From a virus (Duplodnaviria > Heunggongvirae > Uroviricota > Caudoviricetes), in IMG/VR virus record IMGVR_UViG_3300044796_000656: a stretch of DNA of 64,000 nucleotides; one strand, given 5' to 3'. The notes beneath the pieces were generated by a model. That model had not been told where the DNA came from. It worked only from the letters and a program-made list of their open reading frames with translations, and searched no databases. This document shows, piece by piece, positions 1-64,000 of the stretch. How positions within the stretch are numbered: the first letter of the stretch is position 1; every line of letters starts with the position of its first letter. Made by a program: the position numbers and the translations under genes.

Positions 1-192
1 GTGAAAGACAAGTGTGTCAAATGTCACGGCGAAGGCAAAGTCTCGCCGTTGGCTTACCTGCATGTTCCATTCGGAATGTTCGTTCCCGACGCTGAGACCT
101 GTCGCGATTGCAATGGCTCAGGCAGCGAAATCATTCGTCAGAACCTCATCATGTTCGATCAGGTGATCGCACCTAGCCTGCTTTACGTTTAG
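1..192 (+). CDS. Partial ORF running in from upstream of the window; the visible 63-aa C-terminal piece carries a DnaJ-type CxxCxGxG zinc-finger repeat
   Basis: Translation shows CVKCHGEGKV and CRDCNGSGSE, which resemble the CxxCxGxG repeats of DnaJ zinc fingers. There is no start codon; the ORF enters from upstream. Confidence 0.3.
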   Translation: MKDKCVKCHGEGKVSPLAYLHVPFGMFVPDAETCRDCNGSGSEIIRQNLIMFDQVIAPSLLYV

Positions 193-202
193 GAGGAGCG
201 CC

Positions 203-619
203 ATGTCACGTCGCAAACTCGTAACTAAAGAACCTGAACTGCCGCTCGCTCTGGTAAATCGCAACAGCCGACTCGCCGATGCTATCGACGAAGTTTCGGC
301 TGCGCATTGCGCCGGGCTTAAACTGCCCGTGCTGCTCGATCATACCCGCAGCGAGATCAAGGCCATGTGCGCGCTGTATCAGCCTGCGCCGGCCGACGAT
401 TTAACGATCTTCCCGGATGGCAAGGACATTATGTGCGTCAGCGGTTGCGCTGGGCACGCCATGCTTCGCGGCAAGATCTGCTCGAAGATCTGCCTCGCGG
501 GGAACCCCGAGACAGATAAGAGCGAACTGAAAGGCTTGATCGTACGCCACGGCATTGATGCCGTGCAGGCGGCGCTCGAAGCCCAGTTCGCTGAAACCTC
601 TACGCAACCCGCTGTGTAG
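203..619 (+). CDS. hypothetical protein
   Basis: 138-aa ORF with ATG start and GGAGGAG RBS at 190-196. No recognisable motifs. Confidence 0.5.
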   Translation: MSRRKLVTKEPELPLALVNRNSRLADAIDEVSAAHCAGLKLPVLLDHTRSEIKAMCALYQPAPADDLTIFPDGKDIMCVSGCAGHAMLRGKICSKICLAGNPETDKSELKGLIVRHGIDAVQAALEAQFAETSTQPAV

Positions 620-724
620 TTCACTCCGGCACCGCGGCGGATTATCCGCGGTACTACCAGCATTACAAATAGCCAGCCCTGCACTGGGCAATTCAGTCAA
701 TCGGTACTTCGAAGGAGATCCATC

Positions 725-1174
725 ATGACAAACCGCAAACGCGTAGTTCAACCCGTGAATCCGTTCGCCAACGCCGAAGGCAACATCCCGTTGTCGTTCC
801 CGCACCGCGGAGAGCAGGCTTACACATTCGGGTCCCTGGTGAAGACAGACCTGACCAACACCCGCAACGGCCTGCCGATGGTGAAGTTTAACATCGTGAA
901 TCCGGTGAACGGTAAGACGATCGGCGTTCTGGCGCAGTGCCAGATCCGCACGGACGTCCTGAAGGCGTATGAATCGCTCGAAGAAGGCGGCAAGCCCACG
1001 ATCAAATTCGTGAAGGGCAACCGCGCCCGCGCCGACTTCAAGACCGGCATGACAACCATCGTGGCCGAGAATCTTGTCGTCGAGTATCCGAAGGCCGAGA
1101 CGGCCGAGGTGGTACCGATCAACATCGCGGTGGCGTTCGGCGCTCCGGTTCAGGAGTCGTTGCAGGTCATGTAA
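725..1174 (+). CDS. hypothetical protein
   Basis: 149-aa ORF with GAAGGAG RBS upstream. No recognisable motifs. Confidence 0.55.
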   Translation: MTNRKRVVQPVNPFANAEGNIPLSFPHRGEQAYTFGSLVKTDLTNTRNGLPMVKFNIVNPVNGKTIGVLAQCQIRTDVLKAYESLEEGGKPTIKFVKGNRARADFKTGMTTIVAENLVVEYPKAETAEVVPINIAVAFGAPVQESLQVM

Positions 1175-1295
1175 CAGATCTTTCGGCGGCCTCAGGTTCG
1201 TTAGACCAATGGGGTCGTCGATTTCCCCCCCGAGCGAGCGTGAAACGGGCCTTTTGGACCTAATCATGGAGAGTTCCGCGACACGTTAATTATTT

Positions 1296-1330
1296 AATTA
1301 ACAGGGGCAGATCCCGTAGTATAGCGAATT
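1296..1330 (+). promoter_or_regulatory. AT-rich palindrome TTAATTATTTAATTAA with a sigma70-like -35/-10 pair (TTAATT, 17 bp spacer, TAGTAT)
   Basis: Conspicuous AT island in GC-rich DNA, lying in the 190-nt gap after the 725..1174 gene. Confidence 0.25.
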
Positions 1331-1366
1331 TGGTCAAACGATGGGAATTCAGGAATCTAAGGAGGC

Positions 1367-1507
1367 ATGAATGAGGCGGTATTAAACCCGACTTGTACCT
1401 TTGAGATCTTTGGCGGGACGGTCTTGGTCCCGTATAAAGAGAACGACATTGGGGTGAGACTTTACTTGTTTCAACCGAGTGCGAGCTGCGCGGGAGGTGA
1501 AGTATGA
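1367..1507 (+). CDS. small hypothetical protein (46 aa)
   Basis: ATG immediately after AAGGAGG, so the spacing is very short. Stop overlaps the next start (ATGA). Confidence 0.3.
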   Translation: MNEAVLNPTCTFEIFGGTVLVPYKENDIGVRLYLFQPSASCAGGEV

Positions 1508-1803
1508 AACCTGTCCCGGTAACGCCGGGATCTAATGGACTTCCCAAAATTAGGACGGCGGCTGGTCTAGTTCCATTGACCGGCCGCCTAATCCCCCCAG
1601 GAGAGGTGAGGCCCTTGTCTCGCAGTAAGTTCGTACCAACCGGGAATGATATTGTCCGTATCCGTCTGGAGCCAAGACGGTTCAACAAAACAACGCTACA
1701 TCGCCGGCCTGCGAGCCGGCGTGAGATAGCTGGAATGAACCATAGGAATGCGTGCGAACAAGTCCAGTCTCATGAACAGTCTTTGGCACCCGTAACGACG
1801 TAA
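1504..1803 (+). CDS. hypothetical basic Pro/Arg-rich protein
   Basis: GGGAGGTGA RBS 5 nt upstream of ATG. Composition is unusual (R/P rich), so coding status is uncertain. Confidence 0.4.
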   Translation: MKPVPVTPGSNGLPKIRTAAGLVPLTGRLIPPGEVRPLSRSKFVPTGNDIVRIRLEPRRFNKTTLHRRPASRREIAGMNHRNACEQVQSHEQSLAPVTT

Positions 1804-1817
1804 CGGAAACTGTTGTC

Positions 1818-2051
1818 ATGTTGAAAGACGCACTATTACAAGCGGGTGAGAATCTCAGCAAGGCGGAGGCTCTCATTCAAAGCGCCCAGCAAGTAATTAC
1901 AGCAGGGGGTGATGCGCCTATTTCGCGCGCCACCCTCGCTGGGATACTGCTTGGCTTAGACTCTCACATCTCTATCGTTCGTGAAGCAGCCATTCAATTG
2001 GCAAGCGATACAACTGTGCTGCCGGACGCAGCCTTCGAGGCACAACCATGA
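1818..2051 (+). CDS. hypothetical protein
   Basis: 77-aa ORF tightly packed with neighbours. Confidence 0.5.
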   Translation: MLKDALLQAGENLSKAEALIQSAQQVITAGGDAPISRATLAGILLGLDSHISIVREAAIQLASDTTVLPDAAFEAQP

Positions 2052-2878
2052 TCCGTAAGAGCAAGAAGCGGCTCTCCGATGAAAACGGCAAGCCACTGAA
2101 ACCATTAACGTTGTTCAAATTCTTTGCCACGGTGAAAGAAGCCGATGGCAAGGTCGCGGCCACGGGCACCACGGCCGACGCGCAACTGCTGAAAGACATT
2201 CCGCTCGACGGATACTTCCTTGGCACGCAAGGCGAAGCCAATCGAGTTGCCGACAAACATGTCGAGACGTTGTCGCCGATGTACCCGGCCAAGACGATCA
2301 CCGTTAAGGCGGAAGCCATGGAAATGGTTGGTCCGGTAATCCGACAACAGATCCAGGGTCTCATCGTCGAGAACAAGATGCAGAACCTGGTCACGTTTGC
2401 TCTGGCCGAGGACCTGGCCAAGTACAAGGCCAAGGAAAAGCTGGAACTCAATCCCGATCTTCAGGGCCTGACACACCAGCTCGTTATCGAAGCTCGCCAG
2501 TTGGTCTCGACCAAACTTCGGGAAGCAGCGATCAAGGCAGAACAGGCTGGAGCAGGTGGACTTGTCGGAACCGACGGCCAACCCTTACGCGCTGAAGGAA
2601 CACCGTCCCCGGAACCCTGCGAAAGCAAGAAAGCCGGAACCTGCACAGACCTGCAATGCCTCGGTGATTGCGGCTGCGCGACAGTTGAGAAACCAGTCGA
2701 GGAATATCAGGCTGGAGCCGGAGAAGTTCCCGAGCATCCCGGCACCATAGGCGTTGAACCGGAACCGGTCACGTCCGAGGCACCGATCGAGAACCTGAGC
2801 GACGAGACGATCGCCAAGACGTTCGATCCGATGAACGTGCAAGCGGTGAGTCATCTCGGCGCCATCGCCGAGCTGTAA
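2048..2878 (+). CDS. hypothetical protein with Cys-rich acidic C-terminal region
   Basis: 276-aa ORF. Start overlaps the previous stop (ATGA). Followed by a terminator. Confidence 0.6.
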   Translation: MIRKSKKRLSDENGKPLKPLTLFKFFATVKEADGKVAATGTTADAQLLKDIPLDGYFLGTQGEANRVADKHVETLSPMYPAKTITVKAEAMEMVGPVIRQQIQGLIVENKMQNLVTFALAEDLAKYKAKEKLELNPDLQGLTHQLVIEARQLVSTKLREAAIKAEQAGAGGLVGTDGQPLRAEGTPSPEPCESKKAGTCTDLQCLGDCGCATVEKPVEEYQAGAGEVPEHPGTIGVEPEPVTSEAPIENLSDETIAKTFDPMNVQAVSHLGAIAEL

Positions 2879-2897
2879 TCCATAAAGAGATAAGCCA

Positions 2898-2920
2898 AGC
2901 CCCGGTTCGCCGGGGCTTTT
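2898..2920 (+). terminator. rho-independent terminator
   Basis: AGCCCCGG-TTCG-CCGGGGCT stem-loop followed by TTTT. Confidence 0.7.
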
Positions 2921-2939
2921 GACTTGAAACGGAGGCTCA

Positions 2940-3404
2940 GTGGCAACGAACGCAGTTGTATTAAACGAACCTCAAGAGGTCGCCATCAAGAAGACCTCGT
3001 TCTGGAGCCGCATGCCTCTAGTGGGTGCGCTCAACCGCAGTATGAACCGCCGCGACTTCGAATCGCAGGTATCGAAGATCGTCAATTCGGCACTGGGCCA
3101 TGAATCCGAAGGCCTGGTTGCTGGAAGCGACGAGTACAAGCGCCTGTGGAATATAGCGGATAAGCTCCTGGTCACGTATTGCAAAGACTGGGAGGTTGAT
3201 CGAGCTGACCTGGAAGCGCAGATACCCGCCATTCGTAAGATGAAGTTGCTCGCCAATCCATTACAGTCCGACGGCAAGCCTAAGGTTACAGTTGGCAAAG
3301 CGATCGCTGCACTCATCGGCGTCTGCTTCGGATTACTGGTTCTCGGCGCCGCCGCCGGTATGTTCAACGTCGGCTATCAATTAGCCCATCATCTTGTGAA
3401 GTGA
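2940..3404 (+). CDS. hypothetical protein with C-terminal transmembrane helix
   Basis: GTG start 4 nt after GGAGG. C-terminal hydrophobic stretch IGVCFGLLVLGAAAGMF. Confidence 0.55.
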   Translation: MATNAVVLNEPQEVAIKKTSFWSRMPLVGALNRSMNRRDFESQVSKIVNSALGHESEGLVAGSDEYKRLWNIADKLLVTYCKDWEVDRADLEAQIPAIRKMKLLANPLQSDGKPKVTVGKAIAALIGVCFGLLVLGAAAGMFNVGYQLAHHLVK

Positions 3405-3411
3405 GGAAACA

Positions 3412-3720
3412 ATGCCCCGGCTATTCAAAAACTCTTGCGCGAACCTGCTCGCGTACGCCTGCGTGCCTGTCGCGCTCTGGCTATTGCTTACGCGCTGCTG
3501 GCACACCAACACAGGCAGTCCTATCACCGTGACCGAGACGGCAGTCGATGTCAAGTCACCTCTCAAGGTCTGCAAGATCGTCTGTCTCGATTGCGGCGCC
3601 AGTGCCGATTACGATCCTTTGGAGTTCAGAGTAACGACACCTTGGGAAAAGGTCCGGCCCGTGGCCAAGAAAGAGATCAAGCCCCATGTTTATTCCAACG
3701 CTCGTTGCAACGCTAATTAA
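3412..3720 (+). CDS. small hypothetical protein with N-terminal hydrophobic segment
   Basis: 102-aa ORF with hydrophobic N-terminal segment. Confidence 0.45.
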   Translation: MPRLFKNSCANLLAYACVPVALWLLLTRCWHTNTGSPITVTETAVDVKSPLKVCKIVCLDCGASADYDPLEFRVTTPWEKVRPVAKKEIKPHVYSNARCNAN

Positions 3721-4021
3721 CGCGACGGAAGTCGGCGGGTTCATCGGCTTTCTGAAGTGGAAGAAGTATCAGCAAGTCAAAGACGATCTCTATTCCAGGC
3801 ACAAGCGACCGCGCGAGATCAAGATCGTAGATACCCAGGTCCGCCGGCTGATTGGCAGTCCCACGAAGTTTCAGAAGATGGCAGCCATGCGCGCCGCTGC
3901 GCTGGCTCGTCTGGCCGTGAACACCAAGGCTTTCGAGTTGCTGCTGCAAGGTCTGCTCAATCCCAAATCTCGGCTTCGCCGGGACAAGAATCGACTCAAG
4001 GAGGTGGAAGTAACTCTATGA
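3686..4021 (+). CDS. hypothetical membrane-anchored protein
   Basis: 111-aa ORF with N-terminal hydrophobic segment. Overlaps neighbours by a few codons. Confidence 0.45.
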   Translation: MFIPTLVATLINATEVGGFIGFLKWKKYQQVKDDLYSRHKRPREIKIVDTQVRRLIGSPTKFQKMAAMRAAALARLAVNTKAFELLLQGLLNPKSRLRRDKNRLKEVEVTL

Positions 4022-4296
4022 AAAAGTACAGCTATCAAGCCCTGCTCGATCACCTGGGCGCAGAGATGTGCTCGGCGATGCGCTGGGTGTCGTACCTGTT
4101 CACTGCCTACATGTGGCTATGTGGGCTGCTCGCGCCGATCGCGGAGTACGCCTACGTTGGCCCATGGAAGTTCTACAAGCTCTGGCAGAGGATGATCTTC
4201 AGCCTCGGCATGTTCACCGGCGGATACGGTTTGTTCCGCATGGGCCAGAGCTTCAAGACCTCGAAGGAGAAGATCTTCACGGTCCACGCCGCGTAA
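4018..4296 (+). CDS. hypothetical membrane protein
   Basis: Internal ATG (MKKYSY) of the listed 3757..4296 frame with stop/start overlap ATGA. Two hydrophobic helices. Confidence 0.5.
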   Translation: MKKYSYQALLDHLGAEMCSAMRWVSYLFTAYMWLCGLLAPIAEYAYVGPWKFYKLWQRMIFSLGMFTGGYGLFRMGQSFKTSKEKIFTVHAA

Positions 4297-4311
4297 ATCA
4301 ATCAACAGGAG

Positions 4312-4731
4312 GTGCCGCATGCACGCCATTGTTATCTGGGGCTGCTTTCTAGCGGCTCTGTTTTATTACGACGGCAGAAAGAAGAAACAGCCATGACCCT
4401 GACTCCGAGCGCGACATCGAGTGCCGCCGCCGGCTTTACGTTTTACGGTATGGTCTGGCTGGCGCTGATGGAGCTGGATGACCTGGCCAAGATACTGCAC
4501 ATCAGTTCCTGGGTTAAATCCCGATCCGTGCTGCGCTGGATCATCGAACACAAGTCCGTGGCTCTGATCTGCACGGAATGCTTTAACTATTCAGTCCACG
4601 GCATCACCCAGAGCATCGCCGTGACATTCGCTCTCGGTGGAACCGCGTGCAATGCGCTGATGATCTGGGCAGTGTTGCCAGTCCTCAACAAGATTCGCGG
4701 CCCCAGGTGGCTTTATGGAGGCCTGAAGTGA
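4312..4731 (+). CDS. hypothetical membrane protein
   Basis: Hydrophobic segments. Alternative start at 4393. Confidence 0.45.
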   Translation: MPHARHCYLGLLSSGSVLLRRQKEETAMTLTPSATSSAAAGFTFYGMVWLALMELDDLAKILHISSWVKSRSVLRWIIEHKSVALICTECFNYSVHGITQSIAVTFALGGTACNALMIWAVLPVLNKIRGPRWLYGGLK

Positions 4732-4901
4732 CAATACTGAAACCCGTTTTAGTATGGATCGCAGTTGTGATCCTCGGCGTAACAGCAATCTGGGAATTCC
4801 TGAAGTCTCTCTCGGAGATGCACGAGACGTATTGCAGGTACAGAGAGATACGCCAGAACCGAACGCACACCGAACCGACTCCATTCCACAACCAGCGGTA
4901 G
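4728..4901 (+). CDS. small membrane protein
   Basis: GTG overlapping the previous stop (GTGA). One TM helix. Followed by a terminator. Confidence 0.35.
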   Translation: MTILKPVLVWIAVVILGVTAIWEFLKSLSEMHETYCRYREIRQNRTHTEPTPFHNQR

Positions 4902-4921
4902 TCGCGCTGATGAAAAGCACA

Positions 4922-4946
4922 AGCCCCGGGATGACCGGGGCTTTTC
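4922..4946 (+). terminator. rho-independent terminator
   Basis: AGCCCCGG-GATGA-CCGGGGCT followed by TTTT. Same stem sequence as the terminator at 2898. Confidence 0.7.
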
Positions 4947-4965
4947 CATTCCAGGAGGCCCTGTT

Positions 4966-5196
4966 ATGAAAACTGCGTACTCGATCGTCGTTGCCATTGC
5001 TGTTTTATTTGCCTGTTTTTTTACCGGCGTCGGAGCGTATCAGTTGTTTGGCAACACGCAGCTTCGCACCAAGCTGGTGAACTTGTTCACCTCGTCCCTG
5101 GGCAGCATCCGGCGTTATACGGTCGATCTGTTCCAGAAGAAACCAGCGACCGCCGCGGCTGAACCCATCGGCGAAGAGATTCCAGTCAGTGCGTAA
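4966..5196 (+). CDS. small membrane protein
   Basis: GGAGG RBS. N-terminal TM helix. Confidence 0.5.
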   Translation: MKTAYSIVVAIAVLFACFFTGVGAYQLFGNTQLRTKLVNLFTSSLGSIRRYTVDLFQKKPATAAAEPIGEEIPVSA

Positions 5197-5198
5197 AC

Positions 5199-5213
5199 GG
5201 TACATCGTACCGC
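5199..5213. promoter_or_regulatory. copy 1 of conserved intergenic motif GGTACATCGTACCGC
   Basis: Inverted repeat GGTAC-ATC-GTACC directly after the stop codon. Two further copies at 17834 and 22064. Followed by two hairpins. Confidence 0.5.
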
Positions 5214-5313
5214 AGCGATCAGGACAATAGCAGGGCAGCGAGTTACGCTGCCTTGGGGATTAACAAATGCGGGATATTTTAGCTCCCGCACATAAGATTG
5301 CGAGGATTCTAAC

Positions 5314-5568
5314 GTGTGTAACTGCCGTTGGTGTAAGTTGTCTCGCCGCGCGCGTCGGACGATGCTGAACGGCAGCCGGCCGCAAATGCGCAGGTTCATC
5401 AATGAACTGATGAACTGTCTCATCAACACATCCGATGACTTGAACTACGACCAAGCCATTCTCGATGGCTCCTGGCCCGGCTCTGTGGAGATCCTGACCA
5501 GGGCGCTCGCAAGAGCCGAAACGAAAGCCAAGGAATTGGAGGCCCGTGAAGCCAAGGAGGGCACATGA
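5314..5568 (+). CDS. hypothetical protein
   Basis: 84-aa ORF. Confidence 0.45.
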   Translation: MCNCRWCKLSRRARRTMLNGSRPQMRRFINELMNCLINTSDDLNYDQAILDGSWPGSVEILTRALARAETKAKELEAREAKEGT

Positions 5569-5987
5569 CATGGTGGAAGACATTCTGGACCGCCTGTGTG
5601 GCGATCCTGGTAGGACTGGCGTTCTGGCGCAATCGCAAGAGTTACAAACGCTCGAACGTCTGGTGCCTCATTAAGTCACTGATCGACGTTGCCCTGGTGC
5701 TAGGCATGGCGTTCCGCCTGCCGATGCTGCTGGGTGCTTACGTGATCATGTGGCTGACCAAACCACTCAACCATCGCCCGGTTCTACGCATAGCATACGG
5801 TGCCCTGATCGGAATCGCGATCGCATTCCTGTCCGGCTTTGCCATTGAGTTCGTGGTATTGGCTGGCATCTTCGCAATTGACATGGTGACTGGCGGGGCG
5901 CTGAGACACTGGCGCTCAATCAGCGCCGAGAAACTGGACTGGCGTGCCGAGATCTTCGGCCCCCGGGCCGCGCGAAAGGCAGCATGA
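5565..5987 (+). CDS. hypothetical membrane protein
   Basis: Several hydrophobic helices. Start overlaps the previous stop. Confidence 0.5.
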   Translation: MTWWKTFWTACVAILVGLAFWRNRKSYKRSNVWCLIKSLIDVALVLGMAFRLPMLLGAYVIMWLTKPLNHRPVLRIAYGALIGIAIAFLSGFAIEFVVLAGIFAIDMVTGGALRHWRSISAEKLDWRAEIFGPRAARKAA

Positions 5988-5988
5988 A

Positions 5989-6483
5989 ATGAACATTCAA
6001 GCCCTAATGAACCTTCCTGGTGAAATCGGCCGGATCAAATGGCTCAGGAGCAACTTTCCCAGCATGACCCAAGGCCAGATCCGGCGACACTTGGAGGACA
6101 TCGCGGATGCCCTGGAGCCGATGCGGTTCATGCATCAAGATCAGATCCGCCTGGAGAAGTTCCACGACACTCTGATAACGGTCATAACAGCCGTGCAGGA
6201 TGTCAACAAGAACTACCGCGGCCGGCCAACGGAGATCAAGCGGGAGTATCTGGAAGGCCGCTATCCCAAGCAAATCGCCAACCTGGCCATGATCCTGATC
6301 GGCCAGGAGATCTGTGAGTTTTACGAGCAGCTCTGGAAATCAACCGATGTGACCAAAGTTGCCCAGGTCGAGTTTAATAACGCTCCGACCGTATTACACA
6401 ATCCAACCACAACGGTAGAAAGCGTCACAGCTTTTCAAGGCGTCTTTCTGGAGCCGCAGGCCGGACTGGAGCACCGAGTATGA
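5989..6483 (+). CDS. hypothetical protein
   Basis: ATG (MNIQALMN) two nt after the upstream stop. 165 aa. Confidence 0.55.
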   Translation: MNIQALMNLPGEIGRIKWLRSNFPSMTQGQIRRHLEDIADALEPMRFMHQDQIRLEKFHDTLITVITAVQDVNKNYRGRPTEIKREYLEGRYPKQIANLAMILIGQEICEFYEQLWKSTDVTKVAQVEFNNAPTVLHNPTTTVESVTAFQGVFLEPQAGLEHRV

Positions 6484-6629
6484 AGCAGCGCCTTCAGCTT
6501 TCAAGCATCCTGAGACCGTTGGAGAATTACGTCTTCGGTTTCATCTCAGCGACCGACCTTAAGGCACTTCCGACTATCGAGCGTTACGCTGAGAATGCTC
6601 GGATGCGGCGCAAGATGTTCGGCAGTTAG
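6480..6629 (+). CDS. small hypothetical protein (49 aa)
   Basis: ATGA overlap with the upstream gene. Not in the ORF track because it is under 60 aa. Confidence 0.3.
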   Translation: MKQRLQLSSILRPLENYVFGFISATDLKALPTIERYAENARMRRKMFGS

Positions 6630-6637
6630 GAGATCCT

Positions 6638-6850
6638 GTGGCATACGAGTACGTAAAAACCTTCTACAACGTCAAGCCGATCATTGGTCAACGAGTGACC
6701 CTGAAAGGTACCACGCGCCAGGGAGTTATTAGTCGCAAGCGACACTATGACATGTACGTTCATGTGAAGTTTGACGGCAGTAAAGTCAGTGTTCCCTGTC
6801 ATCCCCTGGAACTCATTTATGAAGAACAGGTGGAAGGAGTGACGCCATGA
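6638..6850 (+). CDS. hypothetical protein
   Basis: GGAG RBS. 70 aa. Confidence 0.45.
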   Translation: MAYEYVKTFYNVKPIIGQRVTLKGTTRQGVISRKRHYDMYVHVKFDGSKVSVPCHPLELIYEEQVEGVTP

Positions 6851-7005
6851 TGACCTGCAAGTGGTGCGATGGTCCATTAAGAGATCAGGCTGGCACTCAG
6901 TGCGACAACTGCTGGGAAGTTATTTGCCGTGTTCGTTATATGCCTGCTGATCTGATCGAGAAGATACTACGCGGCTTGGGTTTCCAAGCGCGGGTAATGA
7001 AGTGA
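6847..7005 (+). CDS. small Cys-rich protein (CxxC..CxxC)
   Basis: ATGA overlap. Translation reads MMTCKWCDG...CDNCW. Confidence 0.3.
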   Translation: MMTCKWCDGPLRDQAGTQCDNCWEVICRVRYMPADLIEKILRGLGFQARVMK

Positions 7006-7012
7006 GGCATCA

Positions 7013-8626
7013 ATGACTTTCTGGAAGCGAATCACGAAGTTTGCCAACTGTCTGGTTGGCACGGCGGCGCTAGTCGCTCGCGACAACTTCGTTGATGTCG
7101 CGATGGCGCTCACTATGCCGCAGGTCAATAACAAGTTGCAGTTGATGTTCCCACCCCGGCCGCAGAGCGCGTTCTTATCACAGCGCCTCGCGGCCCGGAC
7201 GGTGGACGGAGCCGTACTCGAAGGCCAGGAAGGCTGGCAGAAGCTGGCCATCAGGAAGGGCCTGCCTGATTCTAATACAAAGGAGAAGCGCCTTGGGATT
7301 GAAAACGAACCGCACCGAGTCGATGGCTTCTCGGGCAAGATTGAAGAAGGCTACGGCAAGGGCACGAAGCAGTTGCTCACTGATGAAACAGTCGTGGTCA
7401 AGGTCAACGGACAGACACGCTTTGCTCGTCTCAACTACCATCAACACGATGCAGAACGGGCGGGCCTTCATTACGACCTTGTCGTTGAAGGAGTTCGTCC
7501 AGGAACTCCTAAATGGGAACTGCACGTTCCCCGAGGAGATTACAAAGGACGCTACGCATTCATTCAAACTCCCCGAGGCATGCTGATCAACCTCATGCGG
7601 GATCATGGTGAGCAGTTTGCCAAGCCCGCGATGACGTTGAAAGATGAAGCATTCCTGGATTATGTGCAGGCCAATCGAAGCCTGTACGACATCACCGGCA
7701 AAAAAGATGGTGCGTCTGCTTCAGTAACGATCGCTAATTATCGTGCCCACTTCCGTTCCCATCGGGACGGCGGCCAGACTTACTATGACCGGCTGCCTGA
7801 ACTGGAATTCATCAACAATCGAGCGCCGTTCATGCTGTACCGGAAGTTGTTCCCCGGCCCCGGTCAGAATGGCACGAAGTTGGTTGGCGAACTAGTTCAT
7901 CTCGATGGCGCCGCGCGCCAGGGCGGCATTCTGAATTCGTTGCCCGATAAGGCCGTTAAGATCCAGATCGAGCGCGGCCACAGCGAATTCTACGCCTGGG
8001 ACATCGAACGATTCCGAGGGCGCGACCTGTCTCGTATGTCGTTCGCAAAGCGTGAGCGTTACTTGAACGACGCCATTGCTGAGATCGGGCGTTACAACAG
8101 GCACTATCACAGCGTCGAGCATTGCCCGGACAGTATGACTGCCAGGGAGTTCTACGAGTATATCGTTGCCCAGGATCTGCCACACGGTGAGGGCGTGGTC
8201 ATCAAGCCAAAGAACTCGATAGACCGTTCGTGGATCAAGATCAAACGCAGTGACACGATCGATCTGAAAGTCGTCAAGGTCTTGGAAGGCAAGCCTGGAA
8301 CGAAGTACGAAGGTTCTGCCGGTTCTCTGATCGTTGAAGGACCCACGGGCGAACAGGGCAGAGTTGGCAGCTTCCGAGTTGACGACCAGCAGAGGCAGTG
8401 GATCTTCGATAACCAAGATCTCCTGGAAGGTCAGATTGCTGAGATTGAGGCCTTTGAGATGACCGAGCGCGGTGTACCGCGCGCCGGGCGTTTCGTTAGA
8501 TGGCATCCCTCGAAGTCCGAGGGCGCTCTGCTGATGTACGCCGAGACCTTGAGCGGCGGCGAAAGCCGGGAAGCCATGATGAATACTAAGTACGCGCTAA
8601 TTCAAGCAGTTAGGAGAGCCGCGTAA
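7013..8626 (+). CDS. ATP-dependent ligase (nucleotidyltransferase motifs I, IV, V) with an N-terminal domain resembling the LigD 3'-phosphoesterase module
   Basis: Motifs GKKDG (KxDG), EGVVIK and WIKIK. The N-terminal part (LHYDLVVEG...WELHVPRG) resembles the LigD phosphoesterase HYDxRLE / WAVPKGPS motifs. Confidence 0.7.
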   Translation: MTFWKRITKFANCLVGTAALVARDNFVDVAMALTMPQVNNKLQLMFPPRPQSAFLSQRLAARTVDGAVLEGQEGWQKLAIRKGLPDSNTKEKRLGIENEPHRVDGFSGKIEEGYGKGTKQLLTDETVVVKVNGQTRFARLNYHQHDAERAGLHYDLVVEGVRPGTPKWELHVPRGDYKGRYAFIQTPRGMLINLMRDHGEQFAKPAMTLKDEAFLDYVQANRSLYDITGKKDGASASVTIANYRAHFRSHRDGGQTYYDRLPELEFINNRAPFMLYRKLFPGPGQNGTKLVGELVHLDGAARQGGILNSLPDKAVKIQIERGHSEFYAWDIERFRGRDLSRMSFAKRERYLNDAIAEIGRYNRHYHSVEHCPDSMTAREFYEYIVAQDLPHGEGVVIKPKNSIDRSWIKIKRSDTIDLKVVKVLEGKPGTKYEGSAGSLIVEGPTGEQGRVGSFRVDDQQRQWIFDNQDLLEGQIAEIEAFEMTERGVPRAGRFVRWHPSKSEGALLMYAETLSGGESREAMMNTKYALIQAVRRAA

Positions 8627-8883
8627 TGGGAAACAACGCGACCGTAGTAGTTCGGACAGACTCCCTGAGTTCTGTCCTTGAGGACAGTCTTGGTTTCGCA
8701 CAGCATCTTTGGAACGCCGTTCAATCGGCAGGTTGCAGGCACGCTCCGATGGAAGCCGATGCAACCTGTACTGATTGCGGCGTAAAGGTCGGAGGTTACC
8801 ACCACCCAGGATGCGACCAAGAAGAATGCCCTCAGTGTTCCATGCAATTGCAGTGCGACTGCATTCCAACCGAGGAGAACTAA
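8626..8883 (+). CDS. Cys/His-rich small protein
   Basis: Translation contains CTDCG...HHPGCDQEECPQC. Confidence 0.45.
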   Translation: MGNNATVVVRTDSLSSVLEDSLGFAQHLWNAVQSAGCRHAPMEADATCTDCGVKVGGYHHPGCDQEECPQCSMQLQCDCIPTEEN

Positions 8884-8884
8884 C

Positions 8885-10039
8885 TTGGAAACTGAATCCT
8901 GTGTTTTACATTGCGATAAGGGAAGCTCAGATAAGATCTACCAGGCCCAGCTAGTCCCGGAGGGTGCAGGCTGGGTCGTGAAGTATCAATTCGGCCGCCG
9001 GACGCCCGGAACAACCTGCGGCATCAGTGGCATGCAGGTCGGGGAGAAGACGGATCATCCCAGCGTTTACGGATATGCCAAGAAAGTCTACGACGATCTG
9101 ATCGACAAGCAGATCCGCGTCAAGAAGTACCACGTACTCAGCTCGACCAGCGGCGAATCGGCCGATGCAATAGCAGTTCCCAACAAGGTCGCCAGGGAAG
9201 ATTCAGGAATCTGTCCGATGTTGCTGACAGCCATCGACCAGCCGGAACTTCAGAAGCTCGCTTGTAATCCGTCCTGGTGTTTCCAGGAGAAGAAAGACGG
9301 CGAACGCCGACTGCTCAGGAACGACATAACTGGTGTCGTTGCCATCAATCGCAACGGCGAGATCACGACGCTGCTACCGAACATCGAGAAGGTTGCGGAG
9401 GACATTCTCGCCAGCTTCATCATCGACGGCGAAGAAGTAGGCGATCAGGAATTCGCCTTCGATCTTCTGGAACTCGACGGAGTCGATTGGCGGAAGAAGC
9501 CAATGAAGGAACGTTGGCTGAAACTTGCCGGCTTGAATATTCCCCAGGGCAATGCCGGGATCGTTGTCGTCGAGACGGCGTTCACCACTGTCGCCAAGGA
9601 GGAGATGATCATCCGCGCCGAGGTCGAGAAGTGGGAAGGCATCGTCGCCAAGATGGTCAGCGCCCCCTATGAAGAAGGCAGATCCAAGAAAGCCCAGAAG
9701 TTCAAGTTTAAAGCCAGCGGGACCTTCCTGGTGGACAAACAGAACGAAGACAAGAACGGCGTGAAGAAGCGCAGCGTGGCTTTGCTGGTCCACAGCGGCG
9801 AAGGTTACAACTGGCAGCCGGTCGGTAACGTGACGATCCCGGCCAACTTCGAGATCCCGCCTGACGGCTCGTTCGTTGAGATCGAGTATCTGTACGTCAA
9901 GGGCCGCGGTGGGTCTTTGTACCAGCCGGTCTACAAAGGCGTACGCGCGGACATCGGCGGTCCCTTTGGAACCAAGGCCGAGTCGGTCGATACGCTGAAG
10001 TATCGTCAAGGCTCTACCGAAGACGACGAGGAAGCATGA
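8885..10039 (+). CDS. WGR-domain ATP-dependent DNA ligase
   Basis: TTG start. N-terminal W-G-R signature (AGWVVKYQFGRRTPG). Ligase motifs EKKDGER (I), IIDGEEV (III), EGIVAK (IV) and KFKFK (V). Confidence 0.8.
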   Translation: METESCVLHCDKGSSDKIYQAQLVPEGAGWVVKYQFGRRTPGTTCGISGMQVGEKTDHPSVYGYAKKVYDDLIDKQIRVKKYHVLSSTSGESADAIAVPNKVAREDSGICPMLLTAIDQPELQKLACNPSWCFQEKKDGERRLLRNDITGVVAINRNGEITTLLPNIEKVAEDILASFIIDGEEVGDQEFAFDLLELDGVDWRKKPMKERWLKLAGLNIPQGNAGIVVVETAFTTVAKEEMIIRAEVEKWEGIVAKMVSAPYEEGRSKKAQKFKFKASGTFLVDKQNEDKNGVKKRSVALLVHSGEGYNWQPVGNVTIPANFEIPPDGSFVEIEYLYVKGRGGSLYQPVYKGVRADIGGPFGTKAESVDTLKYRQGSTEDDEEA

Positions 10040-10274
10040 GCGAGTCGAATCCTTTTACCGCAGTTGAAAAGGCCCGGGAGAAGTTCAAGCAGTGGGTCGG
10101 GATCGATGGCGATATCCCAGCCGACGAGTTGTATGCCTCATGAGCTTTGAGACCTACGTGGAAGACTGCACTCGCTGTGGGGCCGGCCTGGAAGAGGGCC
10201 TGACTGGTCTCGGAAGATCTGTACGACTTCGAGGATGAAGAAGGCGAAGCCGTGGAAGTCTGAGGTAACCCCCT

Positions 10275-10649
10275 ATGAATAAAGACCTTGCGGCGCGGAT
10301 GAAAGCCGCGCCAAAGGAAATCACCGTCTCTATCATGAGCCACCACATTGGTCTCTATAAGGGTCGGAGATTTGAATTCGATGACAATCCGATCAGCTTT
10401 GCCCTGAAACATGCTGGCTGGATCATGGCCAACATCGGCAGGTTCGAAGCCTATATCGGTGGAGACCAGGGCGGAGTGCCTTATCTTCCGAGCATCGACA
10501 CCTCCGCCCGGATACAACGCTGGATGGAGCACGGAGAGATGGAACCGTTCACTGCCGAGTTCATCCGGCAACCGATTGCAGCTCCCAAGGAGATGCACGG
10601 CCGGGTCGAGATCGGCCGGGACGAGGAGATTGCCGGTGCCTTCTACTAA
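10275..10649 (+). CDS. hypothetical protein
   Basis: 124-aa ORF. Confidence 0.5.
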   Translation: MNKDLAARMKAAPKEITVSIMSHHIGLYKGRRFEFDDNPISFALKHAGWIMANIGRFEAYIGGDQGGVPYLPSIDTSARIQRWMEHGEMEPFTAEFIRQPIAAPKEMHGRVEIGRDEEIAGAFY

Positions 10650-10911
10650 ATCGAAGATCAAACAGTTGCGTTCGCTCGCCGGGGTCGTCGGCAAAGTCGA
10701 GTTCCCCTGCGGCTGTTACGCGCTGGTCGCGCACGGTGGCGTGCAGTTTCGGAAGTTCTGGCCAGGTGTCTCTCACATTGTCGGGCATTGTTGTCCGGAC
10801 TGGAAGAAGCATAAGTACGCACTGGCGGATGCCGAGCGCGATCTCGCCGAACGCCTGAAGGCTTTCATGGCGCCGAAGCGGAAGCAACACAGAGAGCTAC
10901 GCGACCGCTGA
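10639..10911 (+). CDS. hypothetical Cys-containing protein
   Basis: GTG/TTG starts at 10633-10641. Start uncertain. Confidence 0.35.
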   Translation, partial: PSTKSKIKQLRSLAGVVGKVEFPCGCYALVAHGGVQFRKFWPGVSHIVGHCCPDWKKHKYALADAERDLAERLKAFMAPKRKQHRELRDR

Positions 10912-10942
10912 GGAAAGACAGAGGACAATACGCATGTTGTAC

Positions 10943-10973
10943 CGCCGCTATCTTTTGATAGCGGCGTTTCATT
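10943..10973 (+). terminator. rho-independent terminator
   Basis: CGCCGCTATC-TTTT-GATAGCGGCG followed by TTTCATTT. Confidence 0.65.
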
Positions 10974-10982
10974 TGAGAGGAT

Positions 10983-11249
10983 GTGCCTATGAAGCACGTT
11001 GTCAGTTTGAGAGAAGCGCCTCAGAAGCGCGCGATCTGCGAGAAGGAAATGCGCTACGACGTGCTCCTGAACGGTGAATTCTGTGAAGACCTGTACTTCA
11101 ATCTGAGAGGCTACGTCGGGGTGTTGCCGCTTCCGGGCGGAGCCCGGCTCACGATCGGAGAGCGCGGGATCTCCGCGTATCGCAAAGAAATCCGGCGGAT
11201 CAACCGGGAAGCAGCCGCCGCGGAGGTCGAAGTTGCAAGAACCCAATAA
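10983..11249 (+). CDS. hypothetical protein
   Basis: 88-aa ORF. Confidence 0.45.
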   Translation: MPMKHVVSLREAPQKRAICEKEMRYDVLLNGEFCEDLYFNLRGYVGVLPLPGGARLTIGERGISAYRKEIRRINREAAAAEVEVARTQ

Positions 11250-11535
11250 TGAAACCAAGATCTTGATCGCGCAGGTCAGCCAGGTAATAACCAACGCGCT
11301 TCAGAATGACGAGAAGATGCTGGAATTATTCCAGCTCGTACGTGACCGTGGCTTTGAGATGACGGTGGCCGCCGAGGTCACCGTCGGACTACATGTGATC
11401 GAAGACTTTGAGCCATCGGAAGCCCCGGCACCCGGCCCAGAACTTGTGACCCCGAAGACGGGAAAGTTACTGAAGTTCTCTCCGCAGGACTCCAAGTTCT
11501 TGAAAACGATGAGGATATCACTCGATGATAAGTAA
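11233..11535 (+). CDS. hypothetical protein
   Basis: 100-aa ORF. Confidence 0.5.
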   Translation: MQEPNNETKILIAQVSQVITNALQNDEKMLELFQLVRDRGFEMTVAAEVTVGLHVIEDFEPSEAPAPGPELVTPKTGKLLKFSPQDSKFLKTMRISLDDK

Positions 11536-12079
11536 AGGAACAATCGGCGTCATAGGTGCTCGAACGCCCGGCCCGGAAGTCGAGTGCGGGATTCACAATC
11601 TCGTAGGCATCCTGCAATCTCGGGGATACACGATCTCAACCGGCCTTGCCGATGGAGTTGACCAGGCCGCCGCATTTGCCGCGTATCCTGGCCCGCTTGA
11701 GTTGTTCCTACCCTGGGACGGCTACGAAGCCGAAGCACTGCGGGAATTGCTGCAAGTCAATCCCAATATCACGGTCACGATCTACGATCCAAAGATTCAT
11801 CAAGCCTGGACAGACTCAGTCCTACGTTATCACCCAGCAGGGAATCGTCTGCGCCGCGGCGCTTTCGCGCTGCATGCTCGCAACTTCCCCATCGTTGAGA
11901 ACCGCAGGTTGGTCGTTGCTTTCCCCAGCGATAAGCCAGGAGGAGGCGGGACCGGACAGGGTATTCGTATCTGCACGGCTCTCAAGATTCCTCTGATAAC
12001 GCGCGTCGTTGGCGCTCCGGGATGGGACTTCGAAGAACTGACCAAAGCAGTGCTGTTGGAACTGGAAGGTGCGGCATGA
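11525..12079 (+). CDS. DprA/Smf-like (SLOG superfamily) Rossmann-fold protein
   Basis: TGLADGVDQAAAFAA and GGGGTGQGIRICTALKIPLIT match the DprA/LOG family glycine-rich motifs. Confidence 0.55.
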   Translation: MISKGTIGVIGARTPGPEVECGIHNLVGILQSRGYTISTGLADGVDQAAAFAAYPGPLELFLPWDGYEAEALRELLQVNPNITVTIYDPKIHQAWTDSVLRYHPAGNRLRRGAFALHARNFPIVENRRLVVAFPSDKPGGGGTGQGIRICTALKIPLITRVVGAPGWDFEELTKAVLLELEGAA

Positions 12080-12243
12080 TAGGCGCGTTGATCGCGTGGT
12101 GGGTCAACTTCAGATGTAACCACTGCTGGCGACCGGCGCTAACCTCTAAGGGACCGGCAAAGTATTGTCCACATTGCCATACGACAACTCAGCTCAGTGA
12201 AGCCGACTTCTACGCTGTGTTTGGACGTATGCCGATTCTTTAA
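12076..12243 (+). CDS. small zinc-ribbon protein
   Basis: CNHCW...CPHCH. ATGA overlap. Confidence 0.35.
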   Translation: MIGALIAWWVNFRCNHCWRPALTSKGPAKYCPHCHTTTQLSEADFYAVFGRMPIL

Positions 12244-12264
12244 GAAACACAAGAAGGTGCGCTA

Positions 12265-12414
12265 ATGAAATGTGATCAGTGCCAGATGTTAATGATCAAC
12301 GGTATTCCGTGTCACGAAACAGGTTGCCCCAACTCAAGAGCACGATGGAATAACCGAAGGCGTATCTGGGTTAAACCAATACATAAGCCTGGCCTCGGCA
12401 CGTATTACGAATGA
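12265..12414 (+). CDS. small Cys-rich protein
   Basis: MKCDQCQ...CHETGC. 49 aa. Confidence 0.3.
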   Translation: MKCDQCQMLMINGIPCHETGCPNSRARWNNRRRIWVKPIHKPGLGTYYE

Positions 12415-12437
12415 TCCGAAGAAAGGCTGAGTGAGTC

Positions 12438-12583
12438 ATGGGTCGCTGTATCGACTGCCCAGAGAAGTGCGACGCTTATCGGAAAGATCCGAGGACGTTC
12501 GCCTGCTTTGACAAGATTACACCTTACCCGCGCGCCCCTGTAGTCAAGGACCCGACCCCGGAAAAGATCAAGGAGAACTGATG
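12438..12583 (+). CDS. small Cys-rich protein
   Basis: MGRCIDCPEKC. 47 aa. Confidence 0.3.
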
Positions 12584-12922
12584 GCAAGAGGATCGTGGGA
12601 TGATTTCACAGAGAAGCATGGCTTTAATGACGGAGAAGCAACCGAAGACCGGGATTTCAGGGTACGAACGGAGATCTGCAAGCGTCTGAACGAACTGCCG
12701 GAGATGATGCAAGCCAAGATCCGGGCGGTGGAGTTCGACCGACCCGGTATGCATAACGGCTGCCTGATCGCTGCTCTGGCGAACCACGACGGCCTTTCGG
12801 ACGAAGCCCTCCTGAACAAATGGCTTACGACGGACATGAGGGAATCTGAGCTTCCCGATGGAATTGAGATCAGCGAGATCATCTCGGATGCGTACGACGA
12901 GGTTGACAACAAGAAGGAATAG
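12581..12922 (+). CDS. hypothetical acidic protein
   Basis: 113-aa ORF. Confidence 0.5.
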   Translation: MARGSWDDFTEKHGFNDGEATEDRDFRVRTEICKRLNELPEMMQAKIRAVEFDRPGMHNGCLIAALANHDGLSDEALLNKWLTTDMRESELPDGIEISEIISDAYDEVDNKKE

Positions 12923-12925
12923 CAA

Positions 12926-13405
12926 ATGAAACGCTGGATATTGACAGACACGCATTGGAATCATGAAGCGATGATCACGCGTGGCTGGCGGCCAGCAAAT
13001 TATCAAGAGCGAAGCCTGGCGAATATCCGCAGACTGGTAGCACCGGAAGACAAAGTCCTTCACCTTGGAGATGTAATCTTCGCGCGGTCGGCGGAATTGC
13101 AGGCGATTCTTTTGAGCTTGCCAGGGATTTGGGAGCTGGTCAAGGGAAACCACGATCATCGCCGGGATCAATGGTATCGGGACATGGGTTTCGCAGCCGT
13201 TAACGATGCAGCAGTAATCGGTGACGTTTATCTGACGCATGAGCCCGCAGGCTGTTTGCTGCGGGATACCAGGCTCAACGTTCACGGGCATCTGCATGAC
13301 GATCTGCACCGGGTTGAAGAAGGTTATCCCGAACCGTGGCATAGACTACTTGCCTTAGAACTGACCGATTATTGTCCGGTCCTGTTCGACGAATTCACAA
13401 GGTAG
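12926..13405 (+). CDS. calcineurin-like metallophosphoesterase
   Basis: Motifs DTHWNH, GDVIFAR, GNHDH and GHLHDD. Confidence 0.7.
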   Translation: MKRWILTDTHWNHEAMITRGWRPANYQERSLANIRRLVAPEDKVLHLGDVIFARSAELQAILLSLPGIWELVKGNHDHRRDQWYRDMGFAAVNDAAVIGDVYLTHEPAGCLLRDTRLNVHGHLHDDLHRVEEGYPEPWHRLLALELTDYCPVLFDEFTR

Positions 13406-13455
13406 TTGCGGTATTCAAGTTTAGGGCCAACAAATCAATCGTGGGAGTCATGTGA

Positions 13456-13698
13456 ATGTCTGAGTCGAAGATCAGTTGGCGGCTTCGGTACGTGGACCGT
13501 CCGTGGTATCTGGTTCTGATGATCTTGGCAACTCCGCTATCCCTCAGTGTCCCATTTATCGGCTGGGCAGGAGCAATCATAGCGTGGTGGCAATACTTTC
13601 GGGACCACAAGACAGTACGCGCGCTCAAGGCTGAGAACGAGCGCCAACGAATTATGACCGAGTCCGGAGTTCAGGCTCGGCAAACGGTACAACCCTAA
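13456..13698 (+). CDS. small membrane protein
   Basis: Two hydrophobic helices. Confidence 0.45.
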   Translation: MSESKISWRLRYVDRPWYLVLMILATPLSLSVPFIGWAGAIIAWWQYFRDHKTVRALKAENERQRIMTESGVQARQTVQP

Positions 13699-13702
13699 AA
13701 CG

Positions 13703-13966
13703 ATGATGGGTAGGTGGCAAGGAGGCCAGAACCAGATGTTCGGTTTGCTATCGCTTGTCACTCCTCTGCCGCTGAGTATCGCGTTCATATCCGTTCCTGT
13801 TCCGGACGGGAAATGGGATGTTCTGCGAGAAAGGCAGCTAGTTCAGAGGTCGGTGACCGCATATAGGATACGCAGCGGGGATCACCGGTCGATCGGCAGC
13901 GCGAGTCTGAAGGATTCGTCTGCGCCGCCGACTGGCGTACCCCAAAGTCGTAGAATAAAACAATAG
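13703..13966 (+). CDS. hypothetical protein
   Basis: 87 aa with hydrophobic N-terminus. Confidence 0.4.
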   Translation: MMGRWQGGQNQMFGLLSLVTPLPLSIAFISVPVPDGKWDVLRERQLVQRSVTAYRIRSGDHRSIGSASLKDSSAPPTGVPQSRRIKQ

Positions 13967-14077
13967 GATGTTAAAACTGGAGTGGTGGACGCCCCAAGTC
14001 GCGCGGTGTAGTTGAGCACCAGCGCGGCGAAAGAGTAAGGCCAGGTTCTCCAGACCTGGACCATAATTGTACCCCGA

Positions 14078-14109
14078 GGGGCGCCGTATCCTGGCGCCCC
14101 TTTTGTTTT
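14078..14109 (+). terminator. rho-independent terminator
   Basis: GGGGCGCC-GTATCCT-GGCGCCCC followed by TTTTGTTTT. Confidence 0.7.
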
Positions 14110-14176
14110 CCCTCCTGAAGTCCAATACAGAGATCGTACCTGAGCGACGTTTGATAGAAGCGATCTTTCGCCTATT

Positions 14177-14590
14177 GTGAGGAACATGACTACCGCGGTT
14201 CAACTCCCACTCATTGCCGGCATTCCTCCAGTTGCAGTGGATGACGCCAAACAACAAACCCTTAAACAGGTAAACCAGAACGCAGATCCATACTGGAAAG
14301 CATTTGCTTACAACTGCGTGGTCGCCGTCGCGAAGGAGAAGTTGGAATTCACCTCAGATGACGTCGATGCGAAGATTGCCTCCGCTCCCAGTCCACAGCG
14401 TCCCTACATCTACGAAAAGCGAACGTTGGGTCCGGTCATACTGAAGGCGTGCAAGAACAACATCATGGCATCTACCGATCGGCTGAAAGTCAGTTGCCGA
14501 TCCAAGCTCCACAACTCGCCTCGTCGAGTTTGGAAGTCCTTAACATTTGAGGGCGTCGAGCCCGTTGCGATTTCGGAGAGAGTTCAATGA
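14177..14590 (+). CDS. hypothetical protein
   Basis: 137 aa. Confidence 0.5.
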   Translation: MRNMTTAVQLPLIAGIPPVAVDDAKQQTLKQVNQNADPYWKAFAYNCVVAVAKEKLEFTSDDVDAKIASAPSPQRPYIYEKRTLGPVILKACKNNIMASTDRLKVSCRSKLHNSPRRVWKSLTFEGVEPVAISERVQ

Positions 14591-15018
14591 GCACTTTGAT
14601 GACTGCTGATGTTGCTCTTATCGAGCTGGCCGGCGTAGGTCCTCTCGTAAGCGAAGTAATCGAGCGTTGCGGCGAAGATGCCGTCTTGCACCTGGAGTCC
14701 GAGGGTGTTGCGATCGAACAGCCTGCAATTTACGGGACCGCTCCCGTGATCTTGCGTACGGATCTGTTCGAGTCCAAACCGAAAGCGGAGTTCAGCTTGA
14801 AGGTCTCGATCCGTCCCATGGACGAAGACGAGTTCACTGAGCTGATCGTCAAGAGCACGAACCTGGAGTACTCGTCCGAGTGCAAGACACTGGTTGTGGC
14901 CGCCTGCGCGATTCATTGCATGGCCCAAACCAAGCTGAATGACAAGGATTTCTCGAAGCTCATGTGGTGGATCGGCGAGATCACCTCACAGTACGTCAAT
15001 CGTTATCTCGTTAGTTAA
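14587..15018 (+). CDS. hypothetical protein
   Basis: 143 aa. ATGA overlap. Confidence 0.5.
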   Translation: MSTLMTADVALIELAGVGPLVSEVIERCGEDAVLHLESEGVAIEQPAIYGTAPVILRTDLFESKPKAEFSLKVSIRPMDEDEFTELIVKSTNLEYSSECKTLVVAACAIHCMAQTKLNDKDFSKLMWWIGEITSQYVNRYLVS

Positions 15019-15032
15019 CCGGGAGAGAAGCC

Positions 15033-15230
15033 ATGAGTGCAGATTGCTACTTATACCGGGTTGAGAACAACCTGGTGCGTTCCGAAGTCTATCTCGGCGG
15101 AAACAGTACCGCTGCGGATATCACTCACTTTGCTTCGCAGGAAGAGGGCTTGGAGAATACCTCTGATGAACGCGGATACTGCGTGCTACCCCTTTCGAGA
15201 GAACAATTTTGTACGATTCATCAAGTCTGA
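15033..15230 (+). CDS. hypothetical protein
   Basis: 65 aa. Confidence 0.4.
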   Translation: MSADCYLYRVENNLVRSEVYLGGNSTAADITHFASQEEGLENTSDERGYCVLPLSREQFCTIHQV

Positions 15231-15320
15231 TCCGACGTTTTACGTCGATCCCAGCAGTGTGAAGGAAAGCTGCCGACAGGAATACAGAAGTCCTGGCCAG
15301 CTCCAATTGGTGATCAAATC

Positions 15321-16334
15321 ATGAGTTTAGGACCACAAGCAAGCCTACTTGACATGACTCTGAAAGAGCAACACGCCAAGTATCTAGCAGCCGGACTTGT
15401 TTGCGACCTCTGGGATCGTCTGAACTTCCCAAGGGGAACCCAGTTAATCAAGCAAGCTCAAGACCATGGGTTTGATCTTCCCCAGGAAGTCATTCACATC
15501 TTCTGCGGCGGCTCTAACCTCCACGGCGCCAAAGACGATTCAGGGAAAAGCGATCTGGATATCTGCGGGATCTTCGTTGAACCCCCGGAGCTGGCGCTCG
15601 GGATCGACCGCGATGAGCACTTCATCTCGAAGACCGCGGCCGAAGGCGAACGCAATCAGTCCGGCGATAAAGACTTTACCATCTATTCGCTGCGCAAGTG
15701 GGCGGCTATGGCCTGCAATGGCAATCCCAACGCGCCGCTGTTCCTGTTCGCCCCCGTCGATCCCAAAGGCCAAACAACGGTCTGGGATGCCTATATACGT
15801 CCTAGCGCACATCTGTTCCTGGCCAAGACCACCCTGGTAGGGGATTACGCCAAAAGCGGCCTCTTGGGCTTCGCCAAGGGCATCTGGAAGCGCGCGGAGG
15901 CGGCGCTACGAGGCAAGGAATACCACGAAGCCGGAGGCTTCCTTGGATTTGCCCGCAACATGCTTTACAGGATGCAGGGCAAGCGCGGCCGGGGCAAGAA
16001 GGGGCAGCGGCCGGAACTGGAACTGAAGTTCGGCTACGACACCAAGGCGGCGATGCACATGATCCGCGCCATGTTTGAAGCCATTGAACTGGTCGAGACC
16101 GGGAAACTTGCGTTTCCTAATCGTCAGGTCGAAACCCTGAAGGCGATACGGCGCGGCGAGTGGTCAAAGACTGTCGTTGAGCAGTACTTCGAACAACTCG
16201 AAAGCGAACTGAAGAAACTGGTGCGAAAGTCTGACCTGCGCAAGGAAATTGATCGCGCGGCGGTTTCGAAGCTGGTATCTCGGGCGTACCTCGCCCATTG
16301 GAGACAACGTGAATTCTTTAAGCGTTCTCAATAG
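15321..16334 (+). CDS. Pol-beta superfamily nucleotidyltransferase
   Basis: CGGSNLHG-x8-SDLDICGIF matches the h[GS]x...[DE]h[DE]h nucleotidyltransferase signature. C-terminal helical region. Confidence 0.6.
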   Translation: MSLGPQASLLDMTLKEQHAKYLAAGLVCDLWDRLNFPRGTQLIKQAQDHGFDLPQEVIHIFCGGSNLHGAKDDSGKSDLDICGIFVEPPELALGIDRDEHFISKTAAEGERNQSGDKDFTIYSLRKWAAMACNGNPNAPLFLFAPVDPKGQTTVWDAYIRPSAHLFLAKTTLVGDYAKSGLLGFAKGIWKRAEAALRGKEYHEAGGFLGFARNMLYRMQGKRGRGKKGQRPELELKFGYDTKAAMHMIRAMFEAIELVETGKLAFPNRQVETLKAIRRGEWSKTVVEQYFEQLESELKKLVRKSDLRKEIDRAAVSKLVSRAYLAHWRQREFFKRSQ

Positions 16335-17139
16335 CAACGACATCAACTGGTGTTTGCACCGGTTGCCGAAACGAGTCAAAGCTCTCATGCAGGAATACGC
16401 AGGGCAGCTTGTTATGGCCGGCGGCTTCATACGGGCCTGCATCGCCAACGAACACATCAACGATGTGGACCTGTTTCCGGCCTCGAAAGAGTTGGCGCAG
16501 GTAATGGCCTTGAAGCTGGCCGGTGGCGACCTCAAGGGCGTCTACGAAACGGAGAACGCCTACACGGTCTCGCGTCACCTGCCGATGAGCGTTCAGTTCA
16601 TCCATCGCTGGATCTTTGCGCAGCCGGAAGAGATTCTGCCGAGTTTCGATTTTACGATCGCTCAGGCGTCGATCTGGTTCGAAGCCTTAGCGAGGGACGA
16701 AAATGGCAAAGTCGTTGACGGCGAATGGAAGTCGCTGTGCTCCGCCCAGTTCTACCCAGACCTGGCAGCCAAGCGATTGGTCTACCTGCAACCGATCCGC
16801 AATGAAGACGCTGGCGGCTCAATGCTGCGGGTCTTGAAGTTCTATCAGCGCGGGTATCGCATCCCGATCGATTCCCTTGGCCAGGTGATTAGCCGTCTGA
16901 TGACCGGAGTTGATATCAGTCGGATTCATACCGAACAAAAGAAGTTCGACAAGGATTCGGAGATCCCTGGATTGGTATTCGACGAACAGCAACTCAGTAA
17001 GGTCGTAACCGGGCTCTTGCGTGAGGTCGATCCTCTGATCGATCCGGCGCATGTTTCGCATCTGCCGGCGACCGAAGCGGTTGGCGTCGCTCGTGATGCT
17101 GGAATCAGTACGCGTGTGGAAAGCGGGTCGATTCAATGA
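16309..17139 (+). CDS. minimal CCA-adding/poly(A)-polymerase-family nucleotidyltransferase (head plus neck)
   Basis: LVMAGGFIRACIANEHINDVDLF aligns with GGAVRDxLLG..DxD. FDFTIAQA...DENGKVVD aligns with RDLTINALA..DDNGEIID. EDAGGSMLRVLKF aligns with EDPLRVLRVARF. GTG start overlaps the upstream gene. Confidence 0.65.
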   Translation: MNSLSVLNSNDINWCLHRLPKRVKALMQEYAGQLVMAGGFIRACIANEHINDVDLFPASKELAQVMALKLAGGDLKGVYETENAYTVSRHLPMSVQFIHRWIFAQPEEILPSFDFTIAQASIWFEALARDENGKVVDGEWKSLCSAQFYPDLAAKRLVYLQPIRNEDAGGSMLRVLKFYQRGYRIPIDSLGQVISRLMTGVDISRIHTEQKKFDKDSEIPGLVFDEQQLSKVVTGLLREVDPLIDPAHVSHLPATEAVGVARDAGISTRVESGSIQ

Positions 17140-17450
17140 GAGACGAAAAGAGGGTGGTCGTGGACAGGATCTTCGAGAGGACTCGCGATAACGTCGTTTT
17201 AACGATCGCCGCTGCATTTCTCGATGATCCCTTCACGTATGGCATTCCGATTCAAACCAGCGGCGGCTTGGTGATCCTGCATCCGTTTCGTAACGCCTTT
17301 CGGGATGCTTGTCAGTTTGCATACGTCTGGTTGCCTCTGGTCGGAACGTTCTGCATGAACAGCGTCGAACCTCTTCATCTCGACAAGACGCCGATCTGCA
17401 AGGAAATCGACGGTCTTATGGAAGACCGTGGCTACGAGGTTACGCTGTAA
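17136..17450 (+). CDS. hypothetical protein
   Basis: 104 aa. Confidence 0.45.
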   Translation: MRDEKRVVVDRIFERTRDNVVLTIAAAFLDDPFTYGIPIQTSGGLVILHPFRNAFRDACQFAYVWLPLVGTFCMNSVEPLHLDKTPICKEIDGLMEDRGYEVTL

Positions 17451-17833
17451 TGCGGATTCTAGGAAAGACCAGTCGGGTCCTGGCATTGCTGGTAGTGCTG
17501 ATTTTCAAGCTCTTCTTTCTGCCAGTGACTCTGCTGGCAAAGCCAGTTACGGGTTTGGTTAGTTGGTACGGGCAGAAGTTCGCTGGAAAGAAGATGGCGA
17601 ACGGTGAGAAGTTTGATCCATCCAAGTTGACGGCTGCTCATCGCAGTCTTCCGTTCGGCACGCAGGTCCGCCTGATTTGTCGAAAGACACAACGGGAAGT
17701 CATCGTCACGATCACCGATCGAGGGCCGGTGCAGAAGACTCGAACGCTGGATATCTCCAGGGCCGCGGCTGATGCCCTGGGAATTCGTGACCGAGGAATC
17801 GCGCGCGTCGAGATTGAGCCGCTGAAACGATAG
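17450..17833 (+). CDS. RlpA-like double-psi beta-barrel protein with signal peptide
   Basis: GLVSWYGQKFAGKKMANGEKFD...AAHRSLPFGTQVRL...DRGP matches the RlpA DPBB signature. N-terminal hydrophobic signal. Confidence 0.65.
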   Translation: MRILGKTSRVLALLVVLIFKLFFLPVTLLAKPVTGLVSWYGQKFAGKKMANGEKFDPSKLTAAHRSLPFGTQVRLICRKTQREVIVTITDRGPVQKTRTLDISRAAADALGIRDRGIARVEIEPLKR

Positions 17834-17848
17834 GTACATCGTACCGCC
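17834..17848. promoter_or_regulatory. copy 2 of conserved intergenic motif TAGGTACATCGTACCGC
   Basis: Identical 17-mer to 22061..22078, positioned right after the stop codon. Confidence 0.5.
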
Positions 17849-17912
17849 GACGCTTTGACAGGAATCAACGATCAGCTACATTGAGGTCGTTGTAGTAAAA
17901 AAGGAGAACTAC

Positions 17913-18776
17913 TTGAGAATGACGAATTATGGTGATCCGGGAACGATAGTTCAGGAAAAGACCAGTAAGACGAAGTTGATCAAGGTCCTGGCCGGCGGAG
18001 TCATCGGAGTAGTGGTATTCTTGACGTCCTTCATGGTCGGTTGCATGTCCATGGTCACGATTCCGGCCGGACACGTAGGCGTGGTCACGAAGTTTGGCCG
18101 CGTTACCGGACAGATGGTTTATGAGGGCATGCATTTCCTGAATCCCGTCGTCGCCGTCGAAAAGATGGACACACGGACGATCGAGCTGAAAGAGAAAGCC
18201 GATGTGCCTTCGGCTGAAGGACTCTTGATCGGCTTGGAAGCCTCGCTTCTTTTCCATCTGGACCCCGCCGCGGCGCCCAAAGTCTACCAGTCGATCGGCG
18301 TGGATTACCGCGCGAAAGTTGTCGAGCCCATATTGAGATCCGCGATGCGTGAGGCTACGGCGTCCCATTCGGCGAACGCGCTTTACTCGAAAGAACGCGA
18401 CCAGGTACAGGCTGAAATCGTGGCCGCGGTTACCAGCCAGCTTGGCGTACGCGGCATCGTTGTTGAACGCATCTTGCTGAGAGACATTGCATTGCCGGCG
18501 GCGCTCAAGTCCTCGATTGAGTCCAAGCAGCAGGCCGAACAGGAATCTTTGGCAATGCAGTTCAGACTCCAGAAGGAAAAGCAGGAGGCTGATCGCAAGC
18601 GAATCGAGGCCCAGGGAATCAAAGATTTCCAGGCAATCGTATCGCAGGGCATCAGCGAACCTCTTCTGCGCTGGAAAGGTATTGAAGCGACCGAGAAGCT
18701 GGCCTACAGCCCGAATTCCAAAATCGTGATCATCGGCAGCGGCAAAGATGGAATGCCGTTGATTCTCGGGCACTAA
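17913..18776 (+). CDS. SPFH/band-7 (prohibitin/HflK-like) membrane protein
   Basis: N-terminal TM helix followed by the characteristic SPFH core (VPAGHVGVVTKFGRV...) and a coiled-coil tail. Confidence 0.7.
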   Translation: MRMTNYGDPGTIVQEKTSKTKLIKVLAGGVIGVVVFLTSFMVGCMSMVTIPAGHVGVVTKFGRVTGQMVYEGMHFLNPVVAVEKMDTRTIELKEKADVPSAEGLLIGLEASLLFHLDPAAAPKVYQSIGVDYRAKVVEPILRSAMREATASHSANALYSKERDQVQAEIVAAVTSQLGVRGIVVERILLRDIALPAALKSSIESKQQAEQESLAMQFRLQKEKQEADRKRIEAQGIKDFQAIVSQGISEPLLRWKGIEATEKLAYSPNSKIVIIGSGKDGMPLILGH

Positions 18777-18799
18777 CAAGAATGCAGTCGAGGGGGAGC

Positions 18800-19100
18800 G
18801 TCGGCAGGCGCATAGAACCTTCGGTTGCTGGAGCGACAAAAGGGTTTATGCCCTTGCGCCGGCCGATATCACCGGCGCCTAGCTCCTCGAATTTGGAAGT
18901 ACAAGAATGCAGGGAAGGATCATGGGAAACGGAGTGGCGCTGGCGCCTGATTCGCGCCGGTTGTTCACACCGGCTCTGGGTTCGAGAAGTGCGGTTCGAT
19001 TCCGCTCGCTGGCCGAGGCTTGGTAGGACGGGAGGCATGGTTCGATTCCTGCTGATTCGGGTTCGCACGGCGCGTGTGAGCTAACTCTGGTGAGCAATGG
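18800..19100 (+). ncRNA. unresolved structured-RNA region with tRNA T-loop-like GGTTCGATTCC motifs
   Basis: 530-nt gap with only R-rich or antisense ORFs. Two GGTTCGATTCC and one GGTTCGAG T-loop-like sequences. A GGCGC-CTGATTC-GCGCC hairpin with a 7-nt loop. I could not close canonical acceptor stems by hand. Confidence 0.25.
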
Positions 19101-19313
19101 CCTGACAGTCGGGAAAGACCGACACCGAATTTATGAGTTTGCGGAACAGTAAGACTGAGGGATCGGTAGACCGGCTGGTAATCGGCCGGATTGTGGTCAC
19201 GCATCACAAGAGCCCAAAGACCGTACGGTTTAAGTCGATGACAAGGAGCCATTCCGTAAAGATGGCGATGATCTCGATTCGATCTGTTCCGCGATTAAGT
19301 TCTTAGGAGAGTT

Positions 19314-20555
19314 ATGAGCCAATTTGACGTCATCGACGCCGAGGACGGCAAGATCATCAAGATCTGGGCACGCGGCGTCCAGGTCGAAGACAAGGCAATC
19401 GAGCAGCTCAAGAAGACCGCGTCTTTGCCTTTTATCTATCGCTGGGTTGCTGCCATGCCGGATTCTCACTGGGGTATGGGCGCGACCATTGGTTCGGTTG
19501 TCGCAACCAAGGGTGCGATTATCCCCGCAGCAGTCGGCGTGGACATCGGATGTGGCATGATGGCCGTGAAGTTGAATCTGACACTCGGCGACCTGGGGAA
19601 CATCGCTCTTGGTACGTTGAGGGCTGCGATCGAAAAAGCAGTTCCAACCGGCCGGACGAACAATGGCGATCGCAAGTCAGATCGTGGTGGCTGGCAAAAC
19701 GTACCAGATGCTGTGGATCACATTTGGTGCCGAGACTTATCAACAGACTTTGCAGATATCCTCGAAGCGAATCCAGGTGCTAAGCCGATGAACGATGTAA
19801 ATCACCTGGCTACACTGGGAACCGGTAATCATTTCATCGAGTTGGTCTACGATGAAACCGGTCAACTTTGGGTCATGTTGCATTCTGGATCGCGCGGCCC
19901 GGGGAACAAGTTCGGTGTCTACTTTGTGAAGTTGGCGAAGGAGATATGCAAACGCTGGTTCATTCAGCTCCCTGATCCTGATCTTGCGTACATCCCGGAG
20001 GGAACTCCTGAGTACGCCCGCTACATGAAGGCGTTGCACTGGTCGATGAAGTTCGCCTGGCACAATCGGATACTTATGATGGAACGCATCATTGCTGGTC
20101 TTCAGCAGGTGATTCCAAGTCTCGATACCAGGGATGAATCGGTCCACTGCCATCACAACTACGCCGCGATGGAGAAGCATTACGGCCAGGAAGTCATGGT
20201 TACGCGCAAAGGGGCCGTGCGCGCCCAGCGCGACGAGCTGGGGATCATCCCAGGGTCGATGGGTACTCGCAGCTACATCGTGCGCGGGAAGGGCTGCCAG
20301 GACTCATTCCAGTCGTGTTCTCACGGCGCCGGCCGCGCCATGGGGCGCAAGGAAGCCCTGAAGCGGTTTACCCTCGAAGACCATATCAAGGCTACCGAGG
20401 GAATCGAGTGCGCGAAGGACGTTTCCGTTTTGGATGAGACGCCCCTTGCGTATAAAGATATAGACAGCGTGATGGCGGCGCAGACAGACCTCGTCGAGAT
20501 CGTGCATACGTTCAAACAGCTTATCTGCGTCAAAGGCGCAGGGGATGGAGAATAG
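19314..20555 (+). CDS. rtcB: RtcB-family RNA 3'-phosphate/5'-OH ligase
   Basis: Motifs MPDSHWGMG, VGVDIGCGM, GTGNHFIEL, HSGSRGPG and CSHGAGR. Confidence 0.85.
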   Translation: MSQFDVIDAEDGKIIKIWARGVQVEDKAIEQLKKTASLPFIYRWVAAMPDSHWGMGATIGSVVATKGAIIPAAVGVDIGCGMMAVKLNLTLGDLGNIALGTLRAAIEKAVPTGRTNNGDRKSDRGGWQNVPDAVDHIWCRDLSTDFADILEANPGAKPMNDVNHLATLGTGNHFIELVYDETGQLWVMLHSGSRGPGNKFGVYFVKLAKEICKRWFIQLPDPDLAYIPEGTPEYARYMKALHWSMKFAWHNRILMMERIIAGLQQVIPSLDTRDESVHCHHNYAAMEKHYGQEVMVTRKGAVRAQRDELGIIPGSMGTRSYIVRGKGCQDSFQSCSHGAGRAMGRKEALKRFTLEDHIKATEGIECAKDVSVLDETPLAYKDIDSVMAAQTDLVEIVHTFKQLICVKGAGDGE

Positions 20556-21004
20556 TCGGTGCCAATCTACGGCGGTGGCCCGGCGACTTCCTGGACGTGC
20601 AAGCACTGTGCGGGCGTGATGCGTCTCCAATCGGCGACGCCTGTATGTGGAACACATCGGCTTGCCGGGACTGGAAACGATACACGGATAAGGACTTCAA
20701 CGTAGGTCACCTATACTAACCTTAGATGATCTGCAAGTTACATCGACGGCAATCCCCTAACCGGGATGACGGTCCTAGTCAGGGACGCCGTTCTTGAGGT
20801 TCGCGGCTGACTAACGTGGTCAGCGTAGTAGCTGCGGGTACAGGGGAGCCTCAGGGAGGCGTAGAACCCGAGGCCCCAGTGCGAACCAAGAGTTATGCAG
20901 GTGAGCGGTGCAATACCTGTCACGGTGACGTGGCGGGCGGCTTTACCCGGAGGACTCGAACCTGAGTCGGCTGCCGGACCCGACCGCGAATCTGCTCCTG
21001 ATTT

Positions 21005-21076
21005 CATAACGCTCGTGAAAAGACCAGCATTAGTTGGCATTTTCGGACAGGGGTTCGACCCCCCTCATCTCCACCA
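21005..21076 (+). ncRNA. ssrA: tmRNA acceptor piece (T-arm, 3' acceptor strand, discriminator A and CCA) of a circularly permuted ssrA
   Basis: GGAC-AGGGG-TTCGACC-CCCCT-CATCTCC-A-CCA, closely parallel to the E. coli tmRNA 3' end GGACGCGGGUUCAACUCCCGCCAGCUCCACCA. The 5' boundary is uncertain. Confidence 0.55.
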
Positions 21077-21100
21077 TGATTCTCCCGTTGTTCACTATAC

Positions 21101-21385
21101 GGGGATGTCACGGCTTCGACGGAAATGGACAATAGATGTGGACGAGCCGGATGGCGTGGCCACCGTGGCGCAAGCTGACCCCAGTCGGTAACGACGGGGT
21201 ACAACGGACACGCAGACGATCAAGTGCCAAAAACACTGTCGCCGTCAAGGTCAATGTCACGGTTTTCCCGGCTCGCCGGGCGGCCCTGGCAATGGAACTT
21301 GCCGCCTAGTCTTCGGACTAGGAGGGGCTAAGGACTGAAGCCTTTTAATCCAAGGGGGACCGATGGCGGTCCCCCACAGTTCACT
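21101..21385 (+). ncRNA. ssrA: tmRNA coding piece (5' acceptor strand GGGGATG, tag reading frame ending ...ALAMELAA-TAG at 21307..21309, stop codon inside a hairpin)
   Basis: GGGGATG-TCACGG-CTTCGACGG resembles the tmRNA 5' end GGGGCUGAUUCUGGAUUCGACGGG. GGGGATG pairs perfectly with CATCTCC 24 nt upstream and includes a G3-U70 wobble. The tag frame ends LAA. The 3' end is a strong 9-bp hairpin at 21353..21379. Confidence 0.55.
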
Positions 21386-21401
21386 CTGAGGATATGTATC
21401 C

Positions 21402-21971
21402 ATGATCGTTTTCAATTTAATCGGCGGCCCGGGCGCCGGGAAGTCAACCGCCAGTGCGGCCCTCTTCGTTGCCCTCAAGAATAAAGGCGTACGCGCGGAA
21501 CTCGTCGGCGAAGCTGCCCGAGAGGTTATCTACGACGGCCGTACGGCCTTCCTGGGCAACCAGCTCCTGATGCTCGGCATGCAATACGAGCGTGTTCGCC
21601 GGCTGGCGCGGTCTGGCTGCGACGTGGCGATCTGTGATTCACCGCTGATCCAGAACCCGTATTACGGGCGGGATCTTATTTATTACAAAGAACTCCAAGC
21701 GATTGCCGAGATCATCGATCAGGAATTCACGAATTACAATGTCTGGGTGAAGCGTACAACGCCGTTCGATTCTTTCGGCCGGGTTCAAAAGACAATCGAG
21801 GAGGCCGCCGAGTTTGACGAGATGGTCCGCAGTCTCTTCAAGGAAGACATCTGGCTGGATATCACCGGCGACGCCGAAGGCCAGCGGAAGCTCGCGGAAG
21901 CGGCGATTGCCCTGATTGCGCCGAATTACATCTGGGGACTTCCCGAGACTAAACTCCAAGTTGTCATGTAA
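21402..21971 (+). CDS. P-loop kinase (adenylate/polynucleotide-kinase-like)
   Basis: Walker A motif LIGGPGAGKST at the N-terminus. 189 aa. Confidence 0.6.
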   Translation: MIVFNLIGGPGAGKSTASAALFVALKNKGVRAELVGEAAREVIYDGRTAFLGNQLLMLGMQYERVRRLARSGCDVAICDSPLIQNPYYGRDLIYYKELQAIAEIIDQEFTNYNVWVKRTTPFDSFGRVQKTIEEAAEFDEMVRSLFKEDIWLDITGDAEGQRKLAEAAIALIAPNYIWGLPETKLQVVM

Positions 21972-22063
21972 AAACATCTTTACCTAGAAGGCTGGCTTCG
22001 GCCATGGAAGAAGATCCTGGTTGGGATGGAGCCCCGCCGGGCAAAGCGATCTATCTGGAGTAG

Positions 22064-22078
22064 GTACATCGTACCGCT
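22064..22078. promoter_or_regulatory. copy 3 of conserved intergenic motif TAGGTACATCGTACCGC
   Basis: Identical 17-mer, immediately followed by a terminator hairpin. Confidence 0.5.
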
Positions 22079-22090
22079 AACATCTATCAA

Positions 22091-22119
22091 GCCTGCCTTC
22101 CATCTGGCAGGCTATTTTT
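22091..22119 (+). terminator. rho-independent terminator
   Basis: GCCTGCC-TTCCATCT-GGCAGGC followed by TATTTTTG. Confidence 0.7.
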
Positions 22120-22141
22120 GTGCCCAAAAGGAGATACAAGC

Positions 22142-22339
22142 ATGCGCGTTGAACTGAAAGTCAGTGTAGACGTTGACGCTGGAGAATGCACCGAAGACCC
22201 TTCCCTGATTGCGGATTCTACTCGCGATGCGGTGTATAACGCCTTGGAGTTAGTACGGGATGAAATGGGATTTACCCATTCACTGAGTGGCGAGATTGCA
22301 CTGAACGATATTGAGGTATCGGTTGAGTCGTACAAATGA
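22142..22339 (+). CDS. small acidic hypothetical protein
   Basis: AGGAGA RBS. 65 aa. Confidence 0.4.
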   Translation: MRVELKVSVDVDAGECTEDPSLIADSTRDAVYNALELVRDEMGFTHSLSGEIALNDIEVSVESYK

Positions 22340-23400
22340 GGATCTCGATCGAACAGATGTCGTTGTTCATGCCGCCTCCGCCGCCGGCCGTTATACCTGA
22401 ACTTGAGCCCATCATTTTACCGCCTGAGGCGCCGGAGGAACCAGTAGCGATTGTTCCCGTGACTGTCCAGGCGGAACCTCACGATTGCGAATGGGTGGCG
22501 TTTATTAGGCAGCATGGCTGCACCCCGGCTCTTGGAGATGCCAAGCAACCCTGGGAGTACAAGGGTTGGCTCATGTATTACCGACTGGCATGTGAAGACC
22601 GCTCCGATGTCGTGCCTCGTTGGAATTACTGGGCGGAGACCATGCAGGCTGGCCGGCTGCTCGATAAGCCGATTCCAAAGCTCGTATTCCATGAAACCAC
22701 CGAACGGGACCCTGAGTACAAGTTGGTCGATAAATGGATCGAGCTTGTTCACCAGAAGAATGGCACCTGGGATTCAGTGCGGGATCTCATGGACTGGTTT
22801 CTATGGGGCTTCGCCGCCGCCGATGCGCCGCCTAAGTTCTCGGCTGAGTTAAACGAGGCGCTGTATAGGCAGGTCAATATCGGGCCGCTGCTTCTAAAGC
22901 CAGCCGATTACTTCGGGTCATGGGTTTTGTTCCACAAAGGATCGTGGAATCCGCATGCCTTCTTTCCAACCCCGATGCACGTTGTCACGTTCATGAATCA
23001 GATGACGTTCGGAACTCAGGAAGGCGATTGCAGACTGAAGACCGTGGCCGATCCTTGTGTCGGGACCGGGCGCTTCTTGATGGACGCGAGTAATCACTCT
23101 TTGTGTCTTTCAGGGATTGACATCGATCCGACGAATCTGGCGGTAGCGAAGGTCAATGCGTACTTGTACGCGCCCTGGCTCGCCCGACCGCTCCCTGAGA
23201 GCATTACTGGATATAAACCTGGACGCTTTGGATTGCACTGCGGCAATTCGCTGTCGCAGGAGATGACGGACTATGGTCTGCTCTCGGAAGCCGAAACGAT
23301 GGCTCTGTGGGATGCCCGGAGACCGCCCAAAGATCCGGACGTGCAACCGACGATAAAGCGGAAGCGCCGTAAGAGTTCAACAATGGAACTGGTTCAATAA
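22336..23400 (+). CDS. SAM-dependent methyltransferase-like protein with N-terminal QMSLF peptide and Pro-rich linker
   Basis: DPCVGTGRFL (motif I-like) and GIDIDPTNLAVAKVN. I see no canonical NPPY/DPPY motif. The N-terminus reads EQMSLFMPPPPPAV. Confidence 0.5.
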   Translation: MRISIEQMSLFMPPPPPAVIPELEPIILPPEAPEEPVAIVPVTVQAEPHDCEWVAFIRQHGCTPALGDAKQPWEYKGWLMYYRLACEDRSDVVPRWNYWAETMQAGRLLDKPIPKLVFHETTERDPEYKLVDKWIELVHQKNGTWDSVRDLMDWFLWGFAAADAPPKFSAELNEALYRQVNIGPLLLKPADYFGSWVLFHKGSWNPHAFFPTPMHVVTFMNQMTFGTQEGDCRLKTVADPCVGTGRFLMDASNHSLCLSGIDIDPTNLAVAKVNAYLYAPWLARPLPESITGYKPGRFGLHCGNSLSQEMTDYGLLSEAETMALWDARRPPKDPDVQPTIKRKRRKSSTMELVQ

Positions 23401-23424
23401 ATCAGAAGATGGAGTGAATCTGTA

Positions 23425-23883
23425 ATGACCCCGATCGACAACGAAGTAATCCGGAAGTACATGCAGAAACTTACCACACAGGCACAGGACAACCTGCGGA
23501 CGTTTACCGATATATGCCCGGTGGTGTTCTTTCTTCGCCTGGACGGTTCCGAGATCGAGCGGCGCGGGATGGTTTACCGCGACGACTTCGAAAAGGCGAA
23601 AGCGCAGAAGTGGGTCAACGACCGGGCTAAGAAGCTCCAGCCGGCTGTGATCGTCACCCTGAACGATTCCAATATCAGGAACCCCACAACTGGGGATCTG
23701 ATGTTTGAGGCCGTTGTCATCAGAGCCTTTGGTCCAGGCATCGACTTTGCCCTGCTGACCCCGTACCTGCGCGAGGGTTCTGAACTGGTCATGCAGCCGA
23801 CCATGGAACACGGGAAGAGTCCAGGAGAGACCTCCACAGGCCCTCTCGAACCCTGGTGGGAGTCCAATGGGACAGTTAACTGA
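23425..23883 (+). CDS. hypothetical protein
   Basis: 152 aa. Confidence 0.5.
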   Translation: MTPIDNEVIRKYMQKLTTQAQDNLRTFTDICPVVFFLRLDGSEIERRGMVYRDDFEKAKAQKWVNDRAKKLQPAVIVTLNDSNIRNPTTGDLMFEAVVIRAFGPGIDFALLTPYLREGSELVMQPTMEHGKSPGETSTGPLEPWWESNGTVN

Positions 23884-24181
23884 CGCCCTTGAGAAGGGTG
23901 GTTTGCTTCCTATAGCCCTGTCGGCCGCGGTACCCTTTTGGGTACTGCGACTCCAGAGGGAACCTTGGACAGATATCCAGAAGCGCCTGCCCGCGCTGAG
24001 TCAGCATCTCGCCGAGAAGGGCGACGTAATTCTGTTTCGTTCTGAAAAACCCGGCGAGACCGCGGCTGCGTTCAATGCCCTGGCAGAAGCGATCGCGGCC
24101 CTGTCGTTTGTCCCCGACGGCGTGACAACGTTTGGGCAGCATTACGAGAGCCATCATCCTGATCTGGAGATATCTCAATGA
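23867..24181 (+). CDS. hypothetical protein
   Basis: 104 aa. Confidence 0.45.
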   Translation: MGQLTDALEKGGLLPIALSAAVPFWVLRLQREPWTDIQKRLPALSQHLAEKGDVILFRSEKPGETAAAFNALAEAIAALSFVPDGVTTFGQHYESHHPDLEISQ

Positions 24182-24390
24182 GTGTTTCGAGCACAAAGCA
24201 TGAACTATTGGAAAAGTTAGCCGGCCGCGCGAAGGCGGAAAACATGAAGGACTTGTCCGACTTCGAGATCCATCGCGTATTCAGTCCTTGCGTTAGCCCG
24301 TGTGTCTGCATGTACGCGATTACAGAATGGCGAAATAGTGGTGGGACACTTCCGTCGTTGTATGCCCTTGCGGGGATAATGGAGATCTAA
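24178..24390 (+). CDS. hypothetical protein
   Basis: 70 aa. Confidence 0.4.
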   Translation: MSVSSTKHELLEKLAGRAKAENMKDLSDFEIHRVFSPCVSPCVCMYAITEWRNSGGTLPSLYALAGIMEI

Positions 24391-24530
24391 TGAAGAAGTG
24401 GGTAGTGTACTGGTCTCCGGAAGGTAGACCAATTGCCACGGTAAAAGCAAAGACCGGGAGAGCCGCCATACGAAAAGCACCTTTCTCTTATCGCCGGTAT
24501 TTAGGCGAGCTATACGCGGAGGTTTTATGA
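24390..24530 (+). CDS. small basic protein (46 aa)
   Basis: ATGA-coupled to both neighbours. Confidence 0.3.
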   Translation: MKKWVVYWSPEGRPIATVKAKTGRAAIRKAPFSYRRYLGELYAEVL

Positions 24531-24808
24531 GCACATCGCAGTTTACTCCTGAACAACAGGAAGAGGCCGAGGTCCTGCGGAAGCAGCGCCTGGTGGAGAT
24601 CAACTCCAACGCCGAGCCGGAGCGCGCGGGACTCGAAGCGAAGTACGGCCAGGTCTGGAATACCCAGCAGTTATCCGAGGACTTCTCGGTCATGGGTTTC
24701 GGGGCGCCGTTCGTGGTCGTCAAACGCAAGAGCGACGGTGTAGTCGGATCGCTGGAGTTTCAACACCATCCGAGATTCTACTTTAACTTCGCGGAGGACA
24801 AGAAATGA
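24527..24808 (+). CDS. hypothetical protein
   Basis: 93 aa. Confidence 0.5.
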   Translation: MSTSQFTPEQQEEAEVLRKQRLVEINSNAEPERAGLEAKYGQVWNTQQLSEDFSVMGFGAPFVVVKRKSDGVVGSLEFQHHPRFYFNFAEDKK

Positions 24809-25068
24809 AGTTGCTCGAACTCATGCAGAAAGCAGCCAAGGCCTACGACAGTGACGGAACCTTGGAACTGTGCTTCAACCCGAAGACGGGGGTACCTTGG
24901 GCATCGAAGAAACGCAAACAAGCCGGCGACACCCTGGCTGAGTTCGTTGTCGTCGAGCTGGCGGAGACGTTCGATTCGAGTGCGTCGGAAAAAGAACAGA
25001 AACAGGAAGCTCGACGGGTTATGAATATGGCCATCAGGGAACTCGAAAACGTTATAGCCGTGTTCTAG
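24805..25068 (+). CDS. hypothetical protein
   Basis: 87 aa. Confidence 0.5.
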   Translation: MKLLELMQKAAKAYDSDGTLELCFNPKTGVPWASKKRKQAGDTLAEFVVVELAETFDSSASEKEQKQEARRVMNMAIRELENVIAVF

Positions 25069-25077
25069 GAGGAATAA

Positions 25078-25491
25078 TTGACAGATCCTAAGAAGTATTA
25101 CGAGATCGAGTTCATCTACAGCGATAACGGTCAGCTCTTCAATACCGGCGCCCGGATGACCGAGGAGGAGCAACTGAAGATGTTGCGCATACTTGAACAG
25201 TTTCACAACGCCGGGGCCATCGAGCAGGCATCTGTCGTGCAGCCTTCAGAAATCCAGCAGGATTACGATGCCGCGGTGGGTGAAATCCTGGATGCCCTGA
25301 AAGACGAAGTCACCGACGGCGACGATGTCAGCGAATGTCAGAACTGCAAGCGGGAATGGCCCGATTCCGTTCTGATCAATCCGATTCCCGATCTGATGGA
25401 ACGTGTTGCCCCTGGCGAGCCGATGCCTTCCGGGGAATGTCCCGGATGTGGCGCAGTGTGCCAACCGGTTCCTAAAGAGGATGGCGATTGA
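25078..25491 (+). CDS. hypothetical protein with C-terminal CxxC..CxxC zinc ribbon
   Basis: TTG start. Translation reads CQNCK...CPGCG. Confidence 0.5.
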   Translation: MTDPKKYYEIEFIYSDNGQLFNTGARMTEEEQLKMLRILEQFHNAGAIEQASVVQPSEIQQDYDAAVGEILDALKDEVTDGDDVSECQNCKREWPDSVLINPIPDLMERVAPGEPMPSGECPGCGAVCQPVPKEDGD

Positions 25492-25799
25492 TGAACGTTT
25501 ATCAGGCAGACGCATTCGAGGACCGCGTAAACTACGCGGCCTCCTGCATATCGAAGGGCATGTCCAGTACCCGGCACTTCGATACTTGCTTCGAGATGTG
25601 GGATGGCAACTATGTCGCCGCGGCGTTGGTCCGGCGGACGCTCAAAAACCCGAACACGAAGTTGGCGGCTCGCCTGTTCGTGGTAATCAACCGCGAGATC
25701 GCGATGAAGAACTACGAAGATACCAAACACCTGACCCGGAAGCAGTTGCGTGAGGCGGCCGCGGCGGAGCGCGCGCGGCGCGAGAAGGCAAGCGCATGA
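25488..25799 (+). CDS. hypothetical protein
   Basis: 103 aa. Confidence 0.5.
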   Translation: MMNVYQADAFEDRVNYAASCISKGMSSTRHFDTCFEMWDGNYVAAALVRRTLKNPNTKLAARLFVVINREIAMKNYEDTKHLTRKQLREAAAAERARREKASA

Positions 25800-26005
25800 A
25801 GCGCGAGAATCTGATTGAGAAGTTAACCGCCTTCCCTGAAGGCATCGACGTGATGATTCTCGATGGGTTCAACGCCCAGGGAGAACCCCGCGAGATCAAC
25901 TTTACGAGTACCCGCGTCATCACCCAACGCAATGCCAACGAAGGTGCTGATTGTGAAGGCCGGGTTGGCGAAGAAGTGGCCGTCCTCGGCTTCGGATATT
26001 ACTGA
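25796..26005 (+). CDS. hypothetical protein
   Basis: 69 aa. Confidence 0.45.
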   Translation: MKRENLIEKLTAFPEGIDVMILDGFNAQGEPREINFTSTRVITQRNANEGADCEGRVGEEVAVLGFGYY

Positions 26006-26082
26006 TCTATGGCAGGCCAACAGCTTACTTGTACCGTTGGTATCTCGAAGAAGCCGGAGAACTCCGGTACAAAAGGAATGTC

Positions 26083-26637
26083 ATGAATACACCTTCAACT
26101 GCATGGGCACGTAAGTTCTTTGATCTCGCGCAACATATCTCAGGTTGGTCGAAAGACCGGAGCACAAAGGTCGGCGCGGTCATCTTCAATCCCGACACGC
26201 ACGCGATTCTATCGGTCGGTTACAACGGGTTTCCTCGCGGAGTACGAGATGACGCATCAGATGTTACGCCGATCCTAGTACAGCCATCGATGGACACTTG
26301 GAAGGGTATTTTCACAGATCAAGTTGCAATTGATTCCGAGATTGCTCGTATCGGGTCCAGGCACGAACGGCCGCTGAAGTATAAATGGACGGTCCATGCG
26401 GAAGAAAACGCGATCCTTAACTGCGCGCGGCATGGTATCCGTACCGAGGGCATGGCGATCGCCCTTCAGTGGTATCCCTGCATGCATCCCTGTGCTTGTG
26501 CCATTGTTCAGTCTGGCATCGAGACGGTGATCTGCACTAGGCCCGACTTTAACCATCCTCGATTCGGGGAAGAGTTCAAGTTGACCCATGAATTGTTCTC
26601 TGAAGTGAAACTTAACGTCGTCTACCTGGAGACCTAA
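26083..26637 (+). CDS. dCMP (deoxycytidylate) deaminase
   Basis: Zinc-binding motifs HAEENA and PCxxC (YPCMHPCACAI). Confidence 0.8.
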   Translation: MNTPSTAWARKFFDLAQHISGWSKDRSTKVGAVIFNPDTHAILSVGYNGFPRGVRDDASDVTPILVQPSMDTWKGIFTDQVAIDSEIARIGSRHERPLKYKWTVHAEENAILNCARHGIRTEGMAIALQWYPCMHPCACAIVQSGIETVICTRPDFNHPRFGEEFKLTHELFSEVKLNVVYLET

Positions 26638-27329
26638 TGACGATTACCTGCACGGTTCCTCTGCATGCGATTGACGAACGACTTGAACGTGAAGGTATTC
26701 GTCTCCGCCGGGATCGCTTCTTCATCCCGACTATGGCCATGAAAGACATTCTTGGACTGGGGATTGAACCCCGCGAACTGGCCGAAAAGTACATGACGTT
26801 TTATGAGACGATTCCTTTTTATAAGGTCTGCCCTGGGGGCGCCCAACACCATCATTGGTGGATAGGCGGCCTGGAGGATCACGTCAAGGAAATGATCGGC
26901 TGGATGTATGACCAGAAGAGACTCTACAAGAGCGACCTGGCTGGAGTCAGTTCCACGGATATTGTCGCCGCCGCGTTCCTACACGACCTCGACAAGATTT
27001 GGATATACCAGTTGTTAACACCCGAAGAGAAAGAGAAATCCAAGGGCAAGTACCACGAAAAGCAGGAGTTCCGTGGCGTCCAGACAGCCTTCCAGAAGGT
27101 CGATCCCCATTCCAAGATGTTGCTGGAGTTGGCCCGCTTCGGGATCGTCCCCACAGACGATCAATGGTCGGCGATCCTGTTTCACCACGGCGGTTTCTCG
27201 CCGGCGCACTTCCAATTCGGCGGGACCAGTTACACCGGCGAGTTCGTGAACAAGCGCAACCCGCTGGCGTGTCTGTTGTCGATGGCCGACCTGTACAGCT
27301 CGCAAATCCTGGGAAGGAGTCTTTCCTAA
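26637..27329 (+). CDS. HD-domain phosphohydrolase
   Basis: HHHWW...H...FLHDLDK matches the H..HD..D metal-binding pattern. Confidence 0.6.
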   Translation: MTITCTVPLHAIDERLEREGIRLRRDRFFIPTMAMKDILGLGIEPRELAEKYMTFYETIPFYKVCPGGAQHHHWWIGGLEDHVKEMIGWMYDQKRLYKSDLAGVSSTDIVAAAFLHDLDKIWIYQLLTPEEKEKSKGKYHEKQEFRGVQTAFQKVDPHSKMLLELARFGIVPTDDQWSAILFHHGGFSPAHFQFGGTSYTGEFVNKRNPLACLLSMADLYSSQILGRSLS

Positions 27330-27532
27330 TGTGCATGGCTTGCGTTGAAGCGGGAGCCTGGGTCGTTGCGGCTGGTGCCACTGTCTTGCCGTTGGTCATT
27401 CCGGCGATCCGAAAGAAATGCGAGAAGTTCATAAGCTGCGGTGGTGAAGTCAGGTCCAACACTACAGTCTGCAAAACTGTCATCGCGGGTTCAAATCCCG
27501 CCCGCAGCTCCACCGATCCCGCACTCGAATGA
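27329..27532 (+). CDS. small membrane protein
   Basis: One TM helix. 67 aa. Confidence 0.35.
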   Translation: MCMACVEAGAWVVAAGATVLPLVIPAIRKKCEKFISCGGEVRSNTTVCKTVIAGSNPARSSTDPALE

Positions 27533-27801
27533 GCTGTCACCACAGCCTCCTTCCCGATGACAACAGTTCGTGCTTTCGGTGTCTGGAAGAGAACCTGGAA
27601 AAGATTCTTCACCAGCATCACCAATGCCCGTGGTGTGGCCGGATCTGGAAGTGCGCTGTGCCTTGGTGCAGCAAGGGTCTGGATATTATCCCGAATCAGT
27701 ACGATGCGTGCTGGATCAGGCACATCACCAGTCGCGAAGGGGTGCAGTGCTGCAAGAAGACGTACGACGTGGAAGATCACCCGTACTACGGAAAGCTCTA
27801 G
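27529..27801 (+). CDS. Cys-rich small protein
   Basis: Multiple CxxC pairs. Confidence 0.45.
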   Translation: MSCHHSLLPDDNSSCFRCLEENLEKILHQHHQCPWCGRIWKCAVPWCSKGLDIIPNQYDACWIRHITSREGVQCCKKTYDVEDHPYYGKL

Positions 27802-27812
27802 GAGTTCAAAGC

Positions 27813-28082
27813 ATGGTAGCAACTGAACCGACAACGTCTGAACCGACAACAAGTGTCGAGGTATTGAGTCTCAACTTGTCTGTCACCCGCGTCCGGACCT
27901 GGGACGGCGAGCAACTCATGGACGAGAAGTTTACCGTTCTCGAAGATTCATCGGAAACGATGGTGATCGAGGAAGGAAACTGGGTGGATACCGAACAGGC
28001 AGTAATCAAGTATCTCTGTCAAAGCGTCACAGAAGATACTCGGCCACCCTACCTGATAAGTAGGCGCAGTAAATCGAGTTAG
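27813..28082 (+). CDS. hypothetical protein
   Basis: 89 aa. EPTTS repeat at the N-terminus. Confidence 0.4.
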   Translation: MVATEPTTSEPTTSVEVLSLNLSVTRVRTWDGEQLMDEKFTVLEDSSETMVIEEGNWVDTEQAVIKYLCQSVTEDTRPPYLISRRSKSS

Positions 28083-28093
28083 AAGGACGGACA

Positions 28094-30247
28094 ATGCCGA
28101 AGATCATACTTGCCGCAGACCAGTTTTGCGGAGCTGGTGGGACATCGTTGGGATTTACCCGGGCATGCTACAAGCGCGGGTTAAGCCCGGACCTGCTCGC
28201 CATCAATCACTGGCCGCTGGCAATCGAGACTCATTCGGAGAACCTGGCGTATGCACGTCACATGTGCATGTCGCTCGATCAGGTGAATCCGCGTGAGGCT
28301 GTTCCAGGCGGCCGTTTACATCTGTTGATGTCCTCGCCCGAATGTACGCATCACAGCGTCGCGCGTGGCGGAAAGCCTATTAACGACCAGTCGCGCGCTA
28401 CCGCGTGGCACGTCATTAAGTGGGCGCAGGAACTCTGGATCGCCAACATTCTTGTGGAGAACGTCCCTGAGTTCCAGTCGTGGGGTCCGCTGAAGTCCGA
28501 TCTTACTCCGGACAAACGATACAAGGGGCAGTTGTTCATGTCCTGGATCGAGAACCTCAAGGCTCTCAACTACAACGTTGAGTGGCGTGAACTATGCGCC
28601 GCCGATTATGGAGATGCGACGACGCGTGTCCGGTTGTTTGTGCAGGCCCGAAAGAAGCACCTCGGGCCGGTCACCTGGCCGGAACCAACTCATGCTCGGC
28701 CCATAGAAGTAGGCGCTGATCTGTTCTCGGCCGCAAAGAAACCGTGGCGATCCGCACGGGAGATCATCGACTGGGACATCACCGGAAGAAGTATCTTCAA
28801 CCGCAAGAAGCCCCTGTCACCCAACACGATCAAACGGATTGCAGCCGGACTGAAGAAGTTCGGCGGCGCCGCGGCCGAACCGTTCCTGGTCATGCTTTAT
28901 GGAACTGGAATGGTCCGCGACGTCGATCGGCCGCTTCCGACTGTGACAGCCGACGGCCAGCATATTGCCCTCTGTGAACCGTTTGTCGTCAATCTGAAGA
29001 AGGGAAGCATGCCTCGTAGCGTGGACAAACCCTGCGCGACCCAGACTACGAAGCAGCACCAGTACCTCTGTGAGCCGTTTGTTCTGGGCCAGCAGTCGTG
29101 CAGTGCTCCCCGCTCGACGGATCTTCCGATCCCGACAGTGGCGACCGCGGGTGCCATCCGGGTATGCGAGCCGTTTCTTATTCCGCAGTTTAGTGAACAC
29201 GCTCCTCGATCCATCGATCGCCCTATCGGGACGGTCACAACCACCAGCCGGGGAGTTGGCTTAGTGGACTTCGTGATCGGTATAGACCACCAGGGCGGAG
29301 ATGGCTCTCCGCGCTCTGTGGAAGAACCGATCACCACGATGACCACCAAGGCCCGTCATTGTGTTGTTGAAGCCGCGGCGGAGCCCGTAAGCCAGTTCCT
29401 CGTCCATTCCGGAGGGCCATCGGTTGCCGAGCGTTCGGTAGACCAACCCTTGAACACCATTCTTACACGCGAGCACATGGCCGTTGTCGAAGCCGTGGCG
29501 CTCAAGGTCGATGCTCCGGCTTTCCTGGTCAATGTCGGAGGCCCGGAAGGCTCCGGCCGGCAGCCGAAGTCGGTGGACGTGCCCTTGAATACCGTCCTGA
29601 CAGAGAACCATACGGCGGTCGTCGAACCATTCATTATGGCGGTTAATCATGGAAACGATGGACCAACGGCAGATGCCCGGCGCTGCAAGTCAATGAACGA
29701 TCCGTTGCCGACGTTGACCACGGAACAATCGTTTGCGATCGTCGATCCCTTCTTGATGGCTGTCAACCACAGCGAAACCGGGAATGGGGGTGCCCGCTGC
29801 TACACCGTCGATGATCCTCTGGGAACGCTTACGACCAAGGGGTCGTTTGCGGTGATCGATGCCGATGCTCAGAAGGTCGATCAGACTTTCCTGGTCAAGT
29901 ATTACGGGTCTGGGATTGCGACCTCGGTCGATGAACCCCTGGACACCGTGACTACGAAAGACCGCTTTGGCCTGGTGACCATCAACGGCGAGCAGTATGC
30001 GCTCGACATCCGCTTGCGCATGTTGGAACCAAAGGAGTTGGCGGCGGCGCACTCGATGGAGGGTCACATCTTCAAAGGGCCACGTTCGATGCAGGTAAAG
30101 CAGATCGGCAACGGCGTTCCATCAGGTCTCAGCGAAGCCCTGACAGGTAACGTCCTCGATCAGTACGCCGATGTCATCGACGAAACCGATGTCCCGATAG
30201 ATCTTTTGATAGCCGGGGCCGGTACGACTATACCTGCAACTGTGTAA
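28094..30247 (+). CDS. DNA (cytosine-5) methyltransferase with a tandem-repeat target-recognition region
   Basis: Motif I FCGAGG, motif IV SSPEC, motif VI ENV. Motif IX LRMLEPKELAAAHSM and motif X QIGNGVP. Between motif VI and motif IX there are about 10 tandem repeats of 35-40 aa. Confidence 0.85.
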   Translation: MPKIILAADQFCGAGGTSLGFTRACYKRGLSPDLLAINHWPLAIETHSENLAYARHMCMSLDQVNPREAVPGGRLHLLMSSPECTHHSVARGGKPINDQSRATAWHVIKWAQELWIANILVENVPEFQSWGPLKSDLTPDKRYKGQLFMSWIENLKALNYNVEWRELCAADYGDATTRVRLFVQARKKHLGPVTWPEPTHARPIEVGADLFSAAKKPWRSAREIIDWDITGRSIFNRKKPLSPNTIKRIAAGLKKFGGAAAEPFLVMLYGTGMVRDVDRPLPTVTADGQHIALCEPFVVNLKKGSMPRSVDKPCATQTTKQHQYLCEPFVLGQQSCSAPRSTDLPIPTVATAGAIRVCEPFLIPQFSEHAPRSIDRPIGTVTTTSRGVGLVDFVIGIDHQGGDGSPRSVEEPITTMTTKARHCVVEAAAEPVSQFLVHSGGPSVAERSVDQPLNTILTREHMAVVEAVALKVDAPAFLVNVGGPEGSGRQPKSVDVPLNTVLTENHTAVVEPFIMAVNHGNDGPTADARRCKSMNDPLPTLTTEQSFAIVDPFLMAVNHSETGNGGARCYTVDDPLGTLTTKGSFAVIDADAQKVDQTFLVKYYGSGIATSVDEPLDTVTTKDRFGLVTINGEQYALDIRLRMLEPKELAAAHSMEGHIFKGPRSMQVKQIGNGVPSGLSEALTGNVLDQYADVIDETDVPIDLLIAGAGTTIPATV
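28913..29990 (+). repeat. about 10 tandem degenerate coding repeats (R-S-x-D-x-P-x-x-T-x-T-T ... V-E-P-F) inside the methyltransferase
   Basis: Repeated peptide units visible in the translation: RSVDKP..TQTT, RSTDLPIPTVAT, RSIDRPIGTVTT, RSVEEPITTMTT, RSVDQPLNTILT, KSVDVPLNTVLT, MNDPLPTLTT, VDDPLGTLTT, VDEPLDTVTT. Confidence 0.75.
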
Positions 30248-30254
30248 GGAGTAA

Positions 30255-30710
30255 TTGATGCAGCAGCTCGAAGCAACCATGCGGCATGTCGAAGACTGCG
30301 TTCGGGCGGCGCTGGCAACTTTGCCTGCCGGCGTTGTCTTGGACAATGTACCTTGGCGACCTGATGCACACGTTCTTTTCAGGTTAAAGTCGTTCAAGTT
30401 TGGCATAGCTGCACCTCGCGAGTCAGCGTACACCTCCAAGGCAGTCTTTGGTAAGGTCTCGTTCTCGGCTACGCTCGACCACGAGGATTCAGAAACACAG
30501 GGAAAGGCTATTTGCTGGATTCTTCAATCGCTTCGGGAGCGCCTGAAGATCGGAAGTTACCGCCGCGTGAAGATTACCAAGAACATGGAACTTTTCAAGG
30601 CAAAGTCGATGACTTATACAAAGCTGACGATAACAGTATCGTTTAGTGATTTGATCGACACGTCTTTCCAGTACGACTTGCTCTGGGCCGCCGCAGTGTC
30701 CCAGCAGTAA
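30255..30710 (+). CDS. hypothetical protein
   Basis: 151 aa. Confidence 0.5.
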   Translation: MMQQLEATMRHVEDCVRAALATLPAGVVLDNVPWRPDAHVLFRLKSFKFGIAAPRESAYTSKAVFGKVSFSATLDHEDSETQGKAICWILQSLRERLKIGSYRRVKITKNMELFKAKSMTYTKLTITVSFSDLIDTSFQYDLLWAAAVSQQ

Positions 30711-30835
30711 TCCTTCAACAATAGGCGGGCAACCGTCACGTCGCAGAGTCAGACCTCGACGTGTGTCCTGAAGTGTGGGCGCAAGTCTAGCCAGAAGTTG
30801 CTAGGCGAGTTTGGCAACCTAAGGAGGAGCTAACC

Positions 30836-31270
30836 ATGGCTCTCAATCGTTATGAAGTAATCGGAAACGTCGGGAAAGATCCCGAGATCATCAAGACCAA
30901 CGGCGGCAAGACCATCGCAAAGTTTTCGGTCGCCACTAACGAGTACGCCGGTAAAGACGGCGGCGGCAAAGCCAAATACGAGACTGAGTGGCACAACGTT
31001 AAGGTATTTGGGTCGAGCGCAGAATACGTCGAGAAGCAACTCAAGGCCGGCGATGTCGTCTTTGTGTCGGGCCGCCACAAGACGGAGACCTACGACAAGA
31101 AGGAAGGTGGCGGCAAGGGCTACTCGATCTTCTGCCAGGTCGGCCTCAATGGCCGAGTCGAACGCGTATCCCGCAAGGAAGGCACCTCGAACGGCAACGG
31201 CAACGGAAATGGTAACAGCTCCAGCGCCACGGAAAAGGCTCCCGAGGTCGAGGAAGAAATTCCCTTCTAG
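30836..31270 (+). CDS. ssb: single-stranded DNA-binding protein
   Basis: OB-fold SSB core (RYEVIGNVGKDPE...EWHNVKVFG). Gly/Asn-rich linker. Acidic tail ending EEEIPF. Confidence 0.85.
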   Translation: MALNRYEVIGNVGKDPEIIKTNGGKTIAKFSVATNEYAGKDGGGKAKYETEWHNVKVFGSSAEYVEKQLKAGDVVFVSGRHKTETYDKKEGGGKGYSIFCQVGLNGRVERVSRKEGTSNGNGNGNGNSSSATEKAPEVEEEIPF

Positions 31271-31281
31271 GAATGAGGTAA

Positions 31282-31304
31282 GGGGGCAGATTAAGTCTGC
31301 CCCC
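31282..31304 (+). terminator. strong hairpin after ssb with a weak U tract
   Basis: GGGGGCAGA-TTAAG-TCTGCCCCC. Confidence 0.4.
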
Positions 31305-31312
31305 AAACTCTT

Positions 31313-31900
31313 ATGAATGAACTGGTCGTCGCATCTCGTTTAATGGTGACATCCAGCCTGAATCGAGTCTCGCGTGCGGGATGCTCGGTGCGGGCTTCTG
31401 ACGGCTCCGTTCATACCGTCCTGTTCGATAATCACGATCCGAATGTAGTCCTGCTGATGGATTCCATGGATGAATTTGACGTCCATGGCCGGCTCTACCA
31501 TGTCTTTGTTGGCAGGTACCTGGACAGGATTAACGGCAAAGATATGGAAGTCTTCCGCCTTCATGGGGATATCTGGCCGACAAGCCTGCGTTCAGACGAA
31601 ACCCCGATGTGTTTTGGCGAAGAGGTTCACAGGATCGAAAGACTTGATCGGATTACTCGCCATAGTTTCGAACATCTCGGAGGTTTATTCATAACCGATT
31701 CAACCCAATTGAGTTGCGTCTTGCAGGCCGGAGTTCCGCCTGTGCATTGTTCGGTGGATTTGATTCCAGACCGGACGAAATACAAAGCTCTATTCCCGCA
31801 CTTACCTCACCCTGGGATGATCCGGGACGGCAACGACACGGATGCCGTGGAGGAGTGGATTCGAATGACACGGCCGCCTAAACCAGTGAGGGTTATGTAG
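31313..31900 (+). CDS. hypothetical protein
   Basis: 195 aa. Confidence 0.5.
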   Translation: MNELVVASRLMVTSSLNRVSRAGCSVRASDGSVHTVLFDNHDPNVVLLMDSMDEFDVHGRLYHVFVGRYLDRINGKDMEVFRLHGDIWPTSLRSDETPMCFGEEVHRIERLDRITRHSFEHLGGLFITDSTQLSCVLQAGVPPVHCSVDLIPDRTKYKALFPHLPHPGMIRDGNDTDAVEEWIRMTRPPKPVRVM

Positions 31901-32058
31901 ATGGAAAGCCCGCAGGTAACTCCCCAACAGATCCATAATTTGTGGCGTACGGGTAAAACCTTTAATGAGATCTGCGAGTTTACAGGTCTGAGTCTTCAAG
32001 CGGTAATGCAGGCATTTAATGCCCCGAGGAAACATGACAAAGAAACGAAGCCAAACTG
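31900..32058 (+). CDS. small protein (52 aa) with helix-turn-helix-like segment
   Basis: Translation reads TFNEICEFTGLSLQAVMQA. Confidence 0.3.
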
Positions 32059-32576
32059 AACCGCACCAGGTTTTCGGCGGAAGTCAAGGTGTGCCTAACA
32101 ATCGCCGTCGTATGGACCCTCCCGAGGAGAAACGGATCTACATCGTTGTTCCCCAGACGGTCCAGGTTCTTGGGAAGTCTGGTTTCCCGAGAAGTGCCCG
32201 CAAAGTGATGCGCAACTTCCGTATGGAACACGGCCGCCTGATGGCGCAGTGCGCGCATGTCGCGCGCCGGCTGGAGAACGAACAGCTCAACGAGAAGTTC
32301 TGGGACGAGAGAGACCCCAGTACTCGCAAGACATCTGCGTATAAAGAGATCACGACCATCGTTCTCAGCGTCCGTAACAGTCGGGAACTGGAGAAGGTCG
32401 CTGTCGAGGTCGCTCTGACCGGCGGCCGGAATCTGTATTTCCCGTTCGCCGACACCAATCCGGAGTTCTACGGGACCAGGGAGAAGGTCTTTACGGCCTT
32501 TGCCATCGGTCCGATCGAGCGCAGCAAGATCGATCCCGTACTCGGGCATCTTCCGCTCTATGGAGATCAGGCATGA
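32034..32576 (+). CDS. PTH2-family peptidyl-tRNA hydrolase
   Basis: GKSG...GRLMAQCAHVA aligns with the PTH2 GKGKIAAQCSHA motif. ...AFAIGP...GHLPLY aligns with VLAIGP..GHLKL. Confidence 0.6.
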   Translation: MTKKRSQTEPHQVFGGSQGVPNNRRRMDPPEEKRIYIVVPQTVQVLGKSGFPRSARKVMRNFRMEHGRLMAQCAHVARRLENEQLNEKFWDERDPSTRKTSAYKEITTIVLSVRNSRELEKVAVEVALTGGRNLYFPFADTNPEFYGTREKVFTAFAIGPIERSKIDPVLGHLPLYGDQA

Positions 32577-32917
32577 CGCCGAAAAAGATCATATTCGTCA
32601 CCGTCGATGATGGTGTCGCCGAAGTGGACACCAAAACCGTTCCTGAGGGCGTCGAGGTTCGCGTTCTCGACTTCGATTCTTTGAAAGAAGATCCGAAGGG
32701 CTTCAACGGGGAATTGGATGAGATCGACCGGAAGTATCTTGACGACCGGCATCCCAGGCAACTCACCAAACTTACCGATGTCCTGGTAGCGGCGGAAGCC
32801 GAAGGCGAAGTGTGCATCGAGTGCGGACAGCCCATCAACGACTGCATCTGCGATGAAGAAAACAACTTCCTTGGCGAAGATGATGACGAAAAAGAGGAAG
32901 AAGAGGAAGGTGCATGA
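32573..32917 (+). CDS. hypothetical acidic protein with CxxC..C motif
   Basis: 114 aa with an E/D-rich tail. Confidence 0.5.
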   Translation: MTPKKIIFVTVDDGVAEVDTKTVPEGVEVRVLDFDSLKEDPKGFNGELDEIDRKYLDDRHPRQLTKLTDVLVAAEAEGEVCIECGQPINDCICDEENNFLGEDDDEKEEEEEGA

Positions 32918-33276
32918 GTATCAACCAGCATTTGAATGCCACGATCGCCCTGATCCATGGCGACATGAAGTTGGTGCGGGAGATCCTGCGCTCGCCGGGG
33001 TCCGACGTCAAGAACGTACCGCAAGTCGTGAGTGCGTTGGCGCAGGCGTTGGATGAAGTACGCGCGGATGCGGTCACAGTTGCCAAACATGAGGCTGACA
33101 TTGCGTTGGTCATCAAGGAATTGACTGCCGTCCAGGTGGATTCCCTGGGCATAGAACCTGGTGAAAGTCTGACACCTGATCTGAAGAATTCGTTTATGAA
33201 CGGTGTGGAAGCCGTCGAGAAACTCATCAGTGACCGCATCAAGCGGCACAGGTACGAACTGCGTCATGACAATTGA
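32914..33276 (+). CDS. hypothetical protein
   Basis: 120 aa. Confidence 0.5.
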   Translation: MSINQHLNATIALIHGDMKLVREILRSPGSDVKNVPQVVSALAQALDEVRADAVTVAKHEADIALVIKELTAVQVDSLGIEPGESLTPDLKNSFMNGVEAVEKLISDRIKRHRYELRHDN

Positions 33277-33757
33277 ACTCTACGGTTCCAGTATCCTGCG
33301 CGAGGTGTGTGATCCGATCGAAGACTTCGGTTCCGACATGCTTATGAGCCTGGTGCGCGGGATGAAGGACGCGATGAACAGCAAAGAAGGTGCTGGTCTC
33401 GCCGCTCCCCAGGTCGGCTTCAATGAACGCATGTTCGTGTTGAACGAGCAGTTGGCCGGCGGAAAGTGCGATACCGTGATCTGCAATCCCGTGTTGCTGC
33501 GGGATATGGGCAAGGATGTCCAGCAGGAAGGCTGTCTCAGTGTTCCGGGTTTCTTTGAAAACGTCGAACGAAGCCGCAACATCGAGTTCGAGTATTTTAC
33601 GGCCGAGGGTATTCAAAAGCAGGTGTTCGTTTCCGGATTCCTTGCCCGATGCATTCAACATGAAATGGATCATCTGGACGGGAAACTGTTTGTCGATTAC
33701 CTGAACAAAGACCGCCAGAAGAAGATCGAGAAGGCGATGCGAAAACTACGGGGGTAA
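33266..33757 (+). CDS. def: peptide deformylase
   Basis: Motifs GAGLAAPQVG, EGCLSVPG and HEMDHLDG. Confidence 0.8.
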   Translation: MTIELYGSSILREVCDPIEDFGSDMLMSLVRGMKDAMNSKEGAGLAAPQVGFNERMFVLNEQLAGGKCDTVICNPVLLRDMGKDVQQEGCLSVPGFFENVERSRNIEFEYFTAEGIQKQVFVSGFLARCIQHEMDHLDGKLFVDYLNKDRQKKIEKAMRKLRG

Positions 33758-33764
33758 AGCCAAG

Positions 33765-34265
33765 ATGGCAAGCGAATGGTTTGAGTTCAACTCCGGAAGC
33801 CACAAGGCTTGTATTGAAGATGCCGTGGCTAGTGTGGAATGCAAGTACGGCGCTACGGTGGAACGTCAAACTGCACGCGGAAATTGTGTCTGGATGGTCG
33901 TGAAGACTGTCCATTACAAGTTCATTGCCGTTGTGATCTTGATGCCGATCCACCGAGGCCGTTACTGGAAGTACAGGATCTTTGCCGAAGGCCGTTGCGA
34001 CCGACTTGAATGGGTAACGTGCCCTGAAGCATTCCTCCAAGCAACTGCTGATTCGCCCCAACGCAAGGAAGGCTGGCGCAAACTGGTTCGCGAGTATCAC
34101 CAGAAGCGCCGCCAGATTATCAAAGTAGGCGACCGAATCAGCCTGATCGGCACAAAGATCTCTGAGGTCAAGATCATCGGTGTTAATCCCCTGGTCGGCG
34201 AATACGCAGGGACCCTGTATCGGATTCCGCGCCGGCTGCTTCGCTTGGAGGAGGTTGCTTCGTGA
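33765..34265 (+). CDS. hypothetical protein
   Basis: 166 aa. Confidence 0.5.
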   Translation: MASEWFEFNSGSHKACIEDAVASVECKYGATVERQTARGNCVWMVVKTVHYKFIAVVILMPIHRGRYWKYRIFAEGRCDRLEWVTCPEAFLQATADSPQRKEGWRKLVREYHQKRRQIIKVGDRISLIGTKISEVKIIGVNPLVGEYAGTLYRIPRRLLRLEEVAS

Positions 34266-34744
34266 CAACGATAGTGATCAAAAGAAAGAAACGTTGTGGG
34301 AAACACATGTTAGAGGAGCGCGCGTTTTGCGCTCTTGACCCAGGTCACGAGGGGGACTGTTCTAAGTTTCCGGTGAATCAGGGAGTACGGCTTGCAGAGG
34401 TCGTTACGGAAGTACGAGCGAGACTAGCGTCTCTACGGGCATCCATTACGCAACTTGAGAAGTACGAGAACGAGTATCTCGGCGTGGCGTTGGTGTCATG
34501 CATGGGATCGACGGCCGGATCGCCTGATGGTTGCGGGACTCTCCTGCTAGTCAAAGAGTTGGTTTATATCCAAACATACTGGTACAACCAACCCTATGGA
34601 TGCACTGGCGGCGATTATTGGAATCTCGGAGAAGGTCAGTTTGTCTGTCCTAAGTGCAGCATACTGAACCGACTCTATGAGCGCCCGGAAGTGGTGAAAC
34701 TCAAGTCGTTCTTTAAGGAAATCAAGAAGACACACGATCGATAG
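34262..34744 (+). CDS. Cys-rich hypothetical protein
   Basis: GTG start. Several CxxC-like pairs. Confidence 0.5.
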   Translation: MTTIVIKRKKRCGKHMLEERAFCALDPGHEGDCSKFPVNQGVRLAEVVTEVRARLASLRASITQLEKYENEYLGVALVSCMGSTAGSPDGCGTLLLVKELVYIQTYWYNQPYGCTGGDYWNLGEGQFVCPKCSILNRLYERPEVVKLKSFFKEIKKTHDR

Positions 34745-34757
34745 GAACGGAGATGTA

Positions 34758-35186
34758 ATGTTCAAAGAAAACCTCAGTGTGGAACTAACCTGCCCGAAGC
34801 ATCCTGATTTTAACCCCAGAGAAGAACATCCCTTTGAGGGGTGCGCTTATTGCAGGGCGATTAACTATATAGCAGGTTGGATGAAGCGGTCGGAGTGCAT
34901 GGTGGACTCCATTAGGATGGGCCTCTATGAAGCCTCAACGAAGCCTTCGGTGAAAGAGGCAACGCCGTCTACGTCGGAGATCGCATACGTCATTACCGAT
35001 AACGAGATGCCCCGTAGTGAGGAAGAATCCACTATGAAGCTGGCGCCGCTGGTTAAGCGGAAGGTTAAGGGTGGTGTGCGAGTGAAATCAGCGCCGCGGA
35101 AGCCTTACGTTGAATCCCCTGCCGAACCTGAGAAGCCGACTGCGCCGCCGGCCAGTACTCCGGCCGACAATGGCATGTTGCTGTAA
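34758..35186 (+). CDS. hypothetical protein
   Basis: 142 aa. Confidence 0.5.
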   Translation: MFKENLSVELTCPKHPDFNPREEHPFEGCAYCRAINYIAGWMKRSECMVDSIRMGLYEASTKPSVKEATPSTSEIAYVITDNEMPRSEEESTMKLAPLVKRKVKGGVRVKSAPRKPYVESPAEPEKPTAPPASTPADNGMLL

Positions 35187-35198
35187 ATAGGAGGTCTT

Positions 35199-35390
35199 GT
35201 GACCCTGACTGAAGATGTTAAGCAAAGCACGTCTGATCTGGCTGATCTGGATCTGTTCGAGTGCGATGGATGTCACATTATCTTCGACATCGATTCGTCG
35301 CATAAACCCTACGGCAAGAAGGGCATCATGGTCTGTGATACCTGCAATGCCCAGATCGAGAAAGCAGGGGTGTTCAACGATGCCACGTAA
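35199..35390 (+). CDS. small zinc-ribbon protein
   Basis: CDGCH...CDTCN. Confidence 0.4.
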   Translation: MTLTEDVKQSTSDLADLDLFECDGCHIIFDIDSSHKPYGKKGIMVCDTCNAQIEKAGVFNDAT

Positions 35391-35607
35391 GCCGCGCCCG
35401 GACTTGGTCCGTTATAACACCACCCTGGACGTCGATCGACAGGTAACGATGGAAGAGAAGATCGCTGCCAGAATCTTCGACGATCCTGATATCGAGACCA
35501 ACGAAGAAGTCGCCAGTCAGCTCGGCCGCGACATCCTCGCTCTGATTCTTCCCGAGTTTTGTCCTGAGTTCGTGAAGGGTTACGAGAAAACAGGAGACAC
35601 TGCATGA
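35378..35607 (+). CDS. hypothetical acidic protein
   Basis: 75 aa. Overlaps neighbours. Confidence 0.4.
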
Positions 35608-36170
35608 TTACGAGTTATCCCAACGCAACCTTTACGATCTCGGAGTTTTACCACTTCAACCATTGGGGCGGCCGCAAGGAAGCCATGCGGGCGCGAGGCG
35701 CGCGCAAGAAGCAGTTAGAGTCCCTGGGTTGGACGGATATCAGGATCAGCACGAATGGAAGCGCGTACAGCGATCTTGGCCAGTACTGCTATATCAGCGC
35801 CCAGCGTCCGATTGCCGCAGAAGTTCTATTCAGACCGATCAGTCATACATCGGACGGGGCTAATGTTACCCGTGTCATGCCGGATCGAATACCGACTCTT
35901 CCCGAAGGCCCCTGGCGTCCAGACTTCAGTCATTGCGAGTTGAGTTTATACACGCATAACGAAGAACGCGGGCCGTACATTGCGCTGAATGTCGATCTGA
36001 CCCGAAAGCATTACCATGATCGGGGCCACGAAGAATCATCCGATGGGTCATATCACATTTCGTGGGCCGACTGGAAGCGTGGAGTCCGTACCTGTATGGG
36101 ATTGCAGGATCAGTTGGTGGACTTCACGATCGCCACGAATTACCGCGCCGAGATGCAGAAAACAGCATGA
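35604..36170 (+). CDS. hypothetical protein
   Basis: 188 aa. Confidence 0.5.
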   Translation: MITSYPNATFTISEFYHFNHWGGRKEAMRARGARKKQLESLGWTDIRISTNGSAYSDLGQYCYISAQRPIAAEVLFRPISHTSDGANVTRVMPDRIPTLPEGPWRPDFSHCELSLYTHNEERGPYIALNVDLTRKHYHDRGHEESSDGSYHISWADWKRGVRTCMGLQDQLVDFTIATNYRAEMQKTA

Positions 36171-36631
36171 TTATTGAATTACAGGAAGTCGTCTTTGATC
36201 AGCGTGTCCGGGGGATGTGCCGACTGGCGTACTCGAATCATCCCAAGGGCTGTCCTAACTTCAAGCACAAGAACGGCTGTCCGCCGGATTGTCCGCCATT
36301 TTCGTTAGATCCTCCGTGGTTTGCGATCGTCAACGAATTTGACTTTGCCGCGCACGTCGAGCGCATGCGGGGAATGCATCCGGTCTGGTCGAAACGCCAA
36401 CTGGAATGTTGCTTATACTGGCAACCGATGGCTCGTAAAGACCTGTCTGTCGAGATCAAACGATTCCTCCAGGAACATCCGGGCTTGATTATTGACCGTT
36501 GCCCGGAAGCTGGAGGTGTCAACGTAACCGATACCCTGAAAAGAGTCGGGATCGTTCTGGAATGGCCGCCCGTAAACATAGCACGGCAGGTGGTCTTCGG
36601 AGGAACGCCCAGCCTACGCCCTCTTGCGTGA
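36167..36631 (+). CDS. hypothetical protein
   Basis: ATGA overlap. 154 aa. Confidence 0.5.
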   Translation: MIIELQEVVFDQRVRGMCRLAYSNHPKGCPNFKHKNGCPPDCPPFSLDPPWFAIVNEFDFAAHVERMRGMHPVWSKRQLECCLYWQPMARKDLSVEIKRFLQEHPGLIIDRCPEAGGVNVTDTLKRVGIVLEWPPVNIARQVVFGGTPSLRPLA

Positions 36632-37003
36632 TGCGACAGTTTTCTGTTGTTCACGCTCGTACAACTTGGCGATCGTGGCTATGACGTGTTCGCGCGTTCC
36701 GTCGCTTAGGGATGCCAATTGGATAATCGTGTCGAACATTCCGGCAAAGACGGAATCAATCTGTTCCTGAGACCAGGTTTCCTCGACTGTAATCCTGAGT
36801 AAAAGCGTGGGAGGCAGATCGAGAGCTTTGGAGACGGCCGCGAGCCGTTCAATGCTGAACCGGCGCGCACCAGACTCTACCATCCAGACATAGTCCAAGG
36901 AACCAAGTCCGATTTCACGGGCGAGATCGTACTGGCTCATACCCTTGGCTTCTCTATGGGCTTTAATGATTGCAGGGACCTGTGATTTCAGTTTCCTTAC
37001 CAT
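36614..37003 (-). CDS. XRE-family helix-turn-helix transcriptional regulator
   Basis: HTH reads MSQYDLAREIGLGSLDYVWMVESG. This is the only minus-strand gene in the window, divergent from the gene at 37058. Confidence 0.65.
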   Translation of the reverse strand: MVRKLKSQVPAIIKAHREAKGMSQYDLAREIGLGSLDYVWMVESGARRFSIERLAAVSKALDLPPTLLLRITVEETWSQEQIDSVFAGMFDTIIQLASLSDGTREHVIATIAKLYEREQQKTVASRKRA

Positions 37004-37049
37004 AAGTAAGGTGATTGTAGTACGGGTCACGTGAGTAGCGCAACAGGAG

Positions 37050-37063
37050 ATTTGTACATGACC
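37050..37063. promoter_or_regulatory. ATTTGTACATG box, copy 1, in the divergent promoter region
   Basis: ATTTGTACATGACC. A near-identical ATTTGTACATGGTC lies at 37360..37373. Confidence 0.4.
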
Positions 37064-37318
37064 GATAAACCGAGTTTAATGTCGTGGCATTTCAATGCCG
37101 GCGGCGAAGAAGGCAAAACATTGGGGATTTGTATGCGCGTTAAGGCTTATACCCCAGAAGAAGCAGTTGCGAAGGCAAATGCATTCCTGAAGGATTTTCC
37201 GGAAGGAAGTGATCTGTGCCTCGATGAACATGAAGATGATATCGAGTACGCGACCATCTATCTTTATCCGCAACTGACCGAGAAGGATATCGACGACTCT
37301 GAAATCTACGTCGAGTAA
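37058..37318 (+). CDS. hypothetical protein
   Basis: CAGGAGA RBS. 86 aa. Confidence 0.5.
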   Translation: MTDKPSLMSWHFNAGGEEGKTLGICMRVKAYTPEEAVAKANAFLKDFPEGSDLCLDEHEDDIEYATIYLYPQLTEKDIDDSEIYVE

Positions 37319-37359
37319 TTTCTATATTTCAATTCAATAGGCCAATGTACCTCAGGACC

Positions 37360-37373
37360 ATTTGTACATGGTC
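37360..37373. promoter_or_regulatory. ATTTGTACATG box, copy 2
   Basis: Second copy of the 11-nt core, with a partial AATGTACC half-site just upstream. Confidence 0.4.
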
Positions 37374-37437
37374 GTTGGGGTGTTTTTACGTTGCGCCTTA
37401 CCGCTAGTGAGGCTACTCTGATTTTGCCTTACTGCAA

Positions 37438-39882
37438 GTGAGGAATGGAACGATGACGGAAAACATGCGAGCAACGCTCATCAAGGTTCACTGGGAAGCT
37501 CCGGACAATCCTTGGAGGGTCTGTTCTCTGCGCGAAGTTACGGCTTCGGGTACCTGTGGACAGAGATTCAAGGGAGTCGGGGAGATTCCCAATGTCGATC
37601 TTGATGAGGTGTTGAACCTGAAAGGCGAATGGGGTCCTGATACCCGTAGTGGACTGCCAGGCGCCCTGCAATTCAATGTTGCCGTCGCCGCCAGGGAGAC
37701 TCCAACGTCTCCGGAAGGCATCGTCAAATGGTTCGGCCGCCGGGTAAAGGGTATCGGGCCGGCAAAGGCGGAACGGATTTCCAGTTACTTTGGACTGGAA
37801 CTCCCGCGCGTCCTCGATGAGGAACCCTCCCGGCTTCTGGAAGTAAAGGGAATCACGCTAAACATGGTGTCCCAGATCCAAAAAGCCTGGTCGTCTGACA
37901 GGGTCATGGTTCAGATCGAGACATTTCTGGCCGAAAATGACGTCAATCCTGACGTCTGGGGCAAGAAGGTATTCGACCGGTTCGGCGGAGCATCCATCGA
38001 AATCCTAAAGCGTAATCCGTATCGGTTTACCGAGATTGATGGAATCGGTTTTCGTAAAGCCGACGAAATTGCAATGCGTATAGGGTTCTCGAAGACCTCT
38101 CCGCAACGCATCGATGCCGCGTTTATTCACATCTTGAACGAGGCGACGAATGACGGACACGTCTTCCTGCACATGGGTCAGTTGGTGGACCGGGTTTCGG
38201 ATCTTGCCGGCAACGACGAGAATTCCCAGGAGTTGCACGGTGACGGTACTCCATTGTCGATCCATCAGCATCTTCCCAGGCACATCGTCGAGCGAGCCCT
38301 GGAAGAATCCGTGAAACGTGGTGATCTTTACGAAGACCGGCACGTTCTCAACGGAACAACGTATGTGCTGGAATATCTTCGGAAGCTCTACACCGCCGAG
38401 TCGAAACTGGCCGAGCGCATCGTGGAATTACTGGAAGTTCCAGCTCGTACCGTTGGCGGCATCCCTGCATTGATCGCCGAGGCCGAGCGCGTTCTGGAAA
38501 TCGAATTAGATGACCAGCAGCGTAAGGCGGTGATCGCTGCCATGCTGAATTCGTTTTCGATCATTACCGGCGGCCCCGGAACGGGCAAGTCCACCATCAC
38601 CAAGGTCATCCTCTATTGTATGGAGAAGTCGGGATGGCGGGTAAAGTTGGCGGCTCCGACCGGCCGCGCGGCCAAGCGCCTGACCGAAGTGACATCTCAT
38701 CCGGCCCAGACGGTCCATAAGTTATTGGACTACGACCCGAAGCGTAACAAGTTCCAGCGCAATCGGAGTAACCCGCTGGAATGCGAGGCCCTCGGCTTCG
38801 ATGAATGGTCGATGGGTGATACCGAACTGACGCATTACGCAATGGAAGCGGTCCCGACCAACTGCCACGTATTTCTCTTGGGTGATGTTGATCAACTTCC
38901 GTCCGTTGGGCCTGGTATGGTACTTCGCGATCTGATCGCGAGCAAACATATCCCGGTCACGCGGCTGGACAAGATCTTTCGGCAGGCCGAAGGCTCGATG
39001 ATCATTCAGAACGCCCACAAGATCCGCCGCGGCGAACATCCTCAGTTCCTTTCTCGCGGCGAAGTCTCCGACTGTTTCATGATGCCCGTTCCCCGGAAGC
39101 TGGAAGGAAAGAAATCAGTCGAGGACGTTGAATACGTGCATCGGATGCTGGCGAAGATGTGCCAGGAGAATATCCCTCAGAAGTATCACCTGGACCCCAT
39201 CAAAGACATTCAAGTGCTGGCTCCCATGAAGAAGGGAACGGCCGGGGTTTACGAACTGAACAAAGTCCTTCAGGAGGCACTCAATCCCAACGGGGAAGTC
39301 CTGAAGTTCGGCAAACGTGAATTCCGCAAAGGCGACCGGGTCATGATCTTCAAGAACAACTATGACTTGGACACCTTCAACGGAGACATCGGTTTCGTAC
39401 AGGAGATCGTCGAACTGCCTAAAGTAGACGATAAGCCGGAAACGGCCGAAGTCCAGGAATCCCTCGGCCTCGATACTCCCCTGGAACCTGTTGCGCCGAA
39501 GATGGAGAAGTTTCTGAAGCTCATCATCGACGATCGGGAGGTTTTCTATCCCGACAAACTAGCCGACGATATCCAGCTCGCGTATTGCCAGACGATTCAC
39601 AAATCCCAGGGCAGTGAGTTTAAGGCCGTAATCCTCGTACTTCTAGGGCAGCACTACACGATGCTGGAGCGCAACTTGATCTACACGGCGCTGACGCGCG
39701 CCAGGGAGATGTGTTTGTTTCTGGCCTCGAAGTCGGCTCTGGAGATGGCCGTTACTCGTTGTCAGACCAAAGACAGGAACAGCTTTCTTGGTTCCAGGAT
39801 TAAGTTGGCAACCCGGCAAATGCAGACCGCGGCTTCGGTATTTGCAATACCAACACAGCTTGAAATGTCAGGAGATTACTGA
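37438..39882 (+). CDS. RecD/TraA-like SF1 DNA helicase
   Basis: Walker A ITGGPGTGKST. Q-motif QTIHKSQGSEF. TALTRARE. N-terminal helix-hairpin-helix-like region. Confidence 0.85.
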   Translation: MRNGTMTENMRATLIKVHWEAPDNPWRVCSLREVTASGTCGQRFKGVGEIPNVDLDEVLNLKGEWGPDTRSGLPGALQFNVAVAARETPTSPEGIVKWFGRRVKGIGPAKAERISSYFGLELPRVLDEEPSRLLEVKGITLNMVSQIQKAWSSDRVMVQIETFLAENDVNPDVWGKKVFDRFGGASIEILKRNPYRFTEIDGIGFRKADEIAMRIGFSKTSPQRIDAAFIHILNEATNDGHVFLHMGQLVDRVSDLAGNDENSQELHGDGTPLSIHQHLPRHIVERALEESVKRGDLYEDRHVLNGTTYVLEYLRKLYTAESKLAERIVELLEVPARTVGGIPALIAEAERVLEIELDDQQRKAVIAAMLNSFSIITGGPGTGKSTITKVILYCMEKSGWRVKLAAPTGRAAKRLTEVTSHPAQTVHKLLDYDPKRNKFQRNRSNPLECEALGFDEWSMGDTELTHYAMEAVPTNCHVFLLGDVDQLPSVGPGMVLRDLIASKHIPVTRLDKIFRQAEGSMIIQNAHKIRRGEHPQFLSRGEVSDCFMMPVPRKLEGKKSVEDVEYVHRMLAKMCQENIPQKYHLDPIKDIQVLAPMKKGTAGVYELNKVLQEALNPNGEVLKFGKREFRKGDRVMIFKNNYDLDTFNGDIGFVQEIVELPKVDDKPETAEVQESLGLDTPLEPVAPKMEKFLKLIIDDREVFYPDKLADDIQLAYCQTIHKSQGSEFKAVILVLLGQHYTMLERNLIYTALTRAREMCLFLASKSALEMAVTRCQTKDRNSFLGSRIKLATRQMQTAASVFAIPTQLEMSGDY

Positions 39883-40265
39883 TGCCTGCACTGTTGAAGG
39901 GCATTACCCACGTCATCATTCAGACGGCACAGAGCCTCCAGATTGCTAAGGAGACGGGAGTCTATGCGATCGCTGAGTTGTGTTTTGGCCCCGGAGACCA
40001 GAACACGATTGCTCAAGTTGAATACAAGCAATTAAAGGACGGTAAATCGATGTCCTGGCAGTTGCCTGTAAAGACGGTTGAGCGTGATGGCAAGAACGTG
40101 CAACTTCCAATCTTTACCGGGGAACTCATGCTGGAACTGTCGAATCTGGCAGCTCAGGCCATGGCCCGAATCAAGAAAGAGTTGGAGCCTCCGAAAACCA
40201 ACGGAAAGACCTACAGGGTAACAAAGAAGAAGGTGGAGGACATCACCAACGGAGAGGCCCCATGA
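39882..40265 (+). CDS. hypothetical protein
   Basis: 127 aa. Confidence 0.5.
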   Translation: MPALLKGITHVIIQTAQSLQIAKETGVYAIAELCFGPGDQNTIAQVEYKQLKDGKSMSWQLPVKTVERDGKNVQLPIFTGELMLELSNLAAQAMARIKKELEPPKTNGKTYRVTKKKVEDITNGEAP

Positions 40266-40543
40266 AGTTCGCGCAACAGCGATACGACCTCACTTGGGTT
40301 GTCACCATTCCAGGAGATCCTGATGCCCGTGAACAACTGACGTACACCGGTTGTGATATCGGTCTGCTGTTCCGCGATAAGGATTTTCAGCAGAAGGCGA
40401 TTACGAGTGTCATTGAACGGCTGGACCGGAGGGTTCAGAAACCGGTCGCCGTTCGGGATTCAGGAGAGAACATTCTTGACGGGGAGGTGACGGAGATCCA
40501 ACGTGATCCGCCGCTGCACTGGCCTCCGGGCGAGCCCGTTTAA
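40262..40543 (+). CDS. hypothetical protein
   Basis: 93 aa. Confidence 0.5.
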   Translation: MKFAQQRYDLTWVVTIPGDPDAREQLTYTGCDIGLLFRDKDFQQKAITSVIERLDRRVQKPVAVRDSGENILDGEVTEIQRDPPLHWPPGEPV

Positions 40544-40599
40544 CAGTTAACGATTGTAAGTAATCTCTTGAAGTACTGAATACCTGAGGGAGACATAGG

Positions 40600-40980
40600 G
40601 TGAAATACAGGGTAATTTCCGAATACGAGTTTGATGTGGCTTCCCCTTCGGAAGCTGCTTTCCTGGCCTATAAGGCGTCGAAGTCCATGGCTATTTCAGA
40701 TGCCAGTTTCAGTGTCTTGTCCGACATGGAACGCTTCGAGCGTGTCACGGTAGCGCAAAGCGCACCGTTTGAGATGCTTACAGACCGCGAGCACCAGGTT
40801 GCAAAACTGGTCATGAGCGGAGCTGATAACGCCAGCATTGCAGGTGAACTGGGCATTACTTGTAGGACAGTCAAGGCCCATGTCGCGCACATGTTCGACA
40901 AACTGGGTGTACCAAACCGGGTGTCGATGGCGACACTTCTACTGAGGGCTCATCGGAAAAGTCAGGTGGTGGCTCAATGA
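40600..40980 (+). CDS. LuxR-type HTH regulator
   Basis: C-terminal HTH LTDREHQVAKLVMSGADNASIAGELGITCRTVKAHV. GTG start. Confidence 0.7.
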   Translation: MKYRVISEYEFDVASPSEAAFLAYKASKSMAISDASFSVLSDMERFERVTVAQSAPFEMLTDREHQVAKLVMSGADNASIAGELGITCRTVKAHVAHMFDKLGVPNRVSMATLLLRAHRKSQVVAQ

Positions 40981-41201
40981 GCGCCCTGGCTACCCTTACC
41001 AACCGTCAACGTCAAGTAGCAGACCTCATCAAGGAAGGTCACGGCAACAGGCAGATTGCCGAGAAGCTCAACTTGAAACCCATGGTGGTCAAGAACTATC
41101 TGCGCGGGGTGTACGACAAATTGGGCGTGTTTGATCGCCTGGAGTTGGCGGTTTACATGGTCAACCACGAAGAACCGGAATCGTGCGGCGGTATGGAATA
41201 G
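40977..41201 (+). CDS. stand-alone LuxR/GerE-type HTH protein
   Basis: LTNRQRQVADLIKEGHGNRQIAEKLNLKPMVVKNYL. Confidence 0.7.
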   Translation: MSALATLTNRQRQVADLIKEGHGNRQIAEKLNLKPMVVKNYLRGVYDKLGVFDRLELAVYMVNHEEPESCGGME

Positions 41202-41459
41202 ACATACGCAGGGTGACGTAAGGACGCGATTGACTCTCGCGTCGAGTACCAGCGGACGATGCCGACCGTTTGAGCGGGTGTGGTGCCCGTTCCGCATCGG
41301 ATAGCCGTCGAGAGACGGTCAACAATCCCGGCTTAATATCCCAAAGGCCACGGGGAAGGACTCCGCGAGGCAGTCATCAGGTTGGAAGAACCAGCCAGCA
41401 GGAAGTTAGTCCTGCCCGCGCGCTTTGGTTCGTGATCCCAGAAAAGGAACAATGCAGTT

Positions 41460-41645
41460 ATGCCAATGTACGACTTTACCTGTACTTCGTGTCTGAAGAC
41501 CTTCGAGAAGATCGTCTCTTCGTATGACACGAAAACCACAACCTGCCCGCATTGCGAAGGAACAGCCGATCGAGTGCCCGGAATCATGGCCCCCGGCTCG
41601 AAGCGACATGTCGGGGTCTACTTCAATTACATGGTGGAGGATTAA
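41460..41645 (+). CDS. FmdB-family zinc-ribbon protein
   Basis: MPMYDFTCTSC...CPHCEG. Confidence 0.6.
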   Translation: MPMYDFTCTSCLKTFEKIVSSYDTKTTTCPHCEGTADRVPGIMAPGSKRHVGVYFNYMVED

Positions 41646-41647
41646 AC

Positions 41648-42430
41648 ATGAGTACACAGGGACAGACCGCAGTCTCGGACGTTTTGCCGGGAGTACTGCT
41701 TCCGTCGCCGACCGAAGCGCCACTGACTTCAAAGCAGATCGATTGTGATGTGGTAGCCGGACAGAGATTTCCGGATAGTGTCATTGCGATTTGCCAACGG
41801 CCGATTCCCCGAGAAGCTCTGAAAGATGCGCCGCGCGGGATGACCTCGATCAAGTCGATTTTTATCACCGAACGCCTGAATGAGGCGTTTGGCATGGGTC
41901 GCTGGGAGGAACGTTCCCAGATCATCGAGCGCAACGGCAAAGACGTTGTTGTCAGGCTGGAACTGGTTCTGCTCGATTACCCGTGGTTCCGTAGCGAAGC
42001 CTTTGGTGGCAATAACAACGCCGACCTGGGTGACGCGTACAAGGGCGCTTGCACGGATGCCCTGAGCAAGATCGCCGCCACGAAGCTGGAGATCGGGATC
42101 GCCGTCTACAAGGGCGAGGGCGTGGCCGCCGCGGCCAAAGCCGAGAAGGCCGATGCCGAAGCGGAAAAAAAGGCCGCGGACGAAAAGAAGAAGGCGGCTG
42201 CTGCACAAACCGAAACGGATCGCGGAACAGTTGCCAATCCACCGCCGTGCTTCGATTGCAAGAAGCCGATCCAGACCTGGGTCCATCCGACGAACAACAA
42301 GCGTTACGACGCCGCGGATCTCACCAAGAACTCGCAGAAGAAGTACCAGTGCGACCTCTGCGGTGAGTGCCAGACCACGCGCGCGGTTGCCCTGAAGAAG
42401 AAGTCAGGGCTGGAAGAGCGCACTCAGTAA
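41648..42430 (+). CDS. Rad52/Sak-like single-strand annealing protein with C-terminal zinc finger
   Basis: NEAFGMGRWEE and GDAYKGACTDALSKIAATKLEIGIAVY match Rad52-family motifs. Ala/Lys/Glu-rich linker. C-terminal CFDC...CDLCGEC. Confidence 0.6.
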   Translation: MSTQGQTAVSDVLPGVLLPSPTEAPLTSKQIDCDVVAGQRFPDSVIAICQRPIPREALKDAPRGMTSIKSIFITERLNEAFGMGRWEERSQIIERNGKDVVVRLELVLLDYPWFRSEAFGGNNNADLGDAYKGACTDALSKIAATKLEIGIAVYKGEGVAAAAKAEKADAEAEKKAADEKKKAAAAQTETDRGTVANPPPCFDCKKPIQTWVHPTNNKRYDAADLTKNSQKKYQCDLCGECQTTRAVALKKKSGLEERTQ

Positions 42431-42463
42431 CCCAATCCCGGAGGCGGGATATTCCGCCTCCGG

Positions 42464-42661
42464 TTGGAGATAGGAGTCATTATGCCGAGTTTTCGCATAG
42501 CAGTGACGACCGAGGCTTATGTTAAGGCCACGATTCCGGTTGAGGCGGAGACTCACGCGGAAGCCCTCGTAAAAGCCTGTGAACAGGCCAAGAAGACGCC
42601 TGGAGATTTCGTTTGGGAATATGACGGACTCCGGGACGGAGCGACTTTCGTCGCGGATTAA
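42464..42661 (+). CDS. hypothetical protein
   Basis: 65 aa. Confidence 0.45.
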   Translation: MEIGVIMPSFRIAVTTEAYVKATIPVEAETHAEALVKACEQAKKTPGDFVWEYDGLRDGATFVAD

Positions 42662-42672
42662 GGAGAACTCCA

Positions 42673-44010
42673 TTGAGAGTAAAAGTAGAAGTGGGTACTC
42701 TGCGCGACGCCGTCGAGCAGGCCCGTGCCACGATCGACAACACCATCCCGACCTTCGCCGGCCTCTATCTTGAGGCTTCCCATGCCACGAATGGCAATGG
42801 CCGAATTCGGGTCTATTCCCAGAAACCCTGCGCTCGTATGCTGGTCGCCATCCCGGCTGAAGTCGAAGTCGAGGGCCGTGTAGTGATCCGGTCGGACCAG
42901 TTATTGACTGGTCTCAAGGGTCACAGTTCCAGCGACTTGGTTGGTCTTACGTTGGTTCAGAGTCAAAAACAGGGAGACAAGAAAGAAGACGGTGGCCGAC
43001 TGTCCGGGGTTGTGAATAATCGTTCCCGGTTTAAGTGCGCCGTTCTTACCGGAGCGTCGCTGTTTGCCGACCAGATCGCCAAACTCCCGCTCAACGGCAC
43101 CAACGGTTCGAAGTTCAACGCCACCATCCTCGCGGATGTCATCAAGAAAGTGGCATGGTGTGCAAACTCCAGCGAGATCAACAAGAGCGTCATCGACTCT
43201 TTGGGATTCAAGCGTACGGAGCATGGGTTCCGGGTGTACGCAACCGACGGTTTTATCGCCGCGCGCGTTTCCGTGAACACGGATCTTTACCCGGAAGAGA
43301 TGACCATCCCCAGACTTCCGCTGGAATTGTTGCAGAAGATCCTCGGCAAGCATTCTGCTGCCGAGATCTCGGTCATTAAGGGAAATGTTGCCGGCGGGGA
43401 ATACCGGGAACTCTACTTTAAGATGGACGAGTTATTTTATGGCGCGTCCACATCCAGCCAGGTCATGCCCAACATCGAGACGGTGTTCCTGGACGAAAAC
43501 CGGATGCCTACGAGAAAGGTGATCGTATCCCGGAACTTGCTTCAGGACATGCTCGGGCGTCTCGTCGGATTTGCCGACAAAGCGGCGCCGGTCATTCACT
43601 TTTCGTTGCTGGATGACAACCTGAAGCTATCGACCGCCAGTGCGGATGGGGACTGCGAAGAAGAGTTTCCGATCGCCTACACTGGCGACAGCAAGTACAA
43701 AACCGGGGAGACGGAAGTCTCGATCGGTTATGCCTTCATTCACAAGTTCCTTTCGGCGATTTCAAACGACCTGATCACGCTGGGATTCCGTGATGAGGTA
43801 AGTCCGATGACCGTGTCCGACGAAGGCAACGACGACATCAACACCCGGTACATCATCATGTGCATCCGTCCGAAGGCCGAAGTGCCTCCGATGCCGGACG
43901 CACCGGTGGTTGTAGCGGTAGCGGTGGCGGTTGTACCCCCGGTCGCAGAGGAAAAAGCCAATGAAGAACAAGACGATGAAATTCCTTTTCCGACAGATGT
44001 TGGGGCCTGA
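42673..44010 (+). CDS. putative DNA polymerase sliding clamp (beta/DnaN-like) with Pro-rich C-terminal extension ending ..DDEIPFPTDVGA
   Basis: TTG start. The N-terminal pattern (VKVEVGTLRDAVEQARATIDNTIPTFAGLYLEAS..GRIRVYSQ) resembles the DnaN domain 1 layout. This is an inference; I see no single diagnostic motif. Confidence 0.45.
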   Translation: MRVKVEVGTLRDAVEQARATIDNTIPTFAGLYLEASHATNGNGRIRVYSQKPCARMLVAIPAEVEVEGRVVIRSDQLLTGLKGHSSSDLVGLTLVQSQKQGDKKEDGGRLSGVVNNRSRFKCAVLTGASLFADQIAKLPLNGTNGSKFNATILADVIKKVAWCANSSEINKSVIDSLGFKRTEHGFRVYATDGFIAARVSVNTDLYPEEMTIPRLPLELLQKILGKHSAAEISVIKGNVAGGEYRELYFKMDELFYGASTSSQVMPNIETVFLDENRMPTRKVIVSRNLLQDMLGRLVGFADKAAPVIHFSLLDDNLKLSTASADGDCEEEFPIAYTGDSKYKTGETEVSIGYAFIHKFLSAISNDLITLGFRDEVSPMTVSDEGNDDINTRYIIMCIRPKAEVPPMPDAPVVVAVAVAVVPPVAEEKANEEQDDEIPFPTDVGA

Positions 44011-44137
44011 GTTTTGGCTTCTGGTCGTGATCGGCGTATTGATCTATTACCTGTTCATGTGGAGGATGAGCCTGCGGGAGCGCATCCTCTGCATGGCGGG
44101 TGAGTTCGCCAAGGGGGCGATGAGACATGCAATTTAG
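43961..44137 (+). CDS. small membrane protein
   Basis: One TM helix. Confidence 0.35.
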   Translation: MKNKTMKFLFRQMLGPEFWLLVVIGVLIYYLFMWRMSLRERILCMAGEFAKGAMRHAI

Positions 44138-44822
44138 TCTGATGCTGGAGACAGAGACAACGTCGGAGACGGTCGCAGACGTGATCAAAGAGTTGCGGCA
44201 GGGACCATGTACCCGGTGTCATCTTTGTGTTCTGCATCCGAACAATCGGGGCACCATGTACCGCGGCAATCCCAACGCCAAGATTGCGGTCGTCGATATC
44301 GCCCCGGGCGATACGGAAATGACTCAGGGCCTGCCCCTGATTGGATCGGGAGGCCAGGAGTTCGAGAAGTGGATGCGTTACCTGGCGATTGATACCCGCA
44401 ATGACATCTTTGCGACGCAGGTCATCCACTGTCAGCCGCCTCGGAAGAAAGCAAAAGACGGACGATACGAACAGCAGGAACCCGACAAAGACGAAATCGC
44501 CGCTTGCTGGTATCCCCGCACGGTGCGCATCTTGAAAGCCATGATGAATCTGGAGTGCATCATCACTTTGGGTTGGCCGGCGGCAAAGGCTGTACTCGGG
44601 ACTGATGTGATCGCCAAGACCCATGAAGGTCGCTGGTTCGTCACTGACTTGATCCCGAAGGTGGCTGTGTTTTGTCTATCTCATCCGGATACATGTCTGG
44701 TTGATCCTACTCCCGAAAAGAAGGGTAGAATCCAAGGCGTTCTTGATTGTTTCCGCCGAGAATATCTCATCTCCCGCAAAGTCGTGAAGATCGCTCGCGA
44801 AACCATTATCCCCATTCAATAG
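44127..44822 (+). CDS. uracil-DNA glycosylase, family 4-like
   Basis: CTRCHLC cluster. GNPNAKIAVVDIAPGDTE...GLPLIGSGGQEF matches the GEGP..A..MFVGEAPG...G.PFVG pattern. Confidence 0.7.
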   Translation: MQFSLMLETETTSETVADVIKELRQGPCTRCHLCVLHPNNRGTMYRGNPNAKIAVVDIAPGDTEMTQGLPLIGSGGQEFEKWMRYLAIDTRNDIFATQVIHCQPPRKKAKDGRYEQQEPDKDEIAACWYPRTVRILKAMMNLECIITLGWPAAKAVLGTDVIAKTHEGRWFVTDLIPKVAVFCLSHPDTCLVDPTPEKKGRIQGVLDCFRREYLISRKVVKIARETIIPIQ

Positions 44823-44922
44823 GTACAACGTCCCAGAGTGACGCTTCGGGATTCCCACAGATTGTGTATTGTGGGTTTTCGACGCCTCACTGTCTGTGAG
44901 GACTGCAAAGGAAGGACTGTCG

Positions 44923-47913
44923 ATGAGTACGGCAACTGAAGTTATGACTACGGGGTTGGAGTTTGGCCGCCATTTTAGCGATGGCAAAAATCCGTTCAAC
45001 ACTGTCGAGTGGGAAACGCGCGATGCCCAGATCACCGATGCCAAGGGCGCAATGGTCTTCGAACAGAAGGGTATTGATGTCCCTAAAGACTGGTCCATGA
45101 CCGCGACGAATATTACTGCCAGCAAGTATTTTCACGGCAAAATTGGTACGCCGGAACGTGAGTCGAGTGTCTCTTCGCTAATCGCGCGTGTTGTCTCAAC
45201 GATCACGAGTTGGGGAAAGAAGGATGGTTACTTCAAGACCGAACGCGATGCTCAAATCTTTACCGACGAGCTGGCGACACTGCTAGTAAAGCAGTACGGG
45301 ACATTTAACTCGCCGGTCTGGTTCAACGTCGGCTGCGACGCTCTGGAGCCCGAGTCGAAGACGGCTAACTGGCACTGGGACTATGCCGAGACCAAAGTCC
45401 GTTTCGACCGTGTCGGGTACAGCCGGCCGCAGTGCTCGGCATGCTTCATCAACAGCGTCAAGGACGACATGGTTTCGATCCTGGAGCTGGCCAAGACTGA
45501 AGGCATGCTCTTTAAGTGGGGTTCGGGCACGGGGACAAATCTATCGCCCCTGCGTGCCGATGGGGAACTCCTGGCCGGCGGTGGGACCGCCAGCGGGCCT
45601 ATCTCGTTCATGAAGGGATTCGACGCCTTTGCCGGAGTCATCAAGAGCGGCGGCAAGACTCGCCGCGCTGCCAAGATGGTGATCCTGAACGCCGATCATC
45701 CGGATATCGAGGCTTTCATCGAGTGCAAGGGTAAAGAAGAAGCCAAGGCGCATGCCCTGATCTCGGTGGGATACGACGGCAGCGGCCCGGAGTCGGAAGC
45801 CTATAACTCCATCTTCTTCCAGAACGCCAATAACTCAGTCCGCGTGACCGATGACTTCATGAAGTCGGCGGTTGAAGGTGGCGGCGTCGATGACACCTGG
45901 CCACTCACTGCGCGCACTAACGCAGAACCGTTACGCTTTGTGAGTGCCGAAAAACTTCTGGACAAGATGGCGAAGGAAGCCTGGAGTTGTGGAGATCCGG
46001 GTATCCAGTTCGACAGCAAGATCAACGAATGGCATACCTGCAAAAGAAGCGGCAGGATCAATGCCAGCAATCCATGCAGCGAGTTCATGTTCCTCGATGA
46101 CACGGCCTGCAATCTGGCGTCGCTGAACTTGCTGAAGTTCCTTAAAGAAGACGGCACGTTCGACGTCACCGGCTTCGTTCAGGCGGTTCATCTCTTCATC
46201 GTCGCCCAAGACATCCTGATCGATAACTCGGGGTACCCGACGGAAGCGATTGCCAAGAACTCGCATGATTTCCGGCCGCTTGGTCTGGGATATGCGAACC
46301 TCGGCGCCATGCTGATGGCGATGGGGGTTCCCTACGACAGCGACCAGGGCCGCGGCATTGCCGCTGCCATTACCGCGATCATGACCGGCACGGCGTATGC
46401 CCGCTCGGCTCACATGGCTGCGTCGCTTCCTCGTATCGAAGCCGCTGGTGAATTTGACTCTCCGTTGGTCGCGACCTTCCCTGGATATTGGGAAAATCGC
46501 GAATCGATGGCGGAAGTCATCGCCAAGCACACTCTGATGGCCCGCACCCTCTATGCCGAGATCCCCGAGTATCTACGCGAAGCTGCGTGTGACTCTTGGG
46601 GCGCTGCCGGCGACTGGGGTCGTAAAGTCGGGTTCCGCAACTCGCAGGTAACTGTCCTGGCGCCGACCGGAACGATCGGTTTCATGATGGACTGCGATAC
46701 CACAGGCGTCGAGCCTCTGCTCGGACTTGTGGTGTTCAAGAAGTTGGTTGGTGGCGGCTTTATGAAGTTACCGAACGGGGTTGTTCCGAGAGCCCTCCGC
46801 AGCCTGGGATACACGCAGTTCGAAGCCGATGGCATCTTGAAGCACGTCCAGGATTTCGGAACAGTCGAGGCAAGCACGCTCGACAAGGACCATCTGGATG
46901 TCTTCGATTGTGCCCTTCGGCCGCAACAGGGTAAGCGTTCAATTGCCTGGACCGGTCACATCCGAATGATGGAAGTGGTTCAGCCGTTTCTTTCCGGTGC
47001 GATCTCGAAGACGGTCAATATGCCCGAGGAGACCACGGTGGAGGATGTTAAGACGGCCTACATCGAGTCCTGGCGCCGCGGGCTGAAGTCGGTTGCCATC
47101 TATCGCGACGGTTCCAAGAAGAACCAGGTACTCGTTACCAAGCGTGATGAGAGCAAGGATATGGGGTCGATTATGAAGACAGCAACTGCTTTGGAAGATC
47201 CGTTAGGAGAAGTGGCCCGAATTGGTTTGGAAGCAAGCGATCAGAAGCAATCATTCTATCGGCCTCCGAAGACGGTCGAGACGATTGACATGGCCGCGCC
47301 GCCCAAGGCCGTGCGCCACAAACTTCCTGACGAACGGATGGCCCTTACCCACAAGTTCAACATTGCGGGGCATGAGGGATACCTGACGATCGGGTTGTAT
47401 GCCAATGGCCAGCCGGGTGAGATCTTCATCACGATGTCGAAGGAAGGTTCGACCATGTCGGGGCTGATGGACAGCTTCGCGATGGTGGTATCCGTGGCCC
47501 TGCAACACGGGGTTGCTCTGACAACGTTGATTGACAAACTTGCGCATACGCGCTTCGAGCCTAGCGGTTGGTCTCAGAACCAGCAGATCGGCTACGCCAA
47601 GTCGATCATGGATTACATCTTCCGCTATCTCGAACAACGGTTTGTGAAGGGCGAACAGTTGTCGTTCTTCGCGCAAACGCCACCGGCGAATGCAGTCGTA
47701 AAGGAAGTTCCCCAGGTGGAACCTAAAGCTGAATATCCGGTGGAGTCTTTAAGTGTCCTTTTAGGTATGGAGTCCGGTCACGCTGCCGACAAGATGGCGG
47801 AGTTGATGGACTTTGGAGATGCCCCGAGTTGTTCGGTTTGCGGAGCCATCATGGCCCGCAACGGCTCTTGCTACAAATGCATGTCCTGCGGTTCAACCAG
47901 CGGGTGTTCGTAG
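44923..47913 (+). CDS. nrdJ: class II (adenosylcobalamin-dependent) ribonucleotide reductase
   Basis: Active-site motif NPCSEF. About 1000 aa monomeric layout. C-terminal CSVCG...CYKCMSCG zinc finger. Confidence 0.9.
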   Translation: MSTATEVMTTGLEFGRHFSDGKNPFNTVEWETRDAQITDAKGAMVFEQKGIDVPKDWSMTATNITASKYFHGKIGTPERESSVSSLIARVVSTITSWGKKDGYFKTERDAQIFTDELATLLVKQYGTFNSPVWFNVGCDALEPESKTANWHWDYAETKVRFDRVGYSRPQCSACFINSVKDDMVSILELAKTEGMLFKWGSGTGTNLSPLRADGELLAGGGTASGPISFMKGFDAFAGVIKSGGKTRRAAKMVILNADHPDIEAFIECKGKEEAKAHALISVGYDGSGPESEAYNSIFFQNANNSVRVTDDFMKSAVEGGGVDDTWPLTARTNAEPLRFVSAEKLLDKMAKEAWSCGDPGIQFDSKINEWHTCKRSGRINASNPCSEFMFLDDTACNLASLNLLKFLKEDGTFDVTGFVQAVHLFIVAQDILIDNSGYPTEAIAKNSHDFRPLGLGYANLGAMLMAMGVPYDSDQGRGIAAAITAIMTGTAYARSAHMAASLPRIEAAGEFDSPLVATFPGYWENRESMAEVIAKHTLMARTLYAEIPEYLREAACDSWGAAGDWGRKVGFRNSQVTVLAPTGTIGFMMDCDTTGVEPLLGLVVFKKLVGGGFMKLPNGVVPRALRSLGYTQFEADGILKHVQDFGTVEASTLDKDHLDVFDCALRPQQGKRSIAWTGHIRMMEVVQPFLSGAISKTVNMPEETTVEDVKTAYIESWRRGLKSVAIYRDGSKKNQVLVTKRDESKDMGSIMKTATALEDPLGEVARIGLEASDQKQSFYRPPKTVETIDMAAPPKAVRHKLPDERMALTHKFNIAGHEGYLTIGLYANGQPGEIFITMSKEGSTMSGLMDSFAMVVSVALQHGVALTTLIDKLAHTRFEPSGWSQNQQIGYAKSIMDYIFRYLEQRFVKGEQLSFFAQTPPANAVVKEVPQVEPKAEYPVESLSVLLGMESGHAADKMAELMDFGDAPSCSVCGAIMARNGSCYKCMSCGSTSGCS

Positions 47914-47970
47914 TACCGATGACTGGGGCCTTGCTTTGGTAGGGCAGGGCCACAGTTCTACAAAATAATC

Positions 47971-48255
47971 ATGAAATCATCTGATACCCCGGAGAATAAA
48001 CCCGTGAAGTCCGAATTGTGCGGGAAATCCCGCATCTCTGTCACCGCCATGTATTCCAATGGCGTTCCCCTTATGGACGAGAAAGAGTTTCTCGCTGATG
48101 TGATTCAGCGGAAGACCGACCCGGCTGCGGGCCAAACTGTACTCGCCTTTGTGGTTCCCTCACAACTTGCGTCCAGCATTAAAGACGCACTGCAACGCGG
48201 TGAGGTAGGACTCTTCATCGAAGGCATTCCTGCGCCCAATGAGAGGGGTTCGTAG
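47971..48255 (+). CDS. hypothetical protein
   Basis: 94 aa. Confidence 0.45.
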   Translation: MKSSDTPENKPVKSELCGKSRISVTAMYSNGVPLMDEKEFLADVIQRKTDPAAGQTVLAFVVPSQLASSIKDALQRGEVGLFIEGIPAPNERGS

Positions 48256-48826
48256 GGTGGCGGCCAAGATCGTCGGGGAGATCCCGGAGTCGATCTCCCT
48301 TGATGTGCAGTTCTATACGGTCGTGGGAACTCCTAAAGAGTCACCCGCTTACAAGGTCGTTGCCCCATTCCTGCGGATGGATGGCAAACCCTTGACTATT
48401 TTCCTGGCCAAACCCAAAGGCAGTACTCGTTGGGTGCTTTCTGACGGAAATCAGACTTTAAGTGACTTCTCTGGCACCGGTTGGTCGTTGCGGCCGGCGA
48501 TGTTGACCCAGTTGGTGAAGAGTTACGGATTGAAATTGTCGGACACCTTAATGGTGTTCGAGGACAGTGATCGGCTTCTGGATATTCGTATTCAGGTGTT
48601 TATCCAGTGTGCCGTCGCGATTGACGGAATCCTCCGTATGTGGGGTCTATCGTCACCTCCGCGCGTGAATGCGCCCAAGGAGGGAAAGGAAAGCGGATAT
48701 GCAGGTACGGAACTCAGTGCCAGTCAGAGAGTTAACGTCAGTCCAGCTATTGCACGGACTAATCCTCGTCAAAGTAAAGCGTCTCGATCCAAAGGCAAAG
48801 TTGCCGGAGTACGCACACGTCGGTGA
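48256..48826 (+). CDS. hypothetical protein
   Basis: GTG start. The 3' end overlaps the dUTPase gene out of frame, and the C-terminal 60 aa are low-complexity, so the extent is doubtful. Confidence 0.3.
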
Positions 48827-49304
48827 ACTCGGCGACAGCGCCTTCGATGTGTTCTCGAATGAGTACATCGAGCTGAAACCCTATGACATGGCTACCGTTC
48901 ATACCGGCATTGCCTATCAGACGCCGCCAGGTTGGGCGTTGCAGGTCTTCAGTCGCTCCGGTCTGACGCGCAACCATGGGGTTACTACCCGCGGCGGTGT
49001 GATCGACAACGGTTACACCGGGGAAATGGTCGTCGTGCTCAAGAACGAAGGCCGGGAGACGTTCCTGATCGAGCCGGGCGACAAGATCGCTCAGGTGAAG
49101 CTGGAACGTCATTACGAGGCTTCGTTTGAGGAAGTCGCCGAACTCGATGCCACCGAACGTGGCGCCAATGGATTTGGGTCCACGGGAATGAGTGAAAGGC
49201 CGGTCTGCGACGGTTGTCAGTCTGGAATTGCATTGACGGAGGACGGTAGGACTCACGTCACGCGAGGTCTTGTCTACGGACCCTGCACAAAATCATTGCA
49301 GTAA
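48699..49304 (+). CDS. dut: dUTPase
   Basis: Motifs GDSAFDV, GVIDNGYTGE and ERGANGFGSTG. Start may be the TTG at 48743. Confidence 0.8.
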   Translation: MQVRNSVPVRELTSVQLLHGLILVKVKRLDPKAKLPEYAHVGELGDSAFDVFSNEYIELKPYDMATVHTGIAYQTPPGWALQVFSRSGLTRNHGVTTRGGVIDNGYTGEMVVVLKNEGRETFLIEPGDKIAQVKLERHYEASFEEVAELDATERGANGFGSTGMSERPVCDGCQSGIALTEDGRTHVTRGLVYGPCTKSLQ

Positions 49305-49314
49305 GGGGAAGGCA

Positions 49315-50025
49315 ATGCATTTAGGAAAACTGATCACCGTGGAAGGTACCGATGGTTCCGGTAAAGGTTCTTTACTGAACCGCCTGGAGAAAGCTCTTAG
49401 GGATATGGGCCATGATGTGTTGCGTTCCAGGGAGCCAGGGGCTTCAAACGTCGGTGAAGTTCTACGTGATCTGATGTTCAAGAATCCGGGTTCGGCTCCT
49501 CGGCCTGATGGCGCGATTCCCCTTTCGGGTGCTCAAGTAGATTGCCTGATGTTATGTGACCACATCGGTCATGTGGCTCAGGTAATCCTGCCGGCCCTGA
49601 AACAGGGTAAGTGGATCTTGAGTGACAGGTATGCCGACTCACAGTTCGCTTACTGTGCCGCGCGGGAACACTCTGACCACATCAACGAAGCGTTCTGGAA
49701 GCATTATGGGCCTATGCCGGACATTACGATTCTCCTGGTCGGCGACGTCAATGAGATGTTGCGCCGTGCTAAGACTCGTGATGATTCCCCGGACGCCAAG
49801 GAACCTGGAAAACAGGCGGCAAAGAGCTGGAGCAAAGTCGAGATGCAGACCCGTATCCAGAACGCCTATCTGCATAACCTGAGCAACCAACCCAGGACCG
49901 TCATCGTGGAGGTGACTGGCAAGACGAAAGAACAGGTGTTCGAGGATGCTTTCGAGCGCATGTTCATTAAGCTCGCCCAGCGCCCGAAGGTAACCCAATC
50001 AACCATCTTTGAAGCAGTTCAATAG
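49315..50025 (+). CDS. tmk: thymidylate kinase
   Basis: P-loop VEGTDGSGKGS. LID-like region. Confidence 0.8.
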   Translation: MHLGKLITVEGTDGSGKGSLLNRLEKALRDMGHDVLRSREPGASNVGEVLRDLMFKNPGSAPRPDGAIPLSGAQVDCLMLCDHIGHVAQVILPALKQGKWILSDRYADSQFAYCAAREHSDHINEAFWKHYGPMPDITILLVGDVNEMLRRAKTRDDSPDAKEPGKQAAKSWSKVEMQTRIQNAYLHNLSNQPRTVIVEVTGKTKEQVFEDAFERMFIKLAQRPKVTQSTIFEAVQ

Positions 50026-50027
50026 GA

Positions 50028-51467
50028 GTGCCCGTGGCCAAGAAAACAGGCGCTCCAAAAGCGCCCAGGATCAAGAAGCCTCGGAAGTCTAAGTCTTATG
50101 CTCCCCGGCGCGCACAGGTCTCCGGGGTTCACAGTGTTGCGATCGAGGAAGAAGTCCCAGTCCCTTATTGGGTTGTGGGAAGTTCCGACTGGATCGACAA
50201 CTGGTTTGATCTCGATGCGCTTCCCGAGGGGAGGGTACTGCGAGTTTCTTCGCCCGGGGATCTTGGCCAGATCAAGGAGGAACTTTCCAAAGAGCCCATA
50301 CATACGCTGGATACCGAAACCGGCCAGGATGTAAACACGCGTGCGGACGCCAGTGAGTTCGACAAGGTATGGGGAATGGAACCCTGGATGCCTACGTCTC
50401 AGGTGCTAATGGCGCAGTATGGCACCGCGCGTCGGCCGCTGATTCTCGAACCCCGGTTACTGGGAGAGTTGCGTTGCTTCCTGGAATCGGACCAGTTCTT
50501 GAAAATCCTTCAAAACTCAGTGTTCGATTTCAAGTTTTTACTGAAAAAGCACGCTGTCCATCTGGTGCGCATTTACGACACCATGCTTGCCGAACAGGTC
50601 TTGACCGCCGGCCGACCGGGTCTGAAGGTCACATTGCTGGATCTGGCAAGACGTTACGCGCCATACCGGATCATCCGAAAGGATGTCCGTGATGAGTTTG
50701 TGACGTTCAAGATCGGTATCCAGAAGTTCTCCAAAGAGATGACTGATTACTCAGGGCGAGACATAGTCTTGCCGCCCGATATTATGGCCGGCCAGGTCCC
50801 TGAGCTTCGCAAATGGAAGTTGGAAGACGTTGCCAAGGCGGAGTTCGAATGTGTCCCCTGCACGGCGGAGATGGAGCTTTTCGGGGTCCACCTGGACGGT
50901 GACATTCTCGAACTGGCGCTTACTGCTTACCGGGAAGATGACATTGAGTTGCGCGAGAAGATCATGGCTGCCGTGGGTTCGTCCTTAGCAGATGCCGGTC
51001 ACTCTATGGGCCTGTTCGGCCAGGAGGGATTCTCGTTCGATCTGAAGTCAATCCCCGAACGCCTGCGGATCTTCCGGGATCTGTTGGGTTTCGACATGGA
51101 AGACGCTACGCGCGAGTCCATGTTGAATATCCCGCACGAAGCCGCCCAGGACATCGCCAAGTGGACAGCAGTAGATAAAGTCCTAACCACGTATGGCGAC
51201 GGTCTGATCAAGAAGATCTCACCGTACGATGGCAGATTCCATCCGAGGTTTAGTCAGCTCGGACTGGGCGACCAGGAAGCCCGGAGCGGTAAGAAGACCA
51301 ACATCGCCACCGGACGTTACTCCTCGAACTTCCAGCAATTACCGAAACCCATCGAACGCTTTGCCAAGGTCGCTGACCTGGGCGAGCAGGGCATGATCAA
51401 TGCCACGTTCGAAGCGCAGATCGCGCAGATACGTCAGCAGAGGGGATTGCTACATGCCGCAGCCTAG
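50028..51467 (+). CDS. DNA polymerase I family, N-terminal fragment (3'-5' exonuclease and thumb), ending just before motif A
   Basis: Exo I LDTETG. TGRYSSNFQQLPKP aligns with the TGRLSS..PNLQNIP element. Ends with a stop codon. Confidence 0.75.
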   Translation: MPVAKKTGAPKAPRIKKPRKSKSYAPRRAQVSGVHSVAIEEEVPVPYWVVGSSDWIDNWFDLDALPEGRVLRVSSPGDLGQIKEELSKEPIHTLDTETGQDVNTRADASEFDKVWGMEPWMPTSQVLMAQYGTARRPLILEPRLLGELRCFLESDQFLKILQNSVFDFKFLLKKHAVHLVRIYDTMLAEQVLTAGRPGLKVTLLDLARRYAPYRIIRKDVRDEFVTFKIGIQKFSKEMTDYSGRDIVLPPDIMAGQVPELRKWKLEDVAKAEFECVPCTAEMELFGVHLDGDILELALTAYREDDIELREKIMAAVGSSLADAGHSMGLFGQEGFSFDLKSIPERLRIFRDLLGFDMEDATRESMLNIPHEAAQDIAKWTAVDKVLTTYGDGLIKKISPYDGRFHPRFSQLGLGDQEARSGKKTNIATGRYSSNFQQLPKPIERFAKVADLGEQGMINATFEAQIAQIRQQRGLLHAAA

Positions 51468-51840
51468 CCAGGAAGTAAAGGTCGGCCAGATCTGGAAGGA
51501 CAACGACCGACGGGAGAAACACCGTCTGGTCCGTGTGGAGTCAATCGACGGTCGGTTTGCGGTTTGCGTTTGTACTACGGGAAACCAGCCAAACCGCAGG
51601 TATCGAATCCAACTTTCCAGGTTCAGACCGATTTCCACCGGATACGTTTTTTGGGGGGATGCTGACGGAGTGGAACTAAAGATAGATAAACGCTACGTCT
51701 TCGGGATCTACATTCCCGAAGGTGGTGATCCGAACGCCATTCCGGTCCTGGAACGTGTGCAAATCAGGGCTCCCGTGATTCATAGCCAAAGTGAATCCGA
51801 TGAAGGTTCTGTAGCAGGAGACAACCATGTCGCAAGCTAA
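51456..51840 (+). CDS. hypothetical protein (insertion ORF 1)
   Basis: ATG overlapping the end of the upstream fragment. 128 aa. Confidence 0.45.
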
Positions 51841-52258
51841 CCAGCAGGTATTCAGGTCGGTTGTAGTTCGTTCCTCAGAAATTGAGGACGAGACGCTCAG
51901 GGAACAGATCGACGGTCGGATGATGTCCTACGAGCAGGCGCTGATGGAGGAATCCTCGGCGCAGTTAGACGTCGAACGCGCGACGGCGAAGTTGCTGCGT
52001 GCCCGGGCCTCGCGTATGGAGTCCCGCGCGGCGGTGCAGGAGTCGTTCGGCAAGGGGGATTCCAGAGTCGCGATGGAACCAAATCCATGGGAGCCCTTCA
52101 GAGATAACAGGGGAGGTGTCTGCATCGAGAACTTCCTGTCGCAGCGAGACCAGCGGAACATGATGCGCGCTCAGAAAGCCAACATGAACCGCCAGGTCGA
52201 GCAGATGACCGAGGGAAACCACGGGGACATGTTCGAGCACGGAAATAACGAATCATGA
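51827..52258 (+). CDS. hypothetical protein (insertion ORF 2)
   Basis: 143 aa. Confidence 0.45.
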   Translation: MSQANQQVFRSVVVRSSEIEDETLREQIDGRMMSYEQALMEESSAQLDVERATAKLLRARASRMESRAAVQESFGKGDSRVAMEPNPWEPFRDNRGGVCIENFLSQRDQRNMMRAQKANMNRQVEQMTEGNHGDMFEHGNNES

Positions 52259-52671
52259 ACATGCAGGCATCGTTATTCGACCCGGCACCGGAGCCTGAAG
52301 TACCGGTGCCTTCTTTTTCCCTGAGTCCTAAGGAAGTCAAGGCCGTCAAGATTGCCAAGCCTCCAGCGCCTGAGATGACCGTGATCCCTGCGCGACCGTT
52401 TCATCCATCTCAGAAACTCGACCTGCCTGCTTGGTTGCGCAAGCACAAGTACGACCTGATTCTTTGTGAACTGGTGGTGCGTGCCAAGACTATCGAGGCT
52501 AACCACCTGCATACCGAAGGGTCTGAGGCTGAGTTGAAGTATCTCCTTGAAGCCTACGGAGGAGACGAGACGCTACTCCGCGCCGATGTCGTGGATACCG
52601 CGCAGTATATCCAGCGGCACCACATGCAGGCAGCAGCTCACAGAACAACCGAAGAAACGAGTCTGACCTAA
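52255..52671 (+). CDS. hypothetical protein with N-terminal QASLF peptide (insertion ORF 3)
   Basis: MNMQASLFDPAPEPEVPVP. Confidence 0.5.
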   Translation: MNMQASLFDPAPEPEVPVPSFSLSPKEVKAVKIAKPPAPEMTVIPARPFHPSQKLDLPAWLRKHKYDLILCELVVRAKTIEANHLHTEGSEAELKYLLEAYGGDETLLRADVVDTAQYIQRHHMQAAAHRTTEETSLT

Positions 52672-53685
52672 ATGGGCACGCAAGCAATGCTGTTCGACTC
52701 TCTGGAGGTGGCGCCGCCGCCGGCTATTGTGACGGCTGGAGCTGGGATCACAGTCAGTACGAAGCCGGTATTCATTGCGACCGTTGATGGCAAATCGTAT
52801 TACCTCGACCTTGATCCCAAGTCCCCGACGTTTAACCAGACGATCTGGAAGGTGCCGGATATCCGTGATGCAGTCACAGCCGAACCCGGCTACCAGATTG
52901 TCGCCAGCGATTATTCGCAGATCGAAATTCGCATCATGGCCTTTCTGTCGAAAGATCCGTGGCTCATTGCCGCGATCAACTCGAAGAAGGACATGCACTG
53001 CTACATGGCAACGGATGTCTTCGGTGAGGAGATGGGCTTCACGTATGAAGACATCGCCGCGGCCACGAAGGGTGAAGATCGAAATTCGCATCCGCGCCAT
53101 AAGGAACTGAACGACGTTCGCAACAATATCAAGCGGACCTCGTTTGGAATCCCCTACGGCGTATCGCCCATTGGACTTTCGTACCTGATCAACAAAGACG
53201 AGAAGTTCGCCGCCATGTTGATGGCCCGCTTCTTTGGGAAAGCCAAAGAGTTAAAGCGTTGGCTTGAAAACCAGGGCGACTTCGCGATCCGGTATGGCTA
53301 CACCTCGACCCTGTTGGGCCGCAAGCGGTTCTATCCAATCCCCTCGCCGGAAGATCCGCGCGCCGAGGAAATGCTTTCTCAGATCCGCCGTTGGAGTGGT
53401 AACCATCCTGTCCAGGGTTCGAACGCCGACATGTTAAAGCTGGCGCTTAACAAGTTGTATCTGGACGTACGTGATGGCGTGTACACCAATCCGGCTAAGT
53501 GGGGAACCCGCCTGTTGTTCGTGGTTCACGATGAAATCGTTGCGACCTGTGAGACCGAACATGCTCCCAAACTGAAAGTAGTTGTGGAGAATGCGATGGA
53601 CTGGGCATACGAACGGCTGATCGGATCGAACAACGTTTATCACAAATCAAAGGCCGTCATCGCCGATGTATGGGCGAAGGCATAA
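52672..53685 (+). CDS. DNA polymerase I family, C-terminal catalytic fragment (motifs A, B, C) with N-terminal QAMLF peptide
   Basis: Motif A DYSQIEIRIMAF. Motif B RNNIKRTSFGIPYG. Motif C VVHDEIV. Has its own ATG and begins MGTQAMLFDSLEVAPPP. Confidence 0.8.
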   Translation: MGTQAMLFDSLEVAPPPAIVTAGAGITVSTKPVFIATVDGKSYYLDLDPKSPTFNQTIWKVPDIRDAVTAEPGYQIVASDYSQIEIRIMAFLSKDPWLIAAINSKKDMHCYMATDVFGEEMGFTYEDIAAATKGEDRNSHPRHKELNDVRNNIKRTSFGIPYGVSPIGLSYLINKDEKFAAMLMARFFGKAKELKRWLENQGDFAIRYGYTSTLLGRKRFYPIPSPEDPRAEEMLSQIRRWSGNHPVQGSNADMLKLALNKLYLDVRDGVYTNPAKWGTRLLFVVHDEIVATCETEHAPKLKVVVENAMDWAYERLIGSNNVYHKSKAVIADVWAKA

Positions 53686-53695
53686 GGGAACGCCT

Positions 53696-53974
53696 ATGAG
53701 TCCCTGGGTTGAGTCTCGTGAAGGGTTTAAGCATCGCCTGATTATGAATCTGCGCGCCCAGGGATTATCCCATCGGGAGGCAGATGCGGCTATCGACATT
53801 GTGGTCAACACGATCAAAGACGCGTTGCAGCGTCACGAAGCCGTAACCATTGAAGGCTTTGGGACATTCAAAGTAGTTCCTACTCCTGCGCCACAAAAAG
53901 CGTGGAAGTTTGGACGTGTAGTAACCCTGCATGAACATGATCGCTTCACCGTGGTCTTCGAGGAGGCTACATGA
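53696..53974 (+). CDS. HU/IHF-like DNA-binding protein
   Basis: GFGTFKVV...R.G signature of HU-family arms. Confidence 0.65.
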   Translation: MSPWVESREGFKHRLIMNLRAQGLSHREADAAIDIVVNTIKDALQRHEAVTIEGFGTFKVVPTPAPQKAWKFGRVVTLHEHDRFTVVFEEAT

Positions 53975-54798
53975 GCGGACGCGGAGGTATGTGCCGTAAT
54001 CCATTCGGAAAACGGTTCAACAACAACAAAGGGGAGTTCGAGAGTAATCCTCGCTTCGACAAGATCGACGACATCCTCAAGATAGTCATGAACGGCAATA
54101 CAGATCCGGAGTACGCGATCTTTGCCGCAGCTCTGCTGAAAGACATTCATAACTACCTTTATTGGAGTCTGGGCGACAACAAGTGTACTGACGTGAAGTG
54201 GCAGGACGCCTACGACTATCTGTTCGTGATCCAGGGCGACAAGCCGGAGACTTGGGGAAAAGCCCGTATTGAACGTTCGGTAGAACATACCGAGGACAAT
54301 CGGCGAATCACTCATAAAGTCCGGTTGACCGACGAGGACATGAAGCGTCGTACGTTTGATGCGCATTACGAACTGCTGCGGCTTCAGGAAGTTCTACCGA
54401 TAAGCAGTTTCCGGCGACTCCTAAAGGAACGACGGGCTGAGATCCTTCGCCAGAACCGTGAACAGGTAGAAGACTACCTGCGCTCCGAGCGCGTCAGGGA
54501 ATTGGAGAACTACCCGGATGGTTCTCAGATGCGTATTTCGTTCTACAACCACGATCTTATTAAGACTCTGACGAGTCCTGAAAGCATGCAGCAGGTTGCA
54601 GAGTTGGTGCTTGGTCCGGTACCGGCGCCGCCTCGGCCATGCCGCACCCCGCGGCGCCGCTTGACGCAACCAAGAAAGAAACCGTTGTGCCAGGGGACTG
54701 AGGAGGGATTGTTTGAAAAGTACCCGATTGCTGATCGTAACGCTGATCACGATAGCCAGCGTGTTGCTGGACATCTTGTATCTGTACAAACTTCGTAA
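53971..54798 (+). CDS. hypothetical protein
   Basis: 275 aa. Confidence 0.5.
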   Translation: MSGRGGMCRNPFGKRFNNNKGEFESNPRFDKIDDILKIVMNGNTDPEYAIFAAALLKDIHNYLYWSLGDNKCTDVKWQDAYDYLFVIQGDKPETWGKARIERSVEHTEDNRRITHKVRLTDEDMKRRTFDAHYELLRLQEVLPISSFRRLLKERRAEILRQNREQVEDYLRSERVRELENYPDGSQMRISFYNHDLIKTLTSPESMQQVAELVLGPVPAPPRPCRTPRRRLTQPRKKPLCQGTEEGLFEKYPIADRNADHDSQRVAGHLVSVQTS

Positions 54799-54852
54799 CG
54801 GTGGGGCGACCCACCGTATCACCATCACGCCTACCAGCATGGGAGGGTAATC

Positions 54853-57729
54853 ATGCGACGTTACAAACTGCCTGTCGGGCAGATGGCGTTCTTCGACCTC
54901 TCCCCTGAGGAGGTTGTGCAACCGAAACAGGAAGTTCCAATTCCTCAGGAGGTTCCAGCAAGTACCGAGGTTTCGGAAAAAGTTGTGCCGTTGATCTCGC
55001 TTCCGCCGCTGCCGTTGGCGCTTCCACCTGCTCCGGAACCGGTTGTGCCGGAGATCATCTTCGCCGAGACGCCATCGGTGACGTTCCATAAGAACGGCAA
55101 GAAACTGCTGATTCGTGCGAACGACGTTGTCGCGGCCGACCTGTGGCGCGAGATCCAGGACCGCCTGGACAACGAACGCATGCGCAACATGCAGTATTTC
55201 ACGGGCCAGAACACGTTCCAGGCGATCGCCCCCGAGAAGGAGCTGATCGGCCTGTGGCGCTGGATACTGACCGGGCTGGATGTGCATCCTTACAAGTCGC
55301 TGTTGGAGGCTTGCGGAATCACGGTCCACATCTCACCTTCGCTGGCCGGTTACATGCGGGCGGAGAAGAAACATATCGAACTGGAGAAAGCGCCGTTTGT
55401 TTGCTACTCGTCTTCCAATGACGATCTGGAGCAGTGCGTCCAGGCGGGTATGATCCTTCGCGCCACCACTAAGCGGGATGACTTTGAAGTCGGAAAACGG
55501 TACATGGTAAAGCAGGTCACGAACGGTAGGGCACATATCTATACCGCTCCCCTGCAAGGCCGGACGTTGCTGAGTGACACTGCGGAGACCACGGAAGTTC
55601 TCATAACCCGTTTGAATTCGAGATTCGAAGATGCCGACAAGTTCGTCATCGACGCCAATATCCGTGATCTGTTTCCCGACCGGATAGCACAGGAAGAAGC
55701 GAAGCTGGCGAAACTCGACATTCACGACAAGCTGTTTCTGCACGTCAAGGAGGACGTGGTAACGGAAACCCCCAAGCGCGGCTTCATGTGTTCGAAGGAA
55801 ATGCGGATGGGTAAATCGTCGGAGGCCCTGGCAAACTGCGAGATGAAAGGCTCGAAGGCAATTGCCTGGATCAGTCCCTCCGACGCCATGATCGACACCA
55901 CGGGCGAATTCCAGAAGCGGGGCGTCTTCGATTATTTCGAAGTCCGTAAGATGTCTGACCTGGCGGTGCCGACGAAGTATCACCTGTTCACCTACGACAC
56001 GATCAAGAAGTCGAGAGATCCCCTGGCAGCCGAGCGCCGCGGTCAGAAGACTCGTACCTGGCTGCGCGCGATGGGTCAGGAAGGTGGGCACGAAGGCGCC
56101 AATTGCCCTCATTGCGAACAGGCGCTGGAACGGCCGATCAAGACCAAGGATGCCCTCGGAAAGATCATCTCCGTCTCATGGGTGACGAGCAACGGGTATA
56201 TCTGCCGCAATCCTGAATGCCAGTGGGAAGAAAGACACTGGAAGAGGAAGTCGGGCAGCGAGACCAAAAGACCTACCCATCGAGGGGCGGCCTGGGATCT
56301 GGGCACGCATCGTGTTGGCCGGCGGAAGTGCTACATCGACTGGGAGCGCATGAAGCACGCCGAGTGCGGCGACCATGTCGGTCGTCACCGTATCTGTCCG
56401 AAATGCGGCGTCGTGGATTCGGCCTGGGTTCCTCCGATGTACAAGAGGATCAGCAAGAACTATGCGACTGTCGTTGTCGATGAATCCCACACCACCAAGG
56501 ACGACACCTCTAAGGCGTCTCGGGCGGGTCTGGCGTTCCGGGGCAGGCATCATATCCTGCTGACCGGCACGCCGATGTCAAAAGACCTGCTCGATATGTA
56601 CTATCCCTTGATGTGGGCGATGAAGGGGCCGACGCTGGTCTTTCCGTTCAGCCGGGGCGATAGCATGTCTCCCTTCAAGCAACGCTTCTGCGAGGACGTG
56701 TTGATCCAGAGGGAGGGTTCCAAGGGGCATTACAAGACGTTGCCTTACCCAAAGAACCCGGTTGATTTGTGGAACTTCCTGGCGCCGATCATCGTGCGTC
56801 GCACGCGGCAAGATGAAGTCTACAAACAATCGTTGGATGCACTCAACCTGAAGCTCCCGACTTCCGATCCGCGCGTCACCTCGGTCAAGATGGTTCCTCC
56901 GCAGGCTCTTCTGATGCTCGATTCTATCGAGAAGTTCAAGGAGGATTTTGCCGAGTATGTCCAGACCGTCGAGGAGAAGGGACACGCACTCAACGAATCG
57001 CTAGTCATCAGCCAGATGTCGAGGATGGTGATCGCGGCGACCGTTCCGGCCATGCTGAATAAGAAGAACGAGCCCGTAATCTACGATGGCGGTGAATACG
57101 ATCTCGATGGCATGGGCGGGAAGGGAATCGCGTTGGGTTCGCTGCTGCCGGCGAAGGTGATGGAGGGTAACAAGGTCGTTGTATTGAGTCAGTTCCCGTT
57201 CATGCGCAACCTGATTGCCGAGAGGTTCGTCCAGCTTAACCCGGTACTCATGCTGTCCAACGGGGTCGACAAGAAACGTGCGCTGCTCGCCGAGTTCCGT
57301 AAAGGCGACGAGCATCCTGTGTTGATTGCCGGCCCGAAGCAGATCTGTCAGGGAATCGACTTGAACTGCGCAGACGTCATGATATGTGTTGACCTGCTGT
57401 GGGAGGCTGCCAAACAACAGCAGGCGCTCAATCGGTTGATGGGGCCGACGGAGAACGACAGGGTTGTGCAGATATACACCCTCAATAGTTTGCACTCGAT
57501 TGATGAACACAAATACAGGGTCTTTTACGGGAAGGTCGCGGGGATGGAACAAACCCTGGACAAACGTGTGATTACTCGCACGGCCCGGGAAGTCAACTGG
57601 AAGATGTTTGTCGATCAGGTGGTCGAACAGGAAGAAGCCATCGCAGCTTATCTCCGCGAGGTCGGCAACGATCATACGGTCGTTCTGCCTGACTTCATGG
57701 ACGATGTACTTTTGGAGAGGGTCGTATGA
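54853..57729 (+). CDS. SNF2/RAD54-family helicase with internal zinc-finger insert and N-terminal QMAFF peptide
   Basis: DExH box VVVDESH. HELICc region with QGIDL. The N-terminus reads GQMAFFDLSPEEVV followed by a Pro-rich linker. Confidence 0.85.
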   Translation: MRRYKLPVGQMAFFDLSPEEVVQPKQEVPIPQEVPASTEVSEKVVPLISLPPLPLALPPAPEPVVPEIIFAETPSVTFHKNGKKLLIRANDVVAADLWREIQDRLDNERMRNMQYFTGQNTFQAIAPEKELIGLWRWILTGLDVHPYKSLLEACGITVHISPSLAGYMRAEKKHIELEKAPFVCYSSSNDDLEQCVQAGMILRATTKRDDFEVGKRYMVKQVTNGRAHIYTAPLQGRTLLSDTAETTEVLITRLNSRFEDADKFVIDANIRDLFPDRIAQEEAKLAKLDIHDKLFLHVKEDVVTETPKRGFMCSKEMRMGKSSEALANCEMKGSKAIAWISPSDAMIDTTGEFQKRGVFDYFEVRKMSDLAVPTKYHLFTYDTIKKSRDPLAAERRGQKTRTWLRAMGQEGGHEGANCPHCEQALERPIKTKDALGKIISVSWVTSNGYICRNPECQWEERHWKRKSGSETKRPTHRGAAWDLGTHRVGRRKCYIDWERMKHAECGDHVGRHRICPKCGVVDSAWVPPMYKRISKNYATVVVDESHTTKDDTSKASRAGLAFRGRHHILLTGTPMSKDLLDMYYPLMWAMKGPTLVFPFSRGDSMSPFKQRFCEDVLIQREGSKGHYKTLPYPKNPVDLWNFLAPIIVRRTRQDEVYKQSLDALNLKLPTSDPRVTSVKMVPPQALLMLDSIEKFKEDFAEYVQTVEEKGHALNESLVISQMSRMVIAATVPAMLNKKNEPVIYDGGEYDLDGMGGKGIALGSLLPAKVMEGNKVVVLSQFPFMRNLIAERFVQLNPVLMLSNGVDKKRALLAEFRKGDEHPVLIAGPKQICQGIDLNCADVMICVDLLWEAAKQQQALNRLMGPTENDRVVQIYTLNSLHSIDEHKYRVFYGKVAGMEQTLDKRVITRTAREVNWKMFVDQVVEQEEAIAAYLREVGNDHTVVLPDFMDDVLLERVV

Positions 57730-58436
57730 TCAAATTCGTTGTGTCAACTGGCCTCACTGGTAGTAAGGTAGTCTTTCAGCCGCGGCCCGGGGGCGCGGCG
57801 CGCGGCTGGAAGGAAATCGAGCGTGATCTGGTTTACGGGTATGTCTGCCAGTTCTGTAGCAACCCGATCGCGTTTGCCTTTCTGAGCGAACAACGGATCA
57901 CCCTCGGCCGCTACGAAGAAACCCGCGTCGTAAACGGGGAGCGAGATTGTAGGTGTGTTATTCCCGGCGAGGAGTCTGAGTACACCACGGCTTACGATAT
58001 TGACTGGATGCCAGTCTCCGGAAAGAAGACGGGCATCGAGCGTGTCTACATGAAGAACCATGTGTTACGCGCTGGCAAGATCGGAGCCGGGGAACCCTTC
58101 GAACCAGGAGAACGGTGTTGTCCTTATGCCGGGGTGTTTTCCTTGCGCAAAGACTTGTTGATGCGCGATTCGATCATCTTGGGTGGTTTCCCGTCCAGTG
58201 AGTTGAATGATTACAACCTGCCGAGCTGGGACCAGTTCGAATCCATGATTGAACATAATAACAATTATGAGTTCTTCATTCATGGTGTAGGCAATCCCAT
58301 CTCCGGCACGCCGCCGCCGATCGTGGCTGCCCGTATGGACTGGATCAAGGAAGAACGCGGTGCCGGTCACTGGCGTGGCAAGCTGTTGAGTTACAAGAAG
58401 TCGGACTCGGATAAACCTAACGATTACGACTTTTAA
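57726..58436 (+). CDS. hypothetical protein
   Basis: 236 aa with several Cys. Confidence 0.5.
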   Translation: MIKFVVSTGLTGSKVVFQPRPGGAARGWKEIERDLVYGYVCQFCSNPIAFAFLSEQRITLGRYEETRVVNGERDCRCVIPGEESEYTTAYDIDWMPVSGKKTGIERVYMKNHVLRAGKIGAGEPFEPGERCCPYAGVFSLRKDLLMRDSIILGGFPSSELNDYNLPSWDQFESMIEHNNNYEFFIHGVGNPISGTPPPIVAARMDWIKEERGAGHWRGKLLSYKKSDSDKPNDYDF

Positions 58437-58445
58437 GGAGGAAAC

Positions 58446-58874
58446 ATGAGTAAAGTTCTCGAACAAGAGACCGAGTTTAACGATCTGGAGTGCGTCCGCG
58501 AGTCGATCGCGGAGCACGGTCTGACTCCGGTCTTCAACGAAAACGGAAACCTGGTGACGATGGAGGGCTACGACGAGCAGTTCTTGGCCGACATCGGGAT
58601 CGCCAAAACCAACTTCATGGAAGTCACCAAGCTGCACTCCTACGGTGATCTTGGGTTCAAACAGAACGAAGACGGCAGCGTGAAGTTCATAGGCGATGAC
58701 GCCTTGATGTCGAACAGTCAGTTCGGCGAGTTTTACGACAAGTTCTCCGTCACCTACGCCGAGAAGAAGTACGTGAAAGAGATGTACCAGCAGGGCTTCA
58801 CGCTGGCTTCCAAGGTGCAGACAGTCGGCGGTGGCGTCGATCTTCAGTTCAACGAGGTCGGTCTGGGCTTCTAG
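58446..58874 (+). CDS. hypothetical protein (paralog of 59153..59596)
   Basis: Shares YAEKKYVKEMYQQGF...VDLQF with the downstream paralog. Confidence 0.5.
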   Translation: MSKVLEQETEFNDLECVRESIAEHGLTPVFNENGNLVTMEGYDEQFLADIGIAKTNFMEVTKLHSYGDLGFKQNEDGSVKFIGDDALMSNSQFGEFYDKFSVTYAEKKYVKEMYQQGFTLASKVQTVGGGVDLQFNEVGLGF

Positions 58875-58974
58875 TCAAGTTGGTGCGGAGGGGTCGGTTC
58901 GAGTCCGGCGCCGTCCCCGAAGGGGGCGGCAAGTGATACGGGTGGAACACCGCGCCATTCAATGAGGTAGCAGG

Positions 58975-59169
58975 ATGCACTACGTTTTTGAAAAGGGCCA
59001 GTATCCCAACCATACCGAAGTGGACGCAAAAGAATTCCCATCCGATGCCGAAGCCATAGTCCACGCCGAGGTTGTCGGGGCGGATTACGTGTGGGGTTCC
59101 GATGAGGAGTCGAATCCAACGACTGTGTGGCGGCGAGGCCAGAAGGAGGCACATGTCGAAGTATCTTGA
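58975..59169 (+). CDS. hypothetical protein
   Basis: 64 aa. Confidence 0.35.
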   Translation: MHYVFEKGQYPNHTEVDAKEFPSDAEAIVHAEVVGADYVWGSDEESNPTTVWRRGQKEAHVEVS

Positions 59170-59596
59170 CATCAATGAGTTACAAATGGACGACCAGGAG
59201 ATCCTGGTCGATACTTTGCGCGAGGACATGACGTTCAGTAGTTGCGTTAATGGTCTCACCGTCGAAGTTGAAAGCCATGAAATCGCCGATAGTTTGCTTG
59301 GCTTCCAGGGTGACGTCCGCGCGGAGACGGCCGAGGTAATTATCCGGCGGAAGTTCGTCGGCCCGTCCAGCAACGACATCGGGTTTAAGCGCATGGAGAG
59401 CGGCAATTTCAAGCCGATCATCTCACAATTCGACAGTCACACCTATAACCAAGGGTGGCAGGACACGCTTTCGCAGCGGTACTCGGAACGGAAGTACGCT
59501 AAAGAGATGTACCAGGAAGGGTTCATCCTCCAGAGAAAAACAACTCTGGCGGACGGAACCACGGACATGCAGTTCGTCCAGCAGGGAATCCTCTGA
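59153..59596 (+). CDS. hypothetical protein (paralog of 58446..58874)
   Basis: GAAGGAGG RBS. Contains YSERKYAKEMYQEGF...TDMQF. Confidence 0.5.
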   Translation: MSKYLDINELQMDDQEILVDTLREDMTFSSCVNGLTVEVESHEIADSLLGFQGDVRAETAEVIIRRKFVGPSSNDIGFKRMESGNFKPIISQFDSHTYNQGWQDTLSQRYSERKYAKEMYQEGFILQRKTTLADGTTDMQFVQQGIL

Positions 59597-59754
59597 TGCC
59601 AAAGTTTCTGGTACGCCTGGAAGCGATTTACACGGCGACGATCGAAGCAGAAGATGAAGACGCCGCCATGGAAAAGGCTCCTGATGTTCCTGACATGGGG
59701 GATTGGGAGAAGTGCGACGACGGCATGACAGCCGAAGAACTTGAGGAGGACTGA
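59596..59754 (+). CDS. small acidic protein
   Basis: 52 aa. Paralogous to the next ORF. Confidence 0.35.
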   Translation: MPKFLVRLEAIYTATIEAEDEDAAMEKAPDVPDMGDWEKCDDGMTAEELEED

Positions 59755-59921
59755 TGCCTACGTTCATCATTTACGGAACGATCGAATTGTCTGCCTCGAT
59801 CGATGCCGATACAGAAGCAGAGGCGGTTGCAAAAGCTCCGTCGTACCCGGAGTGTGAAGCGCCGGACTGGGACACGGTTGAGTTCTGCGACTATGAAGTC
59901 GAGAAGCAGGAGGGACAATGA
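59754..59921 (+). CDS. small acidic protein
   Basis: 55 aa. ATGA-coupled. Confidence 0.35.
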   Translation: MPTFIIYGTIELSASIDADTEAEAVAKAPSYPECEAPDWDTVEFCDYEVEKQEGQ

Positions 59922-60109
59922 AGACAGTCAGTATCAAGATCGACAAGAAGGGCAACGCCAAGGTGGATATCGAAGGATTCCACGGGCAGGGTTGTTCCAA
60001 GGTGACGGAGGCTCTGAAGCGCATTGGCAAGAGTTCCGTTGAAACCATTAAACCGGAGTTTTACGAGAACAACTCCAACTCGAACACGGTCGTCAACGGC
60101 GGGTTCTAA
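59918..60109 (+). CDS. small protein of the DUF2997-like type
   Basis: MKTVSIKIDKKGNAKVDIEGFHGQGC matches my recollection of the DUF2997 signature (..I.I.KDG...E.EGF.G..C). This is from memory, not a search. Confidence 0.45.
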   Translation: MKTVSIKIDKKGNAKVDIEGFHGQGCSKVTEALKRIGKSSVETIKPEFYENNSNSNTVVNGGF

Positions 60110-60111
60110 CG

Positions 60112-60594
60112 ATGCGTCAGCAGTACACTGTGTCGTTTGAAACCAACCGCGATGTTCCCTTGTTGATTTTGGGCGGCGGCGCAACAGTTGAAGCCGTCAT
60201 TCAGGATGAACTGGAGAATGTTCTGGGGTGTGCCTGTGGACGTTGTACGAGGAGAGTTTTCATGAGCGATATGCTGGAGCGTGTTATCCCAGCGGAACAG
60301 GTCCCGACGGACCCCATTAGGTGTCCCCGCTGTAATGAGCGGGACATCACCCTGAAGGGGAATGTCACGCGCGCGTTCGAGGAGCGGTTGCAGGACGGTA
60401 ATATCGTCGAACAGAAGTTTGCTGACGAACTCGAACGTGAAACATCTGCGATTGAGTGTCACGACTGCCGTATGCGATTCCTCATCATGACGTCCGAGGA
60501 GTACAAGTTGTCAGTTGCCAACATGCAACTCCACGAGGCGTTGTTGCAGTACTCGCCGAATTACATTCGAGCTGCCAACACGTTGCCCTGCTGA
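60112..60594 (+). CDS. Cys-rich hypothetical protein
   Basis: CACGRC...CPRCNE...CHDC. Confidence 0.5.
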   Translation: MRQQYTVSFETNRDVPLLILGGGATVEAVIQDELENVLGCACGRCTRRVFMSDMLERVIPAEQVPTDPIRCPRCNERDITLKGNVTRAFEERLQDGNIVEQKFADELERETSAIECHDCRMRFLIMTSEEYKLSVANMQLHEALLQYSPNYIRAANTLPC

Positions 60595-60660
60595 ATTGTA
60601 ACCCTATTGGTAGTTCATAGGCTTACCTGTGCCCTTATAGGGACACGAAAGGAGATCCTT

Positions 60661-61308
60661 GTGCTCATTCATAACCGTATGGAAGTAAGTCGTGTCAATG
60701 GTCCTGGTGCCCGCGCAGTTATATGGGTACAGGGATGCCTTCTGGCCTGTAACAACTGCTGGAATCCCGGTACCCATTCGTTTGTTAATGGTCTGGAGAT
60801 GACGGTCGATAACCTGGTGGGCTGGATTCTCGATCTGAATGGCATCGAGGGTGTAACGTTCTCTGGCGGCGAACCGATGCATCAGGTCGTGGAACTGTTT
60901 TGGCTTATGGTGCGAGTAAAAAGGGTGCGTCCTAGTTTGAGTTTCGGAATGTTCACGGGGTACACCGAGGCGGAGTTGGAAGCAGGACGATACAGGTATG
61001 TCTACGCGTCCGGTGGTCCTGGAGGTATGCCTGGAGGTACATGGTCTCATAAGGATCTAGCGTCTTTGGATTCCTACTGGCATTACATAAAGGAACGCCG
61101 ACTCCTCGACTTTGTCGTCGCGGGCCGTTTTGTCGAAGCCATGACGACGACTGCACTCCCGATGGTGTCGTCGGCCAATCAGAAGCTCCTGCTCTTGACC
61201 GACCGCTATCGGGAGTCCGATTTCAAGCAACAAGGTGTCGAGATCAAGATCGCGCCGGGCGGAAAGCGCGCGACTATTACCGGATTCCCTGTGGGGGTGA
61301 ATCTGTGA
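60661..61308 (+). CDS. radical-SAM activating enzyme (NrdG/PflA-like)
   Basis: VNGPGARAVIWVQGCLLACNNCWNP gives the CxxxCxxC motif. GVTFSGGEP. AAAGGAG RBS before the GTG start. Confidence 0.7.
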   Translation: MLIHNRMEVSRVNGPGARAVIWVQGCLLACNNCWNPGTHSFVNGLEMTVDNLVGWILDLNGIEGVTFSGGEPMHQVVELFWLMVRVKRVRPSLSFGMFTGYTEAELEAGRYRYVYASGGPGGMPGGTWSHKDLASLDSYWHYIKERRLLDFVVAGRFVEAMTTTALPMVSSANQKLLLLTDRYRESDFKQQGVEIKIAPGGKRATITGFPVGVNL

Positions 61309-61514
61309 CACCTGAGGAGAAGTTGGAAGCGATTAACGAAGTTCTTCCTGGTTGCCGCGTGATTCATCAGGGTGCTCCGGAGCGCATGTCGTGTTTGGAG
61401 CATCTCGCCTGGATTGACCTGAAGCCTGATATGTGCGGGCCAGATTATCGGGCAAGTTGCGAGGAACACTTGTGCTTGCACTGCAAGATTTTACGGATTC
61501 TGGAGGCTCAATAA
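61305..61514 (+). CDS. Cys-rich small protein
   Basis: 69 aa with four Cys in pairs. Confidence 0.4.
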   Translation: MTPEEKLEAINEVLPGCRVIHQGAPERMSCLEHLAWIDLKPDMCGPDYRASCEEHLCLHCKILRILEAQ

Positions 61515-61516
61515 GA

Positions 61517-61804
61517 ATGCGCTCTTTCGACGACATCAAGATAGTGAACTTTACTGGCACCGGTTCGGTCACGATCGACCTGGAACGTGCGGAAGCAGAC
61601 CCGCAGTATCTCCGCATTTGCGGCCAGCATGACAAGACCGTTCCGGCACAGCGCGATGAGGCGCTAAAGAGGTACGTGGCCTTCTATTTTGGTCGAGAAC
61701 TCATGTTTCAGGAAATGCCATGTACGAATGGTCCCGGGGAGATCTTCCCGGTGACATTGGAGGTAAGGAATGCCCAGTACGGCAGTGACCCCAAAGCAAG
61801 CTAA
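61517..61804 (+). CDS. hypothetical protein
   Basis: 95 aa. Confidence 0.45.
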   Translation: MRSFDDIKIVNFTGTGSVTIDLERAEADPQYLRICGQHDKTVPAQRDEALKRYVAFYFGRELMFQEMPCTNGPGEIFPVTLEVRNAQYGSDPKAS

Positions 61805-63785
61805 CGCAGTTACGTTGGATCTGGTCCCGTTCATGCGGACGGCGAACGAGATTTACAAGCAGGGCAATGCGCACGTATTCACGCTGCACGGCAACACCAA
61901 CGATTACCAGGACAATCACGGCCGGCTGGCCAACCTGCGGCAGTTGATGATGGCCTCCTGCGACGATCATTACACCGCGGAACTCCTGGAGAAGAAGGGG
62001 ATCTCGGTCCAGGCGGCGGATGCTGCACAGCGCGGAACCCATAAAGCCGAGACCAAAGAGAAGCCGAAACGGATCTGCGCGATCTACGTCGCCAACGAAG
62101 GGCTGAAGTTTGACAGCGACAAGAGCCGCGAGTTGTTCATCTCGATCCTCTCCAAGGAGTACGAAAAGGAGATCAAGGCACAGAAAGTCCGGCCGGACTT
62201 CCTGACGCCGTTCAGTTTCGAGGCGGTGCTGTTTACCCTGTCCAAGTGGTTTGAGGCCTCCAAGTCGATCCGGCAGTATAACCGGCAGGCCCTCCGTGGA
62301 GGGACGACGTTAAAACCGGAAGCCATGCTAACCATGATTTTCAGCGACTGCGACGGTTTCTTCCCAGCCGGCGCGATTGCATCGCTCAACAGTGACCGGT
62401 TGCCGATCATCTTCATGCGTAACTGGGCCAAGGATAAAGAGATTGGCAACACGAACCGGATCTTCCTGGTGACGCGCCACCTCTCGGATATCCACGAGTC
62501 GTTGCGCGGGGGCGCCAGTGGTATCTCGGCGATCTTGGTTCCGAAACCGTCCTTCGATGACCGCGAGGAATTCAGTAGGAACTTTTGCGAGAACCTGGCT
62601 AAACGCTGCCATGCCATGAAGTTGGCTGGAGATCCCCTGATCGTTGAAGGCCAGGAAGTAACGGGCGTGCAGTTTGCCGCGGACTTCGATCATCGCGGGG
62701 TTGCTGTCCAGGGAGCTGGTATGAGTCGCGACCAGATCGAGAAGGCGTTCAACGTCGCGATCAGCAAGCGTCTCAAGGTTGACGACCGAATTATCCGGGA
62801 GATCAAGCAGAAGTGTCTGGAGGAAGAGTACGACGGTTTGATCGAGTTCGAGCACCCTGAGTTTGGCTTCGATCGCGTTGGCGGCCTGGAAGAACTGAAG
62901 TTGTATGCCCAGCGCAAGATCATCACACCCTTGAAGGCTGGTGATGCCCGTACCTGCTCGCGCGGGGTTCTGTTGACCGGCCCGGCCGGCACCGGCAAGA
63001 CCTGGTTTGCGCGATCCTTGGCTTACATGGCAGGCGTTAACTTCCTAAAGATCAATCTTTCGAAGTTGATGAACCGCTACGTGGGTGGTACCGAGGAACT
63101 GACCGCGAAGCTGATCGAAGCGATCTGGAATGCGGCGCCTTGTATTCCATTCATCGACGAGATCGATTCTGCATTGGGCGGTGGTCGTGTCACCCAGGGT
63201 GATTCGAACACTGGTGGCCGCGTATTCAGCAGCATGATGACCTTTCTGTCAGACGATAGCCGGGCGGGTAAGATCGTGGTCCTGGCGGCGACTAACCGGC
63301 CTGAAGTTCTGGATGCTGCCTTGATCCGTGATGGGCGCTTCGATGCGCTTCTACCTGTTCTGCCTCCCCCTGAGAGCGGACAGGCAGCGGTAGACGGTCG
63401 CGCCAACATCTTGCAGGCGCTGGTGCGCAAGCACGGTGTCAAGTTTGGGGACGGAGTGAAAGATACGATGAAAGACCCGATGACGGGACTCGGAAAGCTG
63501 TTGCGTGACGAGAACCACATCTGGACTGGAGCCGAGATCGAGTCCCTCCTGAAAGACGCCATCGAGAATGCTCTTTGGGCGAAGAGCAGCACGATCGAGG
63601 TCGATCACTGGAACGAAGCGATGGATAACTTCATTCCTATGACACAGGACGTCGAGAAGATGACGAACTGGGCGCTGTACTACTGCAATAAGTTGTCCTA
63701 TATCCCCGTCGAGTGGCGTGAGAAGGCCCGTGACAAGGCCGCTCTGATGCACGTCATACGGGGTGGTCAGGACTACCGCGCGTAG
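61770..63785 (+). CDS. AAA+ ATPase (classic AAA clade, C-terminal ATPase domain)
   Basis: Walker A GPAGTGKT. Walker B IPFIDEID. SRH region ATNRPEVLDAALIRDGRFD. Long N-terminal non-ATPase region. Confidence 0.8.
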   Translation: MPSTAVTPKQANAVTLDLVPFMRTANEIYKQGNAHVFTLHGNTNDYQDNHGRLANLRQLMMASCDDHYTAELLEKKGISVQAADAAQRGTHKAETKEKPKRICAIYVANEGLKFDSDKSRELFISILSKEYEKEIKAQKVRPDFLTPFSFEAVLFTLSKWFEASKSIRQYNRQALRGGTTLKPEAMLTMIFSDCDGFFPAGAIASLNSDRLPIIFMRNWAKDKEIGNTNRIFLVTRHLSDIHESLRGGASGISAILVPKPSFDDREEFSRNFCENLAKRCHAMKLAGDPLIVEGQEVTGVQFAADFDHRGVAVQGAGMSRDQIEKAFNVAISKRLKVDDRIIREIKQKCLEEEYDGLIEFEHPEFGFDRVGGLEELKLYAQRKIITPLKAGDARTCSRGVLLTGPAGTGKTWFARSLAYMAGVNFLKINLSKLMNRYVGGTEELTAKLIEAIWNAAPCIPFIDEIDSALGGGRVTQGDSNTGGRVFSSMMTFLSDDSRAGKIVVLAATNRPEVLDAALIRDGRFDALLPVLPPPESGQAAVDGRANILQALVRKHGVKFGDGVKDTMKDPMTGLGKLLRDENHIWTGAEIESLLKDAIENALWAKSSTIEVDHWNEAMDNFIPMTQDVEKMTNWALYYCNKLSYIPVEWREKARDKAALMHVIRGGQDYRA

Positions 63786-63890
63786 TTTTACCAATCCATC
63801 AACTAAGTGAGGACATCATGGGAATCGTCCTTTGGTGTCCTTACGTGTCTCTGCGATTCTCAATACAGTGAGATGGAAGAGAGGGAACGC

Positions 63891-64000
63891 ATGTCGTTTC
63901 AATTTGCACAAGCCGATGCTGATTTCAAGATCTTCGACCATATCAATCAGGTGCTGGTCAATCAGGAACGGCGAGAGGAATGGGTCTCCCGTGAACCGCG
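63891..64000 (+). CDS. hypothetical protein, 5' fragment (runs off window)
   Basis: ATG after a GAGAGGGAA RBS-like stretch. No stop before the window end. Confidence 0.3.
   Translation, partial: MSFQFAQADADFKIFDHINQVLVNQERREEWVSREP

What the first reader, a model, noticed from the sequence alone, without database searches (positions are those of the whole stretch)
28913..29990. C5-cytosine methyltransferase whose target-recognition region is about 10 tandem degenerate repeats
Between motif VI (ENV) and motif IX there is not a single TRD but about 10 repeats of 35-40 aa. Each repeat repeats the TRD element R-S-x-D-x-P-x-x-T-x-T-T plus a V-E-P-F segment. This element is normally found once, just before motif IX in single-specificity enzymes. 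This is a highly unusual architecture. It suggests a multispecific or hypervariable methyltransferase, possibly shaped by repeat recombination, and plausibly an anti-restriction function.
Basis: seen in the sequence. Interest (0 to 1): 0.7.

Follow-up and report, generated by a model that had tools for sequence, protein, structure and literature searches.

The report
Phage cytosine methylase with ten recognition modules
A large phage encodes a DNA cytosine-5 methyltransferase whose single target-recognition domain is replaced by ten different, individually conserved 32-45-residue recognition-like modules, which probably lets one enzyme methylate many sequences and so evade many host restriction enzymes.

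Summary
ORF 28094-30247 (+, 717 aa) is an intact C5-cytosine methyltransferase with motifs I, IV, VI, VIII, IX and X. Between motifs VIII and IX lie exactly 10 tandem units of 32-45 aa (nt 28865-29974). Each has the scaffold EPF-strand / loop 1 / R-S-V-D-x-P-x-x-T-[VIL]-T-T / loop 2.

The repeats are old. DNA identity between units is at most about 70%, and a second phage contig 8% diverged carries the same 10 units, so this is not an assembly artefact. Every unit is under purifying selection (pN/pS 0-0.16).

The architecture is widespread. A profile of the unit finds 801 protein clusters (E <= 1e-10) with 2-12 units, and hundreds of cultured phages carry homologs. Units fall into about 74 types. 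The first and last types are nearly constant. The middle is a mosaic, with 110 architectures in 121 proteins, whole-module indels and permuted order.

The core of each unit is the "TL motif" of C5-methyltransferase recognition domains. This is the layout of the multispecific Bacillus phage enzymes (SPR, phi3T, H2, M.BceSV), but in a different lineage with no characterised member found.

Best explanation is a multispecific orphan anti-restriction methylase (confidence about 0.6). This is inferred, not shown: AlphaFold2 could not model the array and no methylome exists. "Hypervariable" is not supported.

The parts
28094..30247 (+). Complete gene for the 717-aa orphan C5-cytosine DNA methyltransferase
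   Evidence: ORF listing. PF00145 E 3.7e-18. TIGR00675 partial match. Foldseek of the model hits DNMT2, DNMT1, M.HaeIII, M.HhaI and 3g7u.
28094..28864 (+). N-terminal catalytic half (aa 1-257). Motif I FCGAGG is at 28124-28141. Motif IV SPECTHHS, with the catalytic Cys84, is at 28334-28357. Motif VI ENV is at 28457-28474. Motif VIII TTRVRLF is at 28619-28639. A helical linker (aa 243-257) follows.
   Evidence: AF2 pLDDT is about 85-97 for most of aa 1-230.
28865..28969 (+). Unit 1 (aa 258-292), type A: GAAAEPFLVMLYGTGMVRDVDRPLPTVTADGQHIA. This type is the first unit in 104 of 121 homologs.
28970..29068 (+). Unit 2 (aa 293-325), type K: LCEPFVVNLKKGSMPRSVDKPCATQTTKQHQYL
   Evidence: pN/pS 0.04.
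29069..29164 (+). Unit 3 (aa 326-357), type D: CEPFVLGQQSCSAPRSTDLPIPTVATAGAIRV
   Evidence: 10 synonymous and 0 nonsynonymous differences from L009.
29165..29260 (+). Unit 4 (aa 358-389), type F: CEPFLIPQFSEHAPRSIDRPIGTVTTTSRGVG. It is absent as a clean cassette from the closest relatives P0002 and P0003.
   Evidence: 11 synonymous and 0 nonsynonymous differences.
29261..29365 (+). Unit 5 (aa 390-424), type G: LVDFVIGIDHQGGDGSPRSVEEPITTMTTKARHCV
   Evidence: 9 synonymous and 0 nonsynonymous differences.
29366..29485 (+). Unit 6 (aa 425-464), type C: VEAAAEPVSQFLVHSGGPSVAERSVDQPLNTILTREHMAV. It is absent from P0002 and P0003.
29486..29620 (+). Unit 7 (aa 465-509), type C, paralogue of unit 6: VEAVALKVDAPAFLVNVGGPEGSGRQPKSVDVPLNTVLTENHTAV
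29621..29740 (+). Unit 8 (aa 510-549), type R: VEPFIMAVNHGNDGPTADARRCKSMNDPLPTLTTEQSFAI. It is a locally hyper-diverged patch relative to L009 (pS 0.80, pN 0.13).
29741..29854 (+). Unit 9 (aa 550-587), type R, paralogue of unit 8: VDPFLMAVNHSETGNGGARCYTVDDPLGTLTTKGSFAV
29855..29974 (+). Unit 10 (aa 588-627), type B: IDADAQKVDQTFLVKYYGSGIATSVDEPLDTVTTKDRFGL. This is the canonical TL-motif segment that every relative has just before motif IX. It is the last unit in 108 of 121 homologs and the only unit AF2 models with confidence.
29975..30247 (+). C-terminal catalytic part (aa 628-717). It holds a beta-hairpin, then motif IX RLRMLEPKEL (30011-30040) and motif X QIGNGVP (30101-30121).
   Evidence: AF2 pLDDT is about 85-95 for aa 640-690.

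Best explanation
The gene encodes an orphan, phage-borne, multispecific C5-cytosine DNA methyltransferase. One catalytic domain (motifs I-VIII plus IX-X) is served by an array of ten alternative mini target-recognition modules. Each module has a conserved scaffold: an EPF beta-strand, the R-S-V-D-x-P-x-x-T-[VIL]-T-T 'TL motif', and a closing hydrophobic strand. The scaffold carries two type-specific loops that would read the bases flanking the target cytosine. There is only one catalytic pocket, and in solved C5-methyltransferase-DNA complexes the TL motif sits next to the flipped cytosine. The modules would therefore be used one at a time, each directing methylation of its own short motif. 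The phage genome would then become 5mC-modified at many different sites after replication and be protected from many host restriction enzymes. Over evolutionary time the repertoire changes by insertion, loss, duplication and permutation of whole modules between a near-constant first unit (A) and last unit (B). Shown here: the anatomy, the module types, their selection, the mosaic evolution and the phage context. Inferred: that each module is an active recognition domain with a distinct specificity, that the modules are used alternately, and that the role is anti-restriction.
For: (1) There are ten significant units between motifs VIII and IX of an otherwise intact C5-methyltransferase. (2) The core of each unit matches the published TRD 'TL motif' consensus, whose flanks determine specificity (PMC2413257). 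The same P-x-T-[ILV]-[TS] core recurs in each TRD-bearing segment of the SPR, rho11s, H2 and SPbeta multispecific enzymes fetched here. (3) There is precedent. Bacillus phage enzymes carry several TRDs in tandem and methylate several sequences (PMC12707154, PMC8936443), and prophage M.BceSV (BCE_0393) methylates 6-7 motifs (PMC3459991). (4) Each unit of this protein resembles a particular unit in other proteins (normalised score 0.6-0.85) far more than any sister unit in the same protein (0.32-0.51). The 964 units from 121 proteins cluster into about 74 types, each with type-specific conserved residues in the two loops on a shared scaffold. (5) The arrangement is a modular mosaic. There are 110 architectures in 121 proteins, and 26 of 48 co-occurring type pairs occur in both orders. 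Whole-module indels are clean in the closest relatives, and same-type duplicates within a protein are few (41 of 964). (6) Every unit is under purifying selection (pN/pS 0-0.16; units 3-5 show 9-11 synonymous and 0 nonsynonymous changes), comparable with the catalytic core at 0.03. Same-type units are as conserved across the family (54-69% identity) as the core (58%). (7) The context is a phage replication and nucleotide-metabolism module, with no nuclease domain detected in the neighbouring ORFs. Homologs occur in 348-658 cultured phage records.
Against: There is no methylation or biochemical data for this protein, and I found none for any member of its lineage. The characterised multispecific enzymes BCE_0393 and BAMTA208_6715 have cloning-primer-encoded N-termini (MSKL.. 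and MNKLRVMS..) that resemble the SPR/H2 lineage, not this one. For BCE_0393 this rests on four residues. AlphaFold2 gives pLDDT 30-50 for all non-terminal units in this protein and in a 3-unit homolog with a 100-sequence alignment. It is therefore not shown that an internal unit can fold like, or dock in place of, the terminal unit. Units 2-4 (32-33 aa) are shorter than the roughly 38-50-aa minimal TRDs that I recall for SPR-type enzymes (Trautner et al. 1996, which could not be opened). The near-constant A and B units may be framework rather than specificity modules, so the number of specificities could be 8 or fewer. The unit pairs 6/7 and 8/9 are paralogues that may overlap in specificity.
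Confidence: 0.6

Rival explanations
1. The enzyme has a single specificity and the array is structural. Only the last unit (B), adjacent to motif IX, acts as the recognition domain. Units 1-9 form a conserved accessory domain, for example a non-specific DNA-binding, processivity, oligomerisation or partner-binding module, and do not add target sequences.
For: B is the only unit modelled confidently against the catalytic domain. B is near-constant across the family, as expected for the functional canonical element. No experimental evidence exists for more than one specificity.
Against: A structural spacer would not be expected to keep the TL motif in every unit. It would also not be expected to consist of about 74 discrete types with type-specific conserved loops, to vary from 2 to 12 units, or to tolerate permuted order. 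If B alone set specificity, nearly the whole family would share one specificity, yet strong selection maintains different internal sets.
Confidence: 0.17
2. The modules act together as a cooperative array. Like zinc-finger or TALE arrays, they would bind along the DNA and define one long composite site or a clustered methylation pattern. Alternatively, their combined weak contacts would give near-context-free cytosine methylation.
For: The architecture is modular and permutable, with type-specific loops. AF2 predicts no compact fold, which is compatible with a beads-on-a-string DNA-wrapping array.
Against: In known C5-methyltransferase structures the TL motif contacts DNA at the flipped target base, and there is only one catalytic pocket (established knowledge; PMC2413257). 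The precedent for tandem TL-motif modules is alternative use, not cooperative use (PMC8936443). A long, rare site would give little protection against restriction.
Confidence: 0.13
3. The repeats are decaying relics (pseudo-TRDs) or an assembly or annotation artefact with no function.
For: None beyond the degeneracy of the repeats at first sight.
Against: pN/pS is 0-0.16 in every unit. An independent contig has the same 10 units. DNA identity between units is at most about 70%, so assemblers cannot collapse or expand them. Hundreds of homolog clusters keep intact arrays.
Confidence: 0.02

Closest known systems
Multispecific C5-cytosine methyltransferases of temperate Bacillus phages and prophages: M.SPRI, M.Phi3TI, M.Rho11sI, M.H2I, M.SPbetaI, M.(phi)BssHII, M.BceSV
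   Same: They are phage-borne orphan C5-methyltransferases. A single catalytic core has several short TL-motif-containing recognition segments in tandem between motifs VIII and IX (sequences inspected; literature PMC12707154, PMC8936443, PMC3459991). Segments of a given kind are shared between enzymes in different combinations. The proposed role is protection against many restriction systems.
   Different: The lineage is different. This protein has a motif IV variant S-P-E-C-T-H-H-S and a C-terminus R-M-L-E-P-x-E-L, and the unit-core HMM scores at most 0.9 bits on SPR-type TRDs. The array is much larger, with 10 units (family range 2-12), against 3 TL-motif segments in SPR (439 aa) and 4 in rho11s/H2 (503 aa) as I read, and 3-7 reported specificities. 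The modules are smaller and more regular (32-45 aa with an EPF...RSVDxPxPTVTT scaffold). The first and last units are near-constant. The family occurs across many phyla and in metagenomes rather than in Bacillus only. No member has been characterised.
Ordinary monospecific bacterial and phage C5-methyltransferases (Dcm, M.HhaI, M.HaeIII; Pfam PF00145)
   Same: They share the catalytic fold and motifs I-X. Unit 10 plus the following hairpin corresponds to the single TL-motif segment that precedes motif IX in such enzymes.
   Different: Those enzymes have one TRD. Here nine extra TL-motif modules (about 330 aa) lie upstream of the canonical one, and no Pfam or NCBIfam model covers them.
Type I restriction-modification specificity (HsdS) subunits with shuffled TRDs
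   Same: Both evolve by exchange and rearrangement of discrete recognition modules on a conserved scaffold. This is an analogy only.
   Different: HsdS is an unrelated fold and chemistry, a separate subunit for an adenine methylase. It has two TRDs that are used simultaneously for a bipartite site. Here there are many modules inside the methyltransferase polypeptide itself.

Membership tests
C5-cytosine DNA methyltransferase (PF00145 / Dcm superfamily) | AdoMet-binding motif I (F-x-G-x-G) | tested here: met
   FCGAGG at aa 11-16. PF00145 matches aa 9-239, E 3.7e-18, 66.5 bits against a cut-off of 22.
C5-cytosine DNA methyltransferase (PF00145 / Dcm superfamily) | Catalytic cysteine in motif IV (P-C) and E-N-V in motif VI | tested here: met
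   SPECTHHS at aa 81-88 holds Cys84, with one residue (E) inserted between P and C. P82, E83 and C84 are invariant in 44 homologs. ENV is at aa 122-124.
C5-cytosine DNA methyltransferase (PF00145 / Dcm superfamily) | Motifs VIII (R-x-R), IX and X (G-N-x-V) in the canonical order, with a variable region between VIII and IX | tested here: met
   TTRVRLF is at aa 176-182, RLRMLEPKEL at aa 640-649 and QIGNGVP at aa 670-676. The fold matches DNMT2, DNMT1, M.HaeIII and M.HhaI at E about 1e-10.
C5-cytosine DNA methyltransferase (PF00145 / Dcm superfamily) | Transfers a methyl group to C5 of cytosine in DNA | not testable with these tools
   This needs an enzyme assay or methylome sequencing.
Multispecific C5-methyltransferases (functional class defined on SPR, phi3T, rho11s, H2, BssHII, BceSV) | Several TL-motif-containing recognition segments in tandem between motifs VIII and IX of one polypeptide | tested here: met
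   There are 10 units, each with [P]-x-x-T-[VILQM]-[TAL]-T. The same core is seen in the SPR, rho11s, H2 and SPbeta variable regions. The consensus is given in PMC2413257.
Multispecific C5-methyltransferases (functional class defined on SPR, phi3T, rho11s, H2, BssHII, BceSV) | Segments are distinct from one another and recur as exchangeable types among related enzymes | tested here: met
   There are about 74 types and 110 architectures in 121 proteins, with permuted order and clean module indels.
Multispecific C5-methyltransferases (functional class defined on SPR, phi3T, rho11s, H2, BssHII, BceSV) | One enzyme methylates several unrelated target sequences, and each specificity maps to one segment | not testable with these tools
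   No methylome or mutational data exist, and no characterised member of this lineage was found.
Multispecific C5-methyltransferases (functional class defined on SPR, phi3T, rho11s, H2, BssHII, BceSV) | Sequence membership of the SPR-like lineage | tested here: not met
   SPR-type enzymes did not appear among the homologs of this protein. The unit-core HMM scores at most 0.9 bits on them. The primer-encoded N-termini of BAMTA208_6715 (MNKLRVMS) and BCE_0393 (MSKL, four residues only) resemble SPR/H2 and not this family.
Phage orphan (solitary) methyltransferase | Phage genome context without a cognate restriction endonuclease gene | tested here: met
   Neighbouring genes encode dCMP deaminase, an HD-domain protein, SSB, a helicase, a sliding clamp, RNR and DNA polymerase. 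The flanking ORFs 27570-28082 and 30255-30710 have no Pfam or PHROG match, so a novel nuclease cannot be strictly excluded.

The most novel reading that the evidence does not exclude
This protein belongs to a large, so far undescribed, cross-phylum family of phage C5-methyltransferases. The family has independently evolved, or retained from a common ancestor, a cassette system of minimal 32-45-aa recognition modules. About 70 or more module types would each encode one DNA specificity, strung 2-12 per enzyme between constant end-units and reshuffled by whole-module exchange. This enzyme would methylate about 8-10 different motifs, more than any characterised methyltransferase. The module catalogue would amount to a natural look-up table linking mini-TRD sequence to DNA motif, usable to predict and engineer C5-methyltransferase specificity.
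Probability: 0.45. Interest if true: 0.78.

Novelty: new variant of a known kind. Interest (0 to 1): 0.62.

Why it matters
Multispecific cytosine methyltransferases have been treated as a curiosity of a few Bacillus phages, studied in the 1980s and 1990s. If this family works the same way, the strategy of one catalytic core with many plug-in recognition modules is common. It would be present in hundreds of cultured phages of Actinobacteria, Proteobacteria, Firmicutes and Cyanobacteria and in many metagenomic phages, and it would scale to 10-12 modules.

That would matter in three ways. First, it bears on how phages evade restriction-modification systems and provoke methylation-dependent (Type IV) defences. 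Second, dense multi-motif 5mC signals in metagenome methylation data would have to be read with it in mind. Third, 32-45-aa modules with two variable loops on a fixed scaffold would be the smallest known natural DNA-sequence readers for a base-flipping enzyme, which makes them attractive for engineering.

The idea is directly testable, because cultured relatives exist, for example Pseudomonas phage PMBT3 and Bradyrhizobium phage ppBdUSDA122-1.

Tried and rejected
(1) Assembly artefact or recent repeat expansion. Rejected, because there is no DNA tandem repeat, units share at most about 70% DNA identity, and an independent contig has the identical unit count.

(2) Structure of the array. Both AlphaFold2 jobs failed to model the non-terminal units (pLDDT 30-50). 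One used the query with 44 homologs, the other a 3-unit Bacillus homolog with 100 homologs. No solenoid or propeller was predicted. Foldseek against the PDB therefore only confirms the catalytic fold. A sequence search of the PDB found nothing at E <= 0.01.

(3) Link to a characterised enzyme. I tested whether the multi-specific prophage enzymes M.BceSV/BCE_0393 and BAMTA208_6715 belong to this lineage. Their cloning primers encode N-termini that look like SPR/H2 (MSKL.., four residues only, and MNKLRVMS..), so they most likely do not. AEB62149.1 (P0241, a 3-unit homolog) is not BAMTA208_6715.

(4) Association with TET/5mYOX hypermodification or with a restriction enzyme. No such neighbour was found by Pfam or PHROGs.

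(5) Literature. Nine full-text searches found no description of this lineage's repeat array. Trautner et al. 1996 (PMC450048) could not be opened, so the TRD sizes quoted for SPR-type enzymes rest on my recollection.

(6) Hypervariability or phase variation. Rejected, because there are no long identical repeats or simple-sequence tracts in the gene.
Full report
**1. What is there**

The finding lies inside one ORF, window 28094-30247 on the + strand, 717 aa. Pfam recognises the N-terminal half as a C5-cytosine DNA methyltransferase (PF00145, aa 9-239, E 3.7e-18). NCBIfam gives a partial TIGR00675 match.

All catalytic motifs are present in canonical order:
- Motif I, FCGAGG, aa 11-16.
- Motif IV, SPECTHHS, aa 81-88. 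It holds the catalytic Cys84 and has one residue inserted between P and C, which is invariant in the family.
- Motif VI, ENV, aa 122-124.
- Motif VIII, TTRVRLF, aa 176-182.
- Motif IX, RLRMLEPKEL, aa 640-649.
- Motif X, QIGNGVP, aa 670-676.

An AlphaFold2 model is confident for these parts. By Foldseek it matches DNMT2, DNMT1, M.HaeIII, M.HhaI and the prophage enzyme 3g7u at E about 1e-10.

**2.

Between motifs VIII and IX there are exactly ten tandem units, aa 258-627, nt 28865-29974. The periods are 33, 32, 32, 35, 40, 45, 40, 38 and 40 aa.

The unit is [E/D]-P-F-h-h / variable loop 1 / R-S-V-D-x-P-x-x-T-[VIL]-T-T / variable loop 2 / h-V. In a leave-one-out test each unit scores 17-32 bits against an HMM of the other nine. 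The best of 500 composition-matched shuffles scores 4.6-12.1 bits.

The repeats are invisible at DNA level. Tandem Repeats Finder finds nothing, and the best direct repeats are 32-57 nt at 60-73% identity. The duplications are therefore ancient and cannot be an assembly collapse or expansion.

An independent metagenome contig from a related phage supports this. L009 (ENA ERZ27245386) is 87% identical at nucleotide level over 4.7 kb. It carries a gene of identical length with the same ten units and no indel.

**3. Context**

The window is part of a large phage genome, with genes almost all on one strand. Around the gene lie:
- dCMP deaminase, 26029-26637.
- An HD-domain protein.
- A tRNA-Cys.
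- SSB, 30836-31270.
- A Dda/RecD-like helicase.
- A sliding clamp.
- A class II ribonucleotide reductase.
- A DNA polymerase.

The best match of the reductase is to a 485-kb uncultured phage. No nuclease or TET-like domain is detectable next to the methyltransferase. It is therefore an orphan phage enzyme.

**4. The architecture is a family trait and not a one-off**

A protein search returns 6676 homologs at E <= 1e-5. The top 120 are 412-959 aa long and by the first unit HMM carry 4-12 units; the refined core HMM used for the typing below finds 3-12. A Firmicutes prophage branch has 2-9 units.

A profile of the 32-position unit alone was searched against 1.84 billion representative proteins. 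It finds 1790 proteins at E <= 1e-3, 801 at E <= 1e-10 and 149 at E <= 1e-30. No protein among the best 150 has more than 12 matched stretches. Ten units is therefore near the top of the range.

Homologs occur in 348-658 cultured-phage records, including Gordonia, Mycobacterium, Klebsiella, Pseudomonas, Vibrio, Arthrobacter, Streptococcus and Bacillus phages. Examples are Pseudomonas phage PMBT3 (at least 7 units), Bradyrhizobium phage ppBdUSDA122-1 (6 units) and an E. coli lambdoid phage contig (6 or more units). No Pfam or NCBIfam model covers the repeat.

**5. The units are distinct, conserved module types arranged as a mosaic**

I extracted 964 units from 121 proteins. Each unit of the query is much more similar to a particular unit in other proteins than to any other unit in the query. 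The normalised alignment score is 0.6-0.85 in the first case and 0.32-0.51 in the second.

Average-linkage clustering gives about 74 types. The query reads A-K-D-F-G-C-C-R-R-B. Other proteins read, for example, ADEGCCHLB, AIPDEFXSSB, ADJGB and AXFNIESB.

The main features of the mosaic are:
- There are 110 different architectures among the 121 proteins.
- Type A is first in 104 proteins and type B is last in 108.
- 26 of 48 frequently co-occurring type pairs are found in both orders.
- The same type occurs twice in one protein only 41 times in 964 units.

Type consensus sequences share the scaffold but have type-specific conserved residues in both loops:
- Type D: ..LGQQSG.. / ..GAI.
- Type E: ..PFFGEREGQ.. 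/ ..HGAG.
- Type F: ..PQFSE.. / TTTSRG.
- Type L: ..PHQHGNDT.. / ATSSD.

The nearest relatives differ from the query by clean whole-module gaps. P0002 lacks units 4 and 6, and P0003 also lacks unit 8.

**6. Every unit is functional in the evolutionary sense**

Between the query and L009 the gene differs at 8.2% of nucleotides, yet only 24 of 155 changed codons alter the protein. Per unit, pN/pS is 0-0.16, against 0.03 for the catalytic core. Units 3, 4 and 5 have 9-11 synonymous and no nonsynonymous differences. Across the family, same-type units are 54-69% identical where the catalytic cores are 58% identical.

Unit 8 is an outlier, with pS 0.80 and pN 0.13. This looks like a patch acquired by exchange with a diverged copy, but I did not test it further.

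**7. What the unit is**

Its conserved core is the "TL motif" of C5-methyltransferase target-recognition domains (TRDs). The published consensus is (YFW)X(RK)X5P(STCA)PT(ILV)(TASV). It lies 10-50 residues before motif IX, contacts DNA in the HhaI and HaeIII complexes, and is flanked by the residues that determine specificity (PMC2413257). Unit 10 (type B) is the copy that every relative has in that canonical position.

I fetched the classical multispecific enzymes of Bacillus phages SPR, rho11s, H2 and SPbeta. Their variable regions likewise contain a series of TL-type cores (SPTITT, SHTLSA, ATTLTS, SPTLTT, AFTVNT).

These enzymes are documented to carry several TRDs in tandem and to methylate several sequences (PMC12707154, PMC8936443). 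[quoted passage not shown]

The layout found here is therefore that of a multispecific C5-methyltransferase, but in a different lineage. SPR-type enzymes are not among its homologs, and the unit HMM scores at most 0.9 bits on them. The characterised BAMTA208_6715 has a primer-encoded N-terminus, MNKLRVMS, matching H2. That of BCE_0393 begins MSKL, which resembles SPR and SPbeta, although this rests on four residues only. I found no characterised member of the present lineage and no paper describing its array.

**8. Most likely mechanism (confidence about 0.6)**

One catalytic domain is served by alternative mini-TRDs. Only one TL motif can sit beside the single flipped cytosine, so the modules would engage one at a time. 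Each would direct methylation of its own short motif.

Post-replicative multi-motif 5mC would protect the phage genome from many restriction systems. The repertoire would evolve by whole-module gain, loss, duplication and permutation between the constant A and B units.

What is shown is the anatomy, the types, the selection, the mosaic and the context. What is inferred is activity and distinct specificity per module, alternate use, and the anti-restriction role.

Several weaknesses remain:
- AlphaFold2 could not model any non-terminal unit, either here or in a 3-unit homolog with a deeper alignment.
- Units 2-4 are shorter (32-33 aa) than the minimal SPR-type TRDs that I recall, about 38-50 aa. 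The source could not be opened.
- A and B may be framework rather than specificity modules.
- Units 6/7 and 8/9 are paralogous pairs.

**9. Rivals**

- Only unit B recognises DNA and the rest is an accessory domain (0.17). This is disfavoured by the retention of the TL motif in all units and by the discrete, selected, permutable types.
- The modules cooperate along the DNA to define a long site or near-context-free methylation (0.13). This is disfavoured by the known position of the TL motif at the target base and by the precedent of alternate use.
- The units are relics or an artefact (0.02). This is refuted.

**10.

"Multispecific" and "anti-restriction" are the best-supported reading but remain unproven. 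"Shaped by repeat recombination" holds on evolutionary time-scales. "Hypervariable" is not supported. "Highly unusual" is true for the number of units (10, against a family maximum of 12) but not for the architecture, which is common in phages though apparently undescribed.

**11. Novelty and interest**

This is a new variant of a known kind: a multispecific C5-methyltransferase layout in a distinct, very widespread lineage, with much larger arrays of smaller and more regular modules. I score interest at 0.62. The principle has been known since the 1980s. The scale, the cross-phylum spread, the module catalogue and the immediate testability on cultured phages make it worth following up.

Noticed in passing
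window 21011-21309 (+): The phage genome carries a permuted tmRNA gene. Rfam RF04321 scores 75.6 bits against a gathering score of 47. ARAGORN calls it at 20984-21400 with the tag peptide AKNTVAVKVNVTVFPARRAALAMELAA.
   Followed up: partly
window 27435-27509 (+): A tRNA-Cys (GCA) lies about 0.6 kb upstream of the methyltransferase gene.
   Followed up: no
window 29621-29740 (unit 8 of the array): This unit is locally 2-3 times more diverged from the related contig L009 than the rest of the gene (pS 0.80 and pN 0.13, against pS about 0.04-0.44 elsewhere). It may be a module replaced by recombination.
   Followed up: partly
window 32019-32576 and 33203-33757 (+): The phage encodes a peptidyl-tRNA hydrolase PTH2 homolog (E 2.1e-08) and a peptide deformylase (E 5.8e-44). 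With the tmRNA, these form a small set of translation-rescue and translation-maturation genes.
   Followed up: no
window 22336-23400 (+): This 354-aa ORF has only a sub-threshold match to N6_Mtase (PF02384, E 0.0097, 15.7 bits against a cut-off of 20.4). It may be a second, adenine-type methyltransferase.
   Followed up: no
window 26029-27329 (+): A dCMP deaminase (PHROG 174, E 6.7e-31) and an HD-domain protein (weak match, E 8.9e-4) lie just upstream of the methyltransferase. This nucleotide-pool module could affect the supply of cytosine.
   Followed up: no
window 44869-47913 (+): The best phage match of the class II ribonucleotide reductase (44% identity, 96% coverage) is to a 485-kb uncultured phage, LR745208.1. 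This suggests the window comes from a very large phage.
   Followed up: no
P0072 (959 aa homolog): One family member carries intein-type domains (PF14528 LAGLIDADG and PF13403 Hint) inside the methyltransferase. Some representatives of 900-1066 aa with 7-12 units may be fusions.
   Followed up: no
family-wide: Module types H and L always occur together and in that order (21:0), as if they were one two-unit block. Type D is nearly always second, directly after A.
   Followed up: no

Follow-up and report, generated by a model that had tools for sequence, protein, structure and literature searches.

A divergent PTH2-like gene encoded near a peptide deformylase and downstream of a permuted tmRNA in a large phage from peat or soil

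The stretch of DNA analysed here, 64,000 nucleotides long and referred to below as the window (IMG/VR record IMGVR_UViG_3300044796_000656), comes from a large peat or soil phage that has not been cultured and covers the replication and nucleotide-metabolism region of its genome. The host of this phage and its relatives probably belongs to the Acidobacteriaceae. Short open reading frames (ORFs) follow one another from 31313 to 35186 in an unbroken run, all on one strand, and the genes that concern us here, including the SSB gene in front of the run, are:

30836-31270, + strand: SSB (Pfam SSB, 81 bits)
31313-31900, + strand: orf195, recognised by conserved synteny
31901-32059, + strand: orf52, a small HTH-like ORF (ORF list) that overlaps the start of the PTH2-like gene by 26 nt
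32034-32576, + strand: PTH2-like peptidyl-tRNA hydrolase gene, 180 aa (ORF list, Pfam PTH2, AlphaFold)
32573-32917, + strand: orf114, a small acidic protein with a CxxC...CxC motif (ORF list)
32914-33276, + strand: orf120, a helical protein (ORF list)
33266-33757, + strand: peptide deformylase (PDF), type 1B, 163 aa (Pfam, NCBIfam, motifs)

The PTH2-like gene, orf114, orf120 and the PDF gene are joined by stop/start overlaps of 4 nt between the first two, 4 nt between orf114 and orf120, and 11 nt between orf120 and PDF, and a scan of the + strand along these four genes found no promoter-like or terminator-like sites. Pfam matches of orf52 to MarR_2 and DUF3071 were sub-threshold, orf114 gave a weak SUI1-like match (E 4e-4), and for orf120 profile searches including Pfam, PHROG and NCBIfam found no family match. 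Homologs of orf114 are present in the related lineages L002 and L023, and orf120, a conserved neighbour of PDF in relatives, lies directly 5' of it in L005, L008 and L013. A module of SSB, orf195, in some cases orf114, orf120 and PDF is syntenic in L002, L005, L008, L013, L015 and L016, and in the window phage the PTH2-like gene is set into this module between orf195 and orf114. When the region was compared at the DNA level with 50,697 phage records, the sole match was a 50-nt stretch of PDF (Salmonella).

An earlier note on this DNA, made from the sequence alone, had proposed that a PTH2-type peptidyl-tRNA hydrolase and a peptide deformylase are encoded here. Both genes are real at the positions it gave, and both identities hold at the level of family and fold. 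The match to Pfam PTH2 (PF01981), at 34.9 bits (cut-off 23; E 2e-8), spans profile positions 9-115 of 115, and for Pep_deformylase (PF01327) the score was 149.9 bits against 22.8. The start of the PTH2-like gene at 32034 is backed by a GAGGA 3 nt upstream, and a homolog from L016, 79% identical, keeps the N-terminus MTKKRSQxEPHQVF and has no Met at the position corresponding to 32112; on this comparison we rejected the 32112 start used by some gene callers (154 aa in the JGI gene call).

Structure prediction agreed with the profile search. The AlphaFold (AF2) model was confident (pLDDT 89.5, pTM 0.83), and the top 14 Foldseek matches in the PDB were all PTH2 chains (probability 0.98-1.00, E 2e-5 to 7e-4), with TM on target of 0.64-0.72 for crystal structures and 0.45 for the NMR model 1rzw; the first match after these 14 had an E of 0.46. 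A fold search of BFVD matched PTH2s of phages and giant viruses, with Atu_ph07, Myrna and phiN3 at the top, and hhalign against human Bit1 gave a probability of 94.6%. With the single sequence, phmmer found no more than a marginal PDB match (E 0.036), and the assignment called for the family profile and the fold search. The NCBIfam equivalog cut-offs were far from reached (TIGR00283 arch_pth2, 26.0 bits vs 82; NF003314, 26.2 vs 126), and the protein is thus a divergent member of the PTH2 family and not an archaeal-type orthologue.

The best PHROG match of the protein is 1866, of "unknown function", and tblastn retrieved only gp176 of phage Tunturi 5, annotated as "hypothetical protein". Grouped at 50% identity, the divergent phage clade reached by the family profile comprises about 484 clusters. 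This clade, which carries an arginine at a characteristic active-site position, is essentially confined to large peat and soil phages and two Acidobacteriaceae MAGs. Across its loci the PTH2-like gene has no constant adjacent protein gene, and its neighbours variously include SbcD/DnaB, radical SAM, CCA-adding enzyme and response regulator genes.

The PDF reached its equivalog cut-offs (TIGR00079, 138.4 bits vs 103.95; NF001159, 151.2 vs 125) and has all three catalytic and metal-binding motifs: GAGLAAPQ at aa 42, EGCLS at aa 88 and HEMDH at aa 132. In the PDB search it aligned to residues 12-161 of the 168 of E. coli PDF, and with 26 residues beyond HEMDH it retains the C-terminal helix. In the E. 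coli enzyme this helix is the ribosome-docking element.

Also encoded upstream in the window are a tmRNA, a tRNA and several genes of RNA repair:

7013-8626, + strand: ATP-dependent RNA/DNA-ligase-like protein (PHROG 114; Pfam RNA_ligase 27.5, DNA_ligase_A_M 26.8 and DNA_ligase_OB_2 29.8 bits)
15321-16334, + strand: RlaP, an RNA-repair-pathway nucleotidyltransferase (Pfam PF10127, 61.3 bits vs 23)
19314-20555, + strand: RtcB RNA 3'-phosphate ligase, immediately 5' of the tmRNA (Pfam RtcB, 400.7 bits; PHROG 1075)
20984-21400, + strand: permuted (two-piece) tmRNA with tag peptide AKNTVAVKVNVTVFPARRAALAMELAA (ARAGORN)
27435-27512, + strand: tRNA-Cys (GCA) (ARAGORN; Rfam tRNA, 62.5 bits)

The tmRNA, which the earlier note had mentioned, is confirmed by the Rfam model RF04321 tmRNA_permuted, matched in full (1-213) at 21011-21309 with 75.6 bits against a gathering threshold of 47, and its tag reading frame ends in a hydrophobic degron (...AMELAA; ARAGORN). 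The PTH2-like gene follows 10.6 kb downstream. No SmpB match was found among the about 45 window ORFs scanned, and the partner of the phage tmRNA may be the SmpB of the host.

What is new here is that a tmRNA lies closely upstream of the PTH2-like gene across several distant lineages of related phages, a tight adjacency of which we found no published mention. A permuted tmRNA (Rfam) is located 0.86-1.19 kb 5' of the gene, on the same strand, in L002, L005 and the L007-group, whose PTH2-like proteins share just 41-50% identity, and in L014 a tmRNA is located 3.8 kb upstream; in nine other lineages, defined at 80% identity, whose upstream sequence extends for 6 kb or more, no tmRNA lies nearby. 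With PDF lying 3' of the PTH2-like gene in L002, L005, L008 and L013, these relatives strengthen the original suggestion that PTH2, PDF and tmRNA belong to one theme. The 700-nt spacing of the two protein genes, also remarked on at the outset, is correct for the window (689 nt) but is not a conserved trait.

It is possible, though we think it unlikely, that the closeness of the PTH2-like and PDF genes is incidental, the two being independent auxiliary genes in a recombination-prone early region that are uncoupled from the tmRNA as well. The spacing of 0.7 kb seen here grows to 3.8-9.5 kb in L002, L005, L008 and L013 and to 72 kb in Tunturi 5; gene order is shuffled, with PDF before SSB in L002 and the PTH2-like gene between orf195 and orf114 in the window; and at many loci of the family PDF and tmRNA are both absent within 10 kb. 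PDF is also found in 167 phage records, most of them outside the at least 59 in which an archaeal query finds a canonical PTH2 (mostly annotated as such). Against this stand the four overlapping genes of the window, on one strand and with no promoter-like or terminator-like site among them, the persistence of tmRNA-PTH2 adjacency between lineages as divergent as those described above, and the presence of PDF in Tunturi 5, the sole isolate with a PTH2 of this clade. Because some lineages are without the tmRNA and the two genes are so far apart in Tunturi 5, the tmRNA/PTH2-like/PDF linkage could be synteny inherited within one phage clade, and not selected coupling.

Residue conservation in the active site was counted in 171 members of the PTH2-like family, numbered by the 180-aa form. 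The key residues of the window protein are R68 (for the canonical Lys), Q72, H75, D140 (the catalytic Asp), N142, Y146 and T154, with AIGP at aa 157 and GHLPLY at aa 171. These last two motifs had been read correctly at first, but the "GK..AAQC.HA" quoted with them is absent, the sequence being GRLMAQCAHVA, with Arg where the canonical Lys is expected. In 164 of the 171 members this position (K18 in the S. solfataricus enzyme) holds Arg, five members having Met and one Tyr, and Lys never occurs there; the lysine of the GK motif is reportedly important for catalysis in the S. solfataricus enzyme. Profile alignments match D140 (D114 in the 154-aa numbering) with the Asp of the canonical DAG motif, and this residue (D86 in S. 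solfataricus, D174 in yeast) is invariant (171/171), the PTH2 signature Q, H, D and T all being invariant or nearly so. Family-wide, DAGxT is replaced by D-x-N-P-x-F-Y-G (DTNPEFYG in the window), with loss of the Thr and gain of a Tyr present in 168 of 171. The equivalent yeast mutant, Pth2 D174A, is hydrolase-dead (PMC9892010), and was the only published confirmation of the Pth2 catalytic Lys or Asp that we found in the open-access literature, in which reviews name no residues; according to a 2026 paper, the active site of human PTRH2 is unconfirmed.

Changes of this kind might indicate that the PTH2-like protein has a shifted substrate and is a specialised deacylase, not a general peptidyl-tRNA hydrolase, a reading we rate as quite improbable; candidate substrates could be aminoacyl-tRNA N-acetylated by GNAT toxins, peptidyl- or aminoacyl-tmRNA, or another ester-linked RNA adduct. 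A shifted substrate would account for the altered active site as well as for the close linkage with the tmRNA, and is consistent with the co-ordination of the Lys to Arg, D-x-N-P-x-F-Y-G and Tyr changes throughout the family, with scores far under the Pth2 equivalog cut-offs, with the clear separation of a clade whose profile reached only 484 clusters, and with the tmRNA directly upstream of the gene in several deep lineages. However, Arg plausibly stands in for Lys electrostatically, the remaining PTH2 signature residues and the fold are all retained, and the PTH2 of phage phiCbK, which has the same N-terminal strand and insertion yet a canonical GK and DAGRT, suggests a continuum. It is also quite improbable that the Arg-type clade has evolved together with the phage permuted tmRNA into an enzyme with a function of its own, with R68, N142 and Y146 reflecting a new substrate and not drift; such an enzyme may resolve peptidyl- or aminoacyl-RNA intermediates peculiar to phage-driven trans-translation, or may deacylate toxin-modified aminoacyl-tRNAs. 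That the protein is catalytically inactive, with a binding or regulatory role like the non-enzymatic roles of eukaryotic Pth2/Bit1, is extremely improbable, for although the Lys of GK and the Thr of DAGxT are missing, and yeast Pth2 has a function that can be separated from its hydrolase activity (PMC9892010), the invariant Asp, the near-invariant Q, H and T, and the Tyr and Asn newly fixed beside the Asp form the pattern of a conserved, not a decayed, active site.

The best reading of the locus, and in our judgement a probable one, is that it is part of a kit with which the phage recycles tRNAs and rescues ribosomes. As we infer its substrate, activity and time of expression, the PTH2-fold esterase would most likely cleave peptidyl-tRNA or N-blocked aminoacyl-tRNA at its ester bond during infection, acting on tRNAs that are off, or stuck on, ribosomes and returning free tRNA to the pool, while the PDF, complete and of the ribosome-docking type, would deformylate the N-termini of nascent phage proteins. 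These enzymes, along with the tmRNA, RtcB, RlaP and the RNA-ligase-like protein, would make up a translation-maintenance and RNA-damage-repair kit that keeps tRNAs and ribosomes available while the phage infects. A possible setting is that of host nucleases or toxins that damage tRNAs and stall ribosomes, which makes a counter-defence role for the kit plausible. The early suggestion that the PTH2 protein clears peptidyl-tRNA released by host abortive-infection effectors is likewise plausible; it would fit the RtcB/RlaP/ligase context and is the same as a published hypothesis, in which PTH2 in jumbo phages was described and ribosome rescue after tRNA cleavage proposed (Iyer et al., 2021, PMC7824862).

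Seen against what is known of big phages, for which a translation-maintenance toolkit is already documented, this find is real and not new in kind, and the PTH2-like/PDF pair leaves the general picture of jumbo phages unchanged. Phage PDF and phage tmRNA were each known before, and phage PTH2 is uncommon but well documented, so that "unusual in a bacterial virus", as the earlier note had it, is overstated in view of the phage records counted above and the jumbo-phage PTH2s already published. What the PTH2 family gains is a well-defined branch that was previously unnamed, being of unknown function in PHROG and hypothetical in its sole isolate. One soil-phage lineage keeps a tmRNA, a predicted peptidyl-tRNA hydrolase and a deformylase close together, and the servicing of stalled ribosomes and spent tRNAs by big phages can now be tested in culture, with Tunturi 5 on Tunturiibacter.

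Among known systems, huge phages encode PDF, tmRNA, tRNAs and tRNA-repair enzymes (Al-Shayeb et al., 2020, PMC7162821), and the likeness to the window is the presence of all of these in one large phage; the term peptidyl-tRNA hydrolase has no occurrences in the text of that paper. The PDFs of cyanophage S-SSM7 (PDB 3UWA) and of Vibrio phages resemble the window PDF in being of type 1B with all metal-binding motifs, and the S-SSM7 enzyme, 37.6% identical (3UWA match, 83.9 bits), differs from it in that the window PDF keeps the C-terminal helix. The cyanophage PDF is said to be without this helix.

The PTH2s of large phages compared here were those of phiCbK (gp165), Atu_ph07, mycobacteriophage Myrna (gp36), and RaK2-like and phiM12-like phages. 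They share with the window protein the PTH2 fold, a similar size (about 140-155 aa) and a setting in large phages with RNA-repair genes nearby; in phiCbK the canonical PTH2 is 5 kb from RtcB, with no tmRNA within 20 kb. In the window protein, as in phiCbK gp165, the N-terminal strand reads R-[IL]-Y-x-[IV]-V, and an insertion separates it from helix 1. The large-phage PTH2s keep the canonical GK and DAGRT, whereas the window protein has GR and DTNPEFYG, and they are found with an archaeal query, whereas the window protein retrieves only Tunturi 5 gp176. The Pth2s of archaea and eukaryotes (S. solfataricus 1XTY, A. fulgidus 3ERJ, M. jannaschii 2ZV3 and human PTRH2/Bit1 1Q7S) have in common with it the alpha/beta fold, the G before helix 1, the AQ..H in helix 1, the catalytic Asp, T..(I)GP and the C-terminal GHLxLY. 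The window protein differs from them in being only about 20% identical, with Lys replaced by Arg and scores below the equivalog level, and in carrying two insertions, a beta-hairpin that follows strand 1 and a variable loop that follows helix 1.

The product of the gene at 32034-32576 (+) belongs to the PTH2 family of peptidyl-tRNA hydrolases: it passed both the PTH2 profile search and structure prediction, and the identity proposed in the earlier note therefore holds. The protein scored 34.9 bits against Pfam PTH2 (gathering score 23), and the best 14 matches of its AlphaFold2 model (31 homologs used; pLDDT 89.5, pTM 0.83) among solved structures were all PTH2 chains, from A. fulgidus, human (Bit1), M. 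jannaschii, P. horikoshii, T. acidophilum and S. solfataricus (E 2e-5 to 2.5e-2; next match E 0.46). The closest predicted viral structures were phage PTH2s (Atu_ph07, Myrna, phiN3) and giant-virus PTH2s. Alignment with human Bit1 by hhalign (94.6% probability) gave the same register as the family profile against PDB, placing G-R on the canonical G-K, A-Q..H on A-Q..H, the family's invariant Asp on the Asp of DAGxT, T..P on T..GP, and GHLxLY on GHLKLY. Public gene calls give a near-identical protein either 154 or 180 residues; the longer form, starting at 32034, is the better choice because GAGGA lies 3 nt 5' of its start and because a homolog with 79% identity (L016) retains MTKKRSQxEPHQVF at its N-terminus and lacks a Met at the alternative start position.

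The active site departs from that of canonical Pth2. The motif GK..AAQC.HA, quoted in the earlier note, is not literally there; the actual sequence is GRLMAQCAHVA. Searching 1.84 billion cluster representatives with the family profile yielded 484 clusters at E <= 0.001, and among 171 aligned members the canonical Lys position held Arg in 164, Met in 5, Tyr in 1 and Lys in none. In S. solfataricus Pth2 this Lys reportedly matters for catalysis, in work attributed to Fromant and colleagues (2005). In 154-residue numbering (add 26 for the 180-residue protein), Q46 and D114 were present in 171/171 members, H49 in 170/171, Y120 in 168/171 and T128 in 167/171, while Asn (N116) stood in place of the DAG Gly in 153/171. 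The Asp corresponding to D114 is the residue whose replacement (D174A) inactivates yeast Pth2 (PMC9892010). NCBI orthologue-level Pth2 models gave the protein 26 bits, against cut-offs of 82 and 126. It also carries insertions behind strand 1 (a beta-hairpin) and behind helix 1 (a variable loop). The canonical phage PTH2 of phiCbK, gp165, has GK and DAGRT, unlike this clade, but has its first strand, R-[IL]-Y-x-[IV]-V, and the site of an insertion in common with the window protein. The clade therefore seems to have branched off from phage PTH2s and diverged. The co-ordinated remodelling (Arg, Asn, Tyr) leaves some room for a shifted substrate, which we consider unlikely.

That PTH2 is unusual in a bacterial virus, as had been suggested, was an overstatement. 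An archaeal Pth2 query found canonical PTH2 in 59 phage records, most annotated as peptidyl-tRNA hydrolase, including mycobacteriophages, phiCbK-like, phiM12-like and RaK2-like phages and Atu_ph07; Iyer et al. proposed that phage PTH2 frees peptidyl-tRNA in ribosome rescue after tRNA cleavage (PMC7824862). Peptide deformylase (PDF) matched 167 phage records, and huge phages with PDF and tmRNA were described by Al-Shayeb et al. 2020 (PMC7162821). A tblastn search with the window's own protein retrieved one phage record only, Tunturi 5, a 309-kb jumbo myovirus of Tunturiibacter (Acidobacteriota), whose gp176 is annotated "hypothetical protein" and is not mentioned in the Tunturi paper. The best PHROG is likewise annotated "unknown function". 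Annotation is thus missing for this particular clade, not for phage PTH2 in general.

The gene lies in an unbroken string of plus-strand open reading frames across 30.8-35.2 kb.

Gene string around the PTH2-like gene (from the ORF list)
30836-31270, +, SSB
31313-31900, +, orf195
31901-32059, +, orf52
32034-32576, +, PTH2-like gene
32573-32917, +, orf114
32914-33276, +, orf120
33266-33757, +, PDF

Small ORFs continue the string downstream of PDF, and a consensus scan of its plus strand found no promoter-like or terminator-like site. Stop and start overlap by 4 nt at PTH2-like/orf114, 4 nt at orf114/orf120 and 11 nt at orf120/PDF; 689 nt separate the PTH2-like stop from the PDF start, in line with the spacing of about 700 nt noted earlier. 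The 163-residue PDF is an ordinary type-1B enzyme (Pfam 149.9 bits; TIGR00079 138.4 against a cut-off of 104) with the motifs GAGLAAPQ, EGCLS and HEMDH, and since its alignment with E. coli PDF extends to residue 161/168, the C-terminal helix is kept. The helical orf120 product, without a family match, directly precedes PDF in the window and in the relatives L005, L008 and L013, and may be a PDF partner. The orf114 product combines a CIECGQPINDCIC motif with an acidic tail; its match to the N-terminal part of the translation initiation factor SUI1 is weak (E 4e-4; 20 bits, cut-off 145) and probably due to no more than a common zinc-ribbon-like motif.

Taken as a whole, the window covers phage genes for replication and nucleotide metabolism (family A DNA polymerase, helicases, ribonucleotide reductase, dUTPase, thymidylate kinase, UDG, C5 methylase) with a clear RNA-repair and translation component, which also includes a tRNA-Cys gene.

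RNA-repair and translation features of the window
7013-8626, RNA-ligase-like protein
15321-16334, RlaP
19314-20555, RtcB
20984-21400, permuted tmRNA, directly after RtcB (ARAGORN; Rfam RF04321, 75.6 bits against 47)

No SmpB was seen among the window ORFs scanned. A Band_7/SPFH protein (17913-18776) lies just upstream of RtcB, as does gp180 (12804-13634 of locus L063) upstream of RtcB gp178 (13964-15196 of L063) in phiCbK, where gp165 follows 5 kb downstream of RtcB; this same order suggests an RNA-repair module common to unrelated large phages. The C5 cytosine DNA methyltransferase (28094-30247, +, 717 aa) matches Pfam over residues 9-239 only, and residues ~290-600 hold tandem units of ~35-45 residues, EPF...PRSxDxPxxTxTT (at least 5 by regular expression, more by eye), reminiscent of multiple target-recognition domains.

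From IMG/VR, metagenomes, genomes and GenBank we collected 61 loci that carry a family member; the viral contigs span 50-317 kb, and the metagenome records presumably come from JGI peat, bog and permafrost projects, judging by accession prefixes. Members occurred in 2 of 185,579 species genomes, both Acidobacteriaceae MAGs, so the hosts are likely Acidobacteriaceae. Among the window's closest lineages (L002, L005/L017, L018 and the L007 group), a permuted tmRNA precedes the PTH2-like gene on the same strand by 0.86-1.19 kb, confirmed by Rfam in every case tested (62-84 bits).

Permuted tmRNAs of relatives, each with the PTH2-like gene ~1 kb downstream
8457-8853, L002
8723-9142, L005
8361-8813, L007
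8375-8813, L008
8444-8821, L013
844-1296, L018

For the 16-member L007 group this holds at the 11 loci with enough upstream sequence; in L014 the distance is 3.8 kb. Between the L002, L005 and L007 lineages, and between each of them and the window, the PTH2-like proteins share only 41-50% identity, and the arrangement has therefore been kept through long divergence. Downstream of the gene, these lineages carry PDF at a distance of 3.8-9.5 kb, usually with SSB-orf195-orf120 in front of it. The window's PTH2-like gene has itself shifted into this SSB-orf195-orf120-PDF module, and its tmRNA is 10.6 kb away. Two results argue against strict coupling: no tmRNA lies nearby in nine further lineages (defined at 80% identity) for which 6 kb or more of sequence is available upstream, and 72 kb separate the PTH2-like gene from PDF in Tunturi 5.

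Several loci carried other features. L013 (CAWENG010000004.1, 3142711-3163109), from an uncultured Acidobacteriaceae MAG in which it lies inside a contig of 3.26 Mb, holds tmRNA, PTH2-like gene, SSB, orf195, orf120 and PDF; it could represent either a large prophage that has integrated or a chimera of the assembly. Three relatives have a NarL/LuxR-type response-regulator-like gene between tmRNA and PTH2-like gene (e.g. L005 9233-9961, L008 8913-9536); the window's homolog (40600-40980), 8 kb downstream from its PTH2-like gene, is shorter and matches the C-terminal (HTH) part of NarL-type regulators. Further translation-related neighbors are a D123/Cdc123-family ATP-grasp protein 3 kb downstream (L002 13017-13958) and a CCA-adding tRNA nucleotidyltransferase two genes upstream (L004 7923-9383).

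In the best-supported reading, the PTH2-like enzyme would act on tRNAs that stalled ribosomes have released or still trap, cleaving their peptidyl (or N-blocked aminoacyl) ester; PDF would process phage proteins at their N-termini as they leave the ribosome; and tmRNA, RtcB, RlaP and the ligase-like protein would restore stalled ribosomes and broken tRNAs. The earlier note's observation is confirmed, and its interpretation is supported in part. The analysis shows the family, the fold, the conserved catalytic Asp and the conserved linkage; we infer what the enzyme acts on, that it is active, and that it might counter host defences that target tRNAs, the last an idea already published (PMC7824862). 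The recurrent adjacency of tmRNA and PTH2-like gene in a soil-phage clade is modestly new; the gene itself is new and divergent, but its type, like that of the phage toolkit around it, is already known.

Follow-up and report, generated by a model that had tools for sequence, protein, structure and literature searches.

The locus and the two halves of its polymerase

The window analysed here is a stretch of 64,000 nucleotides from a large, uncultivated phage. Between positions 50028 and 53685 it carries five tightly packed genes, all on the + strand, in which a family A DNA polymerase is encoded as two separately translated halves; an ORF check recovered all five of the ORFs that had been named in the initial annotation. 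Textbooks present family A polymerases as a "right hand" made of one chain; the natural fissions known among them either part the exonuclease from the polymerase domain or are isolated cases with little characterisation. The first gene, PolA-N (50028-51467; 479 aa, GTG start), encodes the 3'-5' proofreading exonuclease and the thumb; the last, PolA-C (52672-53685; 337 aa, with its own ATG), encodes the palm and fingers with motifs A, B and C. The 1204 nt from the PolA-N stop to the PolA-C start are essentially 100% coding, with genes that overlap or abut: the start of g1 (51454-51840; 128 aa), preceded by an SD sequence, overlaps the PolA-N stop by 14 nt, g2 (51827-52258; 143 aa) and g3 (52255-52671; 138 aa) share an ATGA overlap, and the g3 stop abuts the PolA-C start (TAA-ATG). 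(The mechanical ORF of g1, 51400-51840, has 146 aa, but ATG 51454 is its likely start: the SD sequence GAGGGGA lies 6 nt upstream, and homology to L089, the closest relative with a full gap, begins at residue 18 of that ORF.) Promoter-like and terminator-like sites between the five genes are found only at background level, and the layout of the locus suggests a single mRNA from which all five are co-translated.

PolA-N matches the Pfam families DNA_pol_A_exo1 (PF01612, E = 1.7e-9) and DNA_pol_A (PF00476, positions 68-133), and PolA-C continues the latter match over positions 140-362 (E = 9e-45). The same complementarity is seen with PHROG_17 (positions 657-988 for PolA-N and 995-1210 for PolA-C) and with the 628-position NCBIfam profile NF011539 (107-387 and 383-627, respectively). 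Since the two halves tile a single profile in each case, they make up one enzyme with nothing missing. The earlier description of two independently translated polymerase genes thus holds, and each half is complete in its catalytic residues.

In PolA-N these are the 3'-5' exonuclease motifs ExoI (DxE), ExoII (Nx3D) and ExoIII (Yx3D), whose residues D95/E97, N163/D167 and Y241/D245 are invariant in an N-half alignment of 11 clade members. The final canonical PolA element of this half is the TGRYSSNFQQLPKP motif (residues 428-441; 51309-51350, + strand), the counterpart of TGRLSS..NLQNIP in Pol I, which also aligns with GRFSS..NLQQIPR of the apicoplast PolA; T428, G429, R430, S432, S433, Q436, Q437, P439 and P441 are invariant in the 11 sequences. 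The initial annotation placed the stop codon right after QQLP. It lies, in fact, 38 codons past QQLPKP, and the intervening N-tail (residues 442-479; 51351-51464, + strand), a clade-specific C-terminal extension at the break, is conserved as protein: the columns of the same 11 sequences show a hydrophobic periodicity (445, 448, 457, 460, F461 and 465) and a conserved E453. Unsplit PolAs lack this tail; only 28-34 residues separate their TGR from the Asp of motif A.

PolA-C has a confident AlphaFold2 (AF2) model (pLDDT 90.7), which Foldseek matches to the Bst, Taq and Klenow polymerases at E ~1e-17 and a TM(query) of 0.65. Homology to Klenow begins at residue 64. What comes before, the C-head (residues 1-63; 52672-52860, + strand), precedes the canonical I-R-D-A-V strand and consists of some 25 disordered residues followed by a clade-conserved ordered element, L-G-x3-G-K-E-Y-Y ... 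W-x-V-P-D, predicted to form a beta-hairpin (33-38/41-45) and a strand (57-59) with a pLDDT of ~90 over residues 31-60. Y43, P62, D63 and R65 of this region are invariant in an 11-row paired alignment of the two halves, and W59, P62 and R65 in a 35-row alignment of C-halves. The hallmarks of a family A polymerase are all there: motif A (DYSQIE; D80-Y-S-Q-I-E85, 52909-52926) with the catalytic Asp, motif B (R..K...FG..YG; R150..K154..F158-G159..Y162-G163, 53119-53160) on the O-helix, with Phe at the Phe/Tyr/Leu discriminator position, and motif C (HDE; H286-D287-E288, 53527-53535) with the second catalytic Asp, each on the + strand. D80, Y81, S82, Q83 and E85, like the columns of motifs B and C, are invariant among the 35 C-halves. 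The dN/dS ratio of PolA-C is 0.026 at unsaturated dS.

The break point among relatives

The break sits in a short loop that connects the TGR..QQxP motif, where the thumb ends, with the I-R-x-A strand ahead of motif A; in unsplit PolAs this loop amounts to a few residues. The best 120 database relatives of the C-half, with identities from 99% down to 36%, are without exception free-standing proteins of 250-360 aa, many of them from contigs of 100-226 kb. At 31% identity and below, PolA is a contiguous protein whose TGR and motif A are 28-34 aa apart. Wherever the locus was examined (13 of 13 distinct loci) the break point is the same: in the window as in 12 related loci, TGR and thumb are on one ORF and palm and fingers on another, with one to six small ORFs between PolA-N and PolA-C. 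The order of the surroundings is conserved as well, with genes for RNR, dUTPase and Tmk upstream and for an HU-like protein, an SNF2-like helicase and a DUF1257 protein downstream.

These comparisons indicate that the split is old and common to the whole phage clade rather than the product of a recent insertion, and they lend strong support to the stably split polymerase that the initial annotation had listed as one option. They also dispose of a sequencing error behind the stop, which it had named as a possible refutation: C-halves 96-99% identical to that of the window are called as separate proteins of 337-339 aa in independent JGI, ENA and Logan assemblies, and the N-halves of relatives are called as proteins of 439-474 aa on dozens of contigs. 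The lower GC3 of g1 (0.55 vs 0.67 for the polymerase halves) and the confinement of g1 and g3 to close relatives might seem to suggest a pseudogene, a sequencing or assembly artefact, or three foreign ORFs that had entered an intact gene in a single strain. With the break recurring down to 36% identity, both halves under strong purifying selection and every catalytic residue intact, a recent disruption of any of these kinds is already refuted by the comparative data and retains virtually no probability.

The three gap ORFs had been presented as one insertion of unrelated ORFs. They are not equivalent. Homologs of g2 lie between the polymerase halves in 13 of 13 loci, a constancy that no other gap gene shares, and g2 is under purifying selection (dN/dS 0.11-0.27). 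In contrast, g1 has a single homolog in the loci retrieved, that of L089 (42% identity over residues 18-91), and homologs of g3, a fast-evolving gene, are confined to close relatives: 66% aa identity by tblastn (69% in the codon alignment) in L090, where PolA-C is 96-97% identical, and 43% in L089. Profile searches, which for g1 included Pfam, PHROG and NCBIfam, gave no family above threshold for g1 and no family match for g3. By these sequence comparisons the variable insertions are g1 and g3 alone, a fast-turnover cargo; across relatives the length and content of the gap vary while its junctions stay fixed.

Splicing, mobile DNA and other split enzymes

Could the two halves be rejoined? According to PMC10580990, phage DNA polymerase genes often contain group I introns that carry endonuclease ORFs, and an intron was considered there for the split polymerase of the OM43 phage MEP401. 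A gap that is a self-splicing group I or II intron with ORFs, excised to leave one continuous polymerase message, was accordingly among the options raised for this locus. Searched against Rfam at E <= 10, the stretch 49500-54500 yields neither a group I nor a group II intron, and the whole window has no intron family at the gathering threshold; since the gap genes overlap and leave essentially no non-coding DNA, there is no space for a ribozyme core. The number of gap ORFs changes from one relative to the next, yet the junctions do not, and the N-tail and C-head are both conserved as protein, the head being ordered, whereas an intron would require both to be intronic or otherwise removed. We regard the intron as extremely unlikely.

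Joining at the protein level has a precedent in the "fractured" genes of phage replication enzymes, in which a free-standing ORF separates the N-part of the host gene from its C-part; split inteins and free-standing endonucleases characterise such genes (Dassa et al. 2009, PMC2677866). If this were such a gene, the halves would end and start with split-intein fragments and be trans-spliced, and inteins do in fact target the neighbouring TGR-QNIP motif in two other PolAs of the data set (L048 and L083). The window, however, shows no split-intein signature, and its gap ORFs are not recognisable endonucleases. Neither half has a match to a Hint or intein family (Pfam, E <= 0.1); even together, a tail of 38 aa and a head of ~60 aa do not reach minimal-intein length; the position that follows the last extein-like residue varies (I/V/E/D/K/T/R), with no conserved Cys, Ser or Thr; and the junction columns show no conserved His-Asn and nucleophile before the C-extein. 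Trans-splicing is, on this evidence, extremely improbable, and the original verdict that the locus is not an intein stands.

Splits inside the polymerase domain of a PolA have already been reported, so the kind of split described here is not new. In the OM43 phages MEP401 and MEP402 (PMC10580990; OP830906 gp13-gp14-gp15) PolA is broken within the polymerase domain, and the split is kept in most related metagenomic genomes and in related Zobellviridae. As in the window, that break lies between the TGR..QN motif and motif A, with an exonuclease and N-terminal polymerase part, a small ORF and a C-part with motifs A-C. It is nonetheless a different break, ~15 residues further downstream, which leaves the I-x-x-x-F strand in the N-part and lets the C-part start directly at motif A (M-ILNADAKALEW). 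Unlike those of the window's clade, the MEP401 parts have no long conserved tail or head extensions, the middle ORF (gp14, 77 aa) is not a homolog of g2 (2.4 bits), and the PolA itself, from a 43-kb podophage, belongs to another lineage, with no significant BLASTP match over most of its length. The window thus shares with MEP401 neither the exact break nor a homologous intervening ORF.

Other split replication enzymes differ further. In T4-related Aeromonas phages the family B polymerase is made as two chains, gp43A and gp43B, which have to come together again (Petrov et al. 2010, as reviewed in PMC2988022) and whose genes are separated, by the same account, by an untranslated spacer or a seg-like endonuclease gene; the family and the break site are not those of the window, and there is no conserved intervening protein. 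The LUZ24-like Bruynoghevirus phages have a "DNA polymerase part I/II" with about eight small ORFs, an endonuclease gene among them, in between, and for S-SBP1-like T7-like cyanophages AF2 predicts that the two products rebuild the canonical fold (Czernecki et al. 2023, PMC10201439). Both of those breaks fall at the boundary between the exonuclease and polymerase domains, whereas the break in the window separates thumb from palm. Because it cuts the polymerase domain itself, the active-site cleft must come from two chains.

For the tail and head, the mechanism is best modelled, by analogy, on the NrdA of phage Aeh1. It was split by mobE into NrdA-a and NrdA-b, and the new C- and N-terminal tails are essential for active assembly (Friedrich 2007; Crona 2011, PMC3045599). 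There, too, an essential replication-related enzyme has been fragmented at a conserved active-site region without RNA or protein splicing. The enzyme is a different one, the gene inserted into it can be recognised as a homing endonuclease, and only one phage has the split; here, in contrast, a deep clade is defined by the split, and its conserved gap gene cannot be recognised as a nuclease. The insertion of mobile DNA into a highly conserved site probably created the present split as well. That origin is argued from the Aeh1 analogy and from relatives, since the minimal arrangement of PolA-N, g2 and PolA-C contains no recognisable gene for an endonuclease or of another mobile element. In one relative (L017) an HNH gene splits motif B (PF01844, 24.0 bits vs a cut-off of 21.4; phrog_25862, E = 1e-31), and in another (L013) an endonuclease gene (phrog_3322, E = 7e-23) adjoins a duplicated C-head; these two relatives have endonuclease genes in the same polymerase gene. 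In the window itself, family and structure searches found no nuclease family or fold in g1, g2 or g3, much as the initial annotation had seen no homing-endonuclease motifs in them. Its suggestion of a mobile insertion at a conserved site therefore survives as history and fails as a description of the window's current state. The junctions on either side of g2 have since served as landing sites, for cargo such as g1 and g3 here and for homing endonucleases in relatives.

Proposed assembly of the halves and the place of g2

The reading that we prefer, at a probability of roughly 0.85, is a stable, clade-wide split in which the halves assemble non-covalently and nothing is spliced. The locus would then encode a family A replicative polymerase that was split long ago in a clade of large, uncultivated phages and is kept as a co-linear module of PolA-N, g2 and PolA-C. 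The halves would associate physically into one active exonuclease-polymerase, and the N-tail and C-head probably stabilise the interface between them, as the corresponding tails do in Aeh1. Halves that no longer cooperate, PolA-N being a stand-alone exonuclease and PolA-C inactive or put to a new function, would have parallels in the stand-alone DnaQ-like exonucleases and in the separate exonuclease and polymerase genes of LUZ24-like and S-SBP1-like phages. PolA-N, however, still has its complete thumb and its TGR..QQxP motif, neither of which serves any purpose unless a palm is present; PolA-C, whose motifs A, B and C are invariant, has no thumb; and the two genes are always adjacent and co-oriented and evolve at similar rates. 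Such a divorce is very unlikely. Those of the window's larger genes that were scanned include no second replicative polymerase.

A clade diverged to 36% identity has kept a polymerase cleft cut between thumb and palm. It offers a natural system for seeing how an essential enzyme lives through invasion by mobile DNA and how the scar is made permanent, and it marks the break as a permissive PolA split site that could be used for engineered split polymerases.

The middle gene is harder to place. The orphan family of g2 (53 clusters, or 76 representatives) consists of stand-alone proteins, never fused to another domain, and none of its members in the loci sampled lies outside the position between the halves. 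The predicted fold (AF2, pLDDT 85.8) has a long helix (22-77), a beta-hairpin (89-101), a second helix (106-129) and an acidic tail that bears a conserved [LM][FY]E. Structure searches return only generic coiled-coil matches, and family and fold searches reveal no recognisable polymerase-related or nuclease domain. At 70-73% aa identity where the polymerase halves have 66-76%, g2 is as conserved as the polymerase in two sub-clades.

The gene may be a domesticated founder insert, or its product may be a third, accessory subunit, a bridge or a processivity adaptor. What ties g2 to the polymerase is strict co-localisation and constraint, which does not prove a shared function, since phage replication modules generally keep their gene order. 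There is a nearly even chance that g2 has no role in the polymerase and is its oldest passenger, for example the degenerate remnant of a gene-breaking element or an early gene of other origin, held in position because the gene order was inherited; this touches only the part played by g2 and is compatible with the split as described. Its unrevealing domain and structure searches fit a passenger, and so do the equally syntenic neighbours (Tmk upstream, the HU-like gene downstream) and the unrelated small ORFs held by independent splits at or near this site (MEP401 gp14 and the middle ORF of L082). Against a passenger, none of the 13 loci lacks g2 although all the remaining gap ORFs turn over, cargo enters on both sides without ever displacing it, it is conserved at the level of the polymerase in the two sub-clades, and it is neither fused nor found elsewhere in the loci sampled. 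That g2 is a polymerase subunit of some kind is, in our estimate, somewhat doubtful. A more specific proposal makes the family A polymerase a heterotrimer that cannot work without g2: as its third subunit, g2 would clamp the thumb and palm chains together or tether them through its acidic [LM][FY]E tail to the beta-clamp that the phage encodes (42673-44010). This is speculative and on balance unlikely. If true, it would be the first natively multi-subunit PolA with a cleft built from separate chains and a dedicated accessory protein. The product of g2 is a candidate for a new polymerase accessory protein.

One practical point concerns annotation: gene callers label the halves "DNA polymerase I" or "hypothetical protein", and viral phylogenies based on PolA would see only fragments of this enzyme.

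The split and its intact halves

The plus-strand gene at 50028-51467 (PolA-N; 479 aa, GTG start) encodes the exonuclease and thumb of a DNA polymerase I, and that at 52672-53685 (PolA-C; 337 aa, also plus-strand) its motifs A, B and C. Between them, on the same strand, lie three small genes: g1 (51400-51840 as a mechanically called ORF), g2 (51827-52258) and g3 (52255-52671). All five are found where the initial annotation had placed them. Three profile libraries agree that the two polymerase genes tile a single exonuclease-polymerase with no part absent: the N-half (which also matches DNA_pol_A_exo1) and the C-half cover positions 68-133 and 140-362 (the latter at E = 9e-45), respectively, of Pfam DNA_pol_A, positions 657-988 and 995-1210 of PHROG_17, and positions 107-387 and 383-627 of the 628-position NCBIfam NF011539. 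In Foldseek, the C-half as modelled by AF2 (pLDDT 90.7) matches the palm and fingers of three large fragments, Bst, Taq and Klenow (E ~1e-17; TM 0.65 for the query, 0.39 for the targets). Exonuclease residues D95/E97, N163/D167 and Y241/D245 are invariant among the N-halves of the clade of phages sharing this split, as are the catalytic residues of motifs A, B and C among its C-halves, and dN/dS of PolA-C is 0.026 (at dS = 0.54) in comparison with a 97%-identical relative. This invariance and the low ratio imply that both halves are under constraint and probably functional. That each works independently of the other is unlikely, because a palm-less thumb and a thumb-less palm are both conserved and always adjacent.

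PolA-N ends with TAG at 51465-51467. The true start of g1 is likely to be the ATG at 51454, which has a GAGGGGA Shine-Dalgarno sequence 6 nt on its 5' side; the mechanical ORF is homologous to L089, a close relative, from residue 18 onwards. Genes g1 and g2 share 14 nt, and AGGAG precedes the start of g2. An ATGA overlap joins g2 to g3, and the stop of g3 adjoins the start of PolA-C (TAA-ATG). The layout of these junctions indicates translational coupling of the five genes. Sites resembling promoters or terminators occur at background frequency (4 versus 4.0 expected and 8 versus 7.0 expected, respectively), and a search for direct or inverted repeats flanking the gap, as an excisable element or transposon might have, found short chance matches only. 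An HU/IHF-like DNA-binding gene (53666-53974, plus strand; phrog_379, with PF00216 in relatives) shares its first 20 nt with the end of PolA-C and is syntenic in many clade members, though not in every one.

The split is widespread. Megablast of 49500-54500 against cultured phages yields no match, and tblastn of the C-half against the same phages finds PolAs at ≤31% identity only, the best-covering being a Gordonia phage polymerase encoded by one 797-aa gene. A pattern scan of IMG/VR based on one protein likewise gave no match; an alignment-based scan did. In a collection of 5.8 billion proteins, the best 120 relatives of the C-half range from 99% to 36% identity; every one of them is a free-standing protein of 250-360 aa, and many are on contigs of 100-226 kb. 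Genomic context was compared at 13 distinct loci, comprising the window and the fetched relatives L001, L004, L005, L006, L007, L008/L014, L010-L012, L013, L015, L017, L087/L088 and L089. Each of the 13 has PolA-N (439-479 aa), then one to six small ORFs, then PolA-C, commonly with class II RNR, dUTPase and Tmk genes upstream and genes for the HU-like protein, an SNF2-like helicase and DUF1257 downstream. Where identity falls to ≤31%, the PolAs of this data set are unbroken, and TGR is separated from the motif A Asp by only 28-34 residues. The split is old and clade-defining, and of the readings offered by the initial annotation it is the stably split polymerase that the 13 loci bear out. The other extreme, a sequencing error that had introduced the PolA-N stop, or a pseudogene, is refuted by these comparative data: on dozens of contigs the N-half is called separately as a protein of 439-474 aa, and separate assemblies contain C-halves with 96-99% identity to that of the window, which excludes any assembly or sequencing artefact.

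The break point and its extensions

All N-halves end 30-45 residues past an invariant T-G-R-[YWF]-S-S-x-x-Q-Q-x-P-[KR]-P, and homology of the C-half to Klenow starts at residue 64 (I-R-D-A-V, equivalent to I-R-Q-A-F). Among solved relatives of the N-half profile the best is the apicoplast PolA, where QQIPR and IREIF lie about four residues apart. These positions place the break in a very short thumb-palm loop just upstream of motif A. On each side of it the clade has gained a conserved extension. The N-tail (PolA-N residues 442-479) conserves a hydrophobic periodicity together with E453 and F461. The C-head (PolA-C residues 1-63) has the pattern L-G-x3-G-K-E-Y-Y ... W-x-V-P-D and is modelled by AF2 as about 25 disordered residues followed by an ordered beta-hairpin and strand (pLDDT ~90). 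In view of an HMMER alignment, the N-tail (x-x-x-F-x-P-V) was considered as a possible remnant copy of the I-R-x-A-F strand, a reading that could not be established.

That the gap is an intron, with a spliced mRNA encoding a continuous polymerase, had been raised in the initial annotation along with a search for intron cores. A search of Rfam finds no intron at E ≤ 10 over 49500-54500 and none at the gathering threshold anywhere in the window; moreover, coding sequence fills the gap, and the extensions on both sides of the break are conserved at the protein level. The intron is very unlikely. So is a gene fractured within a split intein: there is no Hint match, neither a nucleophile nor a His-Asn signature at the junctions, and too little sequence in the extensions. 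A bypassing ribosome, as known from T4 gene 60, is rejected because the gap spans 1.2 kb and is fully coding.

The sequences show that both halves are intact and constrained, that the break is fixed and the extensions beside it are conserved, that the genes are coupled and that the middle one is conserved. We would envisage one transcript from which the five genes are translated, with the halves assembling non-covalently into an active exonuclease-polymerase and the N-tail and C-head contributing to their interface. The best analogue studied by experiment is NrdA of phage Aeh1, which is split by mobE and cannot assemble or act without the tails that arose with the insertion (PMC3045599). Among family B polymerases, the split gp43A/B of T4-like phages offers a parallel (PMC2988022), and the exonuclease and polymerase parts that S-SBP1-like cyanophages encode separately are predicted by AF2 to reassemble (PMC10201439). 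PolA is already known to be naturally divided at the exonuclease-polymerase boundary (LUZ24-like and S-SBP1-like) and within the polymerase domain (MEP401-type). What is new is a thumb-palm break in a deep, widespread clade of large phages, conserved extensions at a PolA break, an orphan protein (g2) always encoded in the gap, and direct snapshots of endonucleases invading the same polymerase gene in relatives.

The genes in the gap

The initial annotation described three unrelated small ORFs in the gap. The chief correction to it is that these differ in kind: g2 is a core component, and g1 and g3 are variable cargo. Homologs of g2 lie between the halves at all 13 loci (tblastn; phmmer E = 4e-31 to 5e-5), and in L005, L007, L010-L012 and L087 g2 is the sole gap gene, which defines N-g2-C as the minimal architecture. 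With g2 alone as query a word-indexed search returned two matches; a family alignment was needed to reach the wider family. A profile search then gave 53 clusters and an exhaustive HMMER scan of 1.84 billion representatives 76 matches (E ≤ 0.001), essentially all of them stand-alone proteins of 54-203 aa and none fused to another domain. A search begun from a g2 match returns to split PolA. The gene is under purifying selection (dN/dS 0.11-0.27, with dS saturated), and its amino acid identity in two sub-clades (73% and 70%) equals that of the polymerase halves (66-76%).

The AF2 model of g2 (pLDDT 85.8) has a helix (22-77), a beta-hairpin (89-101), a second helix (106-129) and a disordered acidic tail carrying a conserved [LM][FY]E. 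The tail resembles clamp-binding or SSB-like acidic tails, the comparison being with QL[SD]LF and QADMF, which we take to be clamp-binding consensus motifs; this is only a lead. The window encodes a beta sliding clamp homolog (42673-44010, plus strand; PF02768; phrog_947, 'DNA polymerase processivity factor') of 445 aa, longer than bacterial DnaN (~370 aa), and this clamp may be relevant to the g2 tail. We regard g2 as either a domesticated founder insert or a genuine accessory subunit; that it is a mere passenger is the serious alternative. The interest of the system would rise if g2 were a polymerase subunit.

Homologs of g1 and g3 are confined to the closest relatives (L089 and L090), and further cargo, varying by locus, lies on either side of g2. 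Compared with L090 (16-378), g3 is 66% identical by tblastn and 69% by codon alignment, as against 96-97% for PolA-C, 95% for the SNF2 helicase and 84% for the HU-like protein. It is still coding (dN/dS ~0.13 versus L090), and so fast-evolving a gene is a candidate for host interaction or anti-defence. Searches of g1, g2 and g3 against PADLOC and NCBIfam gave no match, and none of the three has a recognisable endonuclease in its sequence.

Mobile DNA, recurrent breaks and neighboring genes

Endonuclease genes in relatives point to a history of mobile DNA in this polymerase gene. In L017 (IMGVR_UViG_3300033977_000108; 5856-7468) the C-half is cut again within motif B (F-G-V-P|), its pieces at 5856-6284 and 6986-7468 being separated by a gene (6233-6835) for a 200-aa HNH endonuclease (PF01844, 24.0 bits versus a 21.4 cut-off; phrog_25862, E = 1e-31), so that the polymerase is in at least three pieces plus g2. 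In L013 (IMGVR_UViG_3300031524_001640; 6214-7969) the functional C-half (6980-7969) is separated by a 197-aa endonuclease (6397-6990; phrog_3322, E = 7e-23; Endo VII-like phrog_1035, E = 1e-5) from a truncated duplicate of the C-head (6214-6378), a 54-aa ORF ending ...WRVHQFSYTM before its stop (phmmer E = 3e-4 to a C-half). This looks like a recent homing event, with the target duplicated at W-R-V|P-D-I-R.

The same loop is broken elsewhere. L082 (IMGVR_UViG_3300032272_000390; 110-2567), of a different PolA lineage (~27% identity), is split there: its N-part ends ...TGRLSSSNPNLQNLTGGDD at a stop codon, its C-part starts M-S-V-I-K-K-C-F, and its middle ORF (132 aa, Cys-rich and helical) is unrelated to g2. 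This is an independent break at the clade's split site. The PolA break of OM43 phage MEP401 lies about 15 residues downstream of the clade's, and the 77-aa ORF found there is likewise unrelated to g2. Two unsplit, distantly related IMG/VR PolAs (L048 and L083) have an intein-like C-terminal splice junction, ...NELCVHN|S, directly before the (S/C)SNPN(V/L)QN part of the TGR-QNIP motif, indicating that inteins target the motif beside the break point. Together with the split clade, these cases mark the region just upstream of motif A as a recurrent break point.

Elsewhere in the window, two adjacent plus-strand genes (7013-8626 and 8885-10039) are ATP-dependent DNA/RNA ligase-like (phrog_114), the second matching only the C-terminal part of the adenylation domain; the pair could be another duplicated or fragmented gene. 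A tRNA-Cys (GCA) gene (27435-27512, plus strand), within the replication/modification region, adjoins that of a 717-aa C5 cytosine methyltransferase (28094-30247). An RtcB RNA ligase gene (19314-20555) is closely followed by a permuted tmRNA gene (21011-21309, plus strand; Rfam RF04321, 75.6 bits, E = 1e-12, gathering score 47); the latter is also called by ARAGORN, with the tag peptide AKNTVAVKVNVTVFPARRAALAMELAA, and may hint at the host group.
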